The notes under the pieces are model-generated. The model searched no databases, had not been told where the DNA came from, and saw only the letters and a program-made list of their open reading frames with translations. Source: Bacillota bacterium (GTDB taxonomy: Bacteria; Patescibacteriota; Patescibacteriia; Patescibacteriales; UBA12465). Taken from it: a stretch of DNA of 64,000 nucleotides. Of this stretch, positions 1 to 64,000 are shown in pieces. Made by a program: the position numbers and the translations under genes. The stretch lies in contig JBLNBA010000002.1 in assembly GCA_050259635.1 (NCBI GenBank), positions 154,906 to 218,905 on the forward strand. Reading direction: 5' to 3'. Every line of letters starts with the position of its first letter. Positions within the stretch are counted from its first letter, which is position 1.

Positions 1-30
1 GCAGACCGCGTTTAAAACCATTATTTGATA

Positions 31-56
31 AAAAGGGCTAATATAAGCCCTTTTTG
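31..56 (+). terminator. rho-independent terminator hairpin (aaaGGGCT-loop-AGCCCttttt) ending an upstream gene outside the window
   Basis: GC stem with T-run directly visible at 31-56. Confidence 0.6.
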
Positions 57-67
57 TTGTATTAGTA

Positions 68-95
68 TTGACAAATGTGATAATTGTGTTATTAT
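68..95 (+). promoter_or_regulatory. sigma-70-type promoter: TTGACA (68-73), 16-bp spacer, extended -10 TGtTATTAT (87-95)
   Basis: consensus -35 and extended -10 about 80 nt upstream of the 176 ATG. Confidence 0.5.
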
Positions 96-115
96 TCAAT
101 ATTCCTTAACAAACA

Positions 116-167
116 GGTTTAATTGGTTTTCCCAGACTATGCGTTAGCCTGAGAAAACCAATTAAAC
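116..167. promoter_or_regulatory. perfect 16-bp inverted repeat (GGTTTAATTGGTTTTC / GAAAACCAATTAAACC, about 20-bp spacer) between promoter and start codon; candidate operator or 5'UTR hairpin
   Basis: exact reverse complements at 116-131 and 152-167. Confidence 0.55.
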
Positions 168-175
168 CTTATAAC

Positions 176-1204
176 ATGAACGACAATAGAGTATTTGTAG
201 GAATGAAATGCTTATTAATGCAGCTTCTAACTGCTGGTTTTCCCTTAGCTATTATACTTTCATATCTCGGAATCAGCTCTTCGACTCTTAATACCTATAT
301 TAAGAAATTAAGAGCCTCTGGAGAGTGGGAGGGACAGGTCATCTCATTTCTGCGCAGCATTCCGGCTGTCGTAAGAACTTACGAGCAGCTACGGAGAAAC
401 AAAATCTCCCTCGAAGGCATTGACGCTGTTAAGCTGAGAACCTCCATAGAAACTGCCCTACAGTTTCCTAGGATTATTGGAATCCTAGATATCTCTTTCA
501 GGGGCCTCTTGAATTTGACTACCGTTGCCTGTTCCAAGGATGTTCCCAAAGAGTATCATGATTTCCTTAACCAGGTATTCTTGCGAGAAGGGTTATGGAT
601 GAACAGATACAGCCCTCGGGATATCAAGATAAAGCTAATTGCTCATCTTTCTTCGAAAGAAGAAATTAAGCCTGGTGCTACTAATGACACCTGGTTTATT
701 CCAACCGTTGATGATATCATCACTGAACGTATCGCAGACATGCGGGAGCTTGTTGGTCCATACTTTGATGCTAAAGTCTTAGAACACGTTGATTACCTTC
801 TGTCTCAACTGACAACAAGGGAAGCCGAGGTGCTTAAATATTATTTCGGCATCTGTGGCTGTCCTAAAACTTCTCTCGAACAGATAGCCCCGAAGTTCGA
901 TCTTACTGACGAGCGAACACGGCAGATCAAAGAGAAGGCTCTTAGAAGGAGTAGGGCTCGCAAAGATATCCTTTTACACCCCTTGCCCCAGCCGGCCCCG
1001 GCGATAGAATTGCCGCATTCAACTCCGTTAGAATCCTTAGGATTAACTGTCAGAGTAATGAATGCTCTTGCTCAATTGGAAGTTAAGACTGTCGAGGAGC
1101 TTATCGTCCATCGTGATTCACTTCTCGCCTATAGAAATATGGGCATGAAAAGTAAGCAGGAAATTGATGAGGCTCTCAACAAGTTTCTGCATCCACAGAC
1201 ATAG
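176..1204 (+). CDS. predicted transcription regulator: N-terminal HTH-like segment, sigma-70 region-4-like HTH in the middle, RNAP alpha-subunit C-terminal-domain-like (HhH) module at the C-terminus
   Basis: segment LTTREAEVLKYYFG...SLEQIAPKFDLTDERTRQIKEKALRR aligns to the sigma r4 consensus; segment LESLGLTVRVMNALAQLEVKTVEELI...NMGMKSKQEIDEALNKF aligns to alpha-CTD. Confidence 0.5.
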   Translation: MNDNRVFVGMKCLLMQLLTAGFPLAIILSYLGISSSTLNTYIKKLRASGEWEGQVISFLRSIPAVVRTYEQLRRNKISLEGIDAVKLRTSIETALQFPRIIGILDISFRGLLNLTTVACSKDVPKEYHDFLNQVFLREGLWMNRYSPRDIKIKLIAHLSSKEEIKPGATNDTWFIPTVDDIITERIADMRELVGPYFDAKVLEHVDYLLSQLTTREAEVLKYYFGICGCPKTSLEQIAPKFDLTDERTRQIKEKALRRSRARKDILLHPLPQPAPAIELPHSTPLESLGLTVRVMNALAQLEVKTVEELIVHRDSLLAYRNMGMKSKQEIDEALNKFLHPQT

Positions 1205-1224
1205 AAGACATTGGTCTTCATAAA

Positions 1225-1251
1225 AGCCATCTTTCAAAGATGGCCTTTTTT
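1225..1251. terminator. bidirectional terminator hairpin (GCCATCTTT c AAAGATGGC + T-run)
   Basis: perfect 9-bp stem with T7 run; sits between convergent genes. Confidence 0.65.
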
Positions 1252-1269
1252 TGTCTGTCAGATAATTTA

Positions 1270-3153
1270 TTACCTCTCGTATTTGAAGAAGTGCAAATCT
1301 CCCTGTCCTATCCGTTGCCAGGAATCGGCGCTGAGCTTGGCTTCGGCGATTATCTTATCACTTGCCCACCAGTATCTGTTGACCACCAAGAAGGCTTGGT
1401 CCACGCCGGCGGCATCCATGGCCTGGACCATAGTTTCTTTTTCGGCTTTCTCATAAACCATCTTCAGATAATACTGGTAAAGCTCGCCGCCGGTAGGAAT
1501 GGGATAGAAATACATTTGCCCTTCTTTGAGATAACGGTTGTGGAATCCCAGTTCTTTTAGGGCGGCAGCACTCACTTGTTGGTTGGCTAAGACGATATAG
1601 GGTTTACCGGCGGCGTTTCTTTCAATATCTAACACCGCCTCGATGTCGGAAGCGGAGGTCGAGTATCCTCTTGAATTATGGTAGTTATCGAACCGGGGGT
1701 AGGAGGCATAAACGGCTAGGACCAATAAGGAAGAAATACCAATTGCAGCAATTAAGCGTACCGGTTTGCTTTGTCTTCCCACTCTTTTGCTCGCTTCTCT
1801 AAGAAGTTCCCAGAAGAGAGGCAGGGAAATAGCTAGGGCAATAATAGGAAGGCGCGCGGCATAATCGCCCTGTTCATAAGCAATCAAGCCTTCGATCCGG
1901 AATCCGCGGCTGATCAAATAAGCACAGAGGGCAGCCAGGGAAATTACCGCCAGGGTAGCTGCGCGTTCTTTGAGGCGGCTTTCTTTTTCCGGCCAGAGAT
2001 TATGGCGGCAAAAAAAGATGCCGAGCGCAGCCAGCAAGATAATCCAGAAATGGTTCGTTATGAACAAATATGCCAGATCAAGAAGATATGTTTCCTGGTT
2101 AGGCAGGGAGGGCATGAGAAGATTGAGATCAAAACTTTGGAAATGCAGGGTGCCAAATCCGGAGATCAGCCAAATCAGGAAAGAGAAAGCAAGGAAGCTG
2201 GCTATGAAGAGGATCGCCGGTTTGAATAAGATTTTTGGCAGCTTCTTTTTTTTCCCGAGGATTGCCAGACAAAGAATTACGGCCGGGACTCCCGCCAGAG
2301 GATGGATGGCGAAAGCGGCAGCGGCTGTTACCAGAGGAAGGACGGCAGGAGCGCCCGCATAAAGGAAAATAGAGACGGCTATCAGGAGCAGGTAGGAAAA
2401 ATTCTGGGGGGTCGTCATGATGAAGGGTGAGAAACTCAAAAAGAAGAGAAGGAGAGCCCCTAACCACCCGGCGGAGCTATGCCCGCGGCTGCGGTTGAGA
2501 TATGAAAAAAGGAAGGGGAGCGAAAAAGCGCTTAAAATGGGAAGGAGCCAGCGATTAAGCGTGCCTAAGGGCAGGCCAAGCCTAACCAGGGCAGTAATGA
2601 GAGCGTATTGCCCTAGATAATAGGGAGTCTTAGGTTGGATCACGCCATATCTGACGATTTCTTCCATAGCGGCCTGATGGATGAAAGGATCGTAGCCGTA
2701 ACCGATGGAAAATATAATGGCAGCTAGCGAGAAGGAACTGATTAGAAAGGGGATCATGGCTGCAGCTTTATAAGGAAAAGAAGCCTTAGAGCTTAGGGCA
2801 AAAACCAGAGATAAAGCGGAAGCGCCGAGGGAGGCTAAAAGCCAGGGGTTGGCAACGGTCCAAGGAGAGATGATCGCTTGGGAGGTAGCTGAGTTTGAGG
2901 CGATTATCAAGGATATAGCTGCGAAGGCGATTGTGCTAACCGACCAAATCCAATAGGGGCGTTCCGGACGGGGATATTTTTCCGTCTCGGTCTTCAAATG
3001 AGCTTTCAGGCCTAAAAAGAGGACGATGGTAATTGCCAGACTGGCTAAAAGGCCGACGGCATTCAGGGAATATACGAAATATACCAAGGCGCCTGCAAAA
3101 AGGAAGACCATGAGGAAGAGCCAAATTAAAGATGGAAGTCTGTTATGGCGCAT
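1270..3153 (-). CDS. polytopic membrane protein (about 12 TM helices plus C-terminal soluble domain), possible GT-C-type membrane glycosyltransferase
   Basis: long hydrophobic N-terminal two-thirds, soluble C-terminal third; family not resolved. Confidence 0.4.
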   Translation of the reverse strand: MRHNRLPSLIWLFLMVFLFAGALVYFVYSLNAVGLLASLAITIVLFLGLKAHLKTETEKYPRPERPYWIWSVSTIAFAAISLIIASNSATSQAIISPWTVANPWLLASLGASALSLVFALSSKASFPYKAAAMIPFLISSFSLAAIIFSIGYGYDPFIHQAAMEEIVRYGVIQPKTPYYLGQYALITALVRLGLPLGTLNRWLLPILSAFSLPFLFSYLNRSRGHSSAGWLGALLLFFLSFSPFIMTTPQNFSYLLLIAVSIFLYAGAPAVLPLVTAAAAFAIHPLAGVPAVILCLAILGKKKKLPKILFKPAILFIASFLAFSFLIWLISGFGTLHFQSFDLNLLMPSLPNQETYLLDLAYLFITNHFWIILLAALGIFFCRHNLWPEKESRLKERAATLAVISLAALCAYLISRGFRIEGLIAYEQGDYAARLPIIALAISLPLFWELLREASKRVGRQSKPVRLIAAIGISSLLVLAVYASYPRFDNYHNSRGYSTSASDIEAVLDIERNAAGKPYIVLANQQVSAAALKELGFHNRYLKEGQMYFYPIPTGGELYQYYLKMVYEKAEKETMVQAMDAAGVDQAFLVVNRYWWASDKIIAEAKLSADSWQRIGQGDLHFFKYER

Positions 3154-3204
3154 ATATCCTTATAATAGCAAATTCTTGCTTAATCGGACAATTTTGGTTA
3201 CTAT

Positions 3205-5028
3205 ATGGATAAGAGCATTATTGCGCTTATATTTATGAAATTTTCCTATCTTTGGCAAAAAAGGCACTATTTTTTTCTAATCCTTCTGGCTTTGGGCTTT
3301 TTTTTGGCAACTTCACTATATAACCTTGCCACTCAAGAATCCGGTTATGTAAAGTTCCTTTCTCCTGATGAGACGGCGAACTACTTTTTTGCCCGCCAAT
3401 ATGCAGAAACGGGGAAGATATCGACTTTTGAACCAGCCAACCTCATTGCCGAAGAGGTAGTGCATCCGCGGAGCATCCGCAGTGATCACGGGATATTGAA
3501 GCCCGTTAGCTTCCTGGGTATTATCCTGGTATACGGGAAGATCGGCGCTTTAGCGGGGACGACTGTAATCCCATATATCACTCCATTATTAGCGGCGATC
3601 GGATTATTGTTTTTTTATGGTTTCGTGCGGCGCCTTTTCGGCCGGAAAACGGCGCTTTATTCCGCCGCGCTTCTAGCTTGTTTCCCTGTATACTTTTTCT
3701 ATACGACGAGGAGCATGTTCCATAATATCCTTTTTATTTTCTTCCTATTAGGCGCCTCCTATTTCTTCCTTCGAGCCATACCGCTAAAGTCCGAAGAAAA
3801 GCGCCCTTTCATTTCCTTCAAGATAACGGGGAAGCAGGCGGTCACTTGGTTTTTTTCAGTGGCGGCCGGATTGTTTGTCGGCGGAGCAATCGGGGCGCGC
3901 GCGTCCGAATTACTTTGGCTGGCTCCGACTCTGTTTATCGCTTGGGTTTCTTTCGCTAAGCGGATCGGGATAACGCGTCTGGTGTTGATGGTGGCGGGGA
4001 TGATTATCGCTTTGCTCCCGGTCTTCTATTGGAACCAGATATTATACTCCTCTCCTTTCTACGGCGGTTATGGAGAAATGAACCGATCCATTAGCGAACT
4101 TTCCCAAGCAGGCGGAAGCCTGATCCAGTCTACCGTCCATGGTAATTTTTCCCAATACCGGGCGGTCGGGCAGGCCTTAATCGATAACATCTTTTATTTT
4201 GGCTATCAGCCTTACCAATCTTTACGGATGTTTTATTACTATGTCGTCGCTATGTTCCCTCTTTTTTGCGGCCTGGTATTCATTGGCGGGGTGATCTTCC
4301 TTATCCGCTTAAGACGCCGGTCTCTCCGGCCGGCTTTGGTGTATCTGTCTTGTTGGCTCACTTTATCCCTTATCCTCGTCTTTTATTACGGTAGCTGGAA
4401 GTTCAATGATAATCCTGATCCGAGCCGGTTTACTATCGGTAATTCGTATACGAGATATTGGCTGCCGATGTATATTATGGCCATCCCTTTTGCTGCTTTG
4501 GCCTTGGAAAGCGTGGGGCGCTGGCTTGGGACTCTCATTCCTAAGGAGCCGGCTTTGCTATGGAAAGAACGATCCAGGAAAATGATCATGGTTTCTGTTT
4601 CGGCTATGGCTACCGCTTCCGTCTGCTTCCTTTTCTTGATGTATACTGTTTTCGGTTCGGAGGAAGGCTTGGCTAATCTTTATTACAATCATTTTATAGA
4701 CAAGGAGAATGCCGAGGCTATCCTTTCTCGTACTCCTGACAATGCGATTATCATGACACAGTATCATGACAAGCAATTATTCCCTGAAAGGAAGGTTATC
4801 AATGCGCTTTTAACTAACGAACAAATTAATATCAGCGTTGGGCGGATACTGGAACATTATCCGATCTATTATTTTAATTTCGCCTTCCCCGAAAAGGATT
4901 ATCTTTACCTTAAAGAACGGCGTTTGCCGACCTATGGATTCACCTTTGAACTCTTGGAACGCCGTGGCCGTTTTGGGTTGTATGAATTAAAGCCAGCGGA
5001 AGCCGGACAAGTTTCTTATGAAAGATAG
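3205..5028 (+). CDS. ArnT/PMT-like (GT39/GT83-type) membrane glycosyltransferase
   Basis: multi-TM protein with DE motif in the first extracytoplasmic loop (SPDETANYFFARQYAETGK); start may be the internal Met at about 3235. Confidence 0.45.
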   Translation: MDKSIIALIFMKFSYLWQKRHYFFLILLALGFFLATSLYNLATQESGYVKFLSPDETANYFFARQYAETGKISTFEPANLIAEEVVHPRSIRSDHGILKPVSFLGIILVYGKIGALAGTTVIPYITPLLAAIGLLFFYGFVRRLFGRKTALYSAALLACFPVYFFYTTRSMFHNILFIFFLLGASYFFLRAIPLKSEEKRPFISFKITGKQAVTWFFSVAAGLFVGGAIGARASELLWLAPTLFIAWVSFAKRIGITRLVLMVAGMIIALLPVFYWNQILYSSPFYGGYGEMNRSISELSQAGGSLIQSTVHGNFSQYRAVGQALIDNIFYFGYQPYQSLRMFYYYVVAMFPLFCGLVFIGGVIFLIRLRRRSLRPALVYLSCWLTLSLILVFYYGSWKFNDNPDPSRFTIGNSYTRYWLPMYIMAIPFAALALESVGRWLGTLIPKEPALLWKERSRKMIMVSVSAMATASVCFLFLMYTVFGSEEGLANLYYNHFIDKENAEAILSRTPDNAIIMTQYHDKQLFPERKVINALLTNEQINISVGRILEHYPIYYFNFAFPEKDYLYLKERRLPTYGFTFELLERRGRFGLYELKPAEAGQVSYER

Positions 5029-6322
5029 CTATCACATCATAACGATCGGCTGCCAGATGAATAAGGCGGACAGCGAGCGCATAGCCGCTTTTTTGTCGTC
5101 CGCGGGTTACAAAGAACAGAAGGGTTGGATCGGCGCTAAATTGGTAGTCCTTACTACCTGCGGCATCAGGCAATCCGCGGAGGACCGGGTCTATGGCTTG
5201 GTTAACCATATCAGGCAAAATAATCCTAGCGCAAAAATAGTCATTACCGGCTGCTTAGCCAAGCGCCAGGACGTCATGCGCCGCCTCAAAGGCAAGGTTG
5301 ATCTATTTTTGCCCATTAATGAGCTGCCTCTTCTGTTAGAAAAATTAGCGGGGAAAGAAGATGTCCAGGGCTTGGAAAAGGCCAGGGAAATGGCCGGTGA
5401 AAAGTATCTTCTCATTGAACCTGAATATGAGAGTGCATTCAGTGCCTATCTTCCTATCGGGAATGGCTGCAATAATTTCTGTTCATATTGCGTTGTGCCT
5501 TATGCGCGAGGGCGGGAAGTGTATCGCCCCGCTACCCATATATTGGCGGAGGCAAAATCATTGGTGGAGAGAGGCTATAGGGAAATTATCCTCATTGCTC
5601 AGAATGTTAATAGCTATAAGAGCGGCTGTACGGATTTTCCCTTGCTCCTGCAGAAGCTAGTGAAAATAAAAGGAGATTTTTGGATCCGTTTTTCTTCGAG
5701 CCACCCAAAGGACCTTTCACCTGAGCTGATTAAAACTCTGGGGACCTCGGATAAGATCTGCCATCATCTCCATGTGGCCGTGCAGTCCGGAGATGACGCC
5801 GTCCTTAAAGCTATGAATCGGCAGTACACAGCCGCCCGCTTTAAGGAGCTAATCGCGGCCATCAGGAAGGCTAAACCGGGGATAGCCGTGACCACGGATG
5901 CAATCGTCGGTTTTCCCGGGGAGACTTTGGCTCAGTTCAAGAATACCGCCAGGCTTTTCAGGGAGATGGATTTCGATATGGCGTATACCGCACAGTTCAG
6001 TCCTCGCCCGGGGACGGCTGCTTGGAAGATGAAAGATAACGTCAGTCGCGATGAGAAGAAAAGACGCGAGAGAGTCCTTAATGCCATCCTTGCCAAGAGC
6101 GGGAAGAAGATAAACAAAACATATCTGGGCAAGAAAATTCGTGTCCTGACGGAAGGGAAGAATTCTAAGGGAAAATATTACGGCAAGAGTTCCACTTTCA
6201 AGACGGTTGTTTTCAAGGCGGAAGGCATTAGGCCCGAAGAAATTATCGGCTCTTTCGTTAAAGTGGGTATAGGCAAGATAAATGATTTCGGTTTAGAAGG
6301 AAAATATGAAGGCAAGGACTGA
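5018..6322 (+). CDS. miaB: tRNA-i6A37 methylthiotransferase MiaB (radical SAM, TRAM domain)
   Basis: MiaB-type N-terminus; radical-SAM CNNFCSYCVVP motif; followed directly by miaA. Confidence 0.8.
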   Translation: MKDSYHIITIGCQMNKADSERIAAFLSSAGYKEQKGWIGAKLVVLTTCGIRQSAEDRVYGLVNHIRQNNPSAKIVITGCLAKRQDVMRRLKGKVDLFLPINELPLLLEKLAGKEDVQGLEKAREMAGEKYLLIEPEYESAFSAYLPIGNGCNNFCSYCVVPYARGREVYRPATHILAEAKSLVERGYREIILIAQNVNSYKSGCTDFPLLLQKLVKIKGDFWIRFSSSHPKDLSPELIKTLGTSDKICHHLHVAVQSGDDAVLKAMNRQYTAARFKELIAAIRKAKPGIAVTTDAIVGFPGETLAQFKNTARLFREMDFDMAYTAQFSPRPGTAAWKMKDNVSRDEKKRRERVLNAILAKSGKKINKTYLGKKIRVLTEGKNSKGKYYGKSSTFKTVVFKAEGIRPEEIIGSFVKVGIGKINDFGLEGKYEGKD

Positions 6323-7244
6323 CAAGATTAAAGCAGTCGTAATTCTCGGCCCGACTGCCTCCGGAAAGACTGCTTTAGCGGTCCGTTTGGCGCGGGCTTA
6401 TAATGGCGAAGTGGTTTCGGCTGATAGCCGGCAGGTATATCGTGGCATGGATATTGGCACGGGAAAAGATTTGGATGAATACGCAAAAAGCGGTGAACCG
6501 GTGGGACACCATCTTATCGATGTCGTGGGCCCGATGGAAGAATTTAATCTGGCAAAATATCAAAAGCTGGCGTGGGAAGCGATCCAAGATATACATCGAC
6601 GGGGTAAATTACCGATTATTGCCGGCGGGGCGGGCCTGTATCTGCAGGCCATAGTGGATGGGTATGAACTTAGCGAGGGAGGACCGGATAAGGGAAAAAG
6701 AGCGGAGTTGGAGTCTTTAGGGAAGGATGAACTGTTTTCCAGGCTCCATGGCCTAAAACCGGAGTTTGCAGATAAACTCAATAATAGCGACCGTAATAAC
6801 CCTAGGCGATTAGTGAGGTACCTTGAGATCTTTTCTACGGATGCTAAGCCCGCTGGCAAGAAAACACCCGACGCGGACTTTTTACTGATTGGCCTTGACG
6901 TGGATGATGGAGAAATGAGGGAAAGGATACGTTCGAGGATACTCCGCCGCCTAGAAGAGGAGGACATGGCAGGGGAAGTAGACCGGTTGCATGATGCCGG
7001 GGTGGATTGGAAAAGACTGGCTTCGTTTGGGTTGGAATATCGCTTCATCTCATATTATCTGACCGGAAAGCTAGAATACGATGAGATGGTCGAGAAGCTC
7101 TCGGATGCCTCATACCGTTTCGGCAAGCGCCAGAAAACTTGGTTCCGTCGCTGGGAGAAGCAGGGAAGAAAGATATGGTGGGCAAAGAGCCAGGACGAGG
7201 CGGAGAGAATGACAAGGGAATGGTTAATGAATAGGACATCTTAA
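6306..7244 (+). CDS. miaA: tRNA dimethylallyltransferase MiaA
   Basis: P-loop GPTASGKT, DSRQVYRGMDIGTGK motif. Confidence 0.85.
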   Translation: MKARTDKIKAVVILGPTASGKTALAVRLARAYNGEVVSADSRQVYRGMDIGTGKDLDEYAKSGEPVGHHLIDVVGPMEEFNLAKYQKLAWEAIQDIHRRGKLPIIAGGAGLYLQAIVDGYELSEGGPDKGKRAELESLGKDELFSRLHGLKPEFADKLNNSDRNNPRRLVRYLEIFSTDAKPAGKKTPDADFLLIGLDVDDGEMRERIRSRILRRLEEEDMAGEVDRLHDAGVDWKRLASFGLEYRFISYYLTGKLEYDEMVEKLSDASYRFGKRQKTWFRRWEKQGRKIWWAKSQDEAERMTREWLMNRTS

Positions 7245-7274
7245 TATTTATTGCCCTAGATGGATGTCAATATA

Positions 7275-7305
7275 AAAAGCACCTTTTTTGTAAGGTGCTT
7301 TTTTA
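7275..7305. terminator. bidirectional terminator between miaA and gatB
   Basis: AGCACC-loop-GGTGCT stem flanked by A-run and T-run. Confidence 0.65.
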
Positions 7306-7322
7306 CGGAAAACAAATAATAT

Positions 7323-8831
7323 TTACTTCATCAGCAATTTTTCCAACAGGTCTCTTACCTTTTCCGGATTAGCTTTTCCTTTGGTTTCCGCCATAGCTTT
7401 ACCGACGAAGAATTGGATTAAAGGAGTTTTGCCATCGCGGTATTCTTGTGCTTGCCTGGGGTTCGCTCCGATAACGGCGCGGATCGCCTTCTCTAGTTCT
7501 TCCTCGTTATCCATCTGTTCCAGGCCTAATTTAGCCATGATATCCGTGGGGTCACCGCCTTCCGAATACATGATTTCCATGATACGCTGACCCGCGCTGG
7601 AGTTTACCTTGTTCTGCCAGATCAGAGCCATGAGTTCCGCAAAGTTCTCGGCGGTCATCTTGAGATCCTCCACTTTCTTCTTGTCGGCATTGAGATTTTT
7701 CAGGAGTTCGCCGCTTATCCAATTGGCGGCCATCTGCGAGGCGTTTTTGTCCTGTCGCTCAAAGTCATCGCCGTTCGCCTCGATCCAAGCGCCCATTTCG
7801 GATACGACGTTCTCAAAGAAACCGGCAAGATCCTTGTCGTTGGCAATCACTTCCGCAGTGTCTTCCCGCAGGGCGTACTGGCGGACGAAACGTTTTGTCT
7901 TGGCGGTTGGTAATTCCACTAACATAGTTTTTATTTGGTTAATCCATTCATCGTTTATTTGGATCGGAGGGATGTCCGGTTCGGGGAAATAGCGGTAGTC
8001 TGCGGCTGTCTCTTTGCGGCGCTGGGCGATAGTGATGTTTTTCTTGTCATCCCAACCCCTGGTTTCCGGGATGATTTCTTCTCCCTTTTCCAGAGCCTCG
8101 GTTTGACGGTTAATTTCGTGGTTGATGGCTTTTTCCACTGCTCGGAAAGAGTTGAGGTTCTTCACTTCCACCTTAGCGTTGAGCTTCATCCCTTTTTCCG
8201 GGTAGACCAGTCCGCCCGATATCTTATAGGCACCCTCTTCTTGAACGCTAATGTTGGCTTCACAGCGCATTTCTCCCTTTTCCATATCGGCGCCGCTAAC
8301 GCCTAGGAAGCGCAGGACGCGCTGATAGGATTGGCAAAAGCGCTTGGCTTCCTCGGCGCTGGTAATGACCGGGTCCGTCACTAGCTCTACGAGCGGAGTC
8401 CCGGCACGGTTGAAGTCTATGAGGGTATCGTTACTGCCAGCCCGATGGAAGGATTTTCCCGTGTCTTCTTCCAGATGTATGCGGGTAATGTCTATTTCCC
8501 GGCCGCCAATATCCAACTTCCCGCCTCGGCAGAAAGGCTGGTCGTATTGAGAAATCTGATACCCTTTTGGAAGATCGGGATAGAAGTAGTTCTTCCGGTC
8601 GAATTTTGAATCACGGGCGATATCGCTACCTAAGGCCAGGCCGATGAGAATGGTCCAGTCTATCGCTTTCTTATTTGGTACGGGAAGGGTGCCGGGATGG
8701 CCTAAGCAGATGGGGCATACCAAGGTGTTGGGCGCTTTGCCCTCGCTGTTATTTCCGCAGGAGCAGAACATTTTGCTTTCGGTCTTCAGTTCAGCATGGA
8801 TTTCGAGTCCGATAATGGCTTTATACTTCAT
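7323..8831 (-). CDS. gatB: Asp-tRNA(Asn)/Glu-tRNA(Gln) amidotransferase subunit B
   Basis: N-terminus MKYKAIIGLEIHAELKTESKMFCSC typical of GatB; about 500 aa. Confidence 0.85.
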   Translation of the reverse strand: MKYKAIIGLEIHAELKTESKMFCSCGNNSEGKAPNTLVCPICLGHPGTLPVPNKKAIDWTILIGLALGSDIARDSKFDRKNYFYPDLPKGYQISQYDQPFCRGGKLDIGGREIDITRIHLEEDTGKSFHRAGSNDTLIDFNRAGTPLVELVTDPVITSAEEAKRFCQSYQRVLRFLGVSGADMEKGEMRCEANISVQEEGAYKISGGLVYPEKGMKLNAKVEVKNLNSFRAVEKAINHEINRQTEALEKGEEIIPETRGWDDKKNITIAQRRKETAADYRYFPEPDIPPIQINDEWINQIKTMLVELPTAKTKRFVRQYALREDTAEVIANDKDLAGFFENVVSEMGAWIEANGDDFERQDKNASQMAANWISGELLKNLNADKKKVEDLKMTAENFAELMALIWQNKVNSSAGQRIMEIMYSEGGDPTDIMAKLGLEQMDNEEELEKAIRAVIGANPRQAQEYRDGKTPLIQFFVGKAMAETKGKANPEKVRDLLEKLLMK

Positions 8832-8869
8832 ATGCTTATATTTTAACGGAAAGTACGCCCTAAGGAAAG

Positions 8870-10204
8870 CTAGCGGAGTCCCGTGCTGCCGAAACCGCCG
8901 TCTAAGCGGCTGGTATCATTTTCCACCTTTCCTTCTTCTATCTTGGGAAATTCTACTTTCTGGATTAAGAGCTGAGCTATTTTCTGTCCCGCTTGGATAT
9001 TATATATATCTTCGCTCAGATTCTTGAAGACGACCATGATTTCTCCGCGGTAGCCGGAATCTATGACTCCGCCCATCGTCTTATATCCTTGGGCGGCTAA
9101 GCCGCTCTTATCCCAGATCAAACCGGCATACCCCTCCGGAATCATGAGCTTGACGCCGGTGCGGATGCGATCCGTGCCATAGGCGGGGACGGAGACGTTT
9201 TCGCAGGCATAAAGATCAAGGCCGGCATCAGTGGCATGTGCCCGCGTGGGCAGCTTGGCTTCTGCGTGAACTCTCTCGGCAAGGATTGCTGGTTTCTCAT
9301 TATCCGTGACAGAGGCAGGGAGGGCAGTGGCAGCGGTAACGGGGGTAAGATTCTCTCGCGTGTCTTCCGGGTGGGCGGGGACTCCTTTTTCTCCCCTGTC
9401 TGTTTGCCCGATCTCCGCTTTGGGGGTGTCGATGAACTGTGGCAGGTTACTGCCGATTTTTCCCTTGCCTACGAGGATATCCGCCACCGGTTGCATGCCG
9501 GCCGGCTTTTTCGTACCGCCGATGCTCAGGATGCGGTTGACATAGAGCCAGACAAGGTAGTTTATATCTTCTCGGCTCATAATCTCGCCGTTGCGGGTGC
9601 AGCGGATGAGACGGAAGTCCGGCATCGTCTGTGCTATTTCCAGATATACCTGTTCTGCTTTTTTGAGATGCTGCAGGTTTTCTTCGTGGATGTCTTTGGT
9701 TTTTCCTTTCCAATCCTCGCGTCCGCGGTCCTGAGCCATCTTTTGGGCTATTTCCGCCTCTACATGCAGGATGAGATAGAGATCGGGCTTGGGAATACGG
9801 AAGATCTTGTATTCGATCTCGCTTAACCAGTTGAAGAATAACTTCCTTTCCAAAGCGTTTTCTATTTTCCCCCCCTGGTGGGCGAAGCTGGCGGAAACAT
9901 AACGGTTACAGACCACGATCTTGCCCTGGGAAAGCCATTCGCGGATCTTGAAGCTGGCATCAAAACGATCGGTGGCGTATAAGATCGAGGCTGCATACGG
10001 ATTGACGTCATCTGCGCCTCCGTATTTTCCTGAGAGATATTCTTCCACCATGCCCGCGGATTTCTGATTATATTGCGGAAAGTCTGCCAACTCCACGTCG
10101 TATCCTTCGGCCGCGAGCTTGGATACCAAAAGTTGCAGCTGTGTAGTTTTGCCGCTGCCGTCGGTGCCGTCTATGACAATGAATTTTCCGGGATAGGATG
10201 ACAT
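8870..10204 (-). CDS. tmk-dut: fusion protein: thymidylate kinase (N-terminal) + dUTPase (C-terminal)
   Basis: Tmk P-loop IVIDGTDGSGKTTQ and DRFDAS motif; all five dUTPase motifs at the C-terminus (AGLDLY, KSG, GVIDSGYRGE, KIAQLL, RLDGGFGSTG); low-complexity linker about 100 aa. Confidence 0.8.
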   Translation of the reverse strand: MSSYPGKFIVIDGTDGSGKTTQLQLLVSKLAAEGYDVELADFPQYNQKSAGMVEEYLSGKYGGADDVNPYAASILYATDRFDASFKIREWLSQGKIVVCNRYVSASFAHQGGKIENALERKLFFNWLSEIEYKIFRIPKPDLYLILHVEAEIAQKMAQDRGREDWKGKTKDIHEENLQHLKKAEQVYLEIAQTMPDFRLIRCTRNGEIMSREDINYLVWLYVNRILSIGGTKKPAGMQPVADILVGKGKIGSNLPQFIDTPKAEIGQTDRGEKGVPAHPEDTRENLTPVTAATALPASVTDNEKPAILAERVHAEAKLPTRAHATDAGLDLYACENVSVPAYGTDRIRTGVKLMIPEGYAGLIWDKSGLAAQGYKTMGGVIDSGYRGEIMVVFKNLSEDIYNIQAGQKIAQLLIQKVEFPKIEEGKVENDTSRLDGGFGSTGLR

Positions 10205-10263
10205 AGGGATAAGAAAAAAGCGCCGGCATACGCCTGAGCACTCCTCCTTGCTTTTTTAAACTA

Positions 10264-10821
10264 TCATTTATTCTTTATTTCCTCAATAAGATTATCTAGC
10301 TGGGATTCCAGATTTTCCAGGTCGCCGTTATTATCCAGATGGAATGAGGCGGCCGCCATGGTTTCAGGGATCTGTTGCTCTGCTTCTCGGTTTTCGTCGG
10401 CCAGGAATTCCGGGTAGGTTTTTTCCGCGTCGCCGGCATTTTCATTGCGCTGTTTCATGCGTTCGTATCTGGTGTTGGGGTCGGCCTCGATACTGATCAG
10501 ATAGAACCCCGGTATGTCTTTTAGGGAGGAGATATCTTCCAAGCGGCGGACGCCGTCGATAACAACGATTTCGCTATCATTTTTAAGAGCATCTTCGGCA
10601 ATGACTCTCGATAATATATCGGCTCCAAAACGGTTACGTAGGTCCAGGGAAAGCCCTTGGAGGCCTTCACGGGTGGCAGGAAGGTACAGGCGGTCCATGA
10701 TGTCGCGTAGGGGCGTGGAGAAACGGGCGCTTTTGGCACCATATTTCTCACCTAAATATTTTTGGCAGACCGCTTTGCCACTTGCCAGGCGGCCGACGAA
10801 TCCGAGGACGAATCTTGCCAT
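10264..10821 (-). CDS. small P-loop kinase, dephospho-CoA-kinase(CoaE)-like fold with non-canonical Walker A (GRLASGKAV)
   Basis: P-loop near the N-terminus; VVIDGVR and HLDNNGDLENL segments resemble CoaE; function inferred only. Confidence 0.35.
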   Translation of the reverse strand: MARFVLGFVGRLASGKAVCQKYLGEKYGAKSARFSTPLRDIMDRLYLPATREGLQGLSLDLRNRFGADILSRVIAEDALKNDSEIVVIDGVRRLEDISSLKDIPGFYLISIEADPNTRYERMKQRNENAGDAEKTYPEFLADENREAEQQIPETMAAASFHLDNNGDLENLESQLDNLIEEIKNK

Positions 10822-10822
10822 A

Positions 10823-12121
10823 TTAGCGTTGTTCCTTCAATACGATGTCATGGAGTCCGCGGCGCACATCCCAATCATCCAGGTCTAGATCGCAGTGGAG
10901 CGCCACTTCCGGCAGATTCTGGCGGAGGGCTTCATACATCTTGTGGGCCACTCGTCTGAGACTAGGGTGGACAGTCTTTCCCGAGCGTAGTTCGGTTACA
11001 TAGATGGCGGAAGTGAGAGGGTTGGTGATGTGGCAGAAGACATTGAAGCCCATGGCGATGTAGTATTGCTTGAGTTCGGGGCTTGCTTCGAGTGCATCCA
11101 CCTTGGTTTTCTGGGAAGCGATGAGGTTCTCCGCATCAAGGCGCATCTCTTCTGGCAGCTGTTCTAGGTACCAAGATTGGAAACCGAGTTGCGTGGTGAG
11201 CAGAGGAGTGCGGGCGATAGCACTGCGGTGGCGCTGAATATCCCGATATGAACCGTAATCGAGTAGGAACTCGAAGCGGCAATTTCCGAGGTCGGCCATG
11301 AAATAGGGAAGATTGGTTTTGATCGGGCGCTTATCCAATGCTTCCTGGAAATTCTTCAATTCATTACGGTCGATGTCGGTTGAGAATGAGAATTCCTTGG
11401 GGTCTTTCGGGGCGAAATATGAATATTTTGCCATCATCTCTTCACGGTAGGCTTCTTGTTCCGGATATTGCTGGTGGGAAAAGCTGTTTTCATAACGGGA
11501 GCGCAGTTCGGCAAGAATCTGTTCGGCTAATTCGCGCATCTCCTGGAGAGGATGATGCCTGAGAAGAGAGAGCTTATCCCAGGCTTGGCGCAGATTGGTG
11601 TGCCAGCTGAGCTGAGTGGTGATGCCGGCCGGCAAAAAGCCGCGCATGATGTCGAAGGAGCGGGCGCTGATTGCCTTGTCATACATTTTCTCGTCCTCTT
11701 CGTCTCGGCGGGGGTATTTTTCCTTGAGGAAGGGAGTGATCCTTTCACGCCCTTTGATATAAAAATCCATCCAGGCATCGATAATCGCTTTGGATTCGGC
11801 AGTCGCTAAAGGGTCTATTATCGCTTGGCTGGCCATGTCGATGTAGCGGGTGCTGGTCTCCTGTCCGCTATATAGTGGCCAGTCCTGCACCGCCTTATCG
11901 GCTAGGATGCTCAAGCCTTCGATGAAGATGGTAGTGCTGCCGCAATCCGCAATAGAAGCGTGCCCGTAACCGACGTAGAACGTGGACATGAATTTGCCGG
12001 AGCCGCTCTGCCTTACTTTTTCCACATGCTCTTCGACGCTTTTTGGGCTGCGGGAATATAGCGCCTGCATCATGGCGGTGTCCTCCGGGTTGAACTCATC
12101 GTAGACGAATACTTTTGCCAT
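10823..12121 (-). CDS. thyX: FAD-dependent thymidylate synthase ThyX-like, long form (432 aa)
   Basis: N-terminal GYGHASIADCGSTTIFIEGLS resembles the ThyX core, and ...STRY follows; an RHR motif is present only in the second half (QRHRSAIAR); context with dCMP deaminase, Tmk and Dut. Confidence 0.5.
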   Translation of the reverse strand: MAKVFVYDEFNPEDTAMMQALYSRSPKSVEEHVEKVRQSGSGKFMSTFYVGYGHASIADCGSTTIFIEGLSILADKAVQDWPLYSGQETSTRYIDMASQAIIDPLATAESKAIIDAWMDFYIKGRERITPFLKEKYPRRDEEDEKMYDKAISARSFDIMRGFLPAGITTQLSWHTNLRQAWDKLSLLRHHPLQEMRELAEQILAELRSRYENSFSHQQYPEQEAYREEMMAKYSYFAPKDPKEFSFSTDIDRNELKNFQEALDKRPIKTNLPYFMADLGNCRFEFLLDYGSYRDIQRHRSAIARTPLLTTQLGFQSWYLEQLPEEMRLDAENLIASQKTKVDALEASPELKQYYIAMGFNVFCHITNPLTSAIYVTELRSGKTVHPSLRRVAHKMYEALRQNLPEVALHCDLDLDDWDVRRGLHDIVLKEQR

Positions 12122-12131
12122 ATGTTTGAAA

Positions 12132-12659
12132 TTATTGGTCTTTATATACTGTCATCATTTCGGAGGCCAGAAAGAATTCTACTTTTGCCAGTCCGAAAAT
12201 TTCTTTGCTTCGTGAACCGGCGTGGTAGTCCTGGGCGCAGACGACCCGTTTTATCCCGGCATTGATAATCATCTTGGCGCAGGTATAGCAGGGAGTCATC
12301 TTGCAATATAGCGTACCGCCTTCTAAGGGGATGCCCATGCGAGCCGCCTCGCAGATGGCATTCTGTTCGGCATGGGTAGTGCGGATGCAATGTCGGCTTG
12401 AGGTGCCGTCTTCGTGAGTAACGGTGTGCATCTCGTGCCCCACCTCATCGCAGTGGGGAGCGCCTACGGGGGAGCCGACATAGCCGGTCGCCACGATGCG
12501 GCGGTCTTTCGTTATCACACAGCCCGCGCGTCCCCGATCACAGGTACCGCGAGTGCCGACCATTACGGCGATTTTGAGGAAATATTCATCCCAAGCCGGG
12601 CGAACGTAGCTGTTTTCTTCGCTCATAGATTTCAGGTGAGATAATGAGGTTAAAAGCAA
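12132..12659 (-). CDS. dCMP deaminase (zinc-dependent cytidine/deoxycytidylate deaminase family)
   Basis: HAEQNAI ... PCYTCAKMI zinc-binding motifs; start may be the internal Met at about 12626. Confidence 0.8.
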   Translation of the reverse strand: MLLTSLSHLKSMSEENSYVRPAWDEYFLKIAVMVGTRGTCDRGRAGCVITKDRRIVATGYVGSPVGAPHCDEVGHEMHTVTHEDGTSSRHCIRTTHAEQNAICEAARMGIPLEGGTLYCKMTPCYTCAKMIINAGIKRVVCAQDYHAGSRSKEIFGLAKVEFFLASEMMTVYKDQ

Positions 12660-12798
12660 TTATATTGTAGTATAGAATGCTTAATTATTGAATATTGACA
12701 ACCTGGCCTTATCGTACCGGCGTTGATTTTTTCTCATAAATCGGTTACACTAGCCATAGGATTTTCTTTTATTCTCGCAAAAAATTTCTTCTTATTTT

Positions 12799-14037
12799 AT
12801 GAAATATTGGCTATATATCTTCCTTGTCTTCGCCGGCCTGCTCGGTTTCGCTTCGGGAAGGGCTCAAGCGGCAGGGATAGCAGAAAATCTCTCCGGCCGG
12901 ATTGTCTTGAGCGTGCAGGAGCATGGCGAAGCTTGGTATATTAATCCGGTTGATCTCCGCCGTTACTTTCTGGGACGTCCTTCTGATGCTTTTGGAGTAA
13001 TGAGAGAGCTGGGGTTGGGGATCAGCGAGCAGCAGTTCCAGGAAATCGCCCAAGCTGGCTTGCCGGTGGAAGGGAACAAAGAATTGGCAGCTAAGCTTTC
13101 CGGCAAAATTTTGCTTCAGGTGGAGAAGAATGGCGAAGCTTGGTATGTTAATCCGGTTGATCTTAAAAAATACTATCTCGGCCGCCCCGATGATGCGTTC
13201 CGTATCATGCGCGAATTGGGTTTGGGCATAACCAGGGAGGACCTGGCTCGGATACATAAGCCGGGCTTGAGCGAAAGCCTTGATCAATTTAGCTCCTATG
13301 ACCTGAAGACGATCTCGACTGAGCGCGGTGATTTTAAGGCGGATGTGATGAAGATCAGCTTGAAGGATCCGGATTTAAAGATCATGACTATCACTGCTTC
13401 CGGGGCGGATTGCAAGGATGGACCTTGCCCGGCGGGAACCCTTGGCTCATTCGTATTTGATAATAATAGCTTCGCCGGGGTAAATGGCAGCTATTTTTGT
13501 TCCGGCAACGGGTGTGGCGCCGCCAATTATTTCTTCTTTCCTATCTATGACAGCCGGACGGGAGTGATGGTTAATCAAGACCAGCTAAAATATTGGACGA
13601 CCGGTCCGCTCATCGTCTTTGATGCTGATAACCGCTTTTATTACTTCAAGGACTCGCGGGAGTTTAAGAGCGTGGCGGACTTTGAAAGCACTTATGGTAC
13701 CCGCATACAGGCAGCTATCGGAAACAAGCCCAGATTGGTGGAAAAAGGGATGAATGCACTCATCGACTGGGAACTGGATAAGTCCCAGCGAACGGGGAAA
13801 TACTGGCGTAATGCCATCGGCTATATGGAAGATCCTTTGGATCCGGGGAAGGGTGATTTGTATATCGTGATCGCTCGAGCGGCTACGGTGGACGACTTGG
13901 CGGTCGTCATGAAATCCATGAATATGGATTATGCCTTGAATTTGGATGGAGGATCGTCTTCTGCTTTGATCTATAACGGCGAATACATGGTCGGACCCGG
14001 ACGGAATATTCCCAATGTCCTGGTATTCAAGCATTGA
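12799..14037 (+). CDS. secreted protein: signal peptide, two tandem copies of an about 50-aa repeat, C-terminal phosphodiester-glycosidase-like (DUF2233/NAGPA) domain
   Basis: repeats LSGRIVLSVQEHGEAWYINPVDLRRYFLGRP / LSGKILLQVEKNGEAWYVNPVDLKKYYLGRP; C-terminal ALNLDGGSSS motif. Confidence 0.5.
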   Translation: MKYWLYIFLVFAGLLGFASGRAQAAGIAENLSGRIVLSVQEHGEAWYINPVDLRRYFLGRPSDAFGVMRELGLGISEQQFQEIAQAGLPVEGNKELAAKLSGKILLQVEKNGEAWYVNPVDLKKYYLGRPDDAFRIMRELGLGITREDLARIHKPGLSESLDQFSSYDLKTISTERGDFKADVMKISLKDPDLKIMTITASGADCKDGPCPAGTLGSFVFDNNSFAGVNGSYFCSGNGCGAANYFFFPIYDSRTGVMVNQDQLKYWTTGPLIVFDADNRFYYFKDSREFKSVADFESTYGTRIQAAIGNKPRLVEKGMNALIDWELDKSQRTGKYWRNAIGYMEDPLDPGKGDLYIVIARAATVDDLAVVMKSMNMDYALNLDGGSSSALIYNGEYMVGPGRNIPNVLVFKH

Positions 14038-14038
14038 T

Positions 14039-14311
14039 ATGAATATTGAAGAAATAAAACGGGCCTTAGCCAGCAAGGGTAAAGCATCCTTCCATGTTAA
14101 GGTATCGCCGGGGGCTGATCGCACGGAATGGCAAGAGCCACTGGCAGACGGGACTTTGCGCCTTAAAGTTAAGTCTGCCCCCGAAAGGGGCAAGGCAAAT
14201 GAAGAGGTGGTCAGCTTTATTGCGTCGGAATTAGGTATAAGGAAGAAAGAACTTGAAATTACCGCCGGGGGAGGGGCGCGTTTGAAACGTTTAAAGGCTC
14301 GCAAGGGATAA
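14039..14311 (+). CDS. DUF167 (YggU-like) small protein
   Basis: sequence HVKVSPGA...LRLKVKSAPERGKANEEV typical of DUF167. Confidence 0.6.
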   Translation: MNIEEIKRALASKGKASFHVKVSPGADRTEWQEPLADGTLRLKVKSAPERGKANEEVVSFIASELGIRKKELEITAGGGARLKRLKARKG

Positions 14312-14316
14312 TTTAT

Positions 14317-15162
14317 ATGGACATATCGGTCATAATCGTTTCTTGGAAAGTCAAAGAGAAGCTCAGAGAGAATCTGCTGTCTTTAAGGCCGGCTTTGAGC
14401 GGTTTGCAGGCAGAAGTATTTGTCGTGGATAACGCTTCCCAGGACGGGACGGCAGAGATGATAAAGAAAGAATTCCCTGAGGTCAGGCTAATCGCTAACG
14501 ATGAGAATTTGGGCTTTGCCAAAGCGAATAACCAGGCGATGAAGAAGGCGACGGGAGATTATTTCCTCTTGTTAAATCCCGATATGAGGGTTTTCCCCAA
14601 TACCATCCAGCGGAGCCTGATTTTTGCTGCTTCTAAACCTCGAGCGGTTGTTACCGGCGTGAAGCTAATCAGTGAAAGCGGAAACTTGGTTCCCCATGTG
14701 CGCCGTTTTCCGAGAATCGGCGATCAATTGGCAATCGTCTTGAAATTACCCCATCTTTTCCCGAAAGTCCTTGATGGTTACTTGCAGGAAGGCTTTGATT
14801 ATTCCCAGGAGGCGAAAGTGGATTCCATCCGTGGCGCCTTCTTTCTCATAAACCGGGGCTATTGGAAATCCCTAAGCAATGAAGACAAGCCTTTATTAGA
14901 CGAACGCTATTTCATTTGGTTTGAGGAGGTTGACTTTTGCCGACGAGTGTATGAGAATGGCGGGGAAGTCTGGTATACGCCGGATGCGGCCTGTGTGGAC
15001 TACGTGGGGCAGAGCTTCAAGAAAGTGAAAAGATCATCAAAGCAGCTTTATTTCCAGGAATCGATGATCGCCTATTTCCGCAAATGGGAGTCTCCCTGGA
15101 AGGCCTCGGTGCTTTCGCTTGCCTGGCCGATCGGGCGCTTAATCGCCAGAATATTTTCTTGA
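14317..15162 (+). CDS. glycosyltransferase family 2
   Basis: sequence SVIIVSWK...VVDNASQDGT is a GT2 N-terminal signature. Confidence 0.7.
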   Translation: MDISVIIVSWKVKEKLRENLLSLRPALSGLQAEVFVVDNASQDGTAEMIKKEFPEVRLIANDENLGFAKANNQAMKKATGDYFLLLNPDMRVFPNTIQRSLIFAASKPRAVVTGVKLISESGNLVPHVRRFPRIGDQLAIVLKLPHLFPKVLDGYLQEGFDYSQEAKVDSIRGAFFLINRGYWKSLSNEDKPLLDERYFIWFEEVDFCRRVYENGGEVWYTPDAACVDYVGQSFKKVKRSSKQLYFQESMIAYFRKWESPWKASVLSLAWPIGRLIARIFS

Positions 15163-15163
15163 T

Positions 15164-16216
15164 ATGAAAATTGGTCTCGTGCTGGTAAATTATAAGGATT
15201 ATGCGGAGCGCTTCTTAGCGCCTTGTTTGGCGTCCATCCGCGCCTTAGATCCGGCCTTGAAGCCGGATATTTTCATTGTTGATAATGCTAGTACGCCGGC
15301 GACAGCAGGCTTTCTGGCAATTGAAGCTCCAGAGGCACGACTGATCATAAATCAGAATAACGATGGTTTTGCCAAGGGGAACAACGATGCTATGCGGGTC
15401 ATGCTGGAAGAAGGATATGAATATATTCTGCTTCTAAACATGGACGCTTCTTTGGCACCCGATGCTTTATTAGAGATGGTGCACAAGCTGGAAACATCAG
15501 GGAAAGCCGGCGCAGCCCAGGCTAGGATAATGCTCGATCCCGATAAGGAATTAGTTAACAGCGTAGGCAACGCGACGCATTTTTTGGGTTTCGGCTACTG
15601 TTTGGGATATCGCCAGCCATATGGAGGAAAGGCGAAGGAAAAGATTGCCTATCCGTCGGGGGCTTGTGTCCTTTTGCGAGCGTCGGCATTGAAAGCGGCC
15701 GGGTTGTTTGATGAAGAATTTTGGATGTATAATGAAGACCAAGACTTGGGATGGCGCCTCTGGCTTTCCGGATGGGAATGCTTGTTGGCGGAGAAGGCGG
15801 TAGCTTACCATCATTATGAATTCAGCCGCTCTCAGAGCAAATATTTCTGGATGGAACGTAATCGCTTGATTGCCGCTTGGAAAAATTATTCCTGCCTGGC
15901 TTTGATTCTGGCTTTTCCGGCGCTTATAACGATGGAACTCGGCATGAGTTTCTTTTCTATCCGCTCCGGCTGGTTTGCGGAAAAGAGGCGTGCTTGGGCA
16001 TACTTCTTTAATCCTAAGAATTGGGGCTATCTTTATCGTGCAAGGAAACAAGCACAGTCTTTGCGCCAAAGGCCGGACCATGATATTTTAGAACTCTTTA
16101 CGGGGCGAATCTGGTATCAGGAGATAGACCATCCTCTCCTGCGTTATGTGGCTAACCCGATTTTTTCCGCCTATTTCGTTCTGCTTAAGGCGATCTTGAG
16201 ATTAGCCAGCAAATGA
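15164..16216 (+). CDS. glycosyltransferase family 2
   Basis: sequence VLVNYKDY...IVDNAST, with DxD-type region. Confidence 0.7.
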   Translation: MKIGLVLVNYKDYAERFLAPCLASIRALDPALKPDIFIVDNASTPATAGFLAIEAPEARLIINQNNDGFAKGNNDAMRVMLEEGYEYILLLNMDASLAPDALLEMVHKLETSGKAGAAQARIMLDPDKELVNSVGNATHFLGFGYCLGYRQPYGGKAKEKIAYPSGACVLLRASALKAAGLFDEEFWMYNEDQDLGWRLWLSGWECLLAEKAVAYHHYEFSRSQSKYFWMERNRLIAAWKNYSCLALILAFPALITMELGMSFFSIRSGWFAEKRRAWAYFFNPKNWGYLYRARKQAQSLRQRPDHDILELFTGRIWYQEIDHPLLRYVANPIFSAYFVLLKAILRLASK

Positions 16217-16217
16217 T

Positions 16218-17039
16218 ATGGAATTATCCGTTATTATCGTAAATTATAAGAGCAAAGAGAAGCTGGCAAATTGCCTGCGATCTTTAGCACTATCCGATTT
16301 AAAGGGGATCGAGTATGAGGTCTTGGTAGTGGAAAATTCTTCCGGAGATGATCTTTCCGATTTATTGGCAGCCTATCCTGAAGTGAGGCTTTTTGAGAGC
16401 CCCTCTAATCTTGGCATGGGCGGAGGAAATAATTTGGGGATCGGTAAGACGGCCGGCGAATATATCCTTATCGCTAACCCTGATATCGTTTTTTCTCCCT
16501 CCTCGATCCGAGAGCTCCTGGATTTCATCCGTCGCCATCCTGAAGCGGCAATCGTGGGACCGAAACTCCTGAATACTAATGGGACTCTGCAATATTCCTG
16601 CGCGCGTTTTCCCGGCTTCTTCGTCCCCTTCCTTCGGCGCACGTTCATCGGCCGCTATTTGCCTAAAGCAGTTGATCGTTACCTGATGAAAGATGAAGGC
16701 CATGATCGGACGGCAGCGGTGGATTGGATTATGGGAGCCTGCTTGTTGGTTAGGCGGGGCGAACTTTTTGAAGACGGGAAGCTTTTTGACGAACGGTTCT
16801 TTATGTACTTCGAAGATGTCGATATCTGCCGGCGAGCCAGGGAGAAGGGAAAGTATACGATTTATCTTTCCGAAACCGCCGTTACCCATGATCATCAGCG
16901 GGAAAGCGCCCGTTTGCCTTGGTATCAGGCGATTTTGAAAGATAAGCTAGCCCGCGAACATATTAGCTCCTGGTGGAAGTATTTCATTAAATGGGGTCTG
17001 AAAGCCGCCCCTAAATTAAATCCATATGCAAAAGATTAA
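16218..17039 (+). CDS. glycosyltransferase family 2
   Basis: sequence SVIIVNYKSKE...VVENSSGDD. Confidence 0.7.
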   Translation: MELSVIIVNYKSKEKLANCLRSLALSDLKGIEYEVLVVENSSGDDLSDLLAAYPEVRLFESPSNLGMGGGNNLGIGKTAGEYILIANPDIVFSPSSIRELLDFIRRHPEAAIVGPKLLNTNGTLQYSCARFPGFFVPFLRRTFIGRYLPKAVDRYLMKDEGHDRTAAVDWIMGACLLVRRGELFEDGKLFDERFFMYFEDVDICRRAREKGKYTIYLSETAVTHDHQRESARLPWYQAILKDKLAREHISSWWKYFIKWGLKAAPKLNPYAKD

Positions 17040-17898
17040 GAAAGCGATATTGCCCGTAGCGGGTTTCGGTACCCGTTTCCTTCCCGCCACTAAAGCCCAG
17101 CCGAAAGAAATGCTGCCGGTGGTGGATAAGCCCGTTATTCAATATTTGGTGGAAGAAGCAGTGGCTGCCGGAATCGAAGAGATAATCTTTGTCACCGGTC
17201 GAGGGAAGAGGGCGATAGAGGATCATTTTGATTATTCCTTCGAACTATCCAAGACTCTGGTGGAGAAGAATAAGCTGGACTTGGTGAAGAAGGTACAGGC
17301 GATTGAGAATTTGGCCAAATTTTCCTATGTCCGGCAACCCATCCCTTTAGGGGACGGGCATGCGATCAAGTGCGCTTCACATTTGGTTCGTGAAGACGAA
17401 CCGGTCCTGGTAATGTTCGGCGATACTTTATACGACTCTAAAGTTTCTCCGGCCAAGCAGGTGATCGAAGCTTATGAACGCTATGGGGATCCGGTGGTCG
17501 GATTATCTGAAGTAGATCCGGAAGAAGTGAATAAGTTCGGGGTGATCGACGGACTTGATTTGGGAGAAGGAAACTTTGAAATCAAGAAGTTTGTCGAGAA
17601 ACCGGCTGTGGGAGAGGCTCCGTCCAACCTGGCGGCGGTGGGTATTTACGTCATTACGCCTGAAGTCCTGCAAATCCTTAATGGCATGGAGAGCGGCAAG
17701 TCCGGCGAGATTCGCTTGGCAGACGCTTTTGACCTCATGCTGGATGCCGGCCGGCCGTTATATGGCAAGCGTTTAGAAGGGGAATGGCTAGATACGGGAA
17801 ATAAGTTTAATTTCATCAAAGCGACGATCAAGCTGGGCTTAAAGGATGAGGAGATCGGAGAAGAGTTGAAGCGGCTTATAAGGGAGTTGGCTAAGTAA
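17026..17898 (+). CDS. galU: UTP--glucose-1-phosphate uridylyltransferase
   Basis: segment KAILPVAGFGTRFLPATKAQPKEMLPVVDKPVIQY. Confidence 0.85.
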   Translation: MQKIKKAILPVAGFGTRFLPATKAQPKEMLPVVDKPVIQYLVEEAVAAGIEEIIFVTGRGKRAIEDHFDYSFELSKTLVEKNKLDLVKKVQAIENLAKFSYVRQPIPLGDGHAIKCASHLVREDEPVLVMFGDTLYDSKVSPAKQVIEAYERYGDPVVGLSEVDPEEVNKFGVIDGLDLGEGNFEIKKFVEKPAVGEAPSNLAAVGIYVITPEVLQILNGMESGKSGEIRLADAFDLMLDAGRPLYGKRLEGEWLDTGNKFNFIKATIKLGLKDEEIGEELKRLIRELAK

Positions 17899-17909
17899 GG
17901 ACAAAAGAC

Positions 17910-17936
17910 AAAACGCTCAGAAATGGGCGTTTTTTG
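17910..17936 (+). terminator. terminator after galU (ACGCTCA-GAAA-TGGGCGT + T6)
   Basis: stem with GNRA loop and T-run. Confidence 0.55.
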
Positions 17937-18117
17937 ATATATATATTGACAGTTGATCAATTATATAATAAGTTTTACGGTTGATCATTACAATTAGTAT
18001 CATTGGTCATAGCCAAGAGATGGCTAAAGAGTTAATCATTTTTTGGCTGTGACCAAAAAGGCACGGTTCCTGCACCGGAAAAGGGCAATTTAAAAGCGCG
18101 TAGCGTAAGGAGGCTTT

Positions 18118-18744
18118 GTGAAAACAGATATTTTGATTTCAAATATCCCGACTTGGAAATTGAATGACATGGTAAAAAAGATTATGGCTCAAACAGGTAT
18201 AACCGAACCCGAAGAAGCGGTTAGGATGATGAATTCGGGCGAACTAGAAGTTCGTGTAAAGAAGTGGATTATTGAGGACGGAATAATTTGTTTCTCAGTA
18301 AAGTCTGATGGAGCGAGCGGAAATGAATGGATAACTCGTTTAAATCGGAGAGATATCCGATTAACCGGAAAGGCGGAAAAATTCTTACTATCAAAGAGGT
18401 TTAAGGCTACGTCAGGAAAATTGAGTAAAATCATAATCCTCAAGAATAGTTTGTTCCAGTTTTATGAACCCGACCTTCTGCAAATTCGCCAATACGCGGA
18501 AACGCTCGGCTTCTCTACTCCTGATGTGGAAACTGCCTGTCTAATCCGTGAAAAACTTTCTAGTAAGGATGTTGCTGAAATGGGATGCAAAAATATTGCC
18601 GTGATGCATAAGCCGATCAGGGTTGATGGCGAGCATCTTATATTTAATATTTGTGATATTGATAATATTACATTATTGAGTGCTATCAGCGAAGATCCTA
18701 ATGAAATTTGGTCTCTCGGTGGAGGATTCGCCTTTACGTCTTAG
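18118..18744 (+). CDS. hypothetical protein (GTG start), AT-rich orphan
   Basis: ORF with AAGGAGG Shine-Dalgarno upstream; no recognisable motifs. Confidence 0.45.
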   Translation: MKTDILISNIPTWKLNDMVKKIMAQTGITEPEEAVRMMNSGELEVRVKKWIIEDGIICFSVKSDGASGNEWITRLNRRDIRLTGKAEKFLLSKRFKATSGKLSKIIILKNSLFQFYEPDLLQIRQYAETLGFSTPDVETACLIREKLSSKDVAEMGCKNIAVMHKPIRVDGEHLIFNICDIDNITLLSAISEDPNEIWSLGGGFAFTS

Positions 18745-18797
18745 TACGGAAATTTGCCTCTGGTAATTTATTATCAGAGGCTTTTTAATTTCATATT

Positions 18798-18826
18798 TAA
18801 AAAAAGCTCCCTTTCGGGAGCTTTTC
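18798..18826. terminator. bidirectional terminator (GCTCCC-tttc-GGGAGC)
   Basis: A-run, GC stem, T-run between convergent genes. Confidence 0.7.
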
Positions 18827-18841
18827 ATATTTTTGGTTTAA

Positions 18842-20173
18842 TCAATGCAACTGCTGCTTGAATACCCCAGCCTGTCCGTCAATCTTCGCGTAGAAATAAA
18901 GGATTTCTTCTTTTTCGTCGATCGCTAATCCTGAAATCTGCTCGGCTTCAAGGACGGTGATGGGCAGTTTTTGTTCAAGGTTGAGATTCACTACTTGGAT
19001 CTTATTGGCACTGCTATAGACGAGGTAATTTTTGGTGCGGTTCCAATCCATGCCGGTAATTTCATCGCTTACTCGGATAAGGAGCTCTTGGCGTCCAGTC
19101 TTCAGATCCAAGGTGTTGATTTCGTAGCCGTTATGCCAGAGCAGGTAGCTTGCGTCCAGCCACTTCCAAGCGACTACCGGCTTTATCTGGCGGACGATGG
19201 GTTGGGAAGGATAATCAGCGAGGATATATAAGGAGTGTTGGCGGCGATCATATAGGTCTAGCCGTCCTTCCTGGCGGCGGAAGGCGTAATTGCCGGAAGG
19301 TATTTCGGAGGATGACTGTCGCAGGGAGGTTGAGGTATCGTAGACGCGCAGAAAACTCTTGCCTTCTTCTTGCTCTACCGTATATATTGAGTTTTCGTTT
19401 ACAGCATAGGAGACGTAATCTCCGCCGGATAAGACCGTGCTTGCCGTGTTGTTATCGGTGAGGAAGCAGCCGATGGTATTGTCCGAGCGATAATATACGC
19501 GGTTCGAGCTTTCATCCCAGAAGAAATCTACCGCTCCTTGGCCGAGCGTTCCAAGATCAAAGCTGGGCGTTCCTCCGTTTAAGCTGAAAAGCTTTCCGCC
19601 AAAGAAGGCTTGCGATCCGCTTTTGGACCATTGGACCGTATCTGCGCTGCCTTGCAGCCGGCTCGTTGTCTCGGTTTTCAGGTTTATCGCCGTGCCGTCT
19701 TTTGGAAGGATAAGGAAATTCTTCTTGGTTTCGGGGAAAGAAAGCTCTTGGGGGGCGCAAAGAGCAAGGCTGGATGGCGTGGAGCGCTTGAACAAGATCA
19801 TGTCTTCCGCAAAGGAAGCCTGTCCCGATTCAATACGTACTTTCTTTTCCAGCGGCCAATAGCCATCTTTCTCTAAGCGCAGTGTGTATTCTCCCGGTTC
19901 CAGGTTCTTGATTTTTGTCGGCGTGGTAATATCATTCCGCCCGATATCGATGAGCCAAGAGCGACGTTGGCGCTCACCATTCAAGTAGATCACGGCGCCT
20001 TGCGGTTCGCTATCGAGGATTAGCATGCCAGTCTTTTCGATCAAGCGATCGAAACGAGGTGGCCAGGTCTTCTTTAAGGTATATCCGGCCGCATGGAAGG
20101 ATACTAAAACTGTCGTCACGACGAAGACGACGATAAAAAGGATGAACAGCAAGTCTCTGATTTTTTTATTCAT
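18842..20173 (-). CDS. membrane-anchored PEGA-domain protein with beta-rich C-terminal region
   Basis: N-terminal TM; PEGA-like PQGAVIYLNGE...TP...NLEPGEYTLRLEKDGY. Confidence 0.45.
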   Translation of the reverse strand: MNKKIRDLLFILFIVVFVVTTVLVSFHAAGYTLKKTWPPRFDRLIEKTGMLILDSEPQGAVIYLNGERQRRSWLIDIGRNDITTPTKIKNLEPGEYTLRLEKDGYWPLEKKVRIESGQASFAEDMILFKRSTPSSLALCAPQELSFPETKKNFLILPKDGTAINLKTETTSRLQGSADTVQWSKSGSQAFFGGKLFSLNGGTPSFDLGTLGQGAVDFFWDESSNRVYYRSDNTIGCFLTDNNTASTVLSGGDYVSYAVNENSIYTVEQEEGKSFLRVYDTSTSLRQSSSEIPSGNYAFRRQEGRLDLYDRRQHSLYILADYPSQPIVRQIKPVVAWKWLDASYLLWHNGYEINTLDLKTGRQELLIRVSDEITGMDWNRTKNYLVYSSANKIQVVNLNLEQKLPITVLEAEQISGLAIDEKEEILYFYAKIDGQAGVFKQQLH

Positions 20174-20179
20174 ATAAGG

Positions 20180-21439
20180 TTATTCGGCACGGACTATATC
20201 GGCGCCTAATCCTTTAAGGCGCTCTTCCAATCTTTCATACCCGCGATCTATCTGGTAGATATTGTCGATTTCTGTCCGGCCCTCAGCGATCAAGCCAGCT
20301 ATCACTAAGGCGATACCGGCTCTTATATCCGGGCTTATCAGGCGTTTTCCATACAGACAGCAAGATCCTTGGACCACGACGCGATGAGGATCGCACATGG
20401 TGATGTTGGCCCCCATCTGAGAGAGCATGTCGGTCCAAAGCAGGCGTCGGTCGTAGATCACTTCTTGGATAAGGGAAGTCCCTTCCGCCTGGGTCATGAG
20501 GACGACATAGGGAGATTGTAAGTCGGTTGGGAAGCCCGGATACTCATGCGTTTTTAAGTCATGGGCGGTTATTTTTGCTCCTTTGAAGACTTTCAGATAA
20601 TCTTTGCCGGCTTCGTATTTCACCCCGATCTTATCAAAGATATCAAGCAGGCTGAGCAGGTGCTCAGGATTGCAGTCGGTGATGGTTATCTCCGCTTTGG
20701 CGGCGGCGGCAAGCAAGGCGAAGGAGCCGGCTTCCATCCGGTCGGGGATTATTCGGCAGAGTCCGCCTCCAAGCTTGGAAACGCCCTCGATCTTGATCAG
20801 GGTGCTGCCGGCGCCGGTAATTTTAGCCCCTTGGGAGTTTAGGTAATCCGCTAAAGCTTCTACTTCGGGCTCCATGGCGCAGTTGCGTAAGATGGTCGTG
20901 CCTTCCGCCAAGCAAGCGGTCATCATTAGGCTTTGGGTGCCGGTAACGCTCATTACGCTAAAAAAATAATCGCAGCCTTTAAGCTTCTTGGCCCGCAGGT
21001 GGTAATAACGGTCGCCATCAGAAATTTCCGCACCCATCTTTTTGAAGCCTTCAATGAAGAGATCGATTGGACGGCCGGCTGCTCCGATAACGCAGCCTCC
21101 GGGGTGAGGGAAATCCACTTGTCCGAAGCGAGCCAACAGGGGACCGACGAACATGACGGAGGTGCGGAATTTATCGGCAATTTTGGGGTCTAATTCGGTT
21201 TTGGTCACGGAGGAGGGATTAAGAACGACGGAATCGCCGTTCCGTTCTACCTTTACCCCCAAGTCTTCCAAAAGCTCCAAGGACTTCTCAACGCCGTCGA
21301 TAATAGGTAAGTTTTCAATTATCATTTTCTCTTCGGATAGCAGGCAAGCAGGCAGCATTATTTGGGCATTATTTTTGGCGCCCCCTACTTTAATCTCGCC
21401 GCTTAAGGGGCGGCCACCGTTGATGATGAATTTGGGCAT
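20180..21439 (-). CDS. murA: UDP-N-acetylglucosamine 1-carboxyvinyltransferase
   Basis: N-terminus MPKFIINGGRPLSGEIKVGGAKNNA; 419 aa. Confidence 0.85.
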   Translation of the reverse strand: MPKFIINGGRPLSGEIKVGGAKNNAQIMLPACLLSEEKMIIENLPIIDGVEKSLELLEDLGVKVERNGDSVVLNPSSVTKTELDPKIADKFRTSVMFVGPLLARFGQVDFPHPGGCVIGAAGRPIDLFIEGFKKMGAEISDGDRYYHLRAKKLKGCDYFFSVMSVTGTQSLMMTACLAEGTTILRNCAMEPEVEALADYLNSQGAKITGAGSTLIKIEGVSKLGGGLCRIIPDRMEAGSFALLAAAAKAEITITDCNPEHLLSLLDIFDKIGVKYEAGKDYLKVFKGAKITAHDLKTHEYPGFPTDLQSPYVVLMTQAEGTSLIQEVIYDRRLLWTDMLSQMGANITMCDPHRVVVQGSCCLYGKRLISPDIRAGIALVIAGLIAEGRTEIDNIYQIDRGYERLEERLKGLGADIVRAE

Positions 21440-21488
21440 AGAATGACAGCTGGGCTTAATTTTTAATAGTCTAATCTTAACTTATTTA

Positions 21489-21517
21489 TTGACATATTTC
21501 AAATATTTGGTAATATT
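21489..21517 (+). promoter_or_regulatory. promoter for rplU: TTGACA, 16-bp spacer, extended -10 TGgTAATAT
   Basis: consensus hexamers at 21489-21494 and 21508-21516. Confidence 0.5.
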
Positions 21518-21576
21518 GAAGGGTAAATCAGCGCACAGCCTGATTTTTTCTAATAATTTTGCTAATATTACATTGT

Positions 21577-21891
21577 ATGGCGAGAATCGCGGTTATTGCC
21601 ACCGGAGGCAAACAATATAAGGTCAAAGAGGGTGAAACTATCAAGGTGGAAAAACTCGAGTCCCAGGCTGGAGATAAGGTAGCTTTTGATACCCTCCTCA
21701 TTGCGGAAAGCGACGGAAGCTCCGTCCAGCTCGGCACCCCTTCTTTAGGGGAGAAGGTCAGCGGCGAAGTGATCGGCACAGCCAAGGAAGACAAGGTAAC
21801 GGTAGTTAAGTACAAGAGTAAAACCCGTTACAAGAGGACCGTCGGACATCGTCAGCTTAAGACTTCGGTCAAAATCCTGAGTATTGCCTAA
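21577..21891 (+). CDS. rplU: 50S ribosomal protein L21
   Basis: N-terminus MARIAVIATGGKQYKVKEGETIKVEKL; 104 aa from the internal Met. Confidence 0.85.
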   Translation: MARIAVIATGGKQYKVKEGETIKVEKLESQAGDKVAFDTLLIAESDGSSVQLGTPSLGEKVSGEVIGTAKEDKVTVVKYKSKTRYKRTVGHRQLKTSVKILSIA

Positions 21892-21910
21892 AATAATTCA
21901 TACCGGTTAT

Positions 21911-21942
21911 TAAAAGCCCGCTTTATTTAGAGCGGGCTTTTT
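21911..21942. terminator. bidirectional terminator (AGCCCGCT-loop-AGCGGGCT + T5)
   Basis: perfect 8-bp stem. Confidence 0.7.
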
Positions 21943-22148
21943 AGTAGGGATAGCATCATGGCGAGCCAAGGCTGGCGCATGAGCTTGGATCTGAGCCGGC
22001 GGAGGAGTGCAAGTACCCTCGCTAGCAACCTCAGAAGCGGTTTCTTCCAGGACGGTTTGAGCCGTACGGAAAAATAAATAGCGAGCCTGAGGAATAATAA
22101 GAAAAGAGCAAGGGACAAGAACATCGTTAATCCTCCATTATTATTTGT

Positions 22149-22739
22149 TTATATATTATTTCTAAATTTCAAGGCGTTGGCTAAAGTAAGTTCATCCGCA
22201 TATTCCAGATCGGAGCCGGCAGGCAGACCGCGGGCCAGGCGGCTGAGCTTGATATCCGGAAAAATCTTTTTCAGATAAAGCGCGGTGCTTTCTCCTTCCA
22301 AGGTGAAATTGAGAGCCAAGATCACTTCCGTTATTTTTCCTTCGCGGATTCTTTCCTTAAGCTTGGCAATAGGGAGCTCCTCGGGTCCGATGCCCTCTAA
22401 AGTGTTGAGCAGGCCGCCAAGCACGAAGTAGCGACCGGTATATTGTCTGGTGTTCTCAATGACGGCCAGGTCCTGGATATTCTCAACAATGCAAAGCGTA
22501 CCCCCCGTACGTTCCTTGTCTGAGCAGATGGGGCAGGGATCTTGGGAGGAATATGCCAGGCAGATTGAACATTTTTTAGCTTTGCGAGGGAGCTCGGACA
22601 AAGAAGCGGCCAATGCTTGGAGGTCGGCGGGAGATGACTCCAGCAAATGAAAAACATAGCGCTCCGCAGTTTTGGGTCCGACACTCGGCAGCTTGGCGAA
22701 GCGGGTGATTAATTCTTGGATGTAATCGGGGTATCTCAT
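22149..22739 (-). CDS. recR: recombination protein RecR
   Basis: HhH N-terminus, C4 zinc finger CSICLAYSSQDPCPIC, Toprim region. Confidence 0.85.
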   Translation of the reverse strand: MRYPDYIQELITRFAKLPSVGPKTAERYVFHLLESSPADLQALAASLSELPRKAKKCSICLAYSSQDPCPICSDKERTGGTLCIVENIQDLAVIENTRQYTGRYFVLGGLLNTLEGIGPEELPIAKLKERIREGKITEVILALNFTLEGESTALYLKKIFPDIKLSRLARGLPAGSDLEYADELTLANALKFRNNI

Positions 22740-23014
22740 TAGCTTAAGCCAGGGAATCCGCCCATTTCCTGCATCTTCTTGGCCATTAAGCGCTGGGTGC
22801 GTTTAATTGCCTCATTGAAGCATGATTTGACGGCGGACGTCTGGGCATCGAGGCCAAGTTCCGGATTGAGGACAAGTTCGGTAATCTCGAGATTGCCGTT
22901 CAAGGTCAGTTTGACCCCGTCTTTTTCCTCGGTCACACTTTCTTTGGAGAGAGCGTTCTGCATTACTTTGGCTTGGCTGCGTAAGTCTTTGAACTGTTTA
23001 AGCTTATTGAACAT
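22739..23014 (-). CDS. ybaB: nucleoid-associated protein YbaB/EbfC
   Basis: N-terminus MFNKLKQFKDLRSQAKVMQN...; overlaps recR by 1 nt. Confidence 0.8.
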   Translation of the reverse strand: MFNKLKQFKDLRSQAKVMQNALSKESVTEEKDGVKLTLNGNLEITELVLNPELGLDAQTSAVKSCFNEAIKRTQRLMAKKMQEMGGFPGLS

Positions 23015-23052
23015 AATGTTTGTACTTTATACTTTTATATCTTATCTAGGCT

Positions 23053-24447
23053 TTATTTAGCTGGGGAGGAGGGGTATGTCTGATTGGACAGATTGCGGAA
23101 GCTGGCGGTGTTCTCGTCGAAGAAAAGGTCTATCTTGCCGGTGGGGCCGTTACGGTGCTTGGCGATATGGACTTCCGCTTTATAGCGTTCATCCATAGGG
23201 AGGTCGTTCGGGTTATATGAGCGGTCTGCCGCTTTGCGATAAAGGAACATAACGATATCGGCATCCTGCTCGATTGAGCCGGAGTCGCGGAGATGGGAGA
23301 GCTTGGGAATGGCGGGGCTGGTTTGTTCCACGGCGCGTGAGAGCTGGGCGAGGGCAAGGACCGGGATATTAAGTTCACGGGCGATGCCTTTCAGGCCGCG
23401 GCTGATTTCACCTATTTCCTGGACGCGATTGTCGTTGTACCGACCCCTGCCTTCCATGAGCTGGAGATAATCGATCACTATCAGACCGAGGCCTTTTTCC
23501 ATTTGGAGACGGCGGCATTTAGCGCGGATTTCCATCACGCTCAGCGTGCTGGAGTCGTCGATGTAGATGGGAGCGTCGGCTAATTCTCCCATGGCCTTAC
23601 CGATCTTGGTAAAATCATTATCTTCTTCGCGGTCCGAAAGATTACCGGTGCGCATTTTCCACAGGTTTACATTAGCTTGGGCGCAGAGCATGCGGTCCAC
23701 TAATTGTTCTTTTCCCATTTCCAGAGAAAAGATGCCGACACCGGCTTTATTGCGTATGGCCGCTTGCCGGGCAATATCCAGGGCAAAAGAAGTTTTACCG
23801 ACGCTCGGACGAGCGGCGAGGATAATGAGATCGGATTTCTGCAGTCCGGCAAGTAGGGAATCTAGATCGGTGAAACCGGTGGAGAGGCCGCGGAGCTTTC
23901 CGCCGCGCTTATGGAGCTCATCTATGCGTTCGAAAGCGTCGGTGAGGAGGCTGTCTAAGGGGAGAAAGGCATTTTTGAGATATTTTCTTGAGACTCCGAA
24001 TATCCTTTTTTCTGTCTCATCAAGGACTTCATCAATATCGCGGTCCTCGTCAAAGCTGGCGCTGGTTATTTCTGCGGCTGCCTGTTGGAGACGGCGGAGA
24101 GTGGCCTTCTTCTGGATGATATTCGCATATTGGGCAACATTGCCGGCGGTAGCGACGGCATTTGCCAGTTTGGCCAGATAGGTACGGCCGCCGATATCGG
24201 CGAGTTGGCGCTTGTCTTCCAGCTTGTTGGCAAGCGTAATGATGTCTATCGGCTCCTGGCTGTTGTACAGTTCCTGGACCGCTTCGTAGATTTTCTGGTT
24301 AGCGTGGCGATAAAAGTCTTGAGGAAGCAGCAAATCTACGACTTTAATGATGGCATCCTTGTCTATAAGAAGACAACCGAGGAGGGATTCCTCTGCTTCC
24401 AGGCTGTGTGGCGGTATCTTTTCGATGAGGCTTTTTTCGGCTGCCAT
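23053..24447 (-). CDS. dnaB: replicative DNA helicase DnaB
   Basis: N-terminus LEAEESLLGCLLID; RecA-like C-terminal domain with Walker A GKTSFALD. Confidence 0.85.
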   Translation of the reverse strand: MAAEKSLIEKIPPHSLEAEESLLGCLLIDKDAIIKVVDLLLPQDFYRHANQKIYEAVQELYNSQEPIDIITLANKLEDKRQLADIGGRTYLAKLANAVATAGNVAQYANIIQKKATLRRLQQAAAEITSASFDEDRDIDEVLDETEKRIFGVSRKYLKNAFLPLDSLLTDAFERIDELHKRGGKLRGLSTGFTDLDSLLAGLQKSDLIILAARPSVGKTSFALDIARQAAIRNKAGVGIFSLEMGKEQLVDRMLCAQANVNLWKMRTGNLSDREEDNDFTKIGKAMGELADAPIYIDDSSTLSVMEIRAKCRRLQMEKGLGLIVIDYLQLMEGRGRYNDNRVQEIGEISRGLKGIARELNIPVLALAQLSRAVEQTSPAIPKLSHLRDSGSIEQDADIVMFLYRKAADRSYNPNDLPMDERYKAEVHIAKHRNGPTGKIDLFFDENTASFRNLSNQTYPSSPAK

Positions 24448-24619
24448 AGACTAATTTCTTAAAATTGCCCTTATATTCTATCTTACATCGCCCTTTGGGG
24501 CAAGGCAAGATATTAACCCGTTTTACACGGATTATACCCAAGGCCCCAGATTTTGGCGCGGTTTGACAGGTAATCCTTCTTATCCTAAAGTGGAAGAGCA
24601 ACTAACAAAGGAGGAAAAA

Positions 24620-25081
24620 ATGAAACGGCAAATAGATGGTTTTTTAAAAATCCTTGGCTTGCATCGATTGAAGATAGATATTGATGCTTTAAGGAAAGAT
24701 ATAGCTCCTTTTGACGAAGAAAATTGGATCAAAATCGGTACCTTAACTAAAAATGAAAAAAGGCTGTACGCTGTCGCTGACTGGTGCGGGAAAAATGGAG
24801 ACCGTTTAAGCAACGAAAGCGGAATCATCGAATTTTGCTCAGAAGAGCTGAGGGAAACACTGGAGATCAATTGTGATCATAAAGATGATAATAGCGTTAA
24901 GTTAAAGGCGCTTGAACTGATGTGTAGTTCATATCTTAATTATCTTCTGCATGAGCGCTTATATATAAGCATGATGATACCATTGCTTGTGTTTGATGAT
25001 TTTTCGGTATGTTATTATGTCCCAAGTACGGTAAGGCCGGTCCCAGGGAAGTGGGTAATTCCCGAGTTCGCCAAAAACTAA
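24620..25081 (+). CDS. hypothetical Cys-containing protein, AT-rich orphan
   Basis: ORF with AAAGGAGGAAAAAATG Shine-Dalgarno; lower GC than neighbours; no motif recognised. Confidence 0.45.
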   Translation: MKRQIDGFLKILGLHRLKIDIDALRKDIAPFDEENWIKIGTLTKNEKRLYAVADWCGKNGDRLSNESGIIEFCSEELRETLEINCDHKDDNSVKLKALELMCSSYLNYLLHERLYISMMIPLLVFDDFSVCYYVPSTVRPVPGKWVIPEFAKN

Positions 25082-25086
25082 ACCTA

Positions 25087-25114
25087 ATCACCTCATAAAA
25101 GAGGTGATTTTTTA
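25087..25114 (+). terminator. terminator (ATCACCTC-ataaaa-GAGGTGAT + T7)
   Basis: perfect 8-bp stem. Confidence 0.65.
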
Positions 25115-25159
25115 TTGTTTATTACAAAAAATCACCCATAAAGGTGATGTTTTTTTCAG

Positions 25160-25233
25160 GAGCCGCCTGTCGGATTCGAACCCACGACCTGCTGTTTACA
25201 AAACAGCTGCTCTAACCAGCTGAGCTAAGGCGG
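25160..25233 (-). tRNA. tRNA-Thr (anticodon UGU)
   Basis: cloverleaf deduced by hand: acceptor GCCGCCT/AGGCGGC, anticodon stem GCUGU/ACAGC, loop UUUGUAA. Confidence 0.8.
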
Positions 25234-25244
25234 CGACAAGCTAA

Positions 25245-25321
25245 ATGGTGCGCCCAGAGGGATTCGAACCCACGACCGTCTCCTTAAAAGGGAGCTGCTC
25301 TACCAACTGAGCTATAGGCGC
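25245..25321 (-). tRNA. tRNA-Lys (anticodon UUU), CCA encoded
   Basis: acceptor GCGCCTA/TGGGCGC, GTTCGAATCC T-arm, anticodon loop CUUUUAA. Confidence 0.8.
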
Positions 25322-25485
25322 GTATGTTTGATAGGGAAGGGCAATAAAAATAGCCCTAAAGCTATATGATTAATTTGATATTAACAAAAACTTTTAGCTC
25401 TGACAATAGGGCGAAGCTTCCGGATAATAAAGGTACCTTGCATAATAAGGTAGTGTATGATATGATGTAATCAAATTAATAAAAT

Positions 25486-25824
25486 ATGGAAAAGATCAAT
25501 CTAGAAAACTCGCAAGCGCAGATGAGAAAAGGCTTTTTGGAATATTGCATCCTTCTTATCATTTCCAGGCAAAAGGCTTACGCCTCTGATATCCTGGCAG
25601 AACTCAGAAAGGCAGACTTGCTGGTTGTTGAGGGAACGCTGTATCCCTTGCTTAGCCGTTTGAAAAATTCAGGCATGCTGGATTACCACTGGCAGGAATC
25701 AAAGAGCGGTCCGCCGCGTAAGTACTATGAGCTTACCGCTCTCGGACGGACGATGCTCAAGCAGTTGGACGGGACCTGGGAAACGCTTCAATTATCAATT
25801 AGCGCCTTACGCGAATTACGTTAA
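25486..25824 (+). CDS. PadR-family transcriptional regulator
   Basis: motif CILLIIS...YASDI...GTLYPLLSRLKNSGML, a PadR winged HTH. Confidence 0.75.
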   Translation: MEKINLENSQAQMRKGFLEYCILLIISRQKAYASDILAELRKADLLVVEGTLYPLLSRLKNSGMLDYHWQESKSGPPRKYYELTALGRTMLKQLDGTWETLQLSISALRELR

Positions 25825-25831
25825 TAAAAAT

Positions 25832-27355
25832 ATGGAAAAGACAATCTCAATCAATTTAGGCGGCAATCTCTTCTATGCCGAAGAGGACGCCTACCAACGC
25901 CTAGACTCTTATCTTAAGGAAGTGGAACGCTACTTCAAAGAGCAGGAGGATGACAGCGAGGAGATCCTTAAGGACATAGAGACCAGCTTGGCCGAGCACT
26001 TTACCGCGGCGGGGGCCGGTGACCTTAAGCGGGCTGTAACCCTTTCCGAGGTGGAGGACGCCTTGAAAGACATGGGTACTATCCATGACTTCTCTGGCGG
26101 CAATGAAGCCCGGGTGGAAGCGCCCTCGGATGGTCCGCGCCGCTTTTATCGCGATAGCGAGCATGCGGTAATCGGAGGCGTTTGCTCTGGGCTCGGGCAT
26201 TATTTCGGCGTTGATCCGGTTTGGATCCGCCTGCTCTTCGCACTGTCAATCTTTTTCTGGGGGTTTGGTGTGGTTATCTACCTCTTGATCTGGATAGCCG
26301 CTCCGGAAGCCAAAACGGTTTCGGAAAAACTGGTAATGCAGGGTGCGGCCGTGAATCTGTCTTCCTTGTCCGCTAAAATGAAGGAAGGGATCGATTCGGA
26401 AAAGGTGAGGCAGACAGGAAATGCTATATCCCGGTTTTTCAATCGCTTGTTTGATCTTATCGGCCGCCTTATCAGAGGTATCGGGCCACTTATCAGAATT
26501 TTGATTGCGCTTTTCTTCGGCTTCTTCGCTCTCGCCGGATTCGTTTTGATCAGCTTGATGGGTGTCGTGGCGGTTTGGAGCGGTCGGCAGTATTTCGACC
26601 CCGGCTTGATCGCCGCCATCGGCTGGCCTTATCCTTGGCTGGTTCTCAGCAGCGTCTTAGTCTTGGTCTTACCTTGTTTAGCGGCCGTTTTCGCCGCTAT
26701 CGCCCTCTTGCGCAAAAAGAATTGGGTTTCGGTCGGAGTTTGGATTGGGCTATTCCTTGTCTGGTTTGTGAGTGTTCTGGCAGCCGGGGCTTTATTCAGC
26801 GATTCCTTTGTGAGAGTGAAGCCATATGTAGAAGAGGTCGGACAGGCATCTATCCCGCTCCAGGGCGAGGCCGATACGGTCCGGCTCGAAGCCCCGTATT
26901 ATCTTTCGGTCGTTCCGGGAGAGAAGCTCGCTTTACATGTCGAGGGCCATCCGGCAGATATCTCCCGGGTAAGGGCGGAGATAAAGGACAAGGTGTTAAC
27001 CATTAGCCGCGATGACCAGGAATGGCTGTATGTCAATTACGGCCGTAACGTGAGACTGGTGTTAGAGGCCCCGGTGTCCATGCGGAAGGTGGAAATACAG
27101 GGAGGTGGCTTTTTGGATGCAGGCCAATGGCCAGGACAGCCCTTGCAGGTTATATATAAGGACAGAAGCCTGGACATAAGGACGGTAAACAGCACTTCAT
27201 ATTATATCCAGGAAGGAATCCCTTCCGCTGGCAGCGCCCAGGCGGGCACATGGGGTGTCACTGAAGGCGATGCTGGAAATATCCGGATGCAGATCATGAA
27301 AGAAGGTCCTCAAATGGAGGCAGTACCCGTGATCAATGCGATTAAGGTCAGATAA
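25832..27355 (+). CDS. PspC-domain membrane protein
   Basis: PspC domain IGGVCSGLGHYFGVDPVWIRLLF; follows padR; ORF-track start at 25727 overlaps padR and was rejected. Confidence 0.7.
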   Translation: MEKTISINLGGNLFYAEEDAYQRLDSYLKEVERYFKEQEDDSEEILKDIETSLAEHFTAAGAGDLKRAVTLSEVEDALKDMGTIHDFSGGNEARVEAPSDGPRRFYRDSEHAVIGGVCSGLGHYFGVDPVWIRLLFALSIFFWGFGVVIYLLIWIAAPEAKTVSEKLVMQGAAVNLSSLSAKMKEGIDSEKVRQTGNAISRFFNRLFDLIGRLIRGIGPLIRILIALFFGFFALAGFVLISLMGVVAVWSGRQYFDPGLIAAIGWPYPWLVLSSVLVLVLPCLAAVFAAIALLRKKNWVSVGVWIGLFLVWFVSVLAAGALFSDSFVRVKPYVEEVGQASIPLQGEADTVRLEAPYYLSVVPGEKLALHVEGHPADISRVRAEIKDKVLTISRDDQEWLYVNYGRNVRLVLEAPVSMRKVEIQGGGFLDAGQWPGQPLQVIYKDRSLDIRTVNSTSYYIQEGIPSAGSAQAGTWGVTEGDAGNIRMQIMKEGPQMEAVPVINAIKVR

Positions 27356-27377
27356 TTGATAAAATGAAGTAAGCAGC

Positions 27378-27412
27378 AAAAAAGCCCTGATTAATCTCAG
27401 GGCTTTTATTTA
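27378..27412. terminator. bidirectional terminator (AGCCCTGA-loop-TCAGGGCT)
   Basis: 8-bp stem between convergent genes. Confidence 0.7.
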
Positions 27413-27427
27413 CTTAATTTAATGCTG

Positions 27428-27616
27428 TCAGAAGACAAATATCTCGTCTATCGTCTTTCCCAGAGCCCGGGCAACGCTATGAGCAAGCTGGAGGGAGGGA
27501 TTATATTTACCTGCTTCCAGAAAAAGGATGGTCTCCCGGCGGACGCCGCAGATCTTTGCCAGTTCGTCCTGGGTCAAACCTTTGCGAAGGCGCAATTCTT
27601 TTATGCGGTTCTGCAT
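27428..27616 (-). CDS. XRE-family HTH transcriptional regulator (Cro/C1-type)
   Basis: segment [45 protein letters not shown]. Confidence 0.8.
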
Positions 27617-27617
27617 A

Positions 27618-28193
27618 TTATTTCGGGCAGGCCACGGTCGGCTTGGGATTTGCCGGGTGCCCGTGCTCTACCCATGATCCGTTTTTACAGATCCAATCAT
27701 CTTCCCCAGTGAATAGCCGGAGGCTGCCGGCGGCAAAAATGAAAGACAGGAAAAAGGCGATAATGAGATACGGCCCGAAGGCTTTTAGCCAAGAGCGGAA
27801 ACCTGGTTTGTCTATTTGGGCTTTCATTCTCAGGTACTGGAAGATGGCGGCGTTAAGCAGGAGCATGGCGATGACCAGGTATGAAAGCAGGATGGCGAAA
27901 GAATATAGTTCGGGCTTCTGCTTGGAAAAATGCATCAAGAGAAAAAAACCGACCATCATGATTACGCTCACCGCGCTGAGAGTATAGCGGGCAGACTGGC
28001 CGGCCAGGGAATAGTCTCGCTCATCGGCCAAGATACCGTCTACATGCTGGCGCAAGTTGTACAGGATGATCCAGCCGAGAAGGGCGGCGATGATGGGGAG
28101 AAGATAATTGCCGGTAGTGACTAAGGTGGAAATGCCAAAAGCCAGGACCATGGCAACTGCCAAGCGGCAGGCTTTGTAACTTTTGAGGGTCAT
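27618..28193 (-). CDS. DUF2178-like 4-TM membrane protein, partner of the downstream XRE regulator
   Basis: four hydrophobic segments; 2-nt gap to the XRE gene. Confidence 0.5.
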
Positions 28194-28306
28194 AACGTTG
28201 ATGTTAATTATTTCTAACTATCTTAATGTTATATTATTCTAACATTGTTGTCAAGTGGTAGTTACCTTTCGTTTCCGCCCTCGTTTGATATAATGGAAAC
28301 AAGACT

Positions 28307-28894
28307 ATGGCCACAATCTTGGAAGACCAAAGCGAAGCTGGAATAATAAATGCCGCCAAAGCCGGGAACTCCGATGCTTTCGGTAGTCTTTATGACGCCT
28401 ATATCAAGAAGATCTATAACTTCGTATATTATAAGACGCTGAATCAGGAAAACGCTGAAGATATCACGAGCACGGTCTTTATCAAAGCCTGGGAAAAGCT
28501 GTCCCAGTTCCAGGATGGGAATTTTGGTGCCTGGCTTTATGCCATTGCCCGGAATGCCGTTGTGGATTTCTACCGGCGGGAAAAGCCGGCGCTCGATATT
28601 GAAGACTGCTGGGATCTGTCCGATGGACAGGATTTCCTCGGCAGCATCGACCGAGTGCTGGAGATTTCTAAAGTGAAGGAGGCAATGTCATCGTTACGTG
28701 TCCAGGAGCGGGAAATCCTTATCATGCGTTTTTGGCAAGAACTGTCTTTCCAGGAAATCGGTGAACGTTTAGGCAAGAATGAGGGAGCAGTAAAAATGGC
28801 TGCCAGCCGTGCCTTGAAAGCCTTAAAAACTAAGATTCCCTTCGCTCTTTTCCTGCTCTTGCCGGGGATCCTACAATTATATGCAAGAAAATGA
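28307..28894 (+). CDS. ECF-subfamily RNA polymerase sigma factor
   Basis: sigma-70 region 2 (YNFVYYK...AEDITSTVFIKAW) and region 4 (LSFQEIGERLGKNEGAVKMAASRAL). Confidence 0.8.
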   Translation: MATILEDQSEAGIINAAKAGNSDAFGSLYDAYIKKIYNFVYYKTLNQENAEDITSTVFIKAWEKLSQFQDGNFGAWLYAIARNAVVDFYRREKPALDIEDCWDLSDGQDFLGSIDRVLEISKVKEAMSSLRVQEREILIMRFWQELSFQEIGERLGKNEGAVKMAASRALKALKTKIPFALFLLLPGILQLYARK

Positions 28895-30518
28895 ACTGAA
28901 TAAAATCCTAGAAGAACTATATCGCTTTGAACCGAGCCTTCGCGGGCACGAACAGGCGCTGCGTTTGCTGATCTTGCAGATGAGCGACATCCGGCCGGAT
29001 ACTCGTTTCACTCCCGATCTGGCGGCTAAGCTCAAGGAAGAAGTGATGCGGACGATTGCCGTTCAAGCGAATAATAAGAAAATAAGCTTTAATATTATGG
29101 ACAAGAAAATCTTTTATTTCGCCGCTCCGGCTTTGATCGTCGGTTTGGCTGCCGTCATGATCCTCCTTAATCCTGGGAAAGGCGGTAAACAAGAGGGAAT
29201 GGGCTTGCTGAGTAATTTCAGGCCAGCCGCTTCCGATGAAGGGGTGAGCCGGTTGGCGGCTAATGCCTTTGGTGCTCTAAACCAGAATCTGGCCAATAAC
29301 CAGAATAAGGAAAGCGGCAATGTTTCTGCGCCGGAAGTAGCCAGGGAAGCGAAAGTCTTCGGAAGTGAAGCGGCGACACCGGTCTTAGGGATGGGCGGTG
29401 ATATCGCGGTCAGCTCGAAGACGGTGGCGGCGGTTGGTTTCGGAGGCGGAGGCGTAGCTATGGATAGCAAAATGATTGCCCCGTGGTTTAACTTTAAATA
29501 TGTCTATAAGGGCGAACCCTTGTCTCTTAGCGAGGGTACAGCCGATGTGTATCGCCGCTTGAAAGGCGGGTCTAATGCGGCCCGTTCTTTGGCGCAGATG
29601 GTGGAGAACTTCGACTTCGGAGGGCTTAAGCTCAATCGCTATAAAGACCTTAGTGCGACTAACCTGACTTTGGCGGAAGACAAGGATAAAGGATTGATGA
29701 TATCTTTCGATTTCCTGGAAGATAATGTCTATATTTCCGAAAACTGGCAGCGCTGGCGCATCCCGGAAAGGGATGCTTGCACTGATGATGCTTGCTGGCA
29801 GCGTTTCCGTCTAGATGTCAACGATGTCCCTGCTGACGACGCCTTGATTGGTATGGCTAACAGTTTCGTTTCCGATCATGAAATAGACTTGAACCATTAT
29901 GGTACGCCGGTGGTGGATAATGCCTGGCGCCAAGGCTATGATCTTGCGACCGACAAAGCTAATTTCTATATTCCCGAATATGCGAGCGTCGTTTATCCTC
30001 TGCTAGTCAATGACGAGCCGGTGCTCGATCAGAGCGGTAATTATTACGGCTTGCGGGTAAGCATTAATCTCCTGCAGAGCCAGGTGTCCGGCCTCTCCGG
30101 CCTTACCCCCTATCGTTATGAAGCCTCTGCCTATAATCTCGAGACCTCTTCCGAGCGCATCCTGAAGGTTGCCGAGAATGGTGGTTGGAACCGGAACTAT
30201 TATAATGGCAGCGAGAATGTGAAGGAAGTTGAACTTGGAACTCCCATCAGATCCTATGTCCAACTATATCGCTATCTTGACGGGCGCAATGAAGAACTGC
30301 TTGTCCCGGCCTTGGTTTTCCCGGTAAATAATCCCGATGTCCTCGGCTATTACGGGCAGCGTTCGGTGATCGTACCTCTTACCCAAGATCTTTTAGGAGA
30401 GCTTGAACAAGATCCGAATAACGGCGGTCCGGTCATTATGATGAGAGAGGGCGGCGCGGCGGATACTGTGCCCGCAGCCACCGGAGCGACCGAAGCGGTG
30501 GAGATACTGAAGCGATAA
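28881..30518 (+). CDS. anti-sigma-factor-like single-pass membrane protein with large extracytoplasmic domain
   Basis: overlaps the ECF sigma stop; cytoplasmic N-terminus, one TM (IFYFAAPALIVGLAAVMILL). Confidence 0.5.
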   Translation: MQENELNKILEELYRFEPSLRGHEQALRLLILQMSDIRPDTRFTPDLAAKLKEEVMRTIAVQANNKKISFNIMDKKIFYFAAPALIVGLAAVMILLNPGKGGKQEGMGLLSNFRPAASDEGVSRLAANAFGALNQNLANNQNKESGNVSAPEVAREAKVFGSEAATPVLGMGGDIAVSSKTVAAVGFGGGGVAMDSKMIAPWFNFKYVYKGEPLSLSEGTADVYRRLKGGSNAARSLAQMVENFDFGGLKLNRYKDLSATNLTLAEDKDKGLMISFDFLEDNVYISENWQRWRIPERDACTDDACWQRFRLDVNDVPADDALIGMANSFVSDHEIDLNHYGTPVVDNAWRQGYDLATDKANFYIPEYASVVYPLLVNDEPVLDQSGNYYGLRVSINLLQSQVSGLSGLTPYRYEASAYNLETSSERILKVAENGGWNRNYYNGSENVKEVELGTPIRSYVQLYRYLDGRNEELLVPALVFPVNNPDVLGYYGQRSVIVPLTQDLLGELEQDPNNGGPVIMMREGGAADTVPAATGATEAVEILKR

Positions 30519-30546
30519 GAATGGAATATTAAGGTAAAACCAAAAA

Positions 30547-30572
30547 GAGCGCCCGGAAAGGGCGCTTTTTTA
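30547..30572 (+). terminator. terminator (GAGCGCCC-ggaaa-GGGCGC + T6)
   Basis: GC stem with T-run. Confidence 0.65.
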
Positions 30573-30620
30573 TTGAGATGTCAGGCTAATGAACGCTCAG
30601 TATTGATTAGTATTGCTATA

Positions 30621-30655
30621 TAAAAAAGCGGACTCCATCTGAGTCCGCTTTATCT
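30621..30655 (-). terminator. terminator for minus-strand membrane-protein operon (GCGGACTC-loop-GAGTCCGC)
   Basis: 8-bp stem; T-run on minus strand. Confidence 0.65.
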
Positions 30656-30661
30656 TTCGTT

Positions 30662-30976
30662 TTAGAATACAACCAGAAGAACGCCGATAATGAATAGGGT
30701 GGTAAACAGCAGCTTATTATACTTAGCTATATAGAGAGGCAGGTAAATATCAAAATTATCTTTCCTGTTTTGGCTGTATTTGGCCATGGCGGTTAAAGGG
30801 CAGCTCCAGCTATTTACCAGTAAGACGGCTCCTTCCAGGGTAATTAAAGCGATACAAGCCCAGAGAAGGGGAGAATAGATATTATAATAGCCGCAGTAGA
30901 CGATATAAAAGGTAGCCGAAGCCATTATCGCCCAGATAATCGTGTGGGTAACCTTTATCAGAGTTAATTTAGCCAT
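30662..30976 (-). CDS. DUF2784-like small membrane protein
   Basis: three TM segments; 104 aa. Confidence 0.45.
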   Translation of the reverse strand: MAKLTLIKVTHTIIWAIMASATFYIVYCGYYNIYSPLLWACIALITLEGAVLLVNSWSCPLTAMAKYSQNRKDNFDIYLPLYIAKYNKLLFTTLFIIGVLLVVF

Positions 30977-30979
30977 GAC

Positions 30980-31153
30980 TTAGAGCTGGAAATATTCAAA
31001 AAGCTTGTGCATTAAGAAGGCGGGCCAGACTAAAGCTTTCAAGAAGCCGACAACTCCCATCCATAAGGAGCTTGCGTGCTGGATGTAGTAAATTAGGGCT
31101 CCGATGAAGGCGAGGCCGTAAAGGCCGCCGCCGACGCCATTGTTTTTGTTCAT
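30980..31153 (-). CDS. 57-aa small membrane protein, below the ORF-track length cutoff
   Basis: hand translation MNKNNGVGGGLYGLAFIGALIYYIQHASSLWMGVVGFLKALVWPAFLMHKLFEYFQL; stop lies 3 nt before the start of the next gene. Confidence 0.4.
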   Translation of the reverse strand: MNKNNGVGGGLYGLAFIGALIYYIQHASSLWMGVVGFLKALVWPAFLMHKLFEYFQL

Positions 31154-31211
31154 ATGTTTTGATGTATTATACTTCCTATTGATTATATCACGTTATTATG
31201 GTGTATAAAAA

Positions 31212-31238
31212 GAACACACAGCAGTGTGTTCTTTTAAA
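31212..31238. terminator. hairpin GAACACAC-agc-AGTGTGTTC flanked by A-run and T-run
   Basis: perfect 8-bp stem downstream of tRNA-Glu. Confidence 0.55.
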
Positions 31239-31240
31239 GT

Positions 31241-31310
31241 AGTCCCTAGGGGAATCGAACCCCTGTTACCAGGATGAGAACCTGGTGTCCTAACCGTTAG
31301 ACGAAGGGAC
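31241..31310 (-). tRNA. tRNA-Glu (anticodon CUC)
   Basis: GTCCCTTCGTCTAACGG...anticodon stem CCAGG/CCTGG with loop UUCUCAU; T-arm GGTTCGATTCC. Confidence 0.75.
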
Positions 31311-31313
31311 CGT

Positions 31314-32249
31314 CTATTTAGCTGTTTGCCCGAGGATATCTTTTGAGCCTTTTAAAAAGTCGGAGGCGTCGAGGGCGTTCCGATTTTCACGCTGTAATTT
31401 TAATATATGAAGAGCGTTTTGTCCACAGTTAAGGATCAGGGCTCCGTTTCGCTCAGTAAACTCGCCAATTTTACCGTAATTTTCGTTTAAAACTTCGCAT
31501 TTTAACACCTTTATTTTCTCTCCCGATTCGAGTTCTAGATAAGTTCCGGGCCAAGGGTAAAGGGCACGCACCTGTCGCTCCAGCACGATCGCGTCCTTTT
31601 TTGGATTGAGATAACCATCTTCTTTATGCATCAGGCCTATATATGTCGCTTGGCTATCATCCTGGGTTTGAGGTTTAATGTCGCCTTGGCAATATCCGAG
31701 AAGGGTGGGGATTAATATTTCCGCACCCAGACTAGAAAGCCGGTCATGTACTTCTTCCAAAGTTTCCCTGCCGTTTAACGGTATCCTTGCTTGCTTGAGG
31801 ATGGGGCCGGTATCCAATCCGGCATCCATGCGCATGATCGTTACTCCGGTTTCTGAGTCGCCATTAAGGATGGGGGCCTGGAGACAGGAGGCGCCGCGAT
31901 ATTTAGGGAGAAGGGAGGCGTGGACATTGATGCAGCCGTAGGCCGGTATATCCAGGATTGACTGGGGAATTATTTTCCCATAGGCAATAACCACGATCAA
32001 ATCCGGTTTGAGGGCGGCTATGGAGTTGGTTTCCGGCTTAATCTTTTCCGGCTGCAATACGGGGATGCCATGCTCCGAGGCAAGTACCTTGATCGGCGGC
32101 GGAGTGAGGATCTGCTTGCGGCCGAAGGGTTTGTCCGGCTGGGTGAAAGCGGCTACTACTTCGAACTCTTCCGCTTCGATCAGCGCCTTTAATCCCAGAA
32201 CGGCGAACTCCGGCGTGCCCATGAATATTGTCCTTATCTTCTTGTCCAT
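31314..32249 (-). CDS. fmt: methionyl-tRNA formyltransferase
   Basis: N-terminus MDKKIRTIFMGTPEFAV...; 311 aa from the internal Met. Confidence 0.85.
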   Translation of the reverse strand: MDKKIRTIFMGTPEFAVLGLKALIEAEEFEVVAAFTQPDKPFGRKQILTPPPIKVLASEHGIPVLQPEKIKPETNSIAALKPDLIVVIAYGKIIPQSILDIPAYGCINVHASLLPKYRGASCLQAPILNGDSETGVTIMRMDAGLDTGPILKQARIPLNGRETLEEVHDRLSSLGAEILIPTLLGYCQGDIKPQTQDDSQATYIGLMHKEDGYLNPKKDAIVLERQVRALYPWPGTYLELESGEKIKVLKCEVLNENYGKIGEFTERNGALILNCGQNALHILKLQRENRNALDASDFLKGSKDILGQTAK

Positions 32250-32325
32250 ATATAGAAAATATCTGATATGGCTCGGAAATGCAAGCATTAGCCTTTTTTA
32301 TTCGATAAGGTATAATAATATCATT

Positions 32326-32937
32326 ATGCTGATCACTATCGTAAACGCACTTTTAGCCTTCTCCCAGGAAATAGGGTACTGGGGCATAGTCTTGCTAATG
32401 GCCTTAGAAAGCTCCTTTATCCCTTTCCCCTCCGAAGTCGTAGTGCCGCCGGCTGCCTATCTTGCCGCCCAAGGAAAGATGAATATCTGGCTGGTCATCG
32501 TATCCAGTGTTGCCGGGAGTATGATCGGGGCGTATTTTAATTATTACATCGCCTACTATCTCGGCCGTCCGCTGGTATATCGCCTGGCCGCCACTAAAGC
32601 GGCTCGCTTCTTGCTGATCAAGCCCGAACAGATCCAAAGAGCGGAATCCTATTTTGCTAAATATGATCGGACATCGACTTTTTTCGGCCGCTTGGTTCCG
32701 GTGGTCCGCCAGCTCATTTCCTTGCCGGCTGGGTTCGTAAAGATGCCATTATGGCGCTTTACCATTTATACTTTCCTTGGCTCGGCGCTTTGGACTTGCG
32801 TGCTAGCCGGGCTCGGATATTTCTTCGGCGCCAATGAAGATCTCTGGCACCGATATTATTCCCAGATTTCCTGGGGCATATTGGCAGCGGTGTTAATCGG
32901 CATTGCAGTGGTGGTGATAAGGAAGAAGAGGAAATAA
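32326..32937 (+). CDS. DedA/SNARE-associated family membrane protein
   Basis: segments LMALESSFIPFPSEVVVPPAAYLAAQGK and FFGRLVPVVRQLISLPAG. Confidence 0.7.
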   Translation: MLITIVNALLAFSQEIGYWGIVLLMALESSFIPFPSEVVVPPAAYLAAQGKMNIWLVIVSSVAGSMIGAYFNYYIAYYLGRPLVYRLAATKAARFLLIKPEQIQRAESYFAKYDRTSTFFGRLVPVVRQLISLPAGFVKMPLWRFTIYTFLGSALWTCVLAGLGYFFGANEDLWHRYYSQISWGILAAVLIGIAVVVIRKKRK

Positions 32938-32959
32938 ATAAATGATGATAATTAAAAGA

Positions 32960-32986
32960 ATCGGCTCCCTCGGGAGCCGTTTTTCT
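32960..32986 (+). terminator. terminator (CGGCTCC-ctcg-GGAGCCG + T5)
   Basis: GC stem with T-run. Confidence 0.65.
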
Positions 32987-32989
32987 TTA

Positions 32990-33018
32990 TTGACACCTAT
33001 GCCGAATTGGTTTATATT
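32990..33018 (+). promoter_or_regulatory. promoter TTGACA, 17-bp spacer, TATATT; followed by 5'UTR hairpin TTCGCC-agga-aGGCGAA
   Basis: consensus hexamers visible. Confidence 0.45.
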
Positions 33019-33098
33019 CAGATGAAACTCAAGATGGGTTTCCCTTATTCGCCAGGAAGGCGAAATACTTTAACAACCTGTAAAAATTGGAGGCAAAA

Positions 33099-33749
33099 AT
33101 GGCCACAAAACAACAGATTCCAAAAATCGCCGCCGCCTTGGTTGAGTTCCAGGAGAACTTCACCAAGCTGTCCACAGAAGATGGGCAATGGCTTATTATG
33201 AACACTAAAGATGCTATCAATCTCTTCATTGAGGCGATAGCTAATCGTCGGAAACAGGATCTCATCCCCAAACGCATCCAAATCCCAGCTTACGATTTCA
33301 ATTTCAAAACGGATGCGTTTAAGGTGGATAAAAGGAAAGACGCTAAAATAAGAATATCCATCATTTGTGAGGAATTCCGCCAGCTGTTTCGTGGCTATAT
33401 TTTAAATCCCAGTCCGGCTAAGCAGATCATTTCAATGGATTTGGATGAGGGCATGACTGTATCTGATGCGGATTTGATAGATTCTCTGGGCAAGATTTCA
33501 GATGATTTTACTCTCACTCTATATGACTTGTATTCATTGCTGCTATTGCAGCCTGATAGTCCTTTTGGCCATCTTTTAGGCGGAGAAGATAACGTTTTCT
33601 ATATCAAGTCAGCAAAAGAACAGATAATACCAGTCCATGTTTACTTGCGACACGAAGGTTGGATTATAGTCGCCAGCGATCATCATGCCGGACATAGATA
33701 TGCTCACCAACGAATCTTTTATCACCCGACAGACAAAAGGAAAGTCTAA
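33099..33749 (+). CDS. hypothetical protein (orphan)
   Basis: ORF with GGAGG Shine-Dalgarno; no motif recognised. Confidence 0.45.
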   Translation: MATKQQIPKIAAALVEFQENFTKLSTEDGQWLIMNTKDAINLFIEAIANRRKQDLIPKRIQIPAYDFNFKTDAFKVDKRKDAKIRISIICEEFRQLFRGYILNPSPAKQIISMDLDEGMTVSDADLIDSLGKISDDFTLTLYDLYSLLLLQPDSPFGHLLGGEDNVFYIKSAKEQIIPVHVYLRHEGWIIVASDHHAGHRYAHQRIFYHPTDKRKV

Positions 33750-33809
33750 TAATAAAACCGGCCCCAAAAAGGAGCCGGTATTTTTTTATCTTCACGATTT
33801 TTTTATTAT

Positions 33810-34286
33810 TTATTTTACCAGCTTGTCGATGAAAAGGATGCCGTCGATGTGGTCCAGTTCATGCTGGATAACGCGGGCGAGATGATTTTCCGCCTGGATC
33901 TTCTTTCTTTTGCCTTCCGCATCGAAGTACTGGCAAGTGACGTGCTTATGCCTCTCTACCTTCCCGTAGATTATCTTCCCTTTGGCATCGATAACCGAGA
34001 GACAGCCTTCTTCGCCGACAACCTTGCCCCAAGAACGGCGGGTGATTTGTGGATTGATCATTACGGTGTCTTTTCCTTCTTTACCCGAGATGACTACCAG
34101 GCGGAGGCTCTCCTTGATCTGAGGAGCAGCCAAGCCGGCGCCGTCCTTGTCTCTCATGGTGGCGATCATGTCCGCGATTAACTGCTTCATGGCCGGAGTT
34201 TTCAGGTCATCCAAAAGGACTTCCGCGGCTTTCAGGCGGAGAATGGGATTTGGTTCCTTGATTATTTCTCGGATATTTCCTTTCAT
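33810..34286 (-). CDS. def: peptide deformylase
   Basis: motifs EGCLS and QHELDH. Confidence 0.85.
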   Translation of the reverse strand: MKGNIREIIKEPNPILRLKAAEVLLDDLKTPAMKQLIADMIATMRDKDGAGLAAPQIKESLRLVVISGKEGKDTVMINPQITRRSWGKVVGEEGCLSVIDAKGKIIYGKVERHKHVTCQYFDAEGKRKKIQAENHLARVIQHELDHIDGILFIDKLVK

Positions 34287-34290
34287 ACTT

Positions 34291-34563
34291 TTATTTCTTT
34301 TCTTCTTTTTCTTTGGCGATATAGCCATCTGCTATTTTGAAAAAGTATTTCCAAGCGGCTCCGGTCTGGCAGAGTTCTTTAGTGTCATTCATTGCCCGTT
34401 CCACTAAGGTGGGGGGCAGCTCCTTGCAGATCTTGAATACTGCTCCGCGTTTGAATCCTGGTATGGTGAGCTGCGCGATGACGCGCAAAGCCAGATCCTG
34501 CCAGGGATATGCCGGGGCCTTCTTCCTTTGCCTTGACTTTAACAGTTCGGCGATATTTTCCAT
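34291..34563 (-). CDS. hypothetical 90-aa protein upstream of def
   Basis: ORF only. Confidence 0.35.
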   Translation of the reverse strand: MENIAELLKSRQRKKAPAYPWQDLALRVIAQLTIPGFKRGAVFKICKELPPTLVERAMNDTKELCQTGAAWKYFFKIADGYIAKEKEEKK

Positions 34564-34564
34564 A

Positions 34565-35374
34565 TCAAATTAGGGCGACTTGGAGATTAAAATTAACACA
34601 TAGGTAGCCCACGCCAAAATCGTTTTGATAAGAGAGGATCTCGGCTTCGTATCCTTCGCCCATAATCCCAAAGAGCAGGGCGAGCTGTTTTAGTCCCCCT
34701 TCTAGGGCCTCCAAGCCCGTCTTTTCATCCATAGCTAATAGCTTGTCTCGCCCGGCGGATTCCTCTTTTAAATACTCCATTACGCGGTTGTCGAAGCGCG
34801 CCCCCTTCGGCGAATAGCCGGCTGGAGAATTTTTCTTTAGTCGGTGGGAGAGGTCCCCGGCGGCAATGACCGCCAGTTTTTCCGGACGCTGGCGCAGGAT
34901 GGCCCCTATTTCTTGGCCGAGATGGTAATGGGAATTAAGATCTAATTTTTCGGCGGTAAACAAGGGGAGAACGAGCGGGGATTTAAGCTCGGCCGAGAGC
35001 AGTTGGAGCGGCACGGCCGATCCATAGTCTAAGTTAGGCTGGCTAATGAAGCGCAGTGCCTGATCACGTCCTAACTTAGCCTTGATCTCGTCGGCCAGCC
35101 CTAAGGCCGGCTGGAAGGAGCGGATAGTGGCTAAGTAGCCGAACTCTTGGAAACTAAGGTCGAGAGAGGGGCCGAGATTGACGCTAATAGTTTCCGCGTC
35201 CAAAGGGCCATTGGGGGAGAGGATGACGATAATTTCCGCCTCTTCGGATTTCAAAATGTCCGCAACGCGTTGGTAGGCGGCAGTCGTCTTTTTCAGGAGA
35301 TTATAGTTTTGCTTCCCGATTTCCGGAATAAGAAGGGGAGAGGGAGGTAGGAAGGCGCTAGCGATTATGGACAT
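34565..35374 (-). CDS. MEMO1 / AmmeMemoRadiSam-system-protein-B-like (class III extradiol dioxygenase fold)
   Basis: motif VIAAGDLSHRL, and overall length. Confidence 0.4.
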   Translation of the reverse strand: MSIIASAFLPPSPLLIPEIGKQNYNLLKKTTAAYQRVADILKSEEAEIIVILSPNGPLDAETISVNLGPSLDLSFQEFGYLATIRSFQPALGLADEIKAKLGRDQALRFISQPNLDYGSAVPLQLLSAELKSPLVLPLFTAEKLDLNSHYHLGQEIGAILRQRPEKLAVIAAGDLSHRLKKNSPAGYSPKGARFDNRVMEYLKEESAGRDKLLAMDEKTGLEALEGGLKQLALLFGIMGEGYEAEILSYQNDFGVGYLCVNFNLQVALI

Positions 35375-35460
35375 AAATTATATAATGAATAGAATGATGA
35401 CATATTTTTAAGGTGTTGGCAAGTCATGCAAAAACTCCCGCTGATGGCGGGAGGATTGGC

Positions 35461-36942
35461 TTAGAGGGCTTGTTCGTAGGTGATCGGTTCTCCCTGCTGG
35501 TATTGGTATAAGAGTTGCGGGGTGACAGAGATGATGTTGGTCCATTTATAGCCTAGTTTTTCGAAATCAGCTCCACTTTGGAATGGTCTCTTTTTGCCAT
35601 TGGCGATGAGATAGACCGCGCTGGAACTATCCGATTTAAGTAATTCGCCGTCATCAAATAGGACCGGTGACACTTTGGTATATAAGGCCAGTTCGGCGGC
35701 GGAAGGACGGAGGATTTGCATTCCTTTAAACTTGGTGGCAAGAAGGACCTTGTCGATAATCGGAGCCTTTTTGCCGTCTTGGGCGAAATAGATACCGCCG
35801 CTTTGGGGGTCGCGGAGAAGGGCGCCGGTGGGATAGACGGAGGTCGCCTTTAGGACCAGGCCGTCGCGATAATAGCTCAGGTCTTGTACGCTCGCCTCTA
35901 TTATCTCTTCGGGATTAAAACCGAATTTCTTGAAGGCTTCGGGGTTTTCAAACTTGCGCTTCTCGTCGCCAGTAATCAGGTACAGGCTCTTTTCCGGCGA
36001 ACGGACGATCGAGTAGTTGGGCAGGCTTATAGGCTGTCCTTTTTCATAAGAATCTAATTCAACTTTATCGACGATTATCACCTTGTCCGGATTATAGCGG
36101 GAAACAAGGGCGCTGCGGCTCAAGAAGGGGCGTTTAAGGCCTCCTTGGATCAGCCAAACACCGGCCTCGCCGCGAGCTTGGAGCAAGCTGCCGTCTACAT
36201 AGCGAGCGGAGCGTTTGGGGAAGTAGCGCTGATAGAGCTTATACACGTTATAGTTACCATTGAAAACGTGGGGGGTGTAATTATAGAGGGCTGCCGTCGC
36301 CTTATTTTCCGGGGTCACCGTCATCGATTCGTTGGAAATAGTGCCGTAGGGGTTGCTAAAGGTATAGGTATTGCCCGCTTTATAGGCATAGCGGGACTGT
36401 TCGTTCATGTAGGCAAGGAACTGCAGGGAGGCGCTGTTTACCTGTTTGCCGAATCCTTTGTAATAGGGATTACAAGTCCAGTTATCCGGGCAGCCGTAGC
36501 CGGTCGCCCAATCCAAACGGGCGGGAGCTGGAGCTGGGTCCTCAATCAGGCTAGCCTCCTTCTGTAAAAGCACTAAAAGAAAACGCGGGCTTACGGTTGT
36601 TATGCGTTCGCATTTGAGTTTTTTTTCTGCCTCGGTGGGGTTATCGCTGAGTTCGACGTCATCGCAGTCATAGTTATTTTTGGCCGCATCATAAATGATC
36701 TCGGCCGCGGATTTCATCGTCCCGTGGGCGTTGAGCGTCGAATAATTCGCCAGGTAGCTGTTCTTACTAGAAAGGAAGGATTGGATCTGTTCCAGGCTCA
36801 TGCTATCCGTATTCATCAGTTCGTCGTCCGTGATGATCATTTCCGGGTCGAAGGCCGGGTCGATGGTCTGTGCTAATGAGGGGGTAGTGATTAAGAGGAG
36901 GGAAAGGGCGGCAAAGGCCCCCGCTTTGATGTTTGTGTTCAT
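35461..36942 (-). CDS. secreted protein with C-terminal tandem repeats of about 45 aa (AVYLIANGKKRPF-type)
   Basis: signal peptide; at least 4 repeats containing [VI]YLIxxGxKRxF. Confidence 0.45.
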   Translation of the reverse strand: MNTNIKAGAFAALSLLLITTPSLAQTIDPAFDPEMIITDDELMNTDSMSLEQIQSFLSSKNSYLANYSTLNAHGTMKSAAEIIYDAAKNNYDCDDVELSDNPTEAEKKLKCERITTVSPRFLLVLLQKEASLIEDPAPAPARLDWATGYGCPDNWTCNPYYKGFGKQVNSASLQFLAYMNEQSRYAYKAGNTYTFSNPYGTISNESMTVTPENKATAALYNYTPHVFNGNYNVYKLYQRYFPKRSARYVDGSLLQARGEAGVWLIQGGLKRPFLSRSALVSRYNPDKVIIVDKVELDSYEKGQPISLPNYSIVRSPEKSLYLITGDEKRKFENPEAFKKFGFNPEEIIEASVQDLSYYRDGLVLKATSVYPTGALLRDPQSGGIYFAQDGKKAPIIDKVLLATKFKGMQILRPSAAELALYTKVSPVLFDDGELLKSDSSSAVYLIANGKKRPFQSGADFEKLGYKWTNIISVTPQLLYQYQQGEPITYEQAL

Positions 36943-37021
36943 AAAGATAGTGCCGATAACGGCGTTTGCATACCTATTATAATATATTTCGACGCAGCGA
37001 CCAAATCAAAGGTCACAGATT

Positions 37022-37055
37022 ACAAAAAACCGCCAGTTGTGGCGGTTTTTTTTTA
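37022..37055. terminator. bidirectional terminator (ACCGCC-loop-GGCGGT + T9)
   Basis: stem flanked by A7 run and T9 run. Confidence 0.7.
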
Positions 37056-37058
37056 TAT

Positions 37059-39713
37059 TTACTTCCTTGTTTTGCTTTCGATCGGGCTGACAGTGATAAG
37101 GTCTTTGCCGCTAATATCGATCTTGACCTGATCGCCCTCCTGGATCTGGTTCTCGATTATCCGCAAGGCGAGCTCGTCGAGGATCAGGTTTTGGATTATT
37201 CTCTTTAAGGGGCGGGCACCGTAGGTGCTGTCATATCCTTTTTCGGCTAATACCTTCTTGACTTTAGGGGCGATGCGCAGGGTGATATTCTTGGCATTGA
37301 GCCTTTTTTCCACCTTATCAAGTTCCAGGGCGACGATCTTTTCCAGGTCGGCGGCCTTGAGGCTCTTGAAGAGGACGATTTCATCGATGCGGTTAAGAAA
37401 CTCCAATTTGAAGTGTTCGCGGAGGATCTTATCCACTTTGTCTTTCATTTGCTTGGAGCGTTCCTCGTCTTTTTTCGGTTCCTCATTCTCTCCGCCGAAA
37501 CCGATGGAAAATTGCTTGATTACCTCGTTGCCCAGGTTGGAGGTCATGATGATCACCGTATTCTTGAAATTGACCGTGCGTCCTTTGGAATCAGTGAGAC
37601 GACCGTCATCGAGGATCTGCAAGAGCATATTGAACATATCCGGATGGGCCTTTTCGATTTCATCGAGCAGGATGACGCTATAGGGATGGCGCCGGACCCG
37701 TTCGGTGAGCTGTCCGCCTTCATCATAGCCGATATATCCGGGAGGGGAACCGATGAGCTTGGCGGCCGAATGCTTTTCCATGTATTCGCTCATGTCGAGG
37801 CGGATAAGAGCATTTTCGTCATCGAAAAGGAAGCGCGCTAAAGCCTTGCCGAGCTCCGTCTTGCCGACGCCGGTAGGACCGATGAAAAGGAATGATCCGA
37901 TCGGGCGCTTTTCTTCATTGATGCTGGCGCGTGAACGGCGGATGGCGCGGGCAACGGCGGCGATCGCTTCATCTTGGCCGATCACTTCGTTACCTAATTC
38001 CTGTTCGGCATTGGCTAATTTTTTCATGTCGTCAGCCAGCATCTTGTTAACCGGGATCCCGGTCCAGCGGGCTACCACTTTGGCGATATCTTCTTCGCCG
38101 ACTTCTTCCTTGAGGATACGTTGACCTTTCTTTTGGATCTTTATTAGGCTGTCTTGCAAGACCTTTATCTTATTTTCTAAATCAGGGATAAGTCCGTACT
38201 TGATTTTTGCCACCTCCGTAAGATCCGCTCCCTGGCGCTGGCTGATTTCGGCGCGCATCTTGAGCTCGTCGATTTCCCGCTTGTGGTCGCGGATGGCCGA
38301 GATGATGTTCTTTTCATTATTCCAATGTAATTCCAGCTGGTTGGCTTTCTCTTTGAGTTTGGCCAGCTCCTGGTTTATACCTCTTAGCTTGGGAGATTTT
38401 TTATCAGACGTAAGCAGGGCCGCCTTATTGATCTCTAATTGTTTGATCCGGCGCTTGAGCTGGTCTAATTCATCCGGCATCGAATCGATTTCCATGCGCA
38501 GGGAAGAAGTGGCCTCATCTATGAGGTCAACGGCTTTATCCGGCAAGAAGCGATCGCTGATATAGCGGTTGGATAATTTGGCGGCGGCGGTCAGGGCGTC
38601 GTCCGTAATGCGGACGCCATGGTGTACTTCGTATTTTTCCTTCAGGCCGCGGAGCATGTTGATAGTATCTTCGACGCTCGGCTCATTGACTATGATAGGT
38701 TGGAAACGGCGTTCTAAGGCAGCGTCTTTTTCGATATATTTCTGGTACTCTTTGGTCGTGGTGGCTCCGATCGTCCGGAGTTCACCTCTAGCCAAGGCAG
38801 GCTTGAGCATGTTGGAGGCATCCATCGATCCTTCCGAGGAGCCAGCTCCGATGAGGGTATGGAGTTCGTCAATAAAGATGATTATGCGTCCATTCTGGCT
38901 TTTAACTTCCTTAAGGACAGCTTTGAGGCGGTCTTCGAATTCTCCTCTAAACTTTGCGCCCGCCACGAGCATACCAAGATCCAGGGTGATGATCTCCTTA
39001 TTCTTTAAGTTCTCGGGAACATCGCCGGCAACAATACGTTGGGCTAATCCTTCGACGATCGCCGTCTTGCCGGTTCCGGCTTCCCCGATTAAAACCGGGT
39101 TGTTCTTAGTGCGGCGAAGCAGCACTTGCATTACGCGCCTCACTTCGGTATCGCGACCCACTACCGGATCAAGCTTCTCTTGCCGGGCAAGCTCCGTGAG
39201 ATTAGTGGTATATTTTTCCAGTACTTTGAATTTTCCTTCGGGAGTGGGATCGGTGATCCGCTCGGTGCCTCGGAGTTCTCCCAGAATAGCGCGTACTTTC
39301 TGGTGTTCAACGCCGAAATTTAAGAGGATGGCTTGGGCCGGCGAAGCGATGCCGATTAATGCTAGCAGGATGTGCTCAGTGGAGATAAATTCATCGCCCA
39401 TGCCGTCTGCTTCCTTTTTTGAGCGTTCCAATATGAGGGCAGTTTCATTCGTTCCTGACACTGCTTGTATCGGTCCGGATTGGATGTCGACTTTGGATTT
39501 TGGCAGTTTCTTGATTTCACCGACCGTGTAATTCTCAAGGATATCCGGGTCGATGGCGAGTTTTTCCAGGACGGGTTTTACCAAGCTTTCCGGCTGTTGG
39601 AGCAGGGCGAGCAGGATATGGACACCTTCGATGTTGGGTTGGCCGAAATTAGCCGCAATCGCTTGGGCGTTTATAATGGCTTCTTGGGATTTTTCCGTAA
39701 ATTTATTAAACAT
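37059..39713 (-). CDS. clpB: chaperone ClpB (two AAA+ domains, long M-domain coiled coil)
   Basis: Clp-N repeats, D1 GEAGTGKT, long coiled coil, D2 [15 protein letters not shown]; 884 aa. Confidence 0.85.
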
Positions 39714-39736
39714 AATTTATTGATTGAGTTTAAAGA

Positions 39737-39763
39737 TAGTTTAGCACTCTGTCATCTTGACTG
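39737..39763. promoter_or_regulatory. CIRCE-like HrcA operator TTAGCACTC-N9-GACTGCTAA upstream of clpB
   Basis: matches CIRCE consensus TTAGCACTC-N9-GAGTGCTAA at 17 of 18 positions. Confidence 0.65.
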
Positions 39764-39887
39764 CTAAGCAATGTACTAGGTTAATAATACTCCAGGATGA
39801 GGCAAAAGTCAATCCATCGCCGTTTATATCAGTGTTCTCAAGCCTTGGTCAGGAGTCGTATTTAATGGTATAATTAAACTAAATTAT

Positions 39888-40259
39888 ATGATCAGAGCAA
39901 ATATCTTATCATCCGGCCTCGAGTTCTTCGCCCGCTTTGCTTGGGGCTTGGTCTATTTCCCCTTATGGTGGTATGGCGCCGGCTTCATACGGCACGCGGG
40001 GCGCGTCTGGCGCTTCCTCAAGGATGAGGAAAGAGCCCTGGGTTTTTCCGTCTGGGCAAGAAACTGGCTGGTGCCGATGTATGGCCAATCGGATTTTGTC
40101 GGGCGCCTGATCAGCTTTGTGATGAGGACGGTTCAAATTATTGCCCGAGGGGCCTTACTTTTCATTTGGGCGCTCCTCGGCCTTCTACTGGCTATTCTTT
40201 GGCTTGCGTTGCCGCCGGTAATTATCCTAGCTTGCGCTTATCAATTAATCGGGGAGTAA
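39888..40259 (+). CDS. small membrane protein co-transcribed with the Clp-like ATPase
   Basis: 3 TM segments; extended -10 TGGTATAAT upstream; 4-nt gap to the next gene. Confidence 0.45.
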   Translation: MIRANILSSGLEFFARFAWGLVYFPLWWYGAGFIRHAGRVWRFLKDEERALGFSVWARNWLVPMYGQSDFVGRLISFVMRTVQIIARGALLFIWALLGLLLAILWLALPPVIILACAYQLIGE

Positions 40260-40263
40260 ACCT

Positions 40264-42924
40264 ATGGAACAAAGGGAACTTCAATTCGAGACCGTTGGCG
40301 GACGTTTTGGCACTTGGCATCTGGGGCGCTTCCTCTATTGGGAGCAACCGCTAAGCCGCTCCAAAGTGACTTCCCGGCGCTTGCGCGAGAAAGCGGACCG
40401 CCTCGTGGATGGCGCCGCTTTTCTGGTATTGGCTGCCGGCTGGTTGTCCCTTATCGCTTGGGTTTATCTCAATTTTGGGTCTATCGCCTCGGATCCTTCT
40501 TCCTTGTTAACCTTCTTTGAAAATCGTCACCCGCTGCTTCTGACTTTCTTCTTTTCTCTCTGGTTCGATCTTTTCCTTTTCTATCGTAAAAGCGAAGCCT
40601 CCTTCCAAAGACAAAAGATTAATTACCGCATTCTCAAAGAGGAAAATAGCAAAGGCAAACAGGATCTCGAGGTTTCCGCTGCTTCCGGGGCGGCTTTGAG
40701 GCGGACGCTCGAAGATTCCTTTTTGATCGCCGCTAAGCTTAAGCAAACGGAAGTCTCGGTCATGCATTTTTTCCGGGCGCTGCTCCTTGATCCGAAAGTG
40801 CAGGAGATGTTCATCCGTTTAGGGATAGATGCCCGGGCTTTGGCTGGCAAAGTGGAGAAGCACATGAAAGGGAAGCAATCTTCCGACCGGCACCCGGCAA
40901 TATCTGCCGCTTTGCAGCAATGTCTCATCTCCGCCTATGCGGATGCCTTCTATCGCCGGCAGGCCTCGATCGAGCCGCTTAATGCCGTAATGTTCTGCTA
41001 TCATGCGGATAAGCTCCTGGCCGAAATTCTTTATGACCTCGAAGCCGATGCGGATAAAATCGCCAATGCTTGTGAATGGTTGCAGATCAATCGTGAATTG
41101 GCCGAGCGCTTACATTCTTTCAGCCGCTCCGCCGCCCTAAAGCCAAAGGGCAGCATGGATCGGGCATATACGGCGGTTGCTTCTCCGACCCTCGATCATT
41201 TTTCCCATGATCTGACCCTGGCTGCAAAATATGGAAGGCTTGAACTTTGCGTGGGGCGCCAGGTGGAGACGGATTCGATCTTTGAGATTATGGAGAGCGG
41301 CCAATGCGGCGTGCTCCTGGTGGGACATAGCGGCAGCGGTAAAACCTCAGTCATCAACGGCATTGCCCAGCTGATGGTTGAGGAGCGAGTCCCTAAATTC
41401 TTGCAGGATAAGCGTTTAGTCGAAATTGATGTTTCACGCTTAGTATCCGGCGCTACGGCTGCGGAGGCGGAATCTCGCCTTCTATCTAGCATCTCGGAAG
41501 CTTCCCGGGCCGGCAATATTGTTTTACATATCGCTAACGTCGAGAACTTGGTGGGAATAAGCGCCGGCAGCGAACAGAGCTTGGATTTATCCGAAGTCTT
41601 GGCTGAAGCTTTAACCCGCCGAGCCGTATATTGCTTGGCGACCATTTCTTCGGCGAATTATGCGGCGGTAATCGAGAAGAGCGCTTTGGGCGAAGCGATG
41701 ACCACCGTGGGAATAAAGGAACCGGCAGATAACCAAGCGATCCAAATGGTCGAGAGCAAAGTATCTTCCCTCGAGGGTGGCTACGGAGTCTTCATTACCT
41801 ATGGAGCTGTGGAGGCGAGTGTGAAATTATCCCAGCGTTTCATCCATGATAAGGCACTGCCTGAGAAAGCGGTCACACTATTGCGCGATGCTGTGATCCG
41901 GGTTGCCAAGCTGAGGAAACATGATCCTCGGCATTCCATCTGCCTGCGTGAACACGTCGCCGGCGCTTTGAGCGAAAAGACAGGAATTCCCCTGCAGAAG
42001 CTTACTGAAGATGAGGGCAAGAAACTTCTGTCTTTGGAAGAAAATATCCACCAGCGCATGGTGGGGCAGGAAGAAGCAGTGGCGGCGGTTTGCGCCAGCT
42101 TGCGCCGTGCCCGTGCGGAAATGAAAGATGCGAAACGGCCTATCGCCAGTTTCCTCTTCTTGGGACCGACTGGCGTGGGCAAGACGGAACTGGCAAAGAC
42201 GGTATCGGAAGTATATTTCGGTCGGGAGGATTATATGATCCGCTTGGACATGAGCGAATACCAAGACGCTGGAAGCACCAGGAAGATGATCGGCGATGTC
42301 GACGGAACGTTAGGTTTTTTGACTGAAGCGGTTAGAAAGAAGCCTTTCTCTCTCATCCTTCTGGATGAAATCGAAAAGGCCCATCCGGATATCTTGAATC
42401 TCTTCTTGCAAATGCTGGATGACGGGCGCCTTACGGACGGCCAAGGAAGGACGATCAGTTTTACGGAATCTATCATTATTGCCACCTCTAACATTGGCGC
42501 CTTGTATATCCAGGAGCAGATCAAAACCGGTACCGATATCAAGCAGATCCGGCAAGAGCTTATCGATAACCAGCTGAACAAGCACATGCGTCCGGAACTC
42601 ATCAACCGCTTTGACGGAATTATTGTTTTCAAGCCTCTTACGGAAGAAAATCTTTACCAGATTGCAACTTTGATGCTAAAAGGCATAAAGAAGCGCTTGG
42701 CCGAAAAAGGCGTTGGCCTCCAAGCGGATAGGATGGGCGCGCAGAAATTGGCTAAGGCAGGATATGATCCGAAGTTCGGCGCTCGCCCCTTGCGTCGTTT
42801 GCTGCAGGAAAAAGTTGAAGACAAGATCGCTAATAAGATCTTAGCCGGTGAACTGAAGCGACGCGATACGGTGGTTATCGACGCGCAAGCGGAGATTGCC
42901 GTAGTAAAAGGGAAGGAGTTGTAG
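40264..42924 (+). CDS. membrane-anchored ClpA/B/C-family AAA+ ATPase paralog (N-terminal TM segments, Clp-N repeats, two AAA modules, D1 Walker B degenerate)
   Basis: 2 N-terminal TM; D1 GHSGSGKT but HIANVEN instead of hhhhDE; D2 canonical ([26 protein letters not shown]). Confidence 0.6.
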   Translation: MEQRELQFETVGGRFGTWHLGRFLYWEQPLSRSKVTSRRLREKADRLVDGAAFLVLAAGWLSLIAWVYLNFGSIASDPSSLLTFFENRHPLLLTFFFSLWFDLFLFYRKSEASFQRQKINYRILKEENSKGKQDLEVSAASGAALRRTLEDSFLIAAKLKQTEVSVMHFFRALLLDPKVQEMFIRLGIDARALAGKVEKHMKGKQSSDRHPAISAALQQCLISAYADAFYRRQASIEPLNAVMFCYHADKLLAEILYDLEADADKIANACEWLQINRELAERLHSFSRSAALKPKGSMDRAYTAVASPTLDHFSHDLTLAAKYGRLELCVGRQVETDSIFEIMESGQCGVLLVGHSGSGKTSVINGIAQLMVEERVPKFLQDKRLVEIDVSRLVSGATAAEAESRLLSSISEASRAGNIVLHIANVENLVGISAGSEQSLDLSEVLAEALTRRAVYCLATISSANYAAVIEKSALGEAMTTVGIKEPADNQAIQMVESKVSSLEGGYGVFITYGAVEASVKLSQRFIHDKALPEKAVTLLRDAVIRVAKLRKHDPRHSICLREHVAGALSEKTGIPLQKLTEDEGKKLLSLEENIHQRMVGQEEAVAAVCASLRRARAEMKDAKRPIASFLFLGPTGVGKTELAKTVSEVYFGREDYMIRLDMSEYQDAGSTRKMIGDVDGTLGFLTEAVRKKPFSLILLDEIEKAHPDILNLFLQMLDDGRLTDGQGRTISFTESIIIATSNIGALYIQEQIKTGTDIKQIRQELIDNQLNKHMRPELINRFDGIIVFKPLTEENLYQIATLMLKGIKKRLAEKGVGLQADRMGAQKLAKAGYDPKFGARPLRRLLQEKVEDKIANKILAGELKRRDTVVIDAQAEIAVVKGKEL

Positions 42925-42927
42925 GAT

Positions 42928-42960
42928 AAAAAAATCGGCCCCTTTTTATAAGGCCGATAT
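42928..42960 (-). terminator. terminator for the minus-strand 101-aa gene (ATCGGCC-loop-GGCCGAT; T-run on minus strand)
   Basis: 7-bp stem; T8 run on minus strand. Confidence 0.55.
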
Positions 42961-42964
42961 ATCA

Positions 42965-43270
42965 TTACGATCGGGAACGCGCAACCTTCCGGTTGAACAT
43001 TGCAGTTTTGAAAATTTTTTGTACCCTTTGGCAACGCTCTATCTTGCTGTTGATGTGCGATAGATTGGCTTCGATGCCTAGGAGTGAGCAACCTTCTTTG
43101 ATAAGAGTGTCTCTTATCCGGTCTCTTTCGTTTCCCAGTTCCTTGTCCCTGACATGCAGAAGATGAGTTATTTCTCCCAAGTCCGAAGGGGATAATTTCC
43201 GAATATCATCACTGATATCGTCTTCTCTGTTTAAATAGTAATCAATACGTTTTGCTGCTTTGTTTCTCAT
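42965..43270 (-). CDS. hypothetical 101-aa protein
   Basis: ORF followed by its own terminator; divergent from the wecA-like gene. Confidence 0.4.
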   Translation of the reverse strand: MRNKAAKRIDYYLNREDDISDDIRKLSPSDLGEITHLLHVRDKELGNERDRIRDTLIKEGCSLLGIEANLSHINSKIERCQRVQKIFKTAMFNRKVARSRS

Positions 43271-43316
43271 GTGTGTTTTAAATTTACTACGATAATCTTA
43301 ACAGTTAATATCAATT

Positions 43317-44888
43317 TTGTCAATTACGTCTATGTTACCTTATATTACTACCTTCATTGCCATTTCTATAATTTCCTTCCTTGTTGGCAGGGGTGTGATT
43401 AGCGTAGCTGAGCGTTTTCATATTGTAGATAGTCCGGATGGAGTTAGAAAGCTGCAATCCAAACCGATTCCTCTTCTCGGAGGGACGGCGATCTTTATTT
43501 CCTTCTTCACCGGCCTGGCAGTTTTCTTGCCGACACTCCTTTCTGGGGACCTGGACATATCTCATTGGATCGGTTTCTTCGCGGGGGCATCCGTCCTGAT
43601 GCTCGGCGGGTTCTTAGATGACAAATATGATCTCAACCCACGCATCCAGATTATTTTTCCCATCATAGCTTCCATTGCTCCCATTATCGGCGGGGTTGGT
43701 ATTGAGCGCTTATCCAATCCTTTCGGCGGTATTTTTGCCGTTCCGGCCTTACTAAGCGCGGCGCTAATCATGGTCTGGCTCTTGGGGATGATGTACACGA
43801 CAAAATTATTGGACGGCGTGGACGGGTTGGTGAGCGGCCTGGGGGTGATCGGTGCTTTGGTTATATTTTTATTCACCTCCACTACCAGATATTTCCAGCC
43901 GGACATTGCCCTAGCAGCATGGATTTTCTCTGCCGCTTGCCTGGGCTTTTTGGTTCTGAATTTTAATCCCGCCAAGATCTATTTAGGGGAAGGGGGCTCG
44001 CTTTTGATCGGTTATGTGCTCGGAGTCTTGGCGATTATTTCCGGCGGGAAGATCGCTATCGCCTTGCTCGTGATGGGCCTGCCTGTCCTTGATGTCGCCT
44101 GGACGATCGTCCGTCGCCTTTTGCGGGGTAGAAATCCCTTCCGCTTCGCCGATCGCTCTCACTTGCATCATCGATTGCTGGATTTAGGGTTATCACCGCG
44201 GCAGACAGTAGTCATATTTTATGCCTTTGCGGCCGCCTTCGGAGCTAGCGGCCTTTTCCTGCAGAGTCGGGGCAAGCTGGTGGCTCTTTCTTTGCTGCTT
44301 GCCATCATGCTCGCCTTGGTGATTTTCTTTTCCCAATATGAGAGGCGCAAGCGCCCCCGCCTCCTTTTCCATGTCTGTTGCGCCCCATGCGCTTCTTATT
44401 CCACCCTTAAGAAGCTTTTACCCCGCTATCGCGTGACTTGGTATTTTCTTAATTCCAACCTGTCTTCTTTCTTGGAATACGAAGCGAGACTGAAAACGGC
44501 AGAGAAGGCCGCGAGGCTTTTGGGGGTCGAACTGATAGCGGTTCCATACGATCATGAAGCGTGGAGCGAAATAGTGAAAGGGCACGAAGATGACCCGGAA
44601 AGAGGTGACCGCTGTCGTATCTGTTATCGCGACCGCCTATCTAATGCTTATAAGTTTGCACAGGACGGCGGCTATGAATTCTTTTCCACGAGCTTGCTGG
44701 TGAGCCCATATAAGGATGACAAGGCTATCCGGGAAATCTGCCGTTCACTGGAGAAAGAAGGGGGGCCGAAATTCCATGACGAGGATTTCCAAGCCGATGA
44801 CGGCTTCCACCGTTCGATCGCTTGGGCGAAAGAAAAGGGGCTGTATTTGCAGAAGTATTGCGGCTGTGAATTTAGTCTAAGAAAATAA
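43317..44888 (+). CDS. fusion: WecA/MraY-family polyprenyl-phosphate N-acetylhexosamine-1-phosphate transferase (N-terminal) + QueH(DUF208)-like Cys-rich domain (C-terminal)
   Basis: GT4 motifs DDKYD, KLLDGVDGLVSG, ADRSHLHHRL; C-terminal LLFHVCCAPCASY ... CRICY ... YCGCEFS resembles epoxyqueuosine reductase QueH; start may be at 43332. Confidence 0.55.
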   Translation: MSITSMLPYITTFIAISIISFLVGRGVISVAERFHIVDSPDGVRKLQSKPIPLLGGTAIFISFFTGLAVFLPTLLSGDLDISHWIGFFAGASVLMLGGFLDDKYDLNPRIQIIFPIIASIAPIIGGVGIERLSNPFGGIFAVPALLSAALIMVWLLGMMYTTKLLDGVDGLVSGLGVIGALVIFLFTSTTRYFQPDIALAAWIFSAACLGFLVLNFNPAKIYLGEGGSLLIGYVLGVLAIISGGKIAIALLVMGLPVLDVAWTIVRRLLRGRNPFRFADRSHLHHRLLDLGLSPRQTVVIFYAFAAAFGASGLFLQSRGKLVALSLLLAIMLALVIFFSQYERRKRPRLLFHVCCAPCASYSTLKKLLPRYRVTWYFLNSNLSSFLEYEARLKTAEKAARLLGVELIAVPYDHEAWSEIVKGHEDDPERGDRCRICYRDRLSNAYKFAQDGGYEFFSTSLLVSPYKDDKAIREICRSLEKEGGPKFHDEDFQADDGFHRSIAWAKEKGLYLQKYCGCEFSLRK

Positions 44889-44889
44889 T

Positions 44890-45639
44890 ATGAAGGGCAT
44901 TGCCATTATAATTATCGTCGGCCTATTCTCGTTTTCGCTGCCGGCATTTGCCAACGGCCTGCCGGATGGCGACCGGGATGGCGTGCCTGATAGGGATGAG
45001 AAAGAGATCTATCATACCAACCCTGCTTCGTCCGATACCGATGGCGATGGTTTTAAGGATTTCGAAGAAATCACTACCGGTTATTCGCCGGTAAATCCCA
45101 AGCCTGTCAGGCTGATTGATAGCGATATCGACAATGACGGCTTAACGGAAGCTTGGGAAATTAAATTTAAGTCAGATCCTTTTGTTGCCGATACCGATGG
45201 CGATGGGAAAAAAGATGGCGAAGAGGTGGACAAGGGTTATGATCCGGTAGCCGGAGAGGGAGCGAAATTAACGAAGAGCCTGCGAATCTCTTTGGGGGCG
45301 CAGAAGCTGGATTATCTCCTAAACGGCTATTCTTGGAAAAGCTTCCCGATATCCAGCGGTCGTCCGGACATGCCGACCACGAAAGGCGAATTCATTATCA
45401 GCAATAAGATTGAGAAGGCGTGGTCCAAATCATACGGCCTGTGGATGCCATATTGGCTTGGTCTCGCCGGGACGAGGATGGGCATTCATGAGCTTCCCGT
45501 CTGGCCCAATGGTTACCGGGAAGGGGAGAATCATCTTGGCAAGCCCGTATCACATGGCTGCGTCCGGCTCGGCGTGGGGGCGGCCAAATATATATATGAA
45601 AGGATGGAACCCGGAGAAAAGGTTGAGATAGTAAGATGA
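44890..45639 (+). CDS. L,D-transpeptidase (YkuD domain) with N-terminal thrombospondin-type-3-like Ca-binding repeats
   Basis: repeats DTDGDGxxD; catalytic SHGCVRL. Confidence 0.7.
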   Translation: MKGIAIIIIVGLFSFSLPAFANGLPDGDRDGVPDRDEKEIYHTNPASSDTDGDGFKDFEEITTGYSPVNPKPVRLIDSDIDNDGLTEAWEIKFKSDPFVADTDGDGKKDGEEVDKGYDPVAGEGAKLTKSLRISLGAQKLDYLLNGYSWKSFPISSGRPDMPTTKGEFIISNKIEKAWSKSYGLWMPYWLGLAGTRMGIHELPVWPNGYREGENHLGKPVSHGCVRLGVGAAKYIYERMEPGEKVEIVR

Positions 45640-45689
45640 AGATTTGTGAATTGGGAATAACTATATTATCATTATAGGGAAATAATCAT

Positions 45690-47888
45690 ATGCAGAGACG
45701 CGTTTTTTTTGCCCTCATCCTCTTGGCCGCGCTTACTTTTTCCGGTTGCACTTTGCCTTGGAAAAAGAAAGCGCAGGAACCGGTGGATTCTGCCAGCGCT
45801 ACGGAACAGCCAGTCGACGATAAATTTTCCGGGCAGCTCAAGAAGTTCAAAGACCTCCAGTCTTTGGATTCTTTCTTGCGCTCTAACGGCGGCAGTTTGA
45901 CCGATGAGGTTGTTATCCGAGATTATAGAGGCGAAACGGTCGCCGCTTCGGGAGATTACGTCTATGCCGCTGTTTATAATGACCTATATATTGTAAAGAC
46001 GGCGGCCGGTGAGCAGGGAAGAGCGGTCGCTAAGATCACCTTTAATTCCCGGCCTTTGGCTGTCTTTGTTTCGAAGGGAAAACTGGTGGTAATCGGAAAC
46101 GATGAGCAGCTGCTCCAGTCCCAGGCATATAAGTCCTTCCGTCGAAAATCTCCCTTTGTTTTTATCAAGGTATTTGATTTGGCAGATCCGGCATCACCCA
46201 AGCAAGTAAGAGATCTGTCGGTCGAAGGTCGTTTGAAGGATACTTCAAATGCCGGCGGATTCCTGCGTTTGTTAATGGAAAATTATAACGGCTATTTTCC
46301 CGGAGAGACTCCAACTCCAAGGCTGGTAGACGGCGGCCGTATATTGGGGAACGATTGCGCCGATGGTAAGAAATGTTTTCTTCCGGAAACATATTATTTT
46401 GATGTCCAATACCCAGGAATCAGGATGGTATCGGTTGATACCATCGACCTTTCTAAAGATGATGCCCCGGTATTAAGTTCCGCTTTTATAGTTTCCAAAT
46501 CCCAGGAGGCCTTCTTTTCTGGTGAAAGCCTTTACCTTAGCTATTTTGGATCCTTTGACGGGAGTGATGCGGTCTTGTCCGCTATCGGCCAAGTGATAGA
46601 ACCGAAGCTTACCGAAAGCGTCCGCGCCTTGATAGGGAAGATCAGCCAAACCGATGCCTCCGTGCTTACACCGAGCGAGAAATCTGAGAAGATCGCTAAT
46701 CTTTACCGGTCCTATCTTAATTCTTTGGATGAGACCCAAGCCTTAACGGTCGATACTGAGATTGAGAATGCCTTGAAGACTGTGTATGTCGAGTCTAAAG
46801 CCTCTACCGCTATATATAAGTTCAGCTTGTCGCTGGTCCAGCCGGCTTATCGGGCGCTCGGTTCTGTGGAAGGGGAATTGGTTGCGAGCGCAGTGTCAGA
46901 AGACTTATCCGGTAATTTTCGGGCTGTTTCAGACAAGACGGTTTCTTTGGATATAACAGGAAAGCCCGCCAGACGCGCCTACGTCAGTGTCCTCGATTCA
47001 GATCTGAAGACCATTGGGACGTCCGTAGAAATTTCTGATAACGGCGACATCAAGCAAGCGGCTTTTTCTGCTCGGAAAATATCGGTCCTCTCCGGAGATG
47101 CCGTCTATTCTGCCGACTTAACCGATCCGCGAGGAATAAAAAGTCTGGGCAAGGTAGGGGTTTCCTCGGCGAAAGCCTTGTATCCATACGATGATAACTA
47201 TGCGGTGGCGGTTGGCGGAGAAGACGGGCAAGTAAAGGCGGTCCTTATCGACATTTCCGGTCAAACCAGCCGAGAAAGTGATATCTTCCGTTTCGGGAAC
47301 GGCTCTGAGACCGTCTTTGACGCCAGTTTCCAACCGATTGATACCAAAAATAACCATATTGTCCTTCCTATTATCAGGAGAGCCGGTTCGGCTATTAGTT
47401 TTAGCGGAATAACAGCCTTAAGCATCGGTGAGGGCCGCTTTATTCTGAGGGGTGATATCGACCACTCCGACGGCGGTCGCTATATTCGGGAGGATGCCTC
47501 TTTTGGGGCTGGTTTTAGGGATAATACGGTCCGGAATACCTGGGTTCAGAATGGTTCCTTATATACTTTTTCCAATAAATATATTAAAGTTAACGCTTTG
47601 GAGGGCGGAGCAGCTCTCCAGGCGATTAAGTTACTCCCTGATACGGAAGCCGATTTAGCTGCTCCCCAACCGGTAAAGACGGAGGAAACACCTGAAACTA
47701 ATTCCGGAGATGGACCGATTGGGCCCGCCCTTCCTCCTGAAGTGGCCCCGGAAACGCCGACCGACACTAATCCGCCTGTCCTTCCGGATGGGACTGAGAC
47801 GTTGCCGGCTGGAACTCAGCCTGAAATTCCGGCTCCGGATCCCCTTGAGACTCCCGTTGATCCGATTGATTTGGCACCACAATCGTAA
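45690..47888 (+). CDS. lipoprotein, large beta-rich (possibly beta-propeller) extracytoplasmic protein with Pro/Thr-rich C-terminal tail
   Basis: lipobox LTFSGC; Pro/Thr-rich tail. Confidence 0.4.
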   Translation: MQRRVFFALILLAALTFSGCTLPWKKKAQEPVDSASATEQPVDDKFSGQLKKFKDLQSLDSFLRSNGGSLTDEVVIRDYRGETVAASGDYVYAAVYNDLYIVKTAAGEQGRAVAKITFNSRPLAVFVSKGKLVVIGNDEQLLQSQAYKSFRRKSPFVFIKVFDLADPASPKQVRDLSVEGRLKDTSNAGGFLRLLMENYNGYFPGETPTPRLVDGGRILGNDCADGKKCFLPETYYFDVQYPGIRMVSVDTIDLSKDDAPVLSSAFIVSKSQEAFFSGESLYLSYFGSFDGSDAVLSAIGQVIEPKLTESVRALIGKISQTDASVLTPSEKSEKIANLYRSYLNSLDETQALTVDTEIENALKTVYVESKASTAIYKFSLSLVQPAYRALGSVEGELVASAVSEDLSGNFRAVSDKTVSLDITGKPARRAYVSVLDSDLKTIGTSVEISDNGDIKQAAFSARKISVLSGDAVYSADLTDPRGIKSLGKVGVSSAKALYPYDDNYAVAVGGEDGQVKAVLIDISGQTSRESDIFRFGNGSETVFDASFQPIDTKNNHIVLPIIRRAGSAISFSGITALSIGEGRFILRGDIDHSDGGRYIREDASFGAGFRDNTVRNTWVQNGSLYTFSNKYIKVNALEGGAALQAIKLLPDTEADLAAPQPVKTEETPETNSGDGPIGPALPPEVAPETPTDTNPPVLPDGTETLPAGTQPEIPAPDPLETPVDPIDLAPQS

Positions 47889-47894
47889 TTATCT

Positions 47895-48659
47895 ATGGTT
47901 AAGAGATCATCTATTATTTTGCAAGTCATCTTCTGGATATCGCCTATATTCTATTGGGCGGTCTGGCAGATAATACAAGCTAATCCCGAACTGCTTTGGA
48001 CTTTAGCTCCCGCCTCTTTCGTTTTGCTGATTCCGGTCGCTTATGAAGCGGCAGCGGAAACAAGGTCATGGCGCTTTTTCTATATCCTTCTAGGATTAGT
48101 TTTAACAATCGTTAGTTTTTTCCTTTTCATTTCTTTTTTGCCAGGCGCTTGGAAGGCGGAAATACTCTGGTTACTTATGATCGCTTTCCTCTACCGTTAT
48201 TTATGGTCGGCCAGGAAGGCTTCGAGAGGCGGACCACCTGAAGATTGGATGCTTGTTTCTCTCTATGGTGGTTTGCTAACCGTCTTTTTGGCTGCATCTT
48301 CCTTATTCGCACTCCAGTCGTTCTTAAGTATCTCGCCGTGGCTTTTGCTAGCTTCTTTCATACCTTTCGTGGTCGCGATCACCCGGCTGATCGCTTATTC
48401 CCAGGGCTGGAACCGGAAACAGGATAAATGGGTCTGGCCGCTTATTTCTATTTTGCCCCTGGAGATTGCCATGGCGTTTTCACTTCTGCCTTTGAATTAT
48501 TTGATTGCCGGAATACTCTGTACCCTGGCGTATTATTCGATGCTTAATTTTTTAAGGCTTTATATGAACGGAGGCCTAACTAGGAGGAAGATAAAGAATT
48601 ATGCCTGGTTTACCGCGGTCAGCCTTATTATTATTTTATTAACGGCACGTTGGCTTTAA
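47895..48659 (+). CDS. polytopic membrane protein, hypothetical
   Basis: at least 6 hydrophobic segments. Confidence 0.4.
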   Translation: MVKRSSIILQVIFWISPIFYWAVWQIIQANPELLWTLAPASFVLLIPVAYEAAAETRSWRFFYILLGLVLTIVSFFLFISFLPGAWKAEILWLLMIAFLYRYLWSARKASRGGPPEDWMLVSLYGGLLTVFLAASSLFALQSFLSISPWLLLASFIPFVVAITRLIAYSQGWNRKQDKWVWPLISILPLEIAMAFSLLPLNYLIAGILCTLAYYSMLNFLRLYMNGGLTRRKIKNYAWFTAVSLIIILLTARWL

Positions 48660-48668
48660 TCTATCTAT

Positions 48669-49787
48669 ATGAAAAACAAATTATTACCCGTCATTCTCAC
48701 CGCGACCGCCTTCGGTTTGCTGGCCGGCGCCGTTGGTGCTTTGATAGCCGGCGTATATGGCTCGAGCAGCCTGAGCGTGGGATCTTTCAATCGGGAGCTT
48801 GATTTAAGCAGCTTGGGTTATCTCTCTCCAAATCTGGTTATCCGCGACGCCAAGAAAGTAGTAGTGAACCAGGATGTAAAGGCGGATGAGACCATCCGCG
48901 ATCTTCGCCAGAGCCTGCTCGGGGTGTTCGTGAAGAAAGAAGGCGAAGCAATATATGAATTACATGCCCCTTTTGCCCAGGCACTGGCCGCCACTAGCGA
49001 TGGCTGGGTAATGGCGGCTTGGCCTAAAGTGCCAAGCAAGGCGGAGATCGAGACTATTAAAGACACTTATGTCGTAGTTGATGATTCTCGTAAGGTATAT
49101 GCAGTTGATCAGGTGCTTTCTTCAGAAGGAGCCGGCGCTTTCATTTTTCTCCATCTCGCGTCTTCCAGCGGTTTGAATGTCCGCCGCCTGTCTCCGGATT
49201 CCGATATCAAGGCGGGCCAGTCCCTGATCATCTCTTCCGCCCTAGATTCATTTCTCCTCGATAGCCTCCAGTCTAAGAGCATGGCTTCTTCTTTGCTTTC
49301 TAGCGATAGCTATCCCCTCACTTTGCGCTTTGCGGCGGGATCGGCGCTTAAGCCTGCATACGCTTTTAACCTCAATGGTGATCTTGTGGCAGCGGTAGAT
49401 GCGCAGGGCAGACAGCTGGCTGGTCCGGTGTTAGACGCTTATTGGCGGTCTCTTTTACGCAAACAGGATTTGTCTTTACCCTCTCTTGGCGTAAACTACC
49501 TGGATTTATCCGCGGTAGCTATCGGCGGGTCGAGATCGTATCCGGAAAAGGGAGCTCTACTGAAAGTTCGTGGTGAATTGCCGGCGGTGATAAAAGGCGG
49601 CCCGGCAGATAAAGCCGGCCTTATCGCCGGTGATATCATCGTGCGCCTTGATGGTATTGAAATTAACGCCGATAATAACCTCTCGGTCTTGTTGGCTACA
49701 TATGAGGCGGGTGATCGTGTCACCGTCAGTTATTTACGGAAGAATTTGCCAGCCCAAGTGGAAGTGACCTTGGGAGAGGCGAAGTGA
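48669..49787 (+). CDS. membrane-anchored PDZ-domain protein, HtrA-like with apparently degenerate protease domain
   Basis: N-terminal TM; C-terminal PDZ (GGPADKAGLIAGDIIVRLDG); no GNSGG serine motif. Confidence 0.45.
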   Translation: MKNKLLPVILTATAFGLLAGAVGALIAGVYGSSSLSVGSFNRELDLSSLGYLSPNLVIRDAKKVVVNQDVKADETIRDLRQSLLGVFVKKEGEAIYELHAPFAQALAATSDGWVMAAWPKVPSKAEIETIKDTYVVVDDSRKVYAVDQVLSSEGAGAFIFLHLASSSGLNVRRLSPDSDIKAGQSLIISSALDSFLLDSLQSKSMASSLLSSDSYPLTLRFAAGSALKPAYAFNLNGDLVAAVDAQGRQLAGPVLDAYWRSLLRKQDLSLPSLGVNYLDLSAVAIGGSRSYPEKGALLKVRGELPAVIKGGPADKAGLIAGDIIVRLDGIEINADNNLSVLLATYEAGDRVTVSYLRKNLPAQVEVTLGEAK

Positions 49788-49791
49788 ATCT

Positions 49792-50967
49792 ATGGCTAAG
49801 GTAAAAAGCATTAGACTGAAACGACAATGGAAGGGCGTAAGGGTGCTGTTGCGGGTCGATTTTAATGTTCCCAAGGACGGGAAGAATATCGCTGAGGATT
49901 TTCGGATTACCGCTGCGCTTCCCACGCTTCGTTTCCTGATCAGCAAAGGTGCCCGGGTGATAATTTTAAGCCACTGGGGAGATCCCAAGGGTTGGGATAA
50001 ATCCCTTTCCACCAAGCCGCTAGCCGCTCGCTTAAGCAGGCTTTCCAAACTAAAGATCAAGCACGTGGCGGATATTGCCGGAAAGAAAGCTTTGGCCGCG
50101 ATTGCAAAATTAGAAGACGGCGAGGTTCTCATGTTGGAGAATGTCCGTTTTGAAGCAGGGGAAAAAGATAATAGCCGGGAATTCGCCAAGCAGCTTGCTT
50201 CTTTGGCGGAGGTGTATGTCAATGACGCTTTTTCCGTTTGCCACCGAGATCAAGCATCGGTGAGCCTGGTTTCTGGTCTCCTTCCTTCGTACGCCGGCCT
50301 CCAGGTGGGGGAGGAAATTCGTAATCTGGATCGCGTCCTTGAGCCGCAGAAGCCACTCATAGTCATCATGGGCGGGTCGAAGATCGCCACGAAGGCGCCG
50401 CTTATCCGCAAGCTCTATCCTAAAGCGGAAAAGATCCTCCTGGGCGGCGGTTTAGCTAATACTTTTTTGAAATGGCAGGGTAAGGAAATTGGAAAATCAC
50501 TAGCCGATGATGACGCCAAGGAATATATAGAGCCCTTCTTCGTTAAGGGAAAACTCAAAGCCAAGATAATACTTCCTGTGGATGCAGTAGTGGAATCTTC
50601 TTCCGGAAGAAATTATTGCAAAATTGTGGAAGGGATTAATAAAGGCGATCGCATCTTTGATATCGGTCCGGAGACGGTGGCGCTGTTTAGCTCCTTGATC
50701 AAGAAGGGTAAGACGATTGTCTGGAACGGGCCTTTAGGAAAGTTCGAGGATGCTCCTTTCCGCCATGGGACTCAGGCGGTGGCGGAGGTCATCGCGGCCA
50801 GGTCTACTGGGAAAGCTTTCGGTTTAGTCGGGGGCGGTGAAACAGTGGATGCCTTGAAACGCACCAAGATGGAGTCATATGTCGACTGGGTTTCTACGGC
50901 CGGCGGTGCCATGCTTTCTTATCTAGGGGGCGAAAAGCTCCCTGGGTTGAAAAATATTCTCAAATAA
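49792..50967 (+). CDS. pgk: phosphoglycerate kinase
   Basis: N-terminus RVDFNVP...; 391 aa. Confidence 0.85.
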   Translation: MAKVKSIRLKRQWKGVRVLLRVDFNVPKDGKNIAEDFRITAALPTLRFLISKGARVIILSHWGDPKGWDKSLSTKPLAARLSRLSKLKIKHVADIAGKKALAAIAKLEDGEVLMLENVRFEAGEKDNSREFAKQLASLAEVYVNDAFSVCHRDQASVSLVSGLLPSYAGLQVGEEIRNLDRVLEPQKPLIVIMGGSKIATKAPLIRKLYPKAEKILLGGGLANTFLKWQGKEIGKSLADDDAKEYIEPFFVKGKLKAKIILPVDAVVESSSGRNYCKIVEGINKGDRIFDIGPETVALFSSLIKKGKTIVWNGPLGKFEDAPFRHGTQAVAEVIAARSTGKAFGLVGGGETVDALKRTKMESYVDWVSTAGGAMLSYLGGEKLPGLKNILK

Positions 50968-50971
50968 AATT

Positions 50972-52273
50972 ATGCCAAAGAAGATTGCGGACAAGATCGC
51001 TTCGGTCAAAGCGAGGGAAATCCTTGATTCTCGGGGTTATCCAACAATTGAGGCTTGTGTCAGACTGGAATCGGGCGTGAAGGCTAAAGCGAGCGCTCCT
51101 GCCGGTATCGAGCCGGACAAGGGAAGCCTGAAAGATCTTCGCGACGGGGATAAGAAGCGGTTCTCAGGGAAGGGGGTGCTTCTGGCCGCCAATCATATTA
51201 ACGAGATAATTTCTTCTCGTCTGCAAGGCCTGGAAATCGGCAACCAGCAGGAGATAGATCGTCTGTTGATAGAGTTAGATGGCAGTTTGGACCGGCGGCA
51301 GCTGGGTGCAAACGCGATCTTTGCGGTATCGGTGGCAGTCGCCCGGGCGGCAGCCATTTCCCAAGGATTAGAGCTTTATGAATATATCTGCCAGGCATTT
51401 GCTCTGGCTAAGCCGGCGAATCTGCCGGTGCCCATGTTTAACATGTTTAACGGCGGCAGGCACGCCGATACCAATTTGGATTTTCAAGAATTTCTGCTCA
51501 TACCTCAGAAAGGAGCGGCCGCCTTTGCCAGTAGCGCCCGCGAAGGAGAAATGGCTAAAATGATTCGCGCCGGGGCCGAAACATATCATTGGCTAGGACA
51601 GGTTTTAAGGGAATCCGGTTTTGATACTGATACCGGCTTGGAGGGCGGCTATGCTCCCGATATGGATTCCAGCCTTAAGGCTTTGGAGATGATCATGGCG
51701 GCAGTTATCCGTGCCGGCTATAAGCCGGGAGTAGATTTTAAGCTTGGTATCGATATCGGTTCGGCCGGTCTTTATGACCAAGCTGCCGGGCGGTATATTT
51801 TCCCCTTGGATGAAGCCAGCCTTACCCCGCAAACATTATCTTCTTTATATAGTGATTGGCTTGAGCGCTATCCTTTGGCCTACCTTGAAGATGGAGTAGG
51901 CGACGAGGATTGGCCGGCCTGGCGGGAGGCGACCGCCGTTTTGGGGGATAAGCTGATCCTTGCCGGCGATGACCTTTTTGCCGGTAGCATTGAACGTCTA
52001 CGGCGGGGAATTGCCGAAAGAGCGGCTAATGCCATAGTGCTTAAGCCGAATCAGATTGGTACGTTGACAGAAGTGGTGGAATGTGCGAAACTTGCGCAAC
52101 GGCAGAATTACCGTCTAATCGTCTCCCATCGGGGGGCGGAAACTAATGACGACTTCATTTCTGACCTGGCAGCCGCCCTGGGTGCTCAATATCTCAAAGC
52201 CGGCTCGCTTTCCCGTGGAGAACGCGTGAGCAAATATAACCGCTTGGCGGAAATAGCGCTCATGCCTGCTTGA
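50972..52273 (+). CDS. eno: enolase
   Basis: segments IKAREILDSRGYPTIE and DLRDGDKKRFSGKGV; 433 aa. Confidence 0.8.
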   Translation: MPKKIADKIASVKAREILDSRGYPTIEACVRLESGVKAKASAPAGIEPDKGSLKDLRDGDKKRFSGKGVLLAANHINEIISSRLQGLEIGNQQEIDRLLIELDGSLDRRQLGANAIFAVSVAVARAAAISQGLELYEYICQAFALAKPANLPVPMFNMFNGGRHADTNLDFQEFLLIPQKGAAAFASSAREGEMAKMIRAGAETYHWLGQVLRESGFDTDTGLEGGYAPDMDSSLKALEMIMAAVIRAGYKPGVDFKLGIDIGSAGLYDQAAGRYIFPLDEASLTPQTLSSLYSDWLERYPLAYLEDGVGDEDWPAWREATAVLGDKLILAGDDLFAGSIERLRRGIAERAANAIVLKPNQIGTLTEVVECAKLAQRQNYRLIVSHRGAETNDDFISDLAAALGAQYLKAGSLSRGERVSKYNRLAEIALMPA

Positions 52274-52279
52274 TATTTT

Positions 52280-53164
52280 ATGTCACAAACCGAAACCGAT
52301 AATGACGGAAGTATGGAGGACGCCGATAAGCCGGCGTTCTTGCTTTGCCTTTTGTTAGACGGTCTTGGGATTTCCCAGGCAACCGAAGCCAACGCGGTGG
52401 CGATAGCAAAGATGCCGAATTTTTCCCGTTTCGTTAAACAATACCCGGTAACCTTGTTATCCGGAGGAGATGCTGATCCTCGCCGCCGATATTATTCCCT
52501 TGGTTGCGGCAGTTTAGAGATCATAGACGGACCATCTCCGCTAGGTGAGGCTTTATCTAATGAAGGCCGCCGTGTCCTTAAGATATGCGGAAGCGAGCAA
52601 TTGACGTCTCTAAACTATCACTTTAACGGCCAAAAAGAATTACCATATCCCGGTGAAGATCGCCTGGCTGTTACCACTCCTTCCCGAGGAAGCAGTCTCA
52701 AGGAATTTGCCAAAGAACTAAGCGGGTTGATTGCTGCCTCATTAAAAAGAAGGAAGCATGATGTGATCATTGCCAGCTTGCCCTTTGCCCAGGAGGCGTC
52801 TGCTAACGGTGATTTCAAAGATACTGTCCGGAGCCTGCAGCAGATAGATAGGCTGATTGGCAAGATAGCCGATATCGTCCTTAATACCTCGGGAATCCTT
52901 ATCATCACCGCTCCTTACGGAAACGCGGAAAAGACCAAGGATCTGGCGGCTGACTGGGAAGACCGGGAACCGACTGAAAATCCTGTTCCATTTCTAGTAA
53001 TTGGCAAGGAATATGAAGGGAAGACGATTGGTCTAGCCGATCCTTTGGAAGGAGATCTGAGCGTTTTGGCTCCGGCCGGGACTCTTGCTGACTTCTCACC
53101 CACTGTCTTGTCCCTGCTAGGTATTGCCAAGCCGGAGGGAATGCTTGGCAAGAGCTTGATTTGA
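52280..53164 (+). CDS. short (294 aa) iPGM/metalloenzyme-superfamily homolog lacking the transferase domain; metal-ligand motifs apparently substituted
   Basis: N-terminal FLLCLLLDGLG...ANAVAIAKMPNF and C-terminal IITAPYGNAE...NPVPFLV...LLGIAKPEGMLGKSLI resemble the iPGM termini; PYGN where DHGN is expected. Confidence 0.45.
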   Translation: MSQTETDNDGSMEDADKPAFLLCLLLDGLGISQATEANAVAIAKMPNFSRFVKQYPVTLLSGGDADPRRRYYSLGCGSLEIIDGPSPLGEALSNEGRRVLKICGSEQLTSLNYHFNGQKELPYPGEDRLAVTTPSRGSSLKEFAKELSGLIAASLKRRKHDVIIASLPFAQEASANGDFKDTVRSLQQIDRLIGKIADIVLNTSGILIITAPYGNAEKTKDLAADWEDREPTENPVPFLVIGKEYEGKTIGLADPLEGDLSVLAPAGTLADFSPTVLSLLGIAKPEGMLGKSLI

Positions 53165-53223
53165 AACATTATATTGATATAATTTAGATAATCGTACAAA
53201 AACAACAAATAGAAGGAGGAAAA

Positions 53224-53466
53224 ATGCAAAATGATGCAAGACTTGCAGTAAATGAGGAGGAAGCCGTCAATAAGATGGCCGAACTCCTTGAGATGTCTCC
53301 TTTCGATAAGAAGGAAGTCATAAGGAAAGCGCTTCAGAGACAATCTTTGAATCCAAAGTTTATGCATGACTTAGGATATACAAGGTTAATGTTTGCCCGG
53401 ATGCTTTCGAAACTCGAAAGCGGACTACGTTCTTATACCTGCCGGCAGTACCTCTTGATCGAGTAA
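53224..53466 (+). CDS. hypothetical 80-aa protein
   Basis: consensus Shine-Dalgarno AAGGAGGAAAAATG and own terminator. Confidence 0.4.
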   Translation: MQNDARLAVNEEEAVNKMAELLEMSPFDKKEVIRKALQRQSLNPKFMHDLGYTRLMFARMLSKLESGLRSYTCRQYLLIE

Positions 53467-53487
53467 TCTCGATTAGGTCAGAAAATA

Positions 53488-53519
53488 AAAAGACCGTTTT
53501 TAAAGCGGTCTTCTTTTTT
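53488..53519. terminator. bidirectional terminator (AAGACCG-loop-CGGTCTT)
   Basis: 7-bp stem with flanking A-run and T-run. Confidence 0.65.
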
Positions 53520-53533
53520 ATCCAAATATTCTC

Positions 53534-53968
53534 TTAAAATCCCAGCATGTATCCTGCCAGACTGACACTCATGCCGATTAAGGCCCCGATTATCACTTGC
53601 AAAGGCGTGTGGCCGATGTGCTCCAGCTGTTTGGGGTATAGATTGTCCAGATAATCGTCTTCTTTGAGATCCTTCACGAGGATGTTCAGGGTTTTGCCAT
53701 GCTGCCCGAGATAGTTCCTTAGTCCGATAGCGTCTGTGATGACGATGGTCATCAAGACAAAAGCAATCGCAAAACTGTTAGACCAGAGTCCGTCACGCAG
53801 GCCGACAACCATGGTCAGCGAAGTAACGGTGGCAGTGTGGCCGCTCGGCATGTCCGAATAGGCGAAGATGTCGCGCCAACGAAAACGCCGGTTCCTGCTC
53901 TTGAGCAGGACTTTCATGCCTTGGGCAAGAGCGAAGGCGATGACTGGATAGATTAAGTATGGAGGCAT
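53534..53968 (-). CDS. DUF212 / divergent PAP2-like membrane protein
   Basis: motif PSGHTATV; 144 aa, multi-TM. Confidence 0.55.
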   Translation of the reverse strand: MPPYLIYPVIAFALAQGMKVLLKSRNRRFRWRDIFAYSDMPSGHTATVTSLTMVVGLRDGLWSNSFAIAFVLMTIVITDAIGLRNYLGQHGKTLNILVKDLKEDDYLDNLYPKQLEHIGHTPLQVIIGALIGMSVSLAGYMLGF

Positions 53969-53969
53969 A

Positions 53970-56054
<2,085 letters not shown>

Positions 56055-56115
56055 TTATATTGATATTATAACAAAATTCAGCGGTCAAAGCAAACGGCTC
56101 TGGGCTAATTACCTC

Positions 56116-56144
56116 TTGACAATCTGGATATTTTTAGGTAATAT
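56116..56144 (+). promoter_or_regulatory. promoter TTGACA, 17-bp spacer, TAATAT
   Basis: consensus hexamers 35 nt upstream of the small ORF. Confidence 0.5.
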
Positions 56145-56179
56145 CATGGTAGTTTAACCACCACAAAAAATCGTTCATT

Positions 56180-56350
56180 ATGTTCAGGAAATTATTAAAG
56201 AATAGCCAGGATCGGCGCCCGGCTAAGAATCCGAAGGCTATTAAAATTAGAAAGAATCTTGGAGAAGGTAAAAAGATCTGCCATGACTGCGGTGGCAGCT
56301 ACCCGGCAAATTACGTGAGCTGTCCCAGGACATATTTACACAATAACTAA
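56180..56350 (+). CDS. 56-aa basic zinc-ribbon protein (below the ORF-track cutoff)
   Basis: hand translation MFRKLLKNSQDRRPAKNPKAIKIRKNLGEGKKICHDCGGSYPANYVSCPRTYLHNN, with a CxxC...C arrangement. Confidence 0.4.
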   Translation: MFRKLLKNSQDRRPAKNPKAIKIRKNLGEGKKICHDCGGSYPANYVSCPRTYLHNN

Positions 56351-56358
56351 GATCAATC

Positions 56359-56387
56359 CGGCTTTGTCTCCACAAAGCCTTTTTTAT
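56359..56387 (+). terminator. terminator (GGCTTTGT-ctcc-ACAAAGCC + T6)
   Basis: perfect 8-bp stem. Confidence 0.65.
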
Positions 56388-56424
56388 TTGGCAAAGATGC
56401 TCTTTTGCGTTATCATTTCCATAT

Positions 56425-57381
56425 ATGGCCAAGATATTAGTGACCGGCGGCGCCGGTTTTATCGGTTCAAATCTAGCTGACCGTCTCCTTTCTGAGGGGA
56501 ATGAAGTTTTTATTATCGATAACCTTTCATCGGGGCGTCGTGATTATGTTCCGGATGGCGCTGTTTTCTGGGAGATGGATATCTGCGATCCTCAGATGAT
56601 TGAGCGCTGTGCTAGCGAAGGCTTTAAGGTTATATATCATTTGGCTGCGCAGATAGATGTGAGGAAGTCCGTGGCGGATCCGGCTGGGGATACCAAGGTG
56701 AATATTCTTGGTGGCATCAATGTCTTGGAAGCGGCTAAGCGCGCCGGGGCTAAAGTCGTCATGGCTTCTACTGGCGGAGCGATTTATGGGGAGACGGAAG
56801 AAATCCCAACGACGGAGAATACTCCGACCTATCCGCTTTCTCCTTATGGAATAAATAAGCTGGCCCTGGAAAAGTATCTGAACTACTATTACTTTGCCTA
56901 TGGGCTGAACTATACCATCCTCCGTTTCGCCAATGTCTATGGCCCGCGGCAATATAAGGGCGGAGAAGCGGGCGTTATTGCCATCTTTACCGAAGCGATG
57001 GCTACCGGGAAGCCATGCACGCTTTATGGGGATGGGAAACAAACACGTGATTTCGTCTATGTGGACGATGTGGTGTCCGCTTTAGTGAAGGCCGGAAAGA
57101 TAGATTGCCGGGGTGAGATCAATATCGGCACCGGGAAAGAGATCGACATGTGGCAGATGGTTTCCGCGATTGAGGCAGCTGCCGGTGGCAAGCTTGCTCT
57201 TGAGCTGGCTCCGGGGAGAATCGGCGAACAGCGCCGCAGCGTCCTGTCTAACCGGCGGGCTCTAGAGACTTTGGATTGGCAGCCGGAAGTGGGCTTTGAA
57301 GAAGGAGTAAAACGCACCTATGATTGGGTAAGATCCCTTTTGGTCGAAGATATTGCAAATAAATCATTTGTTGAAATATGA
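56425..57381 (+). CDS. NAD-dependent epimerase/dehydratase, UDP-glucose 4-epimerase-like
   Basis: motifs GGAGFIGSNL and YGINK. Confidence 0.65.
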   Translation: MAKILVTGGAGFIGSNLADRLLSEGNEVFIIDNLSSGRRDYVPDGAVFWEMDICDPQMIERCASEGFKVIYHLAAQIDVRKSVADPAGDTKVNILGGINVLEAAKRAGAKVVMASTGGAIYGETEEIPTTENTPTYPLSPYGINKLALEKYLNYYYFAYGLNYTILRFANVYGPRQYKGGEAGVIAIFTEAMATGKPCTLYGDGKQTRDFVYVDDVVSALVKAGKIDCRGEINIGTGKEIDMWQMVSAIEAAAGGKLALELAPGRIGEQRRSVLSNRRALETLDWQPEVGFEEGVKRTYDWVRSLLVEDIANKSFVEI

Positions 57382-58106
57382 AAATATTTATCGCTAACTG
57401 GAAGATGCAGGTACCTTTCGCTGAAGCAGAAATCTTGGCGAAATCCTTTGCCCGTGCTTTCAAGGAATATAAAGGCAAGGCAGTAATCTGCCCGGACTTC
57501 TTAGCTTTACCATTGGTGGGGAAGACGCTTATTCCTTCGGCCCTTAAGCTTGGCGTCCAAGACCTAGCTCCGTATTCGCGAGGTGCTTATACCGGGGAAG
57601 TATCTCCGGTGGATATGGCTGTTCTCGGAGCGGAGTTTGCGCTTATCGGCCACAGTGAACGCCGCTCAATCTTCCATGAAGACGATAAGCTTATCGCCGA
57701 GAAGATCCGGTCCGCCGTAGAACAGGGAATGACTCCGGTACTCTGCGTCGGCGAAAACGCGGCTGAGCGGAAACTGGGCAGGGCGGCGTCGGTCGTACGG
57801 AACCAGTTAAAAGGAGCTTTTAAAGGCATGAAAGCCAAGGAGCTAAAATCCTTGGTCATCGCCTATGAGCCGGTTTGGGCGATTGGCACGGGTTCTGTCT
57901 GCGACCCGGCGACGGCTTTTCGTATGAAGGCGACGATTAGTGATTTTTGCCTGCGATCCGGGCTGAAGAAGACGCCCGTGCTATATGGAGGCAGCGTTAA
58001 GCCGGATAATGCCGCTTCCTTTCTGGCTAAGGGCGGCTTCGACGGATTATTAGTAGGAGGAGCCAGTCTGGAAGTAGAAAGCTTCCTTAAAATCTGTAAA
58101 CAATAA
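57378..58106 (+). CDS. tpiA: triosephosphate isomerase
   Basis: motifs IANWKMQ and AYEPVWAIGTG. Confidence 0.8.
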   Translation: MKIFIANWKMQVPFAEAEILAKSFARAFKEYKGKAVICPDFLALPLVGKTLIPSALKLGVQDLAPYSRGAYTGEVSPVDMAVLGAEFALIGHSERRSIFHEDDKLIAEKIRSAVEQGMTPVLCVGENAAERKLGRAASVVRNQLKGAFKGMKAKELKSLVIAYEPVWAIGTGSVCDPATAFRMKATISDFCLRSGLKKTPVLYGGSVKPDNAASFLAKGGFDGLLVGGASLEVESFLKICKQ

Positions 58107-58108
58107 TT

Positions 58109-58921
58109 ATGCTCGATATCATCGCTTGGATTTTAGCCGGCCTTTCATTGGCTGTCATCCTCTACATCGTCATCCGCAAATTTCCTGCTTTGGCTATCCT
58201 TGACGTAGACAATATTCCCGGCCAGAAGGAAGCGAAATTCAAGGAAAAGATCATGCGCCGACGGGTTGAGCGGGATCTAGGCTTGGTGAATTCTTTCCTT
58301 CTTTTATGGCGGAAGCGTATCGGGGGGCTAATCGGTTCCTTCTTAAAGAGAAGGTACCAACGCTTGGCTAAATTAAGGGACGATATCAAGCGTCAGAAGA
58401 AACTAAGTTTCAGCGAGAAGCGCGAGCGTATCGCGGAACTTTTTGCGCAAGCCAAGGCCGCTCTATCCGCGGATAATTTCGAGGCGGCAGAGAAGCACTT
58501 GATCGAGGTTATCAGTTTGGACGCCAAGCGCCTTTCGGCCTTTCTCGAGCTGGGCGAAAGCTATCGTCTGCGCAAGAGCTATAAAGAGGCTAAAGAGACT
58601 TTCGAGCATACCTTGAAGCTCGCCTATCAGCTTCGGAAAGACCCGGAGATGCTCGAGGGCATAAACATATCGGAAATCCGTTTTTCATTGGCTCGTGTTT
58701 GTTATGAGCTTGATCTAATCGATGAGGCTTTGGAATATGGGCGCCAAGCTTTGGACGCTGAGCCCAACAACCCTCGCTACCTTGATTTAATTTTGGATTT
58801 AAGTATAATGAAAAAAGATAAAAATTCAGCGATTGCCTCTTGGGAAAAGTTAGCCGCCGCCAATCCGGAGAATAATAAGCTTCCGGAATGGAAAGCGAAG
58901 ATCGACGCCCTGGAAGAATAG
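58109..58921 (+). CDS. membrane-anchored TPR-repeat protein
   Basis: N-terminal TM; TPR-like helical repeats. Confidence 0.45.
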   Translation: MLDIIAWILAGLSLAVILYIVIRKFPALAILDVDNIPGQKEAKFKEKIMRRRVERDLGLVNSFLLLWRKRIGGLIGSFLKRRYQRLAKLRDDIKRQKKLSFSEKRERIAELFAQAKAALSADNFEAAEKHLIEVISLDAKRLSAFLELGESYRLRKSYKEAKETFEHTLKLAYQLRKDPEMLEGINISEIRFSLARVCYELDLIDEALEYGRQALDAEPNNPRYLDLILDLSIMKKDKNSAIASWEKLAAANPENNKLPEWKAKIDALEE

Positions 58922-58994
58922 GCCGTTTTAGCTCAGTTGGTAGAGCATCTCCATGGTAAGGAGAAGGTCTCGGGTCCGAATCCCGAAAACGGCT
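58922..58994 (+). tRNA. tRNA-Thr (anticodon GGU)
   Basis: acceptor GCCGTTT/AAAACGGC, D-stem GCTC/GAGC, anticodon stem TCTCC/GGAGA with loop AUGGUAA. Confidence 0.75.
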
Positions 58995-59004
58995 CGGAAA
59001 AGAA

Positions 59005-59040
59005 AAAAGCCACCTTTGTTTGGTGGCTTTTGCTTTTTTT
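59005..59040. terminator. bidirectional terminator (AGCCACC-loop-GGTGGCT)
   Basis: stem flanked by A-run and T-run. Confidence 0.65.
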
Positions 59041-59048
59041 AAAACAGT

Positions 59049-59516
59049 TTAGAGTTCAGTTATGTCTTCGATGCTGTTAATTTTTATGGCGCCCGGAATC
59101 TTAAAGCGGGAACCAGTTTTAACGAAAATTTTTAGCTTTGGGTTTTCTCTCAATGCCCGCTTGACGTGGTGTGCTAAGGCTTTTGATCCTTCACCCCTGG
59201 CTGGTTCATTCTCTGGGCGTTCACGGAAGTCAACATAGAAGATGTCCGCTATTTCCAAGACTCTTTCTAGTTGCTGGCCATTGGCACAGTCGTTCAGATA
59301 TCCGCCGAAAGCATACCAGCAAAGATTGGCATCGTGCTTTAGGCACATTTGCCGGTGGATTTCCCCTCCTGCGCTCAGGGTCCCAGTACTCATCACCAAC
59401 ATGTTGGATGATGAGTCATAGACAATTATACACTTATGCTTCTTACTTTTTTTATTAAGCTCTTTTTTCGTTGCGCCAACATAAAGGCGCAAATTCTGGT
59501 CATCTAGTCTTCCCAT
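59049..59516 (-). CDS. hypothetical 155-aa protein (possible Rossmann-like fold)
   Basis: ORF; AT-rich flanks; no confident motif. Confidence 0.4.
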   Translation of the reverse strand: MGRLDDQNLRLYVGATKKELNKKSKKHKCIIVYDSSSNMLVMSTGTLSAGGEIHRQMCLKHDANLCWYAFGGYLNDCANGQQLERVLEIADIFYVDFRERPENEPARGEGSKALAHHVKRALRENPKLKIFVKTGSRFKIPGAIKINSIEDITEL

Positions 59517-59643
59517 GCTGTTTTTTTTAGTAATGAACGATTGTTTTGTTCGTATATAATATTAGGATATTAGATAATTGTCAATAGAGAAGGGAAATGG
59601 TAATAACTTTAAAGTTAGCCAATATTAAACCAAACTATATATA

Positions 59644-59672
59644 TTGACATTTATCATAAAATGTGCTATATT
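59644..59672 (+). promoter_or_regulatory. promoter TTGACA, 17-bp spacer, extended -10 TGcTATATT
   Basis: consensus hexamers in a 265-nt AT-rich gap. Confidence 0.5.
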
Positions 59673-59782
59673 TATGGGGTTGATATGCTGGATTTCTAAG
59701 CCGTCAACTTGGACATTAAAAAGTAAATATAAACTAAAATAAACGAGACCCATGGACGAGAAAAGTAAGCCTGGGATAAACA

Positions 59783-60730
59783 ATGGAAACAATCTATGTG
59801 GTAATCATTGCCAGCTTGCTGGTAGCCTCCTATGTGGCAAGTGGTATAGTGATGGTGCATGAGAATTTTCATATCGTTACCGAACTTTTCGGTAAGAAAT
59901 GGAAAGAACTAGGACCGGGGATAAAGTGGATTCCGCCGTTAATCGTCAGGAAGGCACATATAGTATTTATGGGAACATTCCCTTATGAGCTTAAATTAGG
60001 AAGCGATGGTCCGGGTGGCGATGTCGTCGAGTTCGCAGATGAGTCCTCCATTGTAGCGGTTATTATCCATTTTAAGATAATAAAACCAATGAAGGCGGTG
60101 TATGTAGCCGCTTCACCCGACGAGCTTATGCTAATGGTCATCGATTTATTTGATTCGGTAATTCGCGGGTTCCTAAGAGGATTTACCGTCCAAGATGCAG
60201 ATAAATACAAGAACAAGTTTTCGCTGGAAGTCATTGCTCAAGGAGTTAAGTTGGCAGAAGGCGAAGAACTGGTTCCTTTGGATGAAACTGCCTTCGGTAA
60301 AAAGCTTGCTGAATGGGGTATTAAGCCTGAATTGATATCAATCAAGGATATTGGTTTGCCTGAACGGATCATGGAGCAAATGCGACGGACTATGCAGGTT
60401 GCCAAGGATCTGGAAATCGCAACCTCGGAATTGGACGTTGCGAATAAGGTTGCCCTGAAAGCCGAGATTGTTGCTAAAAGCAAAAGAGAAGTAACCGTGA
60501 TCGAAGCTAAAGGTGAAAAGGAAGCTATGCAAGAACTCGCCGAAGGAGAAACCGCAAGATTAAAAAAATTAATGGAGAACGGCTTAAGTGCAAACGACGC
60601 CGCTAACCATATAATTGAATTGGAAAAAACTGAGGCTTTGAAGAAAGCTGGAAGTGTAACATGGGTCGGTGGCAACACTGATCTCGCATCTATCGGAGCC
60701 GCAATCGGCGCCGGATTGAAAAGTAAATAA
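59783..60730 (+). CDS. SPFH/band-7 (stomatin/prohibitin-like) protein
   Basis: N-terminal TM, SPFH core, C-terminal coiled coil. Confidence 0.65.
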   Translation: METIYVVIIASLLVASYVASGIVMVHENFHIVTELFGKKWKELGPGIKWIPPLIVRKAHIVFMGTFPYELKLGSDGPGGDVVEFADESSIVAVIIHFKIIKPMKAVYVAASPDELMLMVIDLFDSVIRGFLRGFTVQDADKYKNKFSLEVIAQGVKLAEGEELVPLDETAFGKKLAEWGIKPELISIKDIGLPERIMEQMRRTMQVAKDLEIATSELDVANKVALKAEIVAKSKREVTVIEAKGEKEAMQELAEGETARLKKLMENGLSANDAANHIIELEKTEALKKAGSVTWVGGNTDLASIGAAIGAGLKSK

Positions 60731-60750
60731 CAGAAAAAAAGAAATCAGAC

Positions 60751-61437
60751 ATGGCAACTTACAGACCAGTACCTCCGGTTACTAACCCTGCGCCAACGGT
60801 GCGACCGACAAACCCAGCACAAACAGGACAACCGGCTCCTCAACCGCAGGCTAATCCCGCTCCTGCTCCTGCTCCTACTCCCGCTCCTGCCCCCCTTACT
60901 CTCAAGGGTATAGGAGTAAATATTTTGTGTGCAGCTTTAGGGGTAGTCGTATTTATCATTATAAGAGTGATTATGCCCGATGGTATATCATGGTGGGCAG
61001 TAAATATTATCGCCCTGGGTATTTCGATGCTATTCTTGGCAGGAGCCGCTGCATTGGGCAATAAGAATGAGAAGCTAGCCGTAGCAACTCCTTTGTTTAT
61101 CCTTACAGTTTTCTTTCTCTTTATGGTTTTTGATTATAATAGCCATAGAGGGGAGGTAACCGATGCTCAGCCAAAAATTGTTGTTCTTTCCGCCGGAGCG
61201 CATAGTTTCGAATTAAAACCCGGAGAAAAGACCCCCTGGCTTCGTTTTGAACCAAATTCTATAGTTCGTTATAATATCTCATCGCATTCATCGGAATACG
61301 ACGTCTGTTATTCGGATGGCAAGATCTTCCCCGGTACGAGCGAGACGATACCTGACCAAAGGAATCCTTCGTTCTACGTGCAAAGCAAGTCAGATGCATT
61401 CCAATTGGTAACGATAATAGTTAGGAATGATATTTGA
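60751..61437 (+). CDS. membrane protein with Pro-rich N-terminal tail (PAPAPAPTPAPAP)
   Basis: 2-3 TM segments; low-complexity N-terminus. Confidence 0.4.
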   Translation: MATYRPVPPVTNPAPTVRPTNPAQTGQPAPQPQANPAPAPAPTPAPAPLTLKGIGVNILCAALGVVVFIIIRVIMPDGISWWAVNIIALGISMLFLAGAAALGNKNEKLAVATPLFILTVFFLFMVFDYNSHRGEVTDAQPKIVVLSAGAHSFELKPGEKTPWLRFEPNSIVRYNISSHSSEYDVCYSDGKIFPGTSETIPDQRNPSFYVQSKSDAFQLVTIIVRNDI

Positions 61438-61444
61438 TCCTTAT

Positions 61445-61474
61445 AGAGGTTGCCCTAAAGCAACCTCTTTTTTA
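61445..61474 (+). terminator. terminator (AGAGGTTGC-loop-GCAACCTCT + T6)
   Basis: perfect 9-bp stem. Confidence 0.7.
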
Positions 61475-61518
61475 TTTAGGAAATCGTTGTTATAATAAAA
61501 GTATAATAATGCAACTCT

Positions 61519-61917
61519 ATGAGGATTTTTATTTATACACTCTGTTTAATAAGTTCGCTGTTTATTTCTTTTCCTGTACTTGCCCAAGGCAGTGGTGCTC
61601 AGACTGACAATGGGATTGGCAGCGGGGCGCAAACGATTCCGCCAACGGCAGCGACGGATGAATTGACTAATCCTCTCAAGGGAGTGGATACTCCTCAGGA
61701 ACTTATAGGGTCCGTTATTGAAAAGCTTTTCGGGATTATCGGGTCCCTCGCTCTGGTAATGTTTATCTATGGCGGTCTGATTTGGATGACTTCCTCCGGC
61801 AGCTCTACCCAAGTCAAGAAGGGAAGGGATATAATTGTCTGGGCGATTGTCGGCATGGTGGTTATCTTTTCTGCCTATGCCCTAGTCCGGTTCGTTATAC
61901 AGGGGATTGGAGCTTAA
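61519..61917 (+). CDS. TrbC/VirB2-like pilin-type small membrane protein (signal peptide plus two C-terminal TM helices)
   Basis: architecture only. Confidence 0.3.
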   Translation: MRIFIYTLCLISSLFISFPVLAQGSGAQTDNGIGSGAQTIPPTAATDELTNPLKGVDTPQELIGSVIEKLFGIIGSLALVMFIYGGLIWMTSSGSSTQVKKGRDIIVWAIVGMVVIFSAYALVRFVIQGIGA

Positions 61918-61942
61918 TATAGATTACATCTTAAGTATTACA

Positions 61943-61972
61943 AAGGCCGTCTAATGACGGCCTTTTCCTTTT
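61943..61972 (+). terminator. terminator (AGGCCGTC-taat-GACGGCCT + T-run)
   Basis: perfect 8-bp stem. Confidence 0.65.
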
Positions 61973-62041
61973 GTTTGACATTCGCCCGTATTTTTATATA
62001 ATGGATACAGCCTGTATGCAGGCCTTTGTTTTATTGATAGA

Positions 62042-62127
62042 GGGTCGGTACCGAAGCGGTCAAACGGGACAGACTGTAAATCTGTTGGCTCACGCCTTCG
62101 CAGGTTCGAATCCTGCCCGGCCCACCA
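62042..62127 (+). tRNA. tRNA-Tyr (anticodon GUA), type II with long variable arm, CCA encoded
   Basis: close match to canonical bacterial tRNA-Tyr (..CAGACTGTAAATCTG..GGTTCGAATCC..CCACCA). Confidence 0.85.
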
Positions 62128-62230
62128 AGAAAAGATCTCACAATGGGGTCTTTTTTATTGCTCCCTAAGCCTATTGACTAGATGTGTATATTGTGGTAAT
62201 GTCTGACGGTGGTTCATTACAATGGATGGG

Positions 62231-62273
62231 TTGATAATCGAATTCGTCTTTTAAAGGTGGCGTCGATTATCAA
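62231..62273. promoter_or_regulatory. perfect 11-bp inverted repeat TTGATAATCGA-N21-TCGATTATCAA upstream of the 62295 gene; candidate operator
   Basis: exact reverse complements. Confidence 0.45.
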
Positions 62274-62294
62274 TCAATCCTAAAAAACAAACAA

Positions 62295-62840
62295 ATGGAA
62301 AGCAGATTATCAATGAATTCATTAGAAAAGCTGGTTAAAAAAACCGGTCAGGCTTTTTGCAGGTGTTTTCGAATAAATACGGTTGCAAGGGCAATGTTGT
62401 TCAATTCTATATTGGCTCGGGTAATATTTTTTACCGAAGCAATATTGGTAGGGCTGATGAGCCTTGCTGTTTATCTGATTAAGGATAATTTTTCGGTGGC
62501 GATAATCATAGCCACAGCGATTACCCTGTTGGGAGTTGCATGCCTACTTTATTACTTGAGTAAGCTCATGGGAGCACTCCTTTACCCCACTAGATGGAAA
62601 CTAAGTTCCGAGCAGCGTCAACGTCTGTGGGGAGATAACTACCCCAAGCTATTAGCCGGCAATATTTGTGCGTTAGATGATGACGTATTTTTTTACGGGT
62701 GTTTAGTTTATGAGCCGTACGAAGAAAAGAAAATAGCCAAAGCTATCATCGAAACGCCTTTTGTTTCTTCGGCAGAAAAAATTCGCGGTGACCTTGATTC
62801 TATTTTGGAAATAAAAAGCAAGTTCACTAAATGTTTGTAA
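62295..62840 (+). CDS. hypothetical membrane protein
   Basis: 2-3 TM segments. Confidence 0.4.
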   Translation: MESRLSMNSLEKLVKKTGQAFCRCFRINTVARAMLFNSILARVIFFTEAILVGLMSLAVYLIKDNFSVAIIIATAITLLGVACLLYYLSKLMGALLYPTRWKLSSEQRQRLWGDNYPKLLAGNICALDDDVFFYGCLVYEPYEEKKIAKAIIETPFVSSAEKIRGDLDSILEIKSKFTKCL

Positions 62841-62849
62841 AATACGATA

Positions 62850-62878
62850 GGGCAGTAGCAATCGCTACTGCTTTTTTA
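62850..62878 (+). terminator. terminator (GCAGTAGC-aatc-GCTACTGC + T6)
   Basis: perfect 8-bp stem. Confidence 0.7.
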
Positions 62879-63008
62879 TTGGGTCTGATATAATATCTAT
62901 ATATGCCCTTAATTGATCCGGACAAAACAGGCCTTAGCCTGCTCAAGATATTTGCCATTGAGTTTTTGGCTTTGGCAATCATCATAACCGTTATTTTAGT
63001 CCTCTGAT

Positions 63009-63896
63009 ATGCCGGAACTGCCTGAAGTGGAAACTGTGCGGCGAGATCTGATTAAATATCTTGTCGGCCGTCGCTTTTTCTCGACTAAGATTTATGATTT
63101 TAAAAACGTCGCTCCCGGGGCGGCTTTTTTAGCGCGCTATCTCAAGGGGGCAAAAGTACTGGGCTTGAGGAGGAGGGGAAAGCTCCTGATTATCGATTTA
63201 GATAAAGAAGGGAATCGAGACCGTCACTTGCTTATCCATCTCAAGATGACCGGACAGTTGGTGTACCGCCAAGGTAAGGACATCAAGGCGGGAGGGCACA
63301 GCCTGGGAGGAACGAGCATATCGGAGATGACGGGCGGCTTTTTGCCCAACAAGCATACACGGGCGGTCTTTGCTTTTGAGGGTGGCGCTTATCTATATTT
63401 TAACGACTTGAGGAAGTTCGGATATATAAAATTGTCCACGGATGAAGAATTGGAGAAAATCATTTCAGCGGGATATGGTCCCGAGCCGGGAGAGAAGGAG
63501 TTCTCGGTTTCATATCTCAGTTCCATTCTTAAGAGGAAAGCCCCGGTGAAAGCCGTTATTCTCAATCAAAAATTAATTGCCGGCTTGGGCAATATTTATG
63601 CGGATGAGTCATTGTTCGCTGCTAAAATAGATCCCTCTCGGAGCGCTTCCAGCCTTAAGGATGGGGAGATAAGGGAGCTCCATAGGGCGATTGTGAATAT
63701 TATTAGAAAAGCGGTGAAGGCAAGAGGTACGACATTCCGAAATTATGTTGACGCTTTTGGAAAAAAAGGTAAGTTTTCATCTTTCCTGAATGTTTATCAA
63801 CGATCCGGGCAAAAATGTCCCCGTTGTGGCCGAAAAATCCTGAAGAAACGAGTGGCCGGCAGAGGAACACATTATTGCGCACATTGTCAAAGATAG
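63009..63896 (+). CDS. mutM: formamidopyrimidine-DNA glycosylase
   Basis: N-terminus MPELPEVETVRR; C-terminal zinc finger CPRCG...CAHCQ. Confidence 0.85.
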   Translation: MPELPEVETVRRDLIKYLVGRRFFSTKIYDFKNVAPGAAFLARYLKGAKVLGLRRRGKLLIIDLDKEGNRDRHLLIHLKMTGQLVYRQGKDIKAGGHSLGGTSISEMTGGFLPNKHTRAVFAFEGGAYLYFNDLRKFGYIKLSTDEELEKIISAGYGPEPGEKEFSVSYLSSILKRKAPVKAVILNQKLIAGLGNIYADESLFAAKIDPSRSASSLKDGEIRELHRAIVNIIRKAVKARGTTFRNYVDAFGKKGKFSSFLNVYQRSGQKCPRCGRKILKKRVAGRGTHYCAHCQR

Positions 63897-64000
63897 AGAA
63901 TTTAGCCTGATATTTGACTTTTTTACTGTTTTTATCTATTGTATTAGGGTAATTAATAAGTAAAAGAACAATGCTATGTCACAGGACAACATGATCAAGC

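Follow-up and report, generated by a model that had tools for sequence, protein, structure and literature searches.

A membrane-anchored Hsp100 paralog with a degenerate first ATPase ring and a small membrane partner, encoded divergently from clpB in a member of the Patescibacteria

What does a membrane-anchored Clp-like ATPase do beside clpB, and does the heat-shock operator lying between the two also govern it? In the window (the whole 64,000-nt stretch of DNA analysed), a Clp/Hsp100 paralog and a small membrane protein are encoded divergently from clpB (Table 1), across a spacer that measures 174 bp rather than the 175 bp first given. The window clpB scores 1197 bits on the NCBIfam ClpB model TIGR03346, with Clp_N, AAA, AAA_lid_9, AAA_2, and ClpB_D2-small as its Pfam content. 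The original prediction of a near-perfect CIRCE palindrome upstream of this gene is borne out: the repeat has one mismatch against the consensus TTAGCACTC-N9-GAGTGCTAA, is the sole match with three or fewer mismatches in the 64 kb (none of 100 shuffles contained any match), and is present in 36/36 related loci where clpB adjoins the pair. Its distance to the clpB ATG is 27 nt, not 24. Classic targets of CIRCE and HrcA are groESL and dnaK, whereas the target here is clpB; shared with that regulon are the perfect-type inverted repeat and the 9-nt spacer, and the repeat lies between a promoter-like site, putative as a promoter, and a chaperone start codon. The best explanation is that clpB is under ordinary HrcA-type heat-shock control, with its own putative sigma70-like promoter (a consensus match only, just ahead of CIRCE when read along the clpB strand) followed by the CIRCE operator. 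A Pfam scan of window ORFs of at least 180 aa returned no hrcA.

Table 1. Features of the clpB and paralog locus, in window coordinates; residue numbers refer to the encoded protein
Feature	Position	Strand	Description
clpB	37059-39713	-	884 aa; N-domain, D1, long M-domain, D2; ORF call and Pfam/NCBIfam
CIRCE inverted repeat	39741-39767	.	TTAGCACTC-TGTCATCTT-GACTGCTAA; HrcA operator type; N9 spacer
Promoter-like site for clpB	39784-39812	-	TTGACT-17-TATTAT; consensus match only, 10/12; putative function
Promoter-like site for gene pair	39846-39874	+	TGGTCA-17-TG-TATAAT; consensus match only
Small membrane partner ORF	39888-40259	+	123 aa
GGGGAG ribosome-binding site for paralog	40251-40256	+	Read directly from sequence
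Membrane-anchored Clp/Hsp100 paralog	40264-42924	+	886 aa; ORF call, Pfam/NCBIfam, AF2
Paralog TM hairpin	40408-40584	+	TM1 ~49-70, DGAAFLVLAAGWLSLIAWVYLN; TM2 ~88-107, RHPLLLTFFFSLWFDLFLFY; hydropathy and AF2
D1 Walker A GHSGSGKT	41323-41346	+	Family alignment
D1 pore-loop site SGATAAEAES	41446-41475	+	No aromatic; alignment to ClpB
D1 Walker B site IVLHIAN	41518-41538	+	DE to AN; alignment
D1 arginine-finger site ALGEAMTT	41683-41706	+	ALERRFQP in ClpB; alignment
D2 Walker A GPTGVGKT	42163-42186	+	Invariant, 119/119
D2 pore-loop site GDVDGTLGF	42292-42318	+	Alignment to ClpB
D2 Walker B, canonical	42352-42381	+	DE in 119/119
Site of ClpP-docking loop in ClpC/ClpA	42490-42540	+	Paralog reads NIGALYIQEQIKTGTDI; alignment
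GC-rich terminator-like hairpin	42934-42958	.	Between paralog stop and convergent 101-aa ORF

If the pair shared this CIRCE, it would be an HrcA-regulon member together with clpB and would give the heat-shock disaggregase system a membrane branch, a reading favoured by how often the genes travel together: clpB is divergently adjacent in 36/60 related loci and lies within 4.5 kb upstream in 50/60. The operator, however, follows the clpB promoter-like site and precedes the putative −35 of the pair by ~80 nt. In the 24 loci without an adjacent clpB, no CIRCE occurs in the 400 nt ahead of the pair. The repeat is also missing at the L081 and L084 loci, and where other genes have been inserted, CIRCE remains beside clpB. 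CIRCE tracks clpB and not the pair, and their juxtaposition reflects synteny rather than shared regulation. Because of the position of the repeat and its absence from those 24 loci, joint regulation is not supported, and we regard it as quite improbable; the best explanation treats clpB and the gene pair as distinct units that conserved synteny places side by side.

The paralog belongs to the Hsp100/Clp class I AAA+ superfamily. It has two AAA+ modules, with AAA_lid_9 (45.3 bits) after D1 and both AAA_2 (172.9 bits) and ClpB_D2-small (85.1 bits) in D2, all above their Pfam cutoffs, and Foldseek matches its AF2 model (pLDDT 81.6) to ClpC/ClpB cores at a TM-score of ~0.8, with E-values down to 8.8e-54. 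A short beta element (8-25) is followed by a TM hairpin, a helical N-domain (137-292), D1 (306-555), and D2 (556-886). Two N-terminal TM helices preceding Clp-N repeats had been proposed to tether the protein to the membrane, and the anchor stands: family-mean Kyte-Doolittle hydropathy (19-residue windows) peaks at 1.88 over 49-67 and 1.86 over 88-106, the hydrophobic helices are bilayer-spanning in length, and AF2 places helices at 32-69 and 90-116. The flanks of the anchor carry charges of +3.4 and +6.2 and the loop between its helices 0.0; because the flanks are positive, the topology is predicted to be N-in, C-in, with an extracytoplasmic loop of only ~16 residues. The repeats fared less well, as Pfam finds a single, weak Clp_N match at residues 130-305 (24.0 bits, cutoff 20.7, E 4.5e-5).

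Within D1, Walker A is intact and the acidic pair of Walker B is replaced, as first described, with IVLHIAN aligning to IIIFIDE of ClpB/ClpC. Among 119 full-length relatives (some counts cover 120 members), 116/119 keep the Walker A Lys, the first Walker B position varies (D73/A26/S10/N7), and 115/119 have Asn at the second, that of the catalytic Glu. Neither Arg finger survives (ALERRFQ to ALGEAMTT), and alignment shows none in the 119 relatives or in four distant relatives. The pore-loop Tyr is lost as well, no aromatic residue occurring in the D1 pore loop of any of the 120 members. With fingers and Tyr also gone, the domain is more degenerate than was originally noted. Since the Walker A Lys is kept while the catalytic Glu has become Asn and the Arg fingers are missing, D1 seems capable of nucleotide binding but not of hydrolysis, in line with the earlier suggestion. 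The loss of several D1 catalytic residues could alternatively mark a decaying paralog or a pseudo-enzyme without activity, but the ATPase motifs of D2 do not vary (119/119 relatives), hundreds of relatives retain an intact reading frame, and mean pairwise identity is 0.67 in D1, compared with 0.78 in D2 and 0.43 in the anchor region; decay has an almost negligible probability. On the strength of that 0.67 identity, which indicates purifying selection, D1 is judged to be functional and not decaying.

The description of D2 as fully canonical applies to its ATPase site and not to its pore loop. The Arg finger (R782), sensor-1, and sensor-2 are all kept, yet the loop carries a 5-residue deletion relative to ClpB and GYVG has become GTLG, with Thr in place of Tyr. 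The motif G[YFW][ILVM]G occurs nowhere in the 120 members, and none has the canonical aromatic at D2 loop positions 677-684. An aromatic at position 685 (Y/F685) is kept in 118/120 members of the window's clade, where it aligns to the helix N-cap or to the second Tyr of GYVGY and not to the gripping Tyr, and the D2 loop of two Saccharimonadia relatives lacks aromatics altogether. The label of unfoldase is thereby made doubtful, and because the aromatic pore loops are missing, substrate grip must be unconventional. The junction between D1 and D2 is 57-61 aa long in the 120 members (60 in the window paralog) as opposed to 180 aa in the window ClpB; by this measure the paralog has no M-domain and therefore no DnaK coupling site, and the guess that it is probably ClpB-like fails on the very domain that defines ClpB. 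At the ClpP-docking site the alignment reveals an 11-residue deletion relative to ClpC, and [LIV]G[FL] after D2 sensor-1 is missing from the paralog and found in 1/120 members as an incidental IGL, which agrees with the earlier failure to see a ClpP-binding IGF/LGF loop. The Pfam scan of window ORFs of at least 180 aa returned no ClpP.

Database names take relatives of this protein to be an 'ATP-dependent Clp protease ATP-binding subunit (ClpC)', and its best PDB sequence matches are indeed ClpC (E 2.8e-126). Like ClpC and ClpA, the paralog has the order N-domain, D1, D2, and D2-small, fits ClpC cores structurally, is collinear with the ClpA model over 144-873, and has a fully conserved D2 ATPase site. 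Unlike them, it has a TM hairpin and a small membrane partner, lacks the ClpP loop and the ClpC M-domain, has a D1 without the Walker B Glu, Arg fingers, or pore Tyr, and has a short D2 loop without GYVG. Its scores lie far below every NCBIfam cutoff, at 441.2 bits on ClpA TIGR02639 (cutoff 993.15) and 518.5 bits, in two separate stretches, on TIGR03346 (curated cutoff 1232.1). That it is an ordinary ClpC/ClpA-type ATP-binding subunit of Clp protease is very improbable; the paralog is probably not what the databases call it, a doubt that also follows from its having only one working ATPase ring and none of the usual substrate-gripping loops. ClpB/Hsp104 offers the top NCBIfam model, shares the absence of a ClpP loop, and has a real clpB next door to the paralog, but differs in its M-domain, in its active D1 and pore-loop tyrosines, and in having no membrane anchor, and the paralog's score falls far below the ClpB cutoff. 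The window ClpB itself has an IGF loop at the position of ClpP docking.

The small protein has no Pfam or NCBIfam match. Its family comprises 511 clusters at 50% identity, nearly all of 105-160 aa, and an alignment of 65 sequences has 27 positions conserved at 90% or more, with the conserved motifs YFPxWWY (23-29), a tip loop NxxVPMYGQxD (59-69), and GRxISFxxRxxQ, the last followed by a C-terminal hydrophobic segment of 35 residues (85-121). It had been read as a three-TM protein, which the data do not sustain: strong hydrophobicity is confined to ~85-121 (KD up to 2.7), the aromatic segment near the N-terminus reaches no more than 1.28, and the AF2 model (pLDDT 88.8) has two long helices, 6-51 and 70-121. 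From hydropathy and model, we predict one to three TM segments. The proposed link to the paralog is strengthened. The two ORFs are separated by 4 nt, a GGGGAG within the 3' end of the small ORF, 7 nt ahead of the paralog ATG, suggests translational coupling of the pair, and all metagenome loci with enough downstream sequence (74/74) have the small gene ahead of the paralog, so that the paired module sought in related genomes is indeed found. The promoter-like −10 of the pair, identified by consensus match, ends 13 nt before the small ORF ATG, and the leader would thus be very short.

Throughout a large family of the ultra-small Patescibacteria this pairing is obligatory, and it turns up again in more distant lineages of the group. 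The pair is present at loci L081-L084, and Parcubacteria DG_74_3, a Saccharimonadales MAG, and a Saccharibacteria MAG show the same architecture: a small membrane ORF lies just ahead of the Clp gene, whose product has a TM hairpin and a short D2 loop lacking GYVG, and has no M-domain, ClpP loop, or D1 Arg fingers. HMM searches match the small ORFs at L052 (E 3e-6) and L077 (E 7e-5), while homology of the L034 small ORF went undetected by HMM. In the searchable literature, we found no description of an anchored Clp paired with such a partner.

We tentatively propose, at slightly less than an even chance, that the paralog is a Patescibacteria-specific membrane AAA+ remodeller or extractase that is driven by D2, uses D1 as a nucleotide-binding scaffold, and is neither a ClpB nor a ClpP partner. 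Its hexamer would sit at the cytoplasmic face of the membrane and, because the anchor is N-terminal, would turn the N-domain/D1 face towards the bilayer. D1 would bind ATP as a static assembly scaffold, D2 would be the only motor, and the ring would act on membrane-embedded or envelope-associated clients, remodelling them or extracting them towards the cytoplasm; because the M-domain and ClpP loop are missing, it would work without DnaK coupling and without ClpP. The small protein may be a fixed membrane partner that serves as adaptor or regulator, with its positive helical stalk and invariant VPMYGQxD tip projecting from the membrane towards the ring. Static tiers are familiar from NSF-D2, p97-D1, and PEX1/PEX6-D1, where a degenerate ring binds nucleotide and keeps the hexamer assembled. 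As in those proteins, one ring of the paralog has Walker A without hydrolysis residues or a pore aromatic, and the other is the motor; in contrast to them, it is the N-terminal ring of an Hsp100 that is degenerate, the motor ring also lacks the aromatic, and the clade is a different one. FtsH and Msp1/ATAD1 are N-terminally anchored AAA+ proteins that pull membrane proteins from the bilayer. They share N-terminal anchor helices (two per subunit in FtsH) and a ring entry face expected to point towards the membrane, a comparison of working only, since these single rings with aromatic pore loops belong to another AAA+ clade, are homologous only in the AAA+ core, and in FtsH include a protease domain.

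Classical threading by the paralog is uncertain, because the one active ring lacks the pore-loop aromatic, which speaks against a hand-over-hand mechanism and, by extension, against extraction. The paralog could instead be a non-threading ATP switch, in which D2 cycling alters the conformation or assembly of the membrane partner or of another envelope complex, without any polypeptide moving through the pore. Torsins provide the precedent, being Hsp100-D2-like, membrane-associated, without aromatic pore loops, and dependent on membrane cofactors (LAP1/LULL1), and the paralog resembles them in each of these respects: its D2 kinship, its membrane association, the absence of the canonical aromatic from both rings in 120/120 members (together with the two Saccharimonadia relatives that lack any D2-loop aromatic), and its obligatory small membrane protein. 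Torsins, however, are single rings of the ER lumen without an Arg finger of their own, whereas the paralog is cytoplasmic and retains R782, sensor-1, and sensor-2 in 119/119 relatives, so no cofactor is needed to complete its D2 active site. The paralog also retains the complete Hsp100 double ring with its N-domain and, in the window's clade, Y/F685, and we consider such a switch rather unlikely.

An export or insertion motor like Bcs1 or PTEX-HSP101 would place the ring on a pore built from 12 anchor helices together with the small protein, and would push or hand a client into or across the membrane. The TM hairpin and small partner in fixed stoichiometric gene order suit this arrangement, as do the neighbouring envelope genes and the non-aromatic pore loops, which Bcs1 also has. 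Yet the anchor precedes the N-domain and D1, so that D2, the usual exit face, points away from the membrane, the extracytoplasmic loop is short, and nothing suggests a channel; such a motor is improbable. A more far-reaching reading of the pair, which we think unlikely, is that the pair is an undescribed, Patescibacteria-wide, two-component membrane machine, a new functional Hsp100 class run via a dedicated small membrane subunit whose invariant cytoplasmic VPMYGQxD tip would engage the ring, and serving envelope biogenesis or maintenance. If so, an Hsp100 double ring could combine a static tier with an active one and operate without aromatic pore loops, and would have an envelope role in minimal, often episymbiotic bacteria rather than one in general protein quality control.

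The genes flanking the pair vary by lineage and are envelope-related each time: a GT4(MraY/WecA-type)-QueH fusion and a YkuD L,D-transpeptidase in the window, mraZ-mraW-PBP at L034, and LytR_cpsA_psr at L052. As evidence of function this neighbourhood is weak, because small Patescibacteria genomes are rich in envelope genes. At the downstream border of the paralog, the terminator-like hairpin has its T-run on the minus strand, and an A-run precedes it on the plus strand.

Sequence comparison places the 886-aa Clp/Hsp100 relative of the window (the paralog, with ATPase rings D1 and D2) in the Hsp100/Clp superfamily, yet shows that it fails the defining tests of both ClpB and ClpA/ClpC. In Pfam, AAA_2, ClpB_D2-small and AAA_lid_9 score above threshold, and a separate scan of residues 130-305 recovers a single weak Clp_N repeat (24 bits). 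The paralog falls short of every NCBIfam equivalog cutoff (ClpB, 518 bits against 1232; ClpA, 441 against 993). Alignment shows the M-domain, about 120 residues, to be absent between D1 and D2, with a junction of 57-61 aa in every family member, and the loop bearing the ClpP-docking [LIV]G[FL] tripeptide of ClpC to be deleted. The original prediction, which had seen no ClpP-binding loop, is borne out on this point; its view of the protein as probably ClpB-like does not hold, given the missing M-domain. The public database label of the family, 'Clp protease ATP-binding subunit', is contradicted by the sequence, and it is very improbable that this label is correct. In the AF2 model (mean pLDDT 81.6), a short beta element (residues 8-25) and two helices (32-69 and 90-116) are followed by a helical N-domain (137-292), a disordered linker (292-306) and two AAA+ modules, whose superposition with ClpC and ClpB cores gives a TM score of about 0.8.

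Features of the module, its divergent neighbour and other genes of the window (window positions)
Feature	Position	Strand	Length	Remark
Small ORF	39888-40259	+	123 aa	
Paralog ORF	40264-42924	+	886 aa	
clpB	37059-39713	-	884 aa	
CIRCE, TTAGCACTC-TGTCATCTT-GACTGCTAA	39741-39767		27 nt	1 difference from CIRCE consensus
Promoter-like TTGACT-17-TATTAT	39812-39784	-		Consensus match only; directly upstream of CIRCE, clpB strand
Promoter-like TGGTCA-17-TG-TATAAT	39846-39874	+		Consensus match only; ends 13 nt before small ORF
Hairpin	42934-42958			Between convergent paralog and 101-aa ORF
101-aa ORF	42965-43270	-	101 aa	Convergent with paralog
Glycos_transf_4-QueH fusion	43317-44888	+	523 aa	Single ORF
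Sigma70 region 4 + RNA polymerase alpha C-terminal domain	176-1204	+	342 aa	Unusual pairing
Thymidylate kinase (N-terminal)-dUTPase (C-terminal) fusion	8870-10204	-	444 aa	
Thy1/ThyX-domain ORF	10823-12121		432 aa	Adjoins thymidylate kinase-dUTPase
PspC-domain membrane protein	25727-27355	+	542 aa	Not adjoining module
SPFH/Band-7 protein	59783-60730	+		Not adjoining module

Hydropathy across the family shows that the paralog carries a predicted membrane anchor. In the single sequence, the Kyte-Doolittle value (19-residue) exceeds 1.5 only at residues 46-72, while the mean of 60 family members gives two peaks, 1.88 at residues 49-67 and 1.86 at 88-106, in agreement with the two N-terminal TM helices first proposed. 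Over the same 60 members, the net charge is +3.4 ahead of the two helices, 0.0 in the loop that joins them and +6.2 beyond them. The anchor fits an N-in/C-in hairpin that would leave the ATPase in the cytoplasm and an outside loop of about 16 residues.

Motif positions come from HMMER alignment with ClpC and ClpB chains of solved structure and from BLASTP against the ClpB of the window. In D1, IVLHIAN of the paralog lies opposite IILFIDE of ClpC/ClpB, so that the Walker B Asp-Glu pair is Ala-Asn; both the replacement of this acidic pair and an intact Walker A (GHSGSGKT) had been predicted, and both stand. The pore-loop tyrosine of D1 is absent, the site reading SGAT-AAEAES, as are both arginine fingers (ALERRFQ has become ALGEAMTT). 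D2 had been called fully canonical, which is true of its ATPase motifs, since Walker A, Walker B (DE), sensor-1, the arginine finger and sensor-2 (GARPLRR) are all present, but not of its pore loop, where GDVDGTLGF, against GSPPGY[IV]GYDEGGQ in ClpB/ClpC, is five residues shorter and has the gripping Tyr replaced by Thr.

Full-length relatives of 883-921 aa number more than 120 (identity 56-77%), and these features extend across them. Those with a named source come from Patescibacteria or Falkowbacteria; the database labels read 'ATP-dependent Clp protease ATP-binding subunit (ClpC)', 'AAA family ATPase' or 'hypothetical'. Of 119 relatives, 116 retain the D1 Walker A Lys. At Walker B the first acidic position is Asp in 73, Ala in 26, Ser in 10 and Asn in 7, and the catalytic Glu is Asn in 115/119. 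None of the 119 has Arg at either D1 finger position, and the D1 pore loop is without an aromatic throughout the family. The D2 ATPase motifs are all invariant in the same 119, and the motif G[YFW][ILVM]G occurs nowhere in any family member; D2 loop residues 677-684 include no aromatic in any member, and Tyr or Phe occupies residue 685 in 118/120. Pairwise identity averages 0.43 in the anchor region, 0.52 in the N-domain, 0.67 in D1 and 0.78 in D2. These values indicate that the degenerate D1 is conserved, not decaying, and leave decay of the paralog scarcely credible as an explanation. Taken at the level of sequence, the comparison shows a degenerate yet conserved D1, and a D2 that has its catalytic motifs intact but departs from the canonical pore loop. 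A profile of anchor, N-domain and D1 from five diverse members recovered the same Falkowbacteria-type clade only, with no wider taxonomy. Close relatives, ClpB orthologs (78-82% identity) and gene order match Patescibacteria/Falkowbacteria, such as the complete genome CP066698.1. A protein identical to the paralog is labelled 'MAG: Bacillota bacterium' in NCBI, and the 'Bacillota' label of the source MAG looks wrong.

The small membrane protein encoded upstream has no match in Pfam or NCBIfam. Its AF2 model (pLDDT 88.8) consists of two long helices (residues 6-51 and 70-121) joined by the loop NWLVPMYGQSD. Conservation reaches 90% or more at 27 positions in a set of 65 distinct relatives, among them positions in YFPxWWY, PMYGQxD and GRxISFxxRxxQ. 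The three TM helices originally assigned are unsupported, because strong hydrophobicity is confined to residues ~85-121 (Kyte-Doolittle up to 2.7), the N-terminal aromatic segment reaches only 1.28 and residues 34-87 are charged (net +5.6); the protein may have between one and three. In 1.84 billion representatives, a profile of the small protein matched 511 clusters, nearly all of them stand-alone proteins of 105-160 aa. The domain is also present in one 414-aa protein, and no fusion to a Clp protein ('Rosetta stone' evidence) occurs in the best 150 of the 511 clusters.

The two genes of the module are closely joined: 4 nt separate the end of the small ORF from the paralog ATG, and the GGGGAG ribosome site of the paralog lies inside the small ORF. 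Between the promoter-like -10 and the ATG of the small ORF (39869-39890) there is no Shine-Dalgarno, and this ORF may be translated from a nearly leaderless mRNA, unlike the paralog with its strong GGGGAG site. Four long relative contigs carry a 121-123-aa small-protein homolog 3-7 nt upstream of the paralog, the divergent neighbour being clpB in two and a large surface protein in two. With the small protein as seed, a metagenome scan found 80 loci, and the paralog directly follows the small ORF in all 74 with at least 600 nt downstream (confirmed by tblastn in 8), so the pair does recur in related genomes, where a search for it had been proposed. At the level of sequence, the small membrane partner is obligatory for the paralog.

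The CIRCE element is the sole match with three or fewer mismatches in the 64-kb window, and none was found in 100 dinucleotide-preserving shuffles. It lies 27 nt from the clpB start codon, a correction of the 24 nt first given, within a 174-bp spacer between the divergent start codons. The clpB layout would be the classic promoter, CIRCE, gene, and the pair would have a separate putative promoter, both promoters being consensus matches only. Upstream sequence suffices in 60 of the metagenome loci; in 36 of them clpB directly adjoins the pair in divergent orientation, and the spacer of all 36 holds a CIRCE; none of the 24 loci without adjacent clpB has a CIRCE within 400 nt upstream of the pair, and where genes are inserted between, the CIRCE is found beside clpB, further upstream of the pair. 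The element therefore belongs to clpB, and the pair is a unit of its own, frequently but not invariably next to clpB. Shared CIRCE control of both divergent units is rejected on the position of the element and the 0/24 count, which likewise make a heat-shock control common to the pair and clpB decidedly unlikely. The CIRCE-clpB part of the finding is ordinary in kind. The clpB product itself has a full-length ClpB-type M-domain and, at residues about 745-760, an 11-residue insertion with IGF exactly at the position of the ClpP-docking LGF loop of ClpC1, where T. thermophilus ClpB has a gap. This IGF is kept in 11/11 full-length orthologs from related loci, and the protein may combine ClpB and ClpC as a natural hybrid with the capacity to dock ClpP.

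A genome-contig scan with the paralog profile relied on generic Clp patterns (DE[IV]EKA[HN]P), and almost all of its 80 loci are ordinary ClpC/ClpB from unrelated phyla, the useful ones being L001, L034, L052 and L077. The module is also found in Parcubacteria DG_74_3 (L034), a Saccharimonadales MAG (L052) and a Saccharibacteria MAG (L077), at 21-23% identity to the window paralog over the N-terminal 560 residues. Each has a 128-146-aa membrane ORF directly upstream (at most 2 nt away or overlapping), an N-terminal TM hairpin, a deleted ClpP loop, no M-domain, an intact D2 ATPase site and a D1 without arginine fingers and pore Tyr. The D2 pore loop is 4-5 residues shorter in all three and lacks GYVG, with zero aromatics in the two Saccharimonadia proteins (L052 and L077). 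The small ORFs of these two give weak hits to the small-protein profile (E 3e-6 and 7e-5, nominal database 10^6 sequences), and that of L034 does not match it. In D1, L034 (5857-8421 of that locus) keeps Walker B DE with GRK for GKT in Walker A, L052 (5371-7806) keeps both motifs, and L077 and L001 have DN at Walker B. D1 degeneracy has thus followed differing routes with the arginine fingers absent throughout, which suggests that finger loss preceded the other D1 losses. In contrast, a fourth Patescibacteria locus, L058, encodes an ordinary ClpC with the GYVG and IGF that the anchored module lacks. Neighbouring genes vary by lineage and are envelope-related every time: a GT4 (MraY/WecA-type)-QueH fusion, a YkuD L,D-transpeptidase and a beta-propeller protein in the window and close relatives, mraZ-mraW-PBP downstream in L034, and LytR_cpsA_psr upstream in L052. 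The first of these joins a Glycos_transf_4 membrane domain to the epoxyqueuosine reductase QueH, and also follows the module in the close-relative loci L081-L084.

Hsp100/Clp proteins are textbook soluble threading machines with tyrosine pore loops and coupling to ClpP or Hsp70. This branch, by contrast, is membrane-anchored, has neither a ClpP nor a DnaK interface, and lacks an aromatic gripping loop in its only active ring. Its fold and ATPase chemistry are those of Hsp100 and so are known; what is new is the anchor together with a static D1, a non-aromatic pore, missing partner interfaces and a dedicated small subunit, which matches no described member. We tentatively favor, at a little under even confidence, a paralog hexamer that would sit at the cytoplasmic face with its N-domain/D1 side towards the bilayer, with D1, on the model of NSF-D2 and PEX1/6-D1, as a scaffold that holds ATP, and D2 as the sole motor. 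With the help of the small subunit, this machine would remodel or extract membrane- or envelope-associated clients. The main rival, a torsin-like switch working without threading, draws on the absence of aromatic pore residues from the only active ring, and is a possible if doubtful reading; a role in export or insertion is unlikely. Should the paralog prove to extract membrane proteins or remodel the envelope, it would close a gap in the membrane upkeep of these reduced genomes, and AAA+ researchers would have a natural system in which to test the abilities of a pore that lacks aromatic paddles. The branch thus departs from several Hsp100/Clp rules together, including a D1 read as a nucleotide-binding scaffold and an obligatory small membrane subunit. 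Related versions can be recognized in three or more further Patescibacteria lineages, among them Saccharibacteria, for which cultured, genetically tractable strains have been reported. In the literature searchable without subscription, neither a TM-anchored Hsp100 nor this Patescibacteria family was found described, and the TM7x transcriptome paper limits its mention to a 'predicted clp protease'.

The 101-aa ORF that converges on the paralog, with a hairpin between the two, matches no Pfam family; its counterparts on the same strand and in the same position measure 106 aa in L081 and 60 aa in L082. Elsewhere in the window, the PspC-domain and SPFH/Band-7 proteins are of membrane-stress/scaffold type, one ORF pairs Sigma70 region 4 with an RNA polymerase alpha C-terminal domain, and a thymidylate kinase is fused to a dUTPase beside an ORF in which the Thy1/ThyX domain spans the first 208 residues only.

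Follow-up and report, generated by a model that had tools for sequence, protein, structure and literature searches.

The nearest described relatives of the gene studied here belong to two families. QueH is represented by the T. maritima protein (7LC5, 7LC7 and 9DEU), which has the free form of the family, about 180 aa long, and combines a characteristic fold with CC...CxxC...CxC cysteines. The WecA/TagO type of membrane transferase (PF00953, TIGR02380) belongs to the WecA/MraY-type transferases (PNPTs), and structures have been solved for MraY and human DPAGT1, which share the PNPT fold. In its published topology, E. coli WecA has 11 TM helices and a cytoplasmic C-terminus. VanZ-like-QueH fusions of Falkowbacteria and Parcubacteria (MCX6798338.1 and MCG2701148.1) are also deposited in the databases.

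In the window (the whole 64-kb stretch of DNA analysed), a PNPT is followed in the same frame by a QueH/DUF208 Fe-S domain, so that QueH forms the C-terminal part of a 523-aa integral membrane protein. Our literature searches on QueH with a glycosyl fusion, DUF208, VanZ and Patescibacteria/CPR found no paper describing this PNPT-QueH architecture. The gene is probably a bifunctional fusion of two independently working enzymes, formed by collapse of a gene junction.

A continuous gene for two domains

The gene is a single uninterrupted frame when read from its TTG (Table 1). ATG 43332 is probably the real and annotated start, because the NCBI protein (P0001) is 100% identical across 518 aa. The initial annotation had asked for a check for a frameshift or misassembly at about 44330. 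This can be excluded: composition is continuous across the gene, the junction DNA contains neither a homopolymer nor a frame break, and the fused protein of the NCBI MAG recurs unchanged, with the same genes around it, in an independent Logan assembly (SRR24085901).

A survey of related genomes gave the same answer. A protein search returned at least 1914 proteins at E<=1e-10, and both domains were present in one protein in 120 of the 120 best homologs listed (55-71% identity; Falkowbacteria/Patescibacteria; NCBI, JGI, ENA and Logan). Within a large clade of Patescibacteria the fused architecture is the norm, and the fused state marks this clade as coherent. The earlier remark that the fusion had no obvious precedent therefore fails at the database level. 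Automatic naming has followed one half of the protein only, NCBI choosing QueH ('epoxyqueuosine reductase QueH') and JGI WecA; the deposited names also include 'Glycosyltransferase, group 4 family', in a GW2011 Falkowbacteria genome. The idea that a frameshift error in sequencing, loss of a stop codon or chimeric assembly produced the fusion could draw on relatives with split genes, whose junctions of 1-50 nt mean that one indel could interconvert the forms. The clean junction, the second assembly and the homologs from four data sources effectively refute it, leaving an artefact with a negligible chance.

Table 1. Features of the fused gene and its flanking genes (window coordinates; aa counted from the TTG)
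Feature	Position	Strand	Details
Membrane-anchored ClpB-like ATPase, upstream	40264..42924	+	Most conserved PNPT neighbour, 69/80 loci
Whole fused gene	43317..44888	+	TTG 43317, 523 aa; ATG 43332, 518 aa; TAA 44886-44888
PNPT (Glycos_transf_4, WecA/TagO-like) membrane domain, aa 1-345	43317..44351	+	Pfam, NCBIfam, hydropathy, AF2, Foldseek
DDKYD Mg-binding Asp-Asp motif, aa 101-105	43617..43631	+	D101, D102 invariant in 121 sequences
K-LLDGVDGL catalytic loop, aa 163-171	43803..43829	+	K163, D166, D169 invariant
DRSHLHHRL His-rich cytoplasmic loop, aa 279-287	44151..44177	+	D279, H282, H284 invariant
TM11, aa 320-344, returns chain to cytoplasm	44274..44348	+	Hydropathy, AF2; unfused orthologs have it too
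Short basic linker, QYERRKRPR-type, aa 341-348	44337..44360	+	Variable in homologs
QueH (PF02677/DUF208) cytoplasmic Fe-S domain, aa 349-522	44361..44882	+	Pfam, 7lc5, AF2, conservation
CCAPC (C354, C355, C358)	44376..44390	+	Invariant
CRIC (C433, C436)	44613..44624	+	Invariant family-wide
CGC (C515, C517)	44859..44867	+	Invariant family-wide
L,D-transpeptidase (signal anchor, TSP3 repeats, YkuD), downstream	44890..45639	+	Starts 1 nt after stop

Both halves named by the initial annotation scored far above their Pfam cutoffs, and the match to 7lc5 and the AF2 model support the same domain assignment. Glycos_transf_4 (PF00953) matched aa 84-242 with E=5.6e-28 (98.4 bits, cutoff 27), and the catalytic-loop motifs and the 10-11 TM fold of PNPTs are also present. 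The best-scoring curated NCBIfam model was WecA (TIGR02380; 125 bits, aa 12-338), far below its equivalog cutoff of 326.05, so sugar specificity cannot be read from the model match. On these scores the domain is WecA-like, not a demonstrated WecA. The MraY model (TIGR00445) reached 54 bits against an equivalog cutoff of 192.05, and we rejected the PNPT as the genome's MraY. The fold is nonetheless that of the solved structures (Foldseek TMt 0.70-0.78 for MraY and 0.64-0.68 for DPAGT1), whose aligned chains of about 325-390 columns hold nothing corresponding to the C-terminal QueH.

Hydropathy placed 11 TM helices in the PNPT domain, with the N-terminus outside and, as in E. coli WecA, the C-terminus inside, and AF2 secondary structure gave the same number of helices. 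The multi-TM domain first described thus stands, with 11 helices in place of about ten. The DDxxD motif (LDDKYD, aa 100-105) and DRSHLHHRL were as described, whilst the supposed NxxDGxDGL reads K163-LLDGVDGL, its Lys invariant in the clade. DDxxD, DGxDG and the His-rich loops of the WecA/TagO type are invariant here; conservation was scored over 121 fused sequences.

The QueH model (PF02677) matched aa 349-522 over model positions 1-174 of 175 (E=1.5e-53; 181.9 bits, cutoff 23.5). T. maritima QueH (7lc5) matched by sequence at E=8e-23 with 30-32% identity, and the AF2 model superposed on it with TM 0.90 and 1.4 A rmsd over 176 columns. The full domain of the family HMM, the T. maritima fold and the conserved Cys set predicted to ligate the cluster and iron (HxCC-x2-C/D, RCxxC, YCGC) are all present. 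The domain starts with LLFHVCCAPCASY (aa 349-361) and contains CRICY (aa 433-437) and YCGCEFS (aa 514-520); these motifs, and the RRKRPR before them (aa 343-348), were correctly read in the initial annotation. All seven cysteines (C354, C355, C358, C433, C436, C515 and C517) are invariant in the 121 fused sequences. Of the positions that reach >=85% conservation in a set of 150 diverse QueH representatives, the fused subfamily keeps 33 of 33. C358 aligns with D13 of T. maritima QueH, and Cys is the majority residue there (127/150 family representatives). The query also differs from T. maritima QueH in its YRQ motif, where Leu replaces an Arg that is nearly invariant in the family; the same holds for 30 of the 121 fused members, query included. 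Residue roles were taken from conservation and from the titles of PDB mutant entries (C9S, D13N). Net charge of the fused domain (+4.1) was no less basic than that of free QueH (+2.6), and this charge-based test for lost RNA binding, a weak one, found no difference.

The topology supports the proposed cytoplasmic position of QueH after the final TM helix. Between the two domains the linker is basic and short, varying in both length and sequence: the tether from TM11 to QueH spans about 7-20 aa among homologs, and none of the linker columns reaches 90% conservation. The AF2 model of the fused protein had pLDDT 91.4 and pTM 0.82, the latter a value which, in a two-domain protein, may reflect a defined interdomain packing.

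Fused, split and re-partnered relatives

At least 584 relatives were confirmed in a GTDB scan, and the best 80 of 584 were kept as loci. These 80 reference genomes show several arrangements: a fused gene, two separate genes side by side (often with an ATGA overlap), PNPT-VanZ-like-QueH, and a PNPT that has no QueH next to it. Eight of the genomes (L009, L036, L040, L044, L059, L066, L068 and L073) encode two polypeptides in the same synteny as the fused gene. Their PNPTs are 59-72% and their QueH proteins 50-54% identical to the query, and both are orthologous to its halves. QueH is there a soluble protein that begins 'MKKLLL(Q/H)(I/V)CCAPC' where the PNPT gene stops or shortly beyond. Its own ATG overlaps the PNPT stop codon or lies within about 15 nt of it, and the junctions are an ATGA overlap or a gap of <=50 nt. 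In 99 of 100 bootstraps the split loci fell within the fused clade, and in 82 of 100 fusion was reconstructed as ancestral; the tree requires at least 13 changes of architecture.

QueH can also be missing. Two loci (L037 and L047) keep the same syntenic block with QueH absent, L049 has YkuD directly after the PNPT, and Uhrbacteria loci such as L064 and L072 have a PNPT ortholog without adjacent QueH. Free soluble QueH was the commonest form family-wide (73 of 145 classable representatives). Among the best 150 QueH representatives, VanZ was a partner in 19 by Pfam and in 23 by length and position, and other partners were radical SAM, UDG, Sua5, the CCA-adding enzyme, alanine racemase, BirA, Maf, HAD and methyltransferases. 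Judged as a 'Rosetta stone', the pair shows adjacency in unfused relatives (the eight split loci and five with VanZ between or fused) but not an obligate association, given PNPTs without adjacent QueH and QueH free or with more than 10 other partners. The adjacency itself is to be read with the caveat that synteny is just as strong for the whole block, ClpB, PGK and enolase included.

The VanZ-like-QueH proteins (the two deposited examples and loci L032, L054, L083 and L084) resemble the PNPT-QueH fusion in that the QueH N-terminus is tethered to a multi-pass membrane domain by a short basic linker. Their anchor differs, being about 130 aa long, with multiple predicted TM helices, and not a PNPT. 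Several genomes have such a gene immediately after the orthologous PNPT gene, and it also occurs away from PNPT genes. VanZ-QueH is therefore a stable architecture in itself: L084 carries it within the PNPT block, L083 in unrelated surroundings.

These proteins bear on an alternative in which QueH acts canonically on tRNA but membrane anchoring was itself selected. PNPT in one clade, and VanZ-like domains in others, would hold the enzyme at the inner face, near a membrane-associated electron source or, in organisms dependent on salvage, near a site of preQ1/queuine uptake. Anchors of the VanZ type are recurrent among the representatives and the PNPT anchors come in addition; both kinds join the QueH N-terminus through short basic linkers; and the named VanZ-QueH members come from Falkowbacteria and Parcubacteria. 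VanZ-type QueH was the most basic (+9.2), which would fit with RNA being bound at an anionic membrane surface. Against this, close relatives nested within the clade have free soluble QueH, the form that also prevails family-wide, and the surroundings of the gene showed neither an electron-transfer partner nor a Q-precursor transporter. In small cells, membrane localisation may moreover matter little kinetically. Selected anchoring therefore seems to us unlikely, though worth keeping in view.

Neighbouring genes and the queuosine pathway

The gene lies among envelope genes. In 8 of the 120 listed homologs, read-through into the downstream YkuD gene gives a triple fusion of 731-786 aa. The gene for BacA/UppP comes just before the window, which itself contains GT2, NTP-transferase and epimerase genes; together these support an undecaprenyl-phosphate-linked glycan pathway. 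Further fusions occur in the genome, for example Tmk-dUTPase.

Genes of the queuosine pathway were searched for with Pfam on essentially all window ORFs of >=110 aa, and by tblastn with approximate E. coli Tgt and QueA probes against the window and the 80 loci (1.33 Mb). No gene for Tgt, QueA, preQ0/preQ1 synthesis or a transporter was found in the window or 10 kb upstream, nor within 10 kb of about 45 QueH-bearing loci, and an Rfam scan of the window, the upstream 10 kb and the loci found no preQ1 riboswitch. A tRNA-Tyr(GTA), a potential QueH substrate, lies inside the window. The only tblastn matches to Tgt were in five Uhrbacteria-type loci. Bacterial Tgt (PF01702; 45-48% identical to the E. 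coli probe) thus occurs in these sister loci, and it is common in Patescibacteria. Among the Tgt matches listed (down to about 66% identity), none could be traced to a fusion-bearing contig, so the canonical substrate of QueH is at most presumed to exist in the fusion-bearing genomes.

This context could be read as coupling the QueH-like domain to envelope synthesis. The domain might be an Fe-S redox or iron sensor that gates the PNPT and with it the first committed step in making lipid-linked glycans, or a two-electron reductase that could act on a nucleotide-sugar or polyprenyl-linked substrate, for example by deoxygenating an epoxide or similar group. PNPT and QueH stay adjacent in fused and in split form, and also where VanZ comes between them, and their translation is often coupled; the neighbours include the YkuD L,D-transpeptidase and VanZ-like proteins, with BacA nearby. 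An envelope role would explain why QueH stays with PNPT and VanZ membrane proteins although no Tgt or QueA was detected at any QueH-bearing locus or in the window. The high pTM suggests a fixed interdomain geometry, with QueH on the membrane face that also carries the PNPT active site. Other observations argue against it: every conserved QueH position is kept, the fold is essentially that of the tRNA enzyme and the charge of the domain is unchanged. The synteny block also contains ClpB, PGK and enolase, so in this clade being neighbours does not signal a shared function. PNPT orthologs without adjacent QueH (L037, L047, L049, L064 and L072), and the scatter of unrelated enzymes that partner QueH elsewhere, point the same way. 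We consider envelope coupling improbable.

The initial annotation had likewise proposed a redox-regulated envelope enzyme or a repurposed DUF208 domain. We do not favour either, given the 33 conserved positions, free QueH in nested relatives, the lack of QueH beside several orthologous PNPT genes and its many unrelated partners elsewhere. Repurposing retains some plausibility because Tgt and QueA were not traced in the fusion-bearing genomes.

Origin and significance of the fusion

In the two-enzyme fusion that we favour, the N-terminal PNPT is predicted to transfer HexNAc-1-phosphate from a UDP-sugar to undecaprenyl phosphate at the cytoplasmic face, which would start a lipid-linked envelope glycan. 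The C-terminal part would be a canonical QueH, which a tether of about 8 residues keeps at the cytoplasmic side of the membrane. Its seven invariant cysteines are predicted to bind a [4Fe-4S] cluster and an adjacent iron, and the enzyme to convert epoxyqueuosine to queuosine at position 34 of tRNAs with GUN anticodons. The analysis establishes the identity and fold of the domains, their conserved residues, the topology, the distribution and how labile the architecture is; what each enzyme does, which sugar is used and whether the fusion is neutral we infer.

The fusion would have originated by collapse of an overlapping or near-overlapping junction in an ancestor of the Falkowbacteria-type Patescibacteria clade. 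No topological adaptation would have been required, because the PNPT already ends in the cytoplasm. The same junction logic would yield the triple fusions with the next gene, YkuD. The whole looks like fusion of neighbouring genes in a streamlined genome and not a new kind of enzyme. Two observations run counter to a neutral fusion: QueH keeps its place beside the PNPT gene across three different arrangements, and two unrelated domains, PNPT and VanZ, anchor it, a pattern more regular than a purely neutral expectation.

If the two-enzyme reading is correct, the gene mainly offers a lesson in annotation and evolution. Naming such proteins by one half means that pathway reconstructions can miss either the enzyme that initiates an envelope glycan or the last queuosine step. 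The clade would also be a natural experiment in gene fusion and fission, since fused, split, VanZ re-partnered, YkuD read-through and QueH-less forms occur within it. Less ordinary is the repeated membrane tethering of QueH, a soluble tRNA enzyme for which we know of no identified in vivo reductant. If anchoring were adaptive, it could point to an electron source or a link to precursor salvage, and would give the poorly understood VanZ-like domain a defined context.

Domain content and integrity of the fused gene

Pfam and superposition of an AF2 model confirmed both domains named in the initial annotation, a WecA-like polyprenyl-phosphate HexNAc-1-P transferase (PNPT) and QueH. Glycos_transf_4 (PF00953) matched aa 84-242 with 98.4 bits, and QueH (PF02677) matched aa 349-522 with 181.9 bits over model positions 1-174 of 175, a complete domain. 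The top curated NCBIfam model was WecA (TIGR02380), at 125 bits well under its 326-bit cutoff, with MraY models scoring much lower. The protein also matched T. maritima QueH structures in sequence (E~1e-22). The AF2 model (pLDDT 91.4, pTM 0.82) superposed on QueH (7lc5) at 1.4 A with a TM-score of 0.90; against MraY the TM-score was 0.70-0.78. All motifs originally quoted were found, although 'NxxDGxDGL' actually reads K163-LLDGVDGL. A public protein (P0001) is 100% identical at 518 aa, indicating that the ATG at 43332 is probably the real start.

Hydropathy gave 11 TM helices in the PNPT part, in agreement with AF2 secondary structure. The DDKYD, DGVDG and HLHH catalytic loops and the C-terminus are all predicted to be cytoplasmic, and TM11 (aa 320-344) is followed nearly at once by the first QueH strand (aa 348-353). 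Unfused PNPTs retain TM11. PNPT thus natively ends in the cytoplasm, and fusion needs only stop loss or a frame change.

Frameshift or misassembly at the junction, a concern of the initial annotation, was ruled out as the origin of the fusion. The junction contains neither a homopolymer nor a frame break, composition is continuous, and a fused protein of identical sequence, in the same gene neighbourhood, is encoded in a Logan assembly made independently from run SRR24085901. Both Pfam domains were present in 120/120 of the best database homologs (55-71% identity, 513-786 aa; NCBI, JGI, ENA and Logan).

Aligning the query with 120 fused homologs revealed constraint on both domains, with mean identities to the query of 63% (PNPT) and 54% (QueH). 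PNPT residues D101, D102, K163, D166, D169, D279, H282 and H284 and QueH cysteines C354, C355, C358, C433, C436, C515 and C517 were invariant. The linker is basic yet variable in length and sequence, the whole tether from TM11 to QueH spanning ~7-20 aa. Of the QueH positions that are ≥85% conserved among 150 diverse family representatives, the fused subfamily kept 33/33. The only soft spots were G496, one Tyr/Phe position and the YRQ Arg, which is Leu in 30/121 fused sequences, including the query. The position aligned with T. maritima D13 (D13N mutant structure, 9dco) is Cys in the query, and Cys in 127 and Asp in 17 of the 150 representatives. Net charge, a weak test, showed no decrease in the fused QueH domain relative to free QueH.

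Features of the window and of related loci
Feature	Position	Strand	Remarks
Sigma-70 region 4 + RNA polymerase alpha C-terminal domain protein	176-1204	+	342 aa; aa 208-258 and 281-335; unusual pairing
Thymidylate kinase-dUTPase (Tmk-dUTPase) fusion	8870-10204	-	444 aa; another neighbouring-enzyme fusion in genome
ThyX ORF	10823-12121		432 aa, ~2x its Thy1 match; adjoins Tmk-dUTPase
PspC-domain membrane protein	25727-27355	+	542 aa
ECF-type sigma factor	28307-28894		adjoins PspC-domain gene
Canonical ClpB	37059-39713	-	adjoins ClpB-like ATPase
ClpB-like ATPase	40264-42924	+	886 aa; hydrophobic N-terminal segments, weak first AAA domain
PNPT-QueH	43317..44888	+	single uninterrupted ORF, 523 aa from TTG
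YkuD L,D-transpeptidase with TSP3 repeats	44890-45639	+	begins 1 nt past PNPT-QueH stop
T4SS/TrbC-type pilin	61519-61917	+	
Tgt, Uhrbacteria-type loci	L064 4305-5438; L065 1371-2492; L072 5094-6218; L074 5597-6763; L076 5605-6783		
VanZ-QueH loci	L032 3992-4903; L053 ~11043-11954; L054 ~11475-12440; L083 8001-8948; L084 8001-8906		

Distribution and architecture among relatives

The initial annotation knew of no precedent for the fusion, a view not borne out by the homologs: at least 584 relatives were confirmed among GTDB species representatives. The architecture is thus frequent in public databases, where automatic annotation has already named it 'epoxyqueuosine reductase QueH' (NCBI), 'UDP-GlcNAc:undecaprenyl-phosphate GlcNAc-1-phosphate transferase' (JGI) or, in a GW2011 Falkowbacteria genome, 'Glycosyltransferase, group 4 family'. 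Named fused homologs belong to Candidatus Falkowbacteria or 'Patescibacteria group'. A literature search found no paper on a PNPT-QueH fusion. It appears to be a new and so far undescribed way of combining two familiar domain families, found widely within a single candidate phylum. Many MAGs with Patescibacteria-specific synteny (L003, L004, L008, L009, L015, L080, P0001 and others) are filed as 'uncultured Gammaproteobacteria', 'Bacillota bacterium', 'Planctomycetota' or 'Deltaproteobacteria', probably through source-record taxonomy errors.

Domain-wise tblastn and junction inspection of the best 80 of these relatives distinguished five states. PNPT and QueH were fused in one ORF at 32 loci. 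At 8 loci PNPT was accompanied by a separate soluble QueH starting 'MKKLLL(Q/H)(I/V)CCAPC', its ATG overlapping the PNPT stop (ATGA in L044, L066 and L068) or lying within ~15 nt of it. In L032, L053 and L054 a gene fusing a VanZ-like membrane domain (~130 aa) to QueH followed PNPT, with L032 and L054 passing the Pfam VanZ cutoff, whilst L041 and L045 carried PNPT, VanZ-like and QueH ORFs separately in that order. No QueH lay within 10 kb of the PNPT ortholog at 29 loci. Among these, L037 and L047 kept the same syntenic block, L049 had YkuD directly after PNPT, and others were from Uhrbacteria (e.g. L064, L072).

An NJ tree built from PNPT domains placed fused loci in one large clade, with split loci nested in it in 99/100 bootstraps. 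Fitch parsimony inferred a fused ancestor in 82/100 and required at least 13 state changes (range 10-19). Extension was also seen: 8 of the 120 best homologs listed (P0038, P0040, P0044, P0048, P0058, P0070, P0072 and P0074; 731-786 aa) are PNPT-QueH-TM-TSP3-YkuD triple fusions, in which 'CGCEFS' continues into the YkuD signal anchor. Such a protein would cross the membrane a twelfth time.

Gene neighbourhood and the queuosine pathway

The clade-conserved order is small hypothetical, membrane-anchored ClpB-like ATPase, PNPT[-QueH], YkuD, beta-propeller protein, hypothetical, PDZ protein, PGK and enolase. The ClpB-like ATPase is the most conserved neighbour of PNPT (69/80 loci, Uhrbacteria included) and without exception lies immediately upstream, in the same orientation. 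The window resembles a reduced Patescibacteria genome (MiaA, MiaB, GatB, ThyX, MurA-like, T4SS pilin, glycolysis genes) and holds GT2 glycosyltransferases, an NTP-transferase and an epimerase, with BacA/UppP just upstream.

The window, the 10 kb upstream of it and the surroundings of every QueH-bearing locus (up to 10 kb away) yielded no Tgt, QueA, QueC-F, YhhQ or QueT gene and no preQ1 riboswitch. This, and the persistence of the PNPT/VanZ/QueH neighbourhood, would suit a QueH domain coupled to envelope synthesis, for instance as a redox or iron sensor or a reductase of an envelope precursor. We consider such coupling unlikely. Unrelated housekeeping genes are equally syntenic, making adjacency weak evidence for shared function. 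Five Uhrbacteria-type loci have a bona fide bacterial Tgt 4-5 kb upstream of PNPT (PF01702; 45-48% identity with the probe from E. coli), and Tgt is abundant in Patescibacteria database matches, indicating that the pathway exists in the phylum; none of the Tgt matches listed was tied to a fusion-bearing contig. Uhrbacteria-type loci thus have Tgt and no QueH near PNPT, whereas Falkowbacteria have QueH beside PNPT and no Tgt in the vicinity, so this neighbourhood holds a different queuosine gene in each of the sister lineages. The window also encodes tRNA-Tyr(GTA), a canonical Q substrate.

QueH partners and interpretation

QueH is unusually promiscuous as a fusion partner. A HMMER search of the full library with the QueH domain as query gave 3023 representatives (50%-identity clusters; E<=1e-3). 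Partners among the best 150 were VanZ (19), uracil-DNA glycosylase (4; e.g. P0259/P0288), radical SAM (3; P0269/P0286 with Radical_SAM_C), and RNase HII, PNPT, BirA-type ligase (e.g. P0338) and methyltransferases (2 each). Single cases were Sua5 (P0353), which acts in t6A synthesis, CCA-adding enzyme (P0325, with HD domain), alanine racemase (P0357), Maf (P0302), TadA-like deaminase, 5-FTHF cyclo-ligase and HAD. Such scatter makes partner identity a poor guide to function.

The best-supported reading is that PNPT-QueH joins two autonomous enzymes with their predicted activities, in preference to the 'repurposed or redox-regulated' domain first proposed. The N-terminal half would be a WecA/TagO-like transferase initiating a lipid-linked envelope glycan, and the C-terminal half a canonical QueH completing queuosine in tRNA. 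A tight gene junction may have collapsed in a streamlined genome, the fusion then probably being repeatedly undone, re-partnered or extended.

That anchoring QueH at the membrane is itself adaptive remains a rival to this reading of two simply joined enzymes, as VanZ and PNPT anchors recur on QueH. Only VanZ stands out as clearly over-represented among the partners, and VanZ-QueH (~300-340 aa; P0242-P0244, P0247, P0250, P0253-P0255, P0264-P0268, P0272) is, by Pfam, the commonest non-standalone QueH architecture among the best 150 representatives. It is found within the PNPT block at L084 and, at L083, in a different setting between MgsA and PrmC, and its named members are Falkowbacteria/Parcubacteria. 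A literature search found nothing on VanZ-QueH fusions. The VanZ-like domain is poorly understood, and these fusions may give it a context.

Follow-up and report, generated by a model that had tools for sequence, protein, structure and literature searches.

The window analysed here, a 64-kb stretch of DNA, contains a conserved block of glycolytic genes on the forward strand. The first gene of the block encodes a PDZ-domain protein (48669..49787, +). It is followed by pgk (49792..50967, +; PF00162, 411 bits), by eno (50972..52273, +), whose full-length product of 433 aa is strongly similar to enolases of solved structure, and by an open reading frame encoding 294 aa, here called X (52280..53164, +; ATG start, stop codon included). 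The intergenic gaps are 4 nt between pgk and eno and 6 nt between eno and X. The identical database entry P0001 begins instead at an alternative start, M12 (nt 52313). A hairpin followed by a T-run (53490..53512, +) is located between X and the convergent DUF212 (divergent PAP2) gene (53534..53968, -) and is likely the terminator of the pgk-eno-X transcription unit. The tpiA gene is found further downstream (57378..58106, +). The coordinates confirm the context pgk-eno-X with tpiA nearby that was described in the initial annotation of this DNA. A small ORF at 53224-53466 was considered as a conserved partner and rejected, as only L012 contains a match (36% identity).

The gene order PDZ-pgk-eno-X-DUF212(-)-gyrB(-)...tpiA is observed at every locus whose contig reaches far enough, and the DUF212 neighbour is kept at all related loci. 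The eno and X genes are adjacent in at least 27 carrier genomes, being either 6 nt apart or overlapping, as in L003.

The only Pfam match of the X protein is to PF01676 Metalloenzyme (E=2e-23, residues 23-283, 83.6 bits against a gathering threshold of 24.3); the same scan gave no match to PF06415 (iPGM_N), the transferase domain of cofactor-independent phosphoglycerate mutase (iPGM, EC 5.4.2.12). In a phmmer search of the PDB, X matches the B. stearothermophilus iPGM 1EJJ in two pieces (E=2.6e-29): residues 19-62 correspond to iPGM residues 6-47, and residues 86-294 to iPGM residues 315-509. Approximately 265 iPGM residues (48-314), including the transferase domain of about 230 residues, are represented in X by approximately 23 residues. 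The earlier description of a protein with two iPGM-like termini and without the central phosphotransferase domain, having 294 aa compared to about 510 aa, is therefore correct. The AlphaFold model of X, constructed from an alignment of 54 sequences, has pLDDT 81.9 and pTM 0.84. In Foldseek its top structural match is the iPGM phosphatase domain 1O98 (E=1.4e-17, TMq 0.74), whereas the matches to ApgM, phosphopentomutase, sulfatases, NPP and the PbgA/YejM domain are far weaker.

Scores with the curated protein family models are low. X scores 103.8 bits with the iPGM model TIGR01307 (curated cut-off 330.65, reached by none of the 54 members of the X family described below), 99.6 bits with NF003897 (cut-off 862) and, on the side of archaeal ApgM and phosphopentomutase, 18.2 bits with NF003104 (cut-off 489). 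The models of TIGR00306 and phosphopentomutase weakly match only nine and eight of the 54 members, respectively. ApgM and phosphopentomutase share with X the PF01676 superfamily and the core fold (matches to 2ZKT and 3M8W), but they retain the metal ligands and the nucleophile and have cap domains of their own. An origin from a different metalloenzyme family, suggested at the outset as the finding that would speak against an iPGM relationship, does not agree with these data, as the iPGM phosphatase domains match best. X belongs to the PF01676 superfamily only as regards sequence and fold; the metal-binding residues after which this superfamily is named are, but for one, missing.

The N-terminal strand-helix segment of the AlkP-like core (aa 19-62, 52334..52465, +), homologous to iPGM 6-47, contains D27, which corresponds to iPGM D12 and is the sole retained metal ligand of six. 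Next is the remnant of the nucleophile loop (aa 64-78, DADPRRRYYSLGCGS, 52469..52513, +), where the nucleophile S62 is replaced by P67 and H66 by Y71. The linker (aa 78-87, 52511..52540, +; pLDDT<50 at 79-83) stands in place of the PF06415 domain. The C-terminal part of the phosphatase domain (aa 86-294, 52535..53161, +), homologous to iPGM 315-509, has Q107 at the position of the phosphate-binding K336, Q171 and A175 at the positions of D403 and H407, P212-Y213 (within APYGNAE) at the position of D444-H445, and P231 at the position of H462. The same part contains a clade-specific insertion (GKTIGLADPLEGDLSVLAPAG, aa 247-267, 53018..53080, +), which is the most conserved stretch of the family. 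The structural motifs LDG, GN.E, T.NPVP and G.L.D.APT.L are kept. The alignment with the B. stearothermophilus iPGM, proposed earlier as a check, thus shows that the catalytic serine and most metal ligands are not conserved, and the suspected substitution of the metal-binding residues is real, five of the six Mn ligands being replaced. Of the two motif correspondences suggested from the sequence, PYGN for DHGN is correct, whereas SLGCGS is not the counterpart of GNSEVGH. The latter corresponds to DPRRRYY (aa 66-72), and SLGCGS (aa 73-78) aligns with iPGM NIGAGR, just after the nucleophile motif.

A search of 5.8 billion proteins yielded 54 short homologues of X (281-303 aa, 34-100% identity; 34-62% for the clusters other than the entry identical to X) and one ordinary iPGM. 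All 54 homologues belong to Patescibacteria, a group of ultra-small bacteria, or to unclassified MAGs. Among genomes that represent one GTDB species each, 27 were found to contain the family (L012-L038); several carrier genomes are titled Candidatus Falkowbacteria or Parcubacteria, and one is a closed 896-kb chromosome. The presence of X in 54 clusters and in 27 reference genomes places the observation far beyond chance. The transferase domain and the ligands are absent from all 54 family members: five of the six Mn ligands and Lys336 are missing throughout, and the former metal site is occupied by Tyr, Phe, Pro, Ala or Leu. The position of Lys336 is Gln in 41 members, and the replacement of His66 by Tyr71 is invariant (54/54). 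The column equivalent to Ser62 is variable (Pro in 14 members, Glu in 11, Leu in 10, Ala in 9, Ser in 3; Tyr, Trp, Val, Ile and Lys also occur). Family-invariant residues include D27, R70, Y71, E106, N116, D190, N215 and E217.

The family alignment has 26 invariant columns and the nearly invariant 20-residue insertion (consensus GKTIGLADPLxGDLSxLAPAG, aa 247-267), after which the C-terminal helix begins. The dN/dS ratio of X, calculated by the NG86 method for 14 genome pairs, is 0.035-0.17; for the same pairs it is 0.008-0.16 in eno, 0.03-0.10 in pgk and 0.04-0.14 in tpiA. This conservation and the dN/dS values indicate that X is a functional gene. A decaying gene would be expected to lose a domain and almost all catalytic residues, as X has done, and NCBI annotates the family members as "hypothetical protein" (JGI names several of them iPGM). 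However, the reading frame is intact throughout the 54 clusters and the 27 species-level genomes, even at 34% identity, the ratios, the invariant columns and the insertion point to constraint, the structure model is confident, and the lengths are consistent (281-303 aa) across independent assemblies. Thus it is hardly credible that X is a non-functional relic, a pseudogene, or an assembly or annotation artefact of a truncated gpmI.

An operational pseudoenzyme is an enzyme homologue that lacks catalytic residues and is under purifying selection. Judged by its sequence, X is a pseudoenzyme in this sense: the catalytic residues are lost, selection is purifying and retention is long-term. The initial annotation had left the choice between a minimal or degenerate enzyme and a pseudoenzyme. 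The evidence favours the latter, whereas "degenerate" in the sense of a decaying gene does not fit dN/dS of about 0.04-0.17.

Comparison across related genomes, also proposed at the outset, produced both the 27 carriers and tandems of gpmI and X in sister lineages. In L059, a "Ca. Falkowbacteria" MAG, the order is PDZ-pgk-eno-gpmI(578 aa)-X(267 aa)-DUF212(-)-gyrB(-). In L056/L057 it is pgk-eno-gpmI(532 aa)-X(294 aa, degenerate)-...-DUF212(-)-gyrB(-), and L007 has eno, a gene for a 123-aa protein, gpmI (529 aa) and X (303 aa, with Cys62 and intact ligands). The three tandem gpmI genes, denoted type A, contain every catalytic motif and no insertion, and form a clade with 100% support. The X copies, including that of the window, are separated from type-A gpmI in every one of 300 NJ bootstrap replicates (100%), in a tree that excludes the insertion columns and in which the grouping of the fast-evolving X could be inflated by long-branch attraction. 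Since the sister lineages have an intact gpmI followed by X, the latter is an old neighbour and paralogue, not a shrunken gpmI. The earlier statement that X sits exactly where a phosphoglycerate mutase belongs should be amended accordingly: X adjoins the former place of gpmI, the order in the relatives being pgk-eno-gpmI-X. Truncation of the housekeeping gpmI in situ was considered and rejected, as L056, L057, L059 and L007 demonstrate a neighbouring paralogue and deletion of gpmI.

In the window's clade the deletion of type-A gpmI was clean: between eno and X only 6 nt are left, too few for any remnant of the gene. GyrB proteins of the gpmI-less clade are 80-88% identical to that of the window, and those of the relatives that retain gpmI 74-76%, which is consistent with a basal loss of gpmI in this clade. 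In the related genus Patescibacterium, gpmI was scored as present in nine of ten MAGs (PMC11809585), and thus an intact gpmI is the norm nearby.

The insertion has the form G..(8-12)..DLS..P.G, with a length of approximately 16-20 residues, and precedes the C-terminal G.L.D.APT helix. It is common to the X proteins of the window, L059, L056, L007 and L008 and to the full-length proteins P0118 and P0119, whereas neither the tandem type-A gpmI nor non-CPR and ordinary iPGMs have it. The name type B, or X clade, is defined in this analysis by the insertion. When 1.84 billion cluster representatives were searched with a profile, 4592 matches were obtained; among the best 150, about half were short forms and about half full-length proteins of approximately 520 aa. 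When nine iPGM catalytic columns are tabulated (canonical set DSHKDHDHH), these proteins can be arranged in a graded series. It starts with canonical full-length iPGMs, continues with full-length and short proteins having Cys for Ser62 and all ligands intact, and leads through partly degenerate forms to fully degenerate ones, in which the substitution of Tyr for His66 is nearly universal. The GDLS insertion is found throughout the series, including the catalytically complete full-length P0118 and P0119.

Full-length Patescibacteria iPGMs of type B, such as these two, score highest among full-length proteins with the profile of the X family. P0118 of L060 (full length, intact, insertion present) is located directly after eno and before a PAP2-family gene, that is, in the relative position of X. 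The type-B iPGMs differ from X in having two domains and the complete DSHKDHDHH set, and are presumably active. Compared with its closest characterised relative, iPGM in general (1EJJ/1O98, TIGR01307), X has a homologous AlkP-like phosphatase domain and a gene in a glycolytic operon, but it lacks PF06415, Ser62, Lys336 and all but one of the six Mn ligands, and has the additional GDLS insertion. As the insertion occurs also in apparently active full-length iPGMs (P0118 in L060), by itself it is no mark of a non-catalytic role. Two further arrangements were observed. L008 contains a full-length yet degenerate X (523 aa) in the order eno-X-DUF212(-)-gyrB(-), and L009 and L010 contain short X-like proteins with intact ligands away from eno.

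The history of X can be described as follows. X descends from the phosphatase domain of a Patescibacteria-specific, insertion-bearing iPGM subtype (type B). In the ancestor, it was located directly downstream of a normal full-length gpmI, in the order PDZ-pgk-eno-gpmI-X-DUF212-gyrB. It lost the transferase domain, the serine nucleophile and the Mn ligands, while purifying selection persisted. Finally, the true gpmI was deleted in the window's clade, so that pgk-eno-X remains.

Other candidate phosphoglycerate mutases were sought in several ways. Pfam scans revealed no His_Phos_1, iPGM_N or ApgM-type protein among approximately 50 ORFs of the window. In tblastn searches with a canonical CPR iPGM and E. 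coli GpmA (approximate query sequence) only X matched, and a six-frame scan of the window for the RHG motif found nothing. Among the best 120 of approximately 8000 homologues of the L056 type-A gpmI (at least 59% identity), none is on the carrier contigs of 593, 434, 236, 135 and 119 kb, in a database that covers part of the carrier contigs. A His-phosphatase-like gene of the carrier L044 is an unlikely candidate for dPGM, as its family has VHG instead of RHG; none of the best 120 matches listed for it is on the large carrier contigs.

The enolases of the carriers were scored at 12 columns (yeast numbering: S39, H159, E168, E211, D246, E295, D320, K345, H373, R374, S375, K396), which are universally conserved catalytic or ligand positions. 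The column intended for the Mg ligand D320 turned out to be D321; D320 itself, the first Asp of GDDL, is kept by nearly all carriers. At the gpmI-retaining loci the enolase has all 12 scored residues, whereas in the gpmI-less carriers 7-12 of the 12 are retained. The losses differ by sublineage: E211 is replaced by Leu in L003 and L028-L033; H159 by Asn, Tyr or Gln in L003, L005, L014, L020, L028, L029 and L035; H373 by Gln in L005, L030, L031, L037 and L055; R374 by Glu or Ser in L005 and L035; and D246 by Asn in L035 and L055. Loop 1 (SGASTG) is scrambled across the whole subclade of the window. The window enolase itself keeps the acid/base and Mg-I residues and lacks Ser375 and the loop-1 SGASTG with Ser39, the Mg-II ligand. 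On the other hand, three deep carriers, L034, L036 and L038, have fully canonical enolases in operons without gpmI, and therefore the erosion of enolase followed the loss of gpmI. The catalytic residues of TIM, including K12, H95 and E165, are invariant among the carriers, and the PGK motifs are conserved except for a lineage-wide replacement of R65 by Asp or Glu, which is also seen in the gpmI-retaining L056.

Scattered independent losses of otherwise universal residues, combined with strong purifying selection on eno, form the pattern expected if enolase is needed and its catalysis is not selected for. If so, it can be argued that 2-PG is not supplied, by X or otherwise, in most of the clade. 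The substitutions argue that in many carriers the catalysis from 3PG to PEP is no longer under selection and that X is no substitute for the mutase. L034, L036 and L038 may have a residual or alternative phosphoglycerate mutase. A canonical enolase in the absence of an operon gpmI is easier to explain if some mutase activity remains in these genomes, either from X or from elsewhere.

One possibility is that X is still a phosphoglycerate mutase, or another phosphotransferase or phosphatase, with a new metal-independent site formed by the family-invariant residues, and that lower glycolysis is complete. Indeed, X belongs to the pgk-eno-X operon and is constrained like pgk and tpiA, its evolutionary rate co-varies with those of TIM and PGK, the canonical enolases of L034, L036 and L038 require 2-PG, and the window shows no other mutase. 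However, the transferase domain that binds the substrate is wholly absent, the nucleophile position is variable, and Lys336 is mostly Gln. Moreover, L056 and L059 have an intact gpmI alongside a degenerate X, and thus the function for which X is selected is not that of a phosphoglycerate mutase. The erosion of catalytic residues of enolase in most carriers would also be unexpected were 2-PG supplied. We know of no precedent for phosphotransfer by an AlkP fold with neither metals nor a nucleophile. Taken together, an enzymatic X seems improbable. A split enzyme with a separately encoded transferase domain was rejected, as the metal site and the nucleophile are missing as well.

We consider it rather probable that X is a non-catalytic pseudoenzyme with a binding role and no phosphoglycerate mutase activity. 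Inert and metal-free, it would act by binding, as a scaffold, a partner or a ligand-binding protein, and the insertion together with the C-terminal helix would be its probable functional surface. The acidic, disordered N-terminus and the absence of a signal peptide do not indicate a surface role. As a binding protein, X would be analogous in function to AlkP-fold domains that are catalytically inactive, for example the periplasmic one of PbgA/YejM. In PbgA/YejM, a membrane-anchored envelope protein of Proteobacteria, the AlkP fold is kept for binding or regulation rather than for catalysis. The resemblance (6V8Q, 6VC7; Foldseek E~6e-8, TMq 0.57-0.60) is at the level of the AlkP-like fold only, with 15-16% identity, and the origin, the genomic context and presumably the partner are unrelated.

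Enolase is the most obvious candidate for a partner of X, given the tight coupling and joint retention of their genes; X may equally well sense phosphoglycerate or serve as another kind of scaffold. The binding hypothesis can be narrowed to the suggestion that X is an obligate non-catalytic subunit of an enolase that is itself turning into a pseudoenzyme, the pair moonlighting in a non-glycolytic process such as RNA turnover or in another structural function. Enolase is a well-known moonlighting protein, acting as a degradosome component and a surface adhesin. The adjacency of eno and X in at least 27 genomes agrees with this suggestion, as does the fact that both are under purifying selection and both lose catalytic residues; besides, X outlasts the loss of gpmI and is thus independent of it. 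However, the mirror-tree analysis of rate covariation gave no enolase-specific signal for X: the partial correlation of X is 0.51 with enolase, 0.68 with TIM and 0.64 with PGK. In addition, X follows gpmI rather than eno in the gpmI-retaining genomes, and the ligand-intact X-like proteins of L009 and L010 are encoded away from eno. An obligate enolase subunit is therefore a possible but tentative assignment. Speculative, and in our opinion rather doubtful, is the broader suggestion that the Falkowbacteria-like clade has abandoned the 3PG-to-PEP segment and, under strong purifying selection, keeps enolase and X as a cooperating non-glycolytic module of two pseudoenzymes that stem from successive enzymes of glycolysis.

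The pseudoenzyme reading of X has consequences for genome annotation. A survey of CPR genomes by Jaffe et al. used a relaxed TIGR01307 threshold of 92.9 bits (PMC7304191, Table S2) and suspected "too divergent" phosphoglycerate mutases in shallow Parcubacteria clades (PMC7304191). With its 103.8 bits X exceeds this threshold and would count as a phosphoglycerate mutase; thus genomes can be scored as complete in lower glycolysis without a real gpmI. The "complete glycolysis" of the X carriers is probably an annotation illusion. Our literature search found no paper on the X family, nor one that reports, for CPR, a pseudo-enolase or an iPGM that is degenerate or truncated. As far as sequences can tell, X is a pseudoenzyme derived from a known enzyme fold, and the parallel erosion of enolase is unexpected.

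The proteins described here form a natural series from enzyme to pseudoenzyme, which includes intact iPGM, Cys62 variants, short forms with intact ligands and short ligand-less forms. The loss of catalytic residues from enolase, which differs between lineages and takes place under strong purifying selection, suggests ongoing repurposing of a second enzyme of glycolysis. The initial annotation noted that X matters for whether lower glycolysis is complete in this organism, and this concern was justified, as gpmI is deleted in the clade; the annotation of X affects the metabolic reconstruction of CPR/Patescibacteria. If the phosphoglycerate mutase and enolase activities are truly absent, ATP would be gained only at the PGK step. 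In that case 3-phosphoglycerate would have to be disposed of or exchanged, which would constrain models of host dependence.

The enolase gene adjoining the gene for X, the 294-aa iPGM-derived protein, occupies positions 50972-52273 of the window and was compared across loci L001-L038 and L055. In the genomes of this set that lack gpmI, the enolase is changed at universally conserved catalytic or ligand residues, and the pattern of changes differs by lineage. The substitutions are H159N/Y/Q, E211L, D246N, H373Q, R374E/S and S375G/A (yeast numbering), and the loop-1 Ser39 motif is scrambled. The overall dN/dS of the enolase is 0.008-0.16 despite these substitutions. Wherever an intact gpmI gene adjoins, the enolase is canonical.

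The pgk gene (49792-50967) has SHWGDP or SHLGEP in place of the PGK signature SHLGRP in all related loci. Thus Arg65, a ligand of the 3-PG phosphate, is replaced by Asp or Glu lineage-wide, including the gpmI-retaining genome L056. The remaining PGK motifs are intact in the window and in the related loci.

In the region 53156-53512, the stop codon of X is overlapped by a sequence that strongly matches a sigma-70-like promoter (TTGATT-16-TATAAT, with TG). Behind this match lie an 80-aa ORF of poor conservation (53224-53466) and a hairpin with a T-run (53490-53512).

Two divergent genes encode ClpB-like AAA+ proteins (37059-39713, minus strand, and 40264-42924, plus strand). The second has no Clp_N match and only a weak, atypical first AAA module, and its counterpart in L001, L003 and L005 sits before the conserved pgk-eno-X block. 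A small T4SS-pilin/TrbC-like protein is encoded a few kb downstream of tpiA (61519-61917, plus strand), beside a Band_7/SPFH protein; both its position and this arrangement are the same in these three loci.

Several ORFs of the window combine domains. A 443-aa ORF (8870-10204, minus strand) encodes an N-terminal thymidylate kinase and a C-terminal dUTPase; it adjoins genes for dCMP deaminase and a 431-aa ThyX (10823-12121), in which the Thy1 domain is restricted to the first ~207 residues. A 342-aa ORF (176-1204, plus strand) contains a sigma-70 region 4 domain and a segment resembling the RNA polymerase alpha C-terminal domain. Synteny with L001 and L005 suggests a fusion of a Glycos_transf_4 (MraY/WecA-like) domain to the epoxyqueuosine reductase QueH (43317-44888, plus strand); in L003 these are two separate genes.

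A histidine-phosphatase (PF00300) family of ~179 aa (L044, 9396-9935; proteins P0325-P0444), labelled 'probable phosphoglycerate mutase' by some pipelines, is 62-92% identical over many Patescibacteria candidate phyla. The motif YFVHGTTxDN is invariant, with Val for Arg of the RHG signature, and H10, R59 and H140 are retained.

Finally, the iPGM-like proteins P0091 (L007, 10001-10912), P0111, P0115, P0089 and P0133 have Cys in place of the nucleophile Ser62 (GNCEAGH) and keep all metal ligands. Both full-length and short forms occur, some in a non-glycolytic neighbourhood (in L010, between efp and tsaE). These proteins may be active enzymes with another chemistry or substrate.
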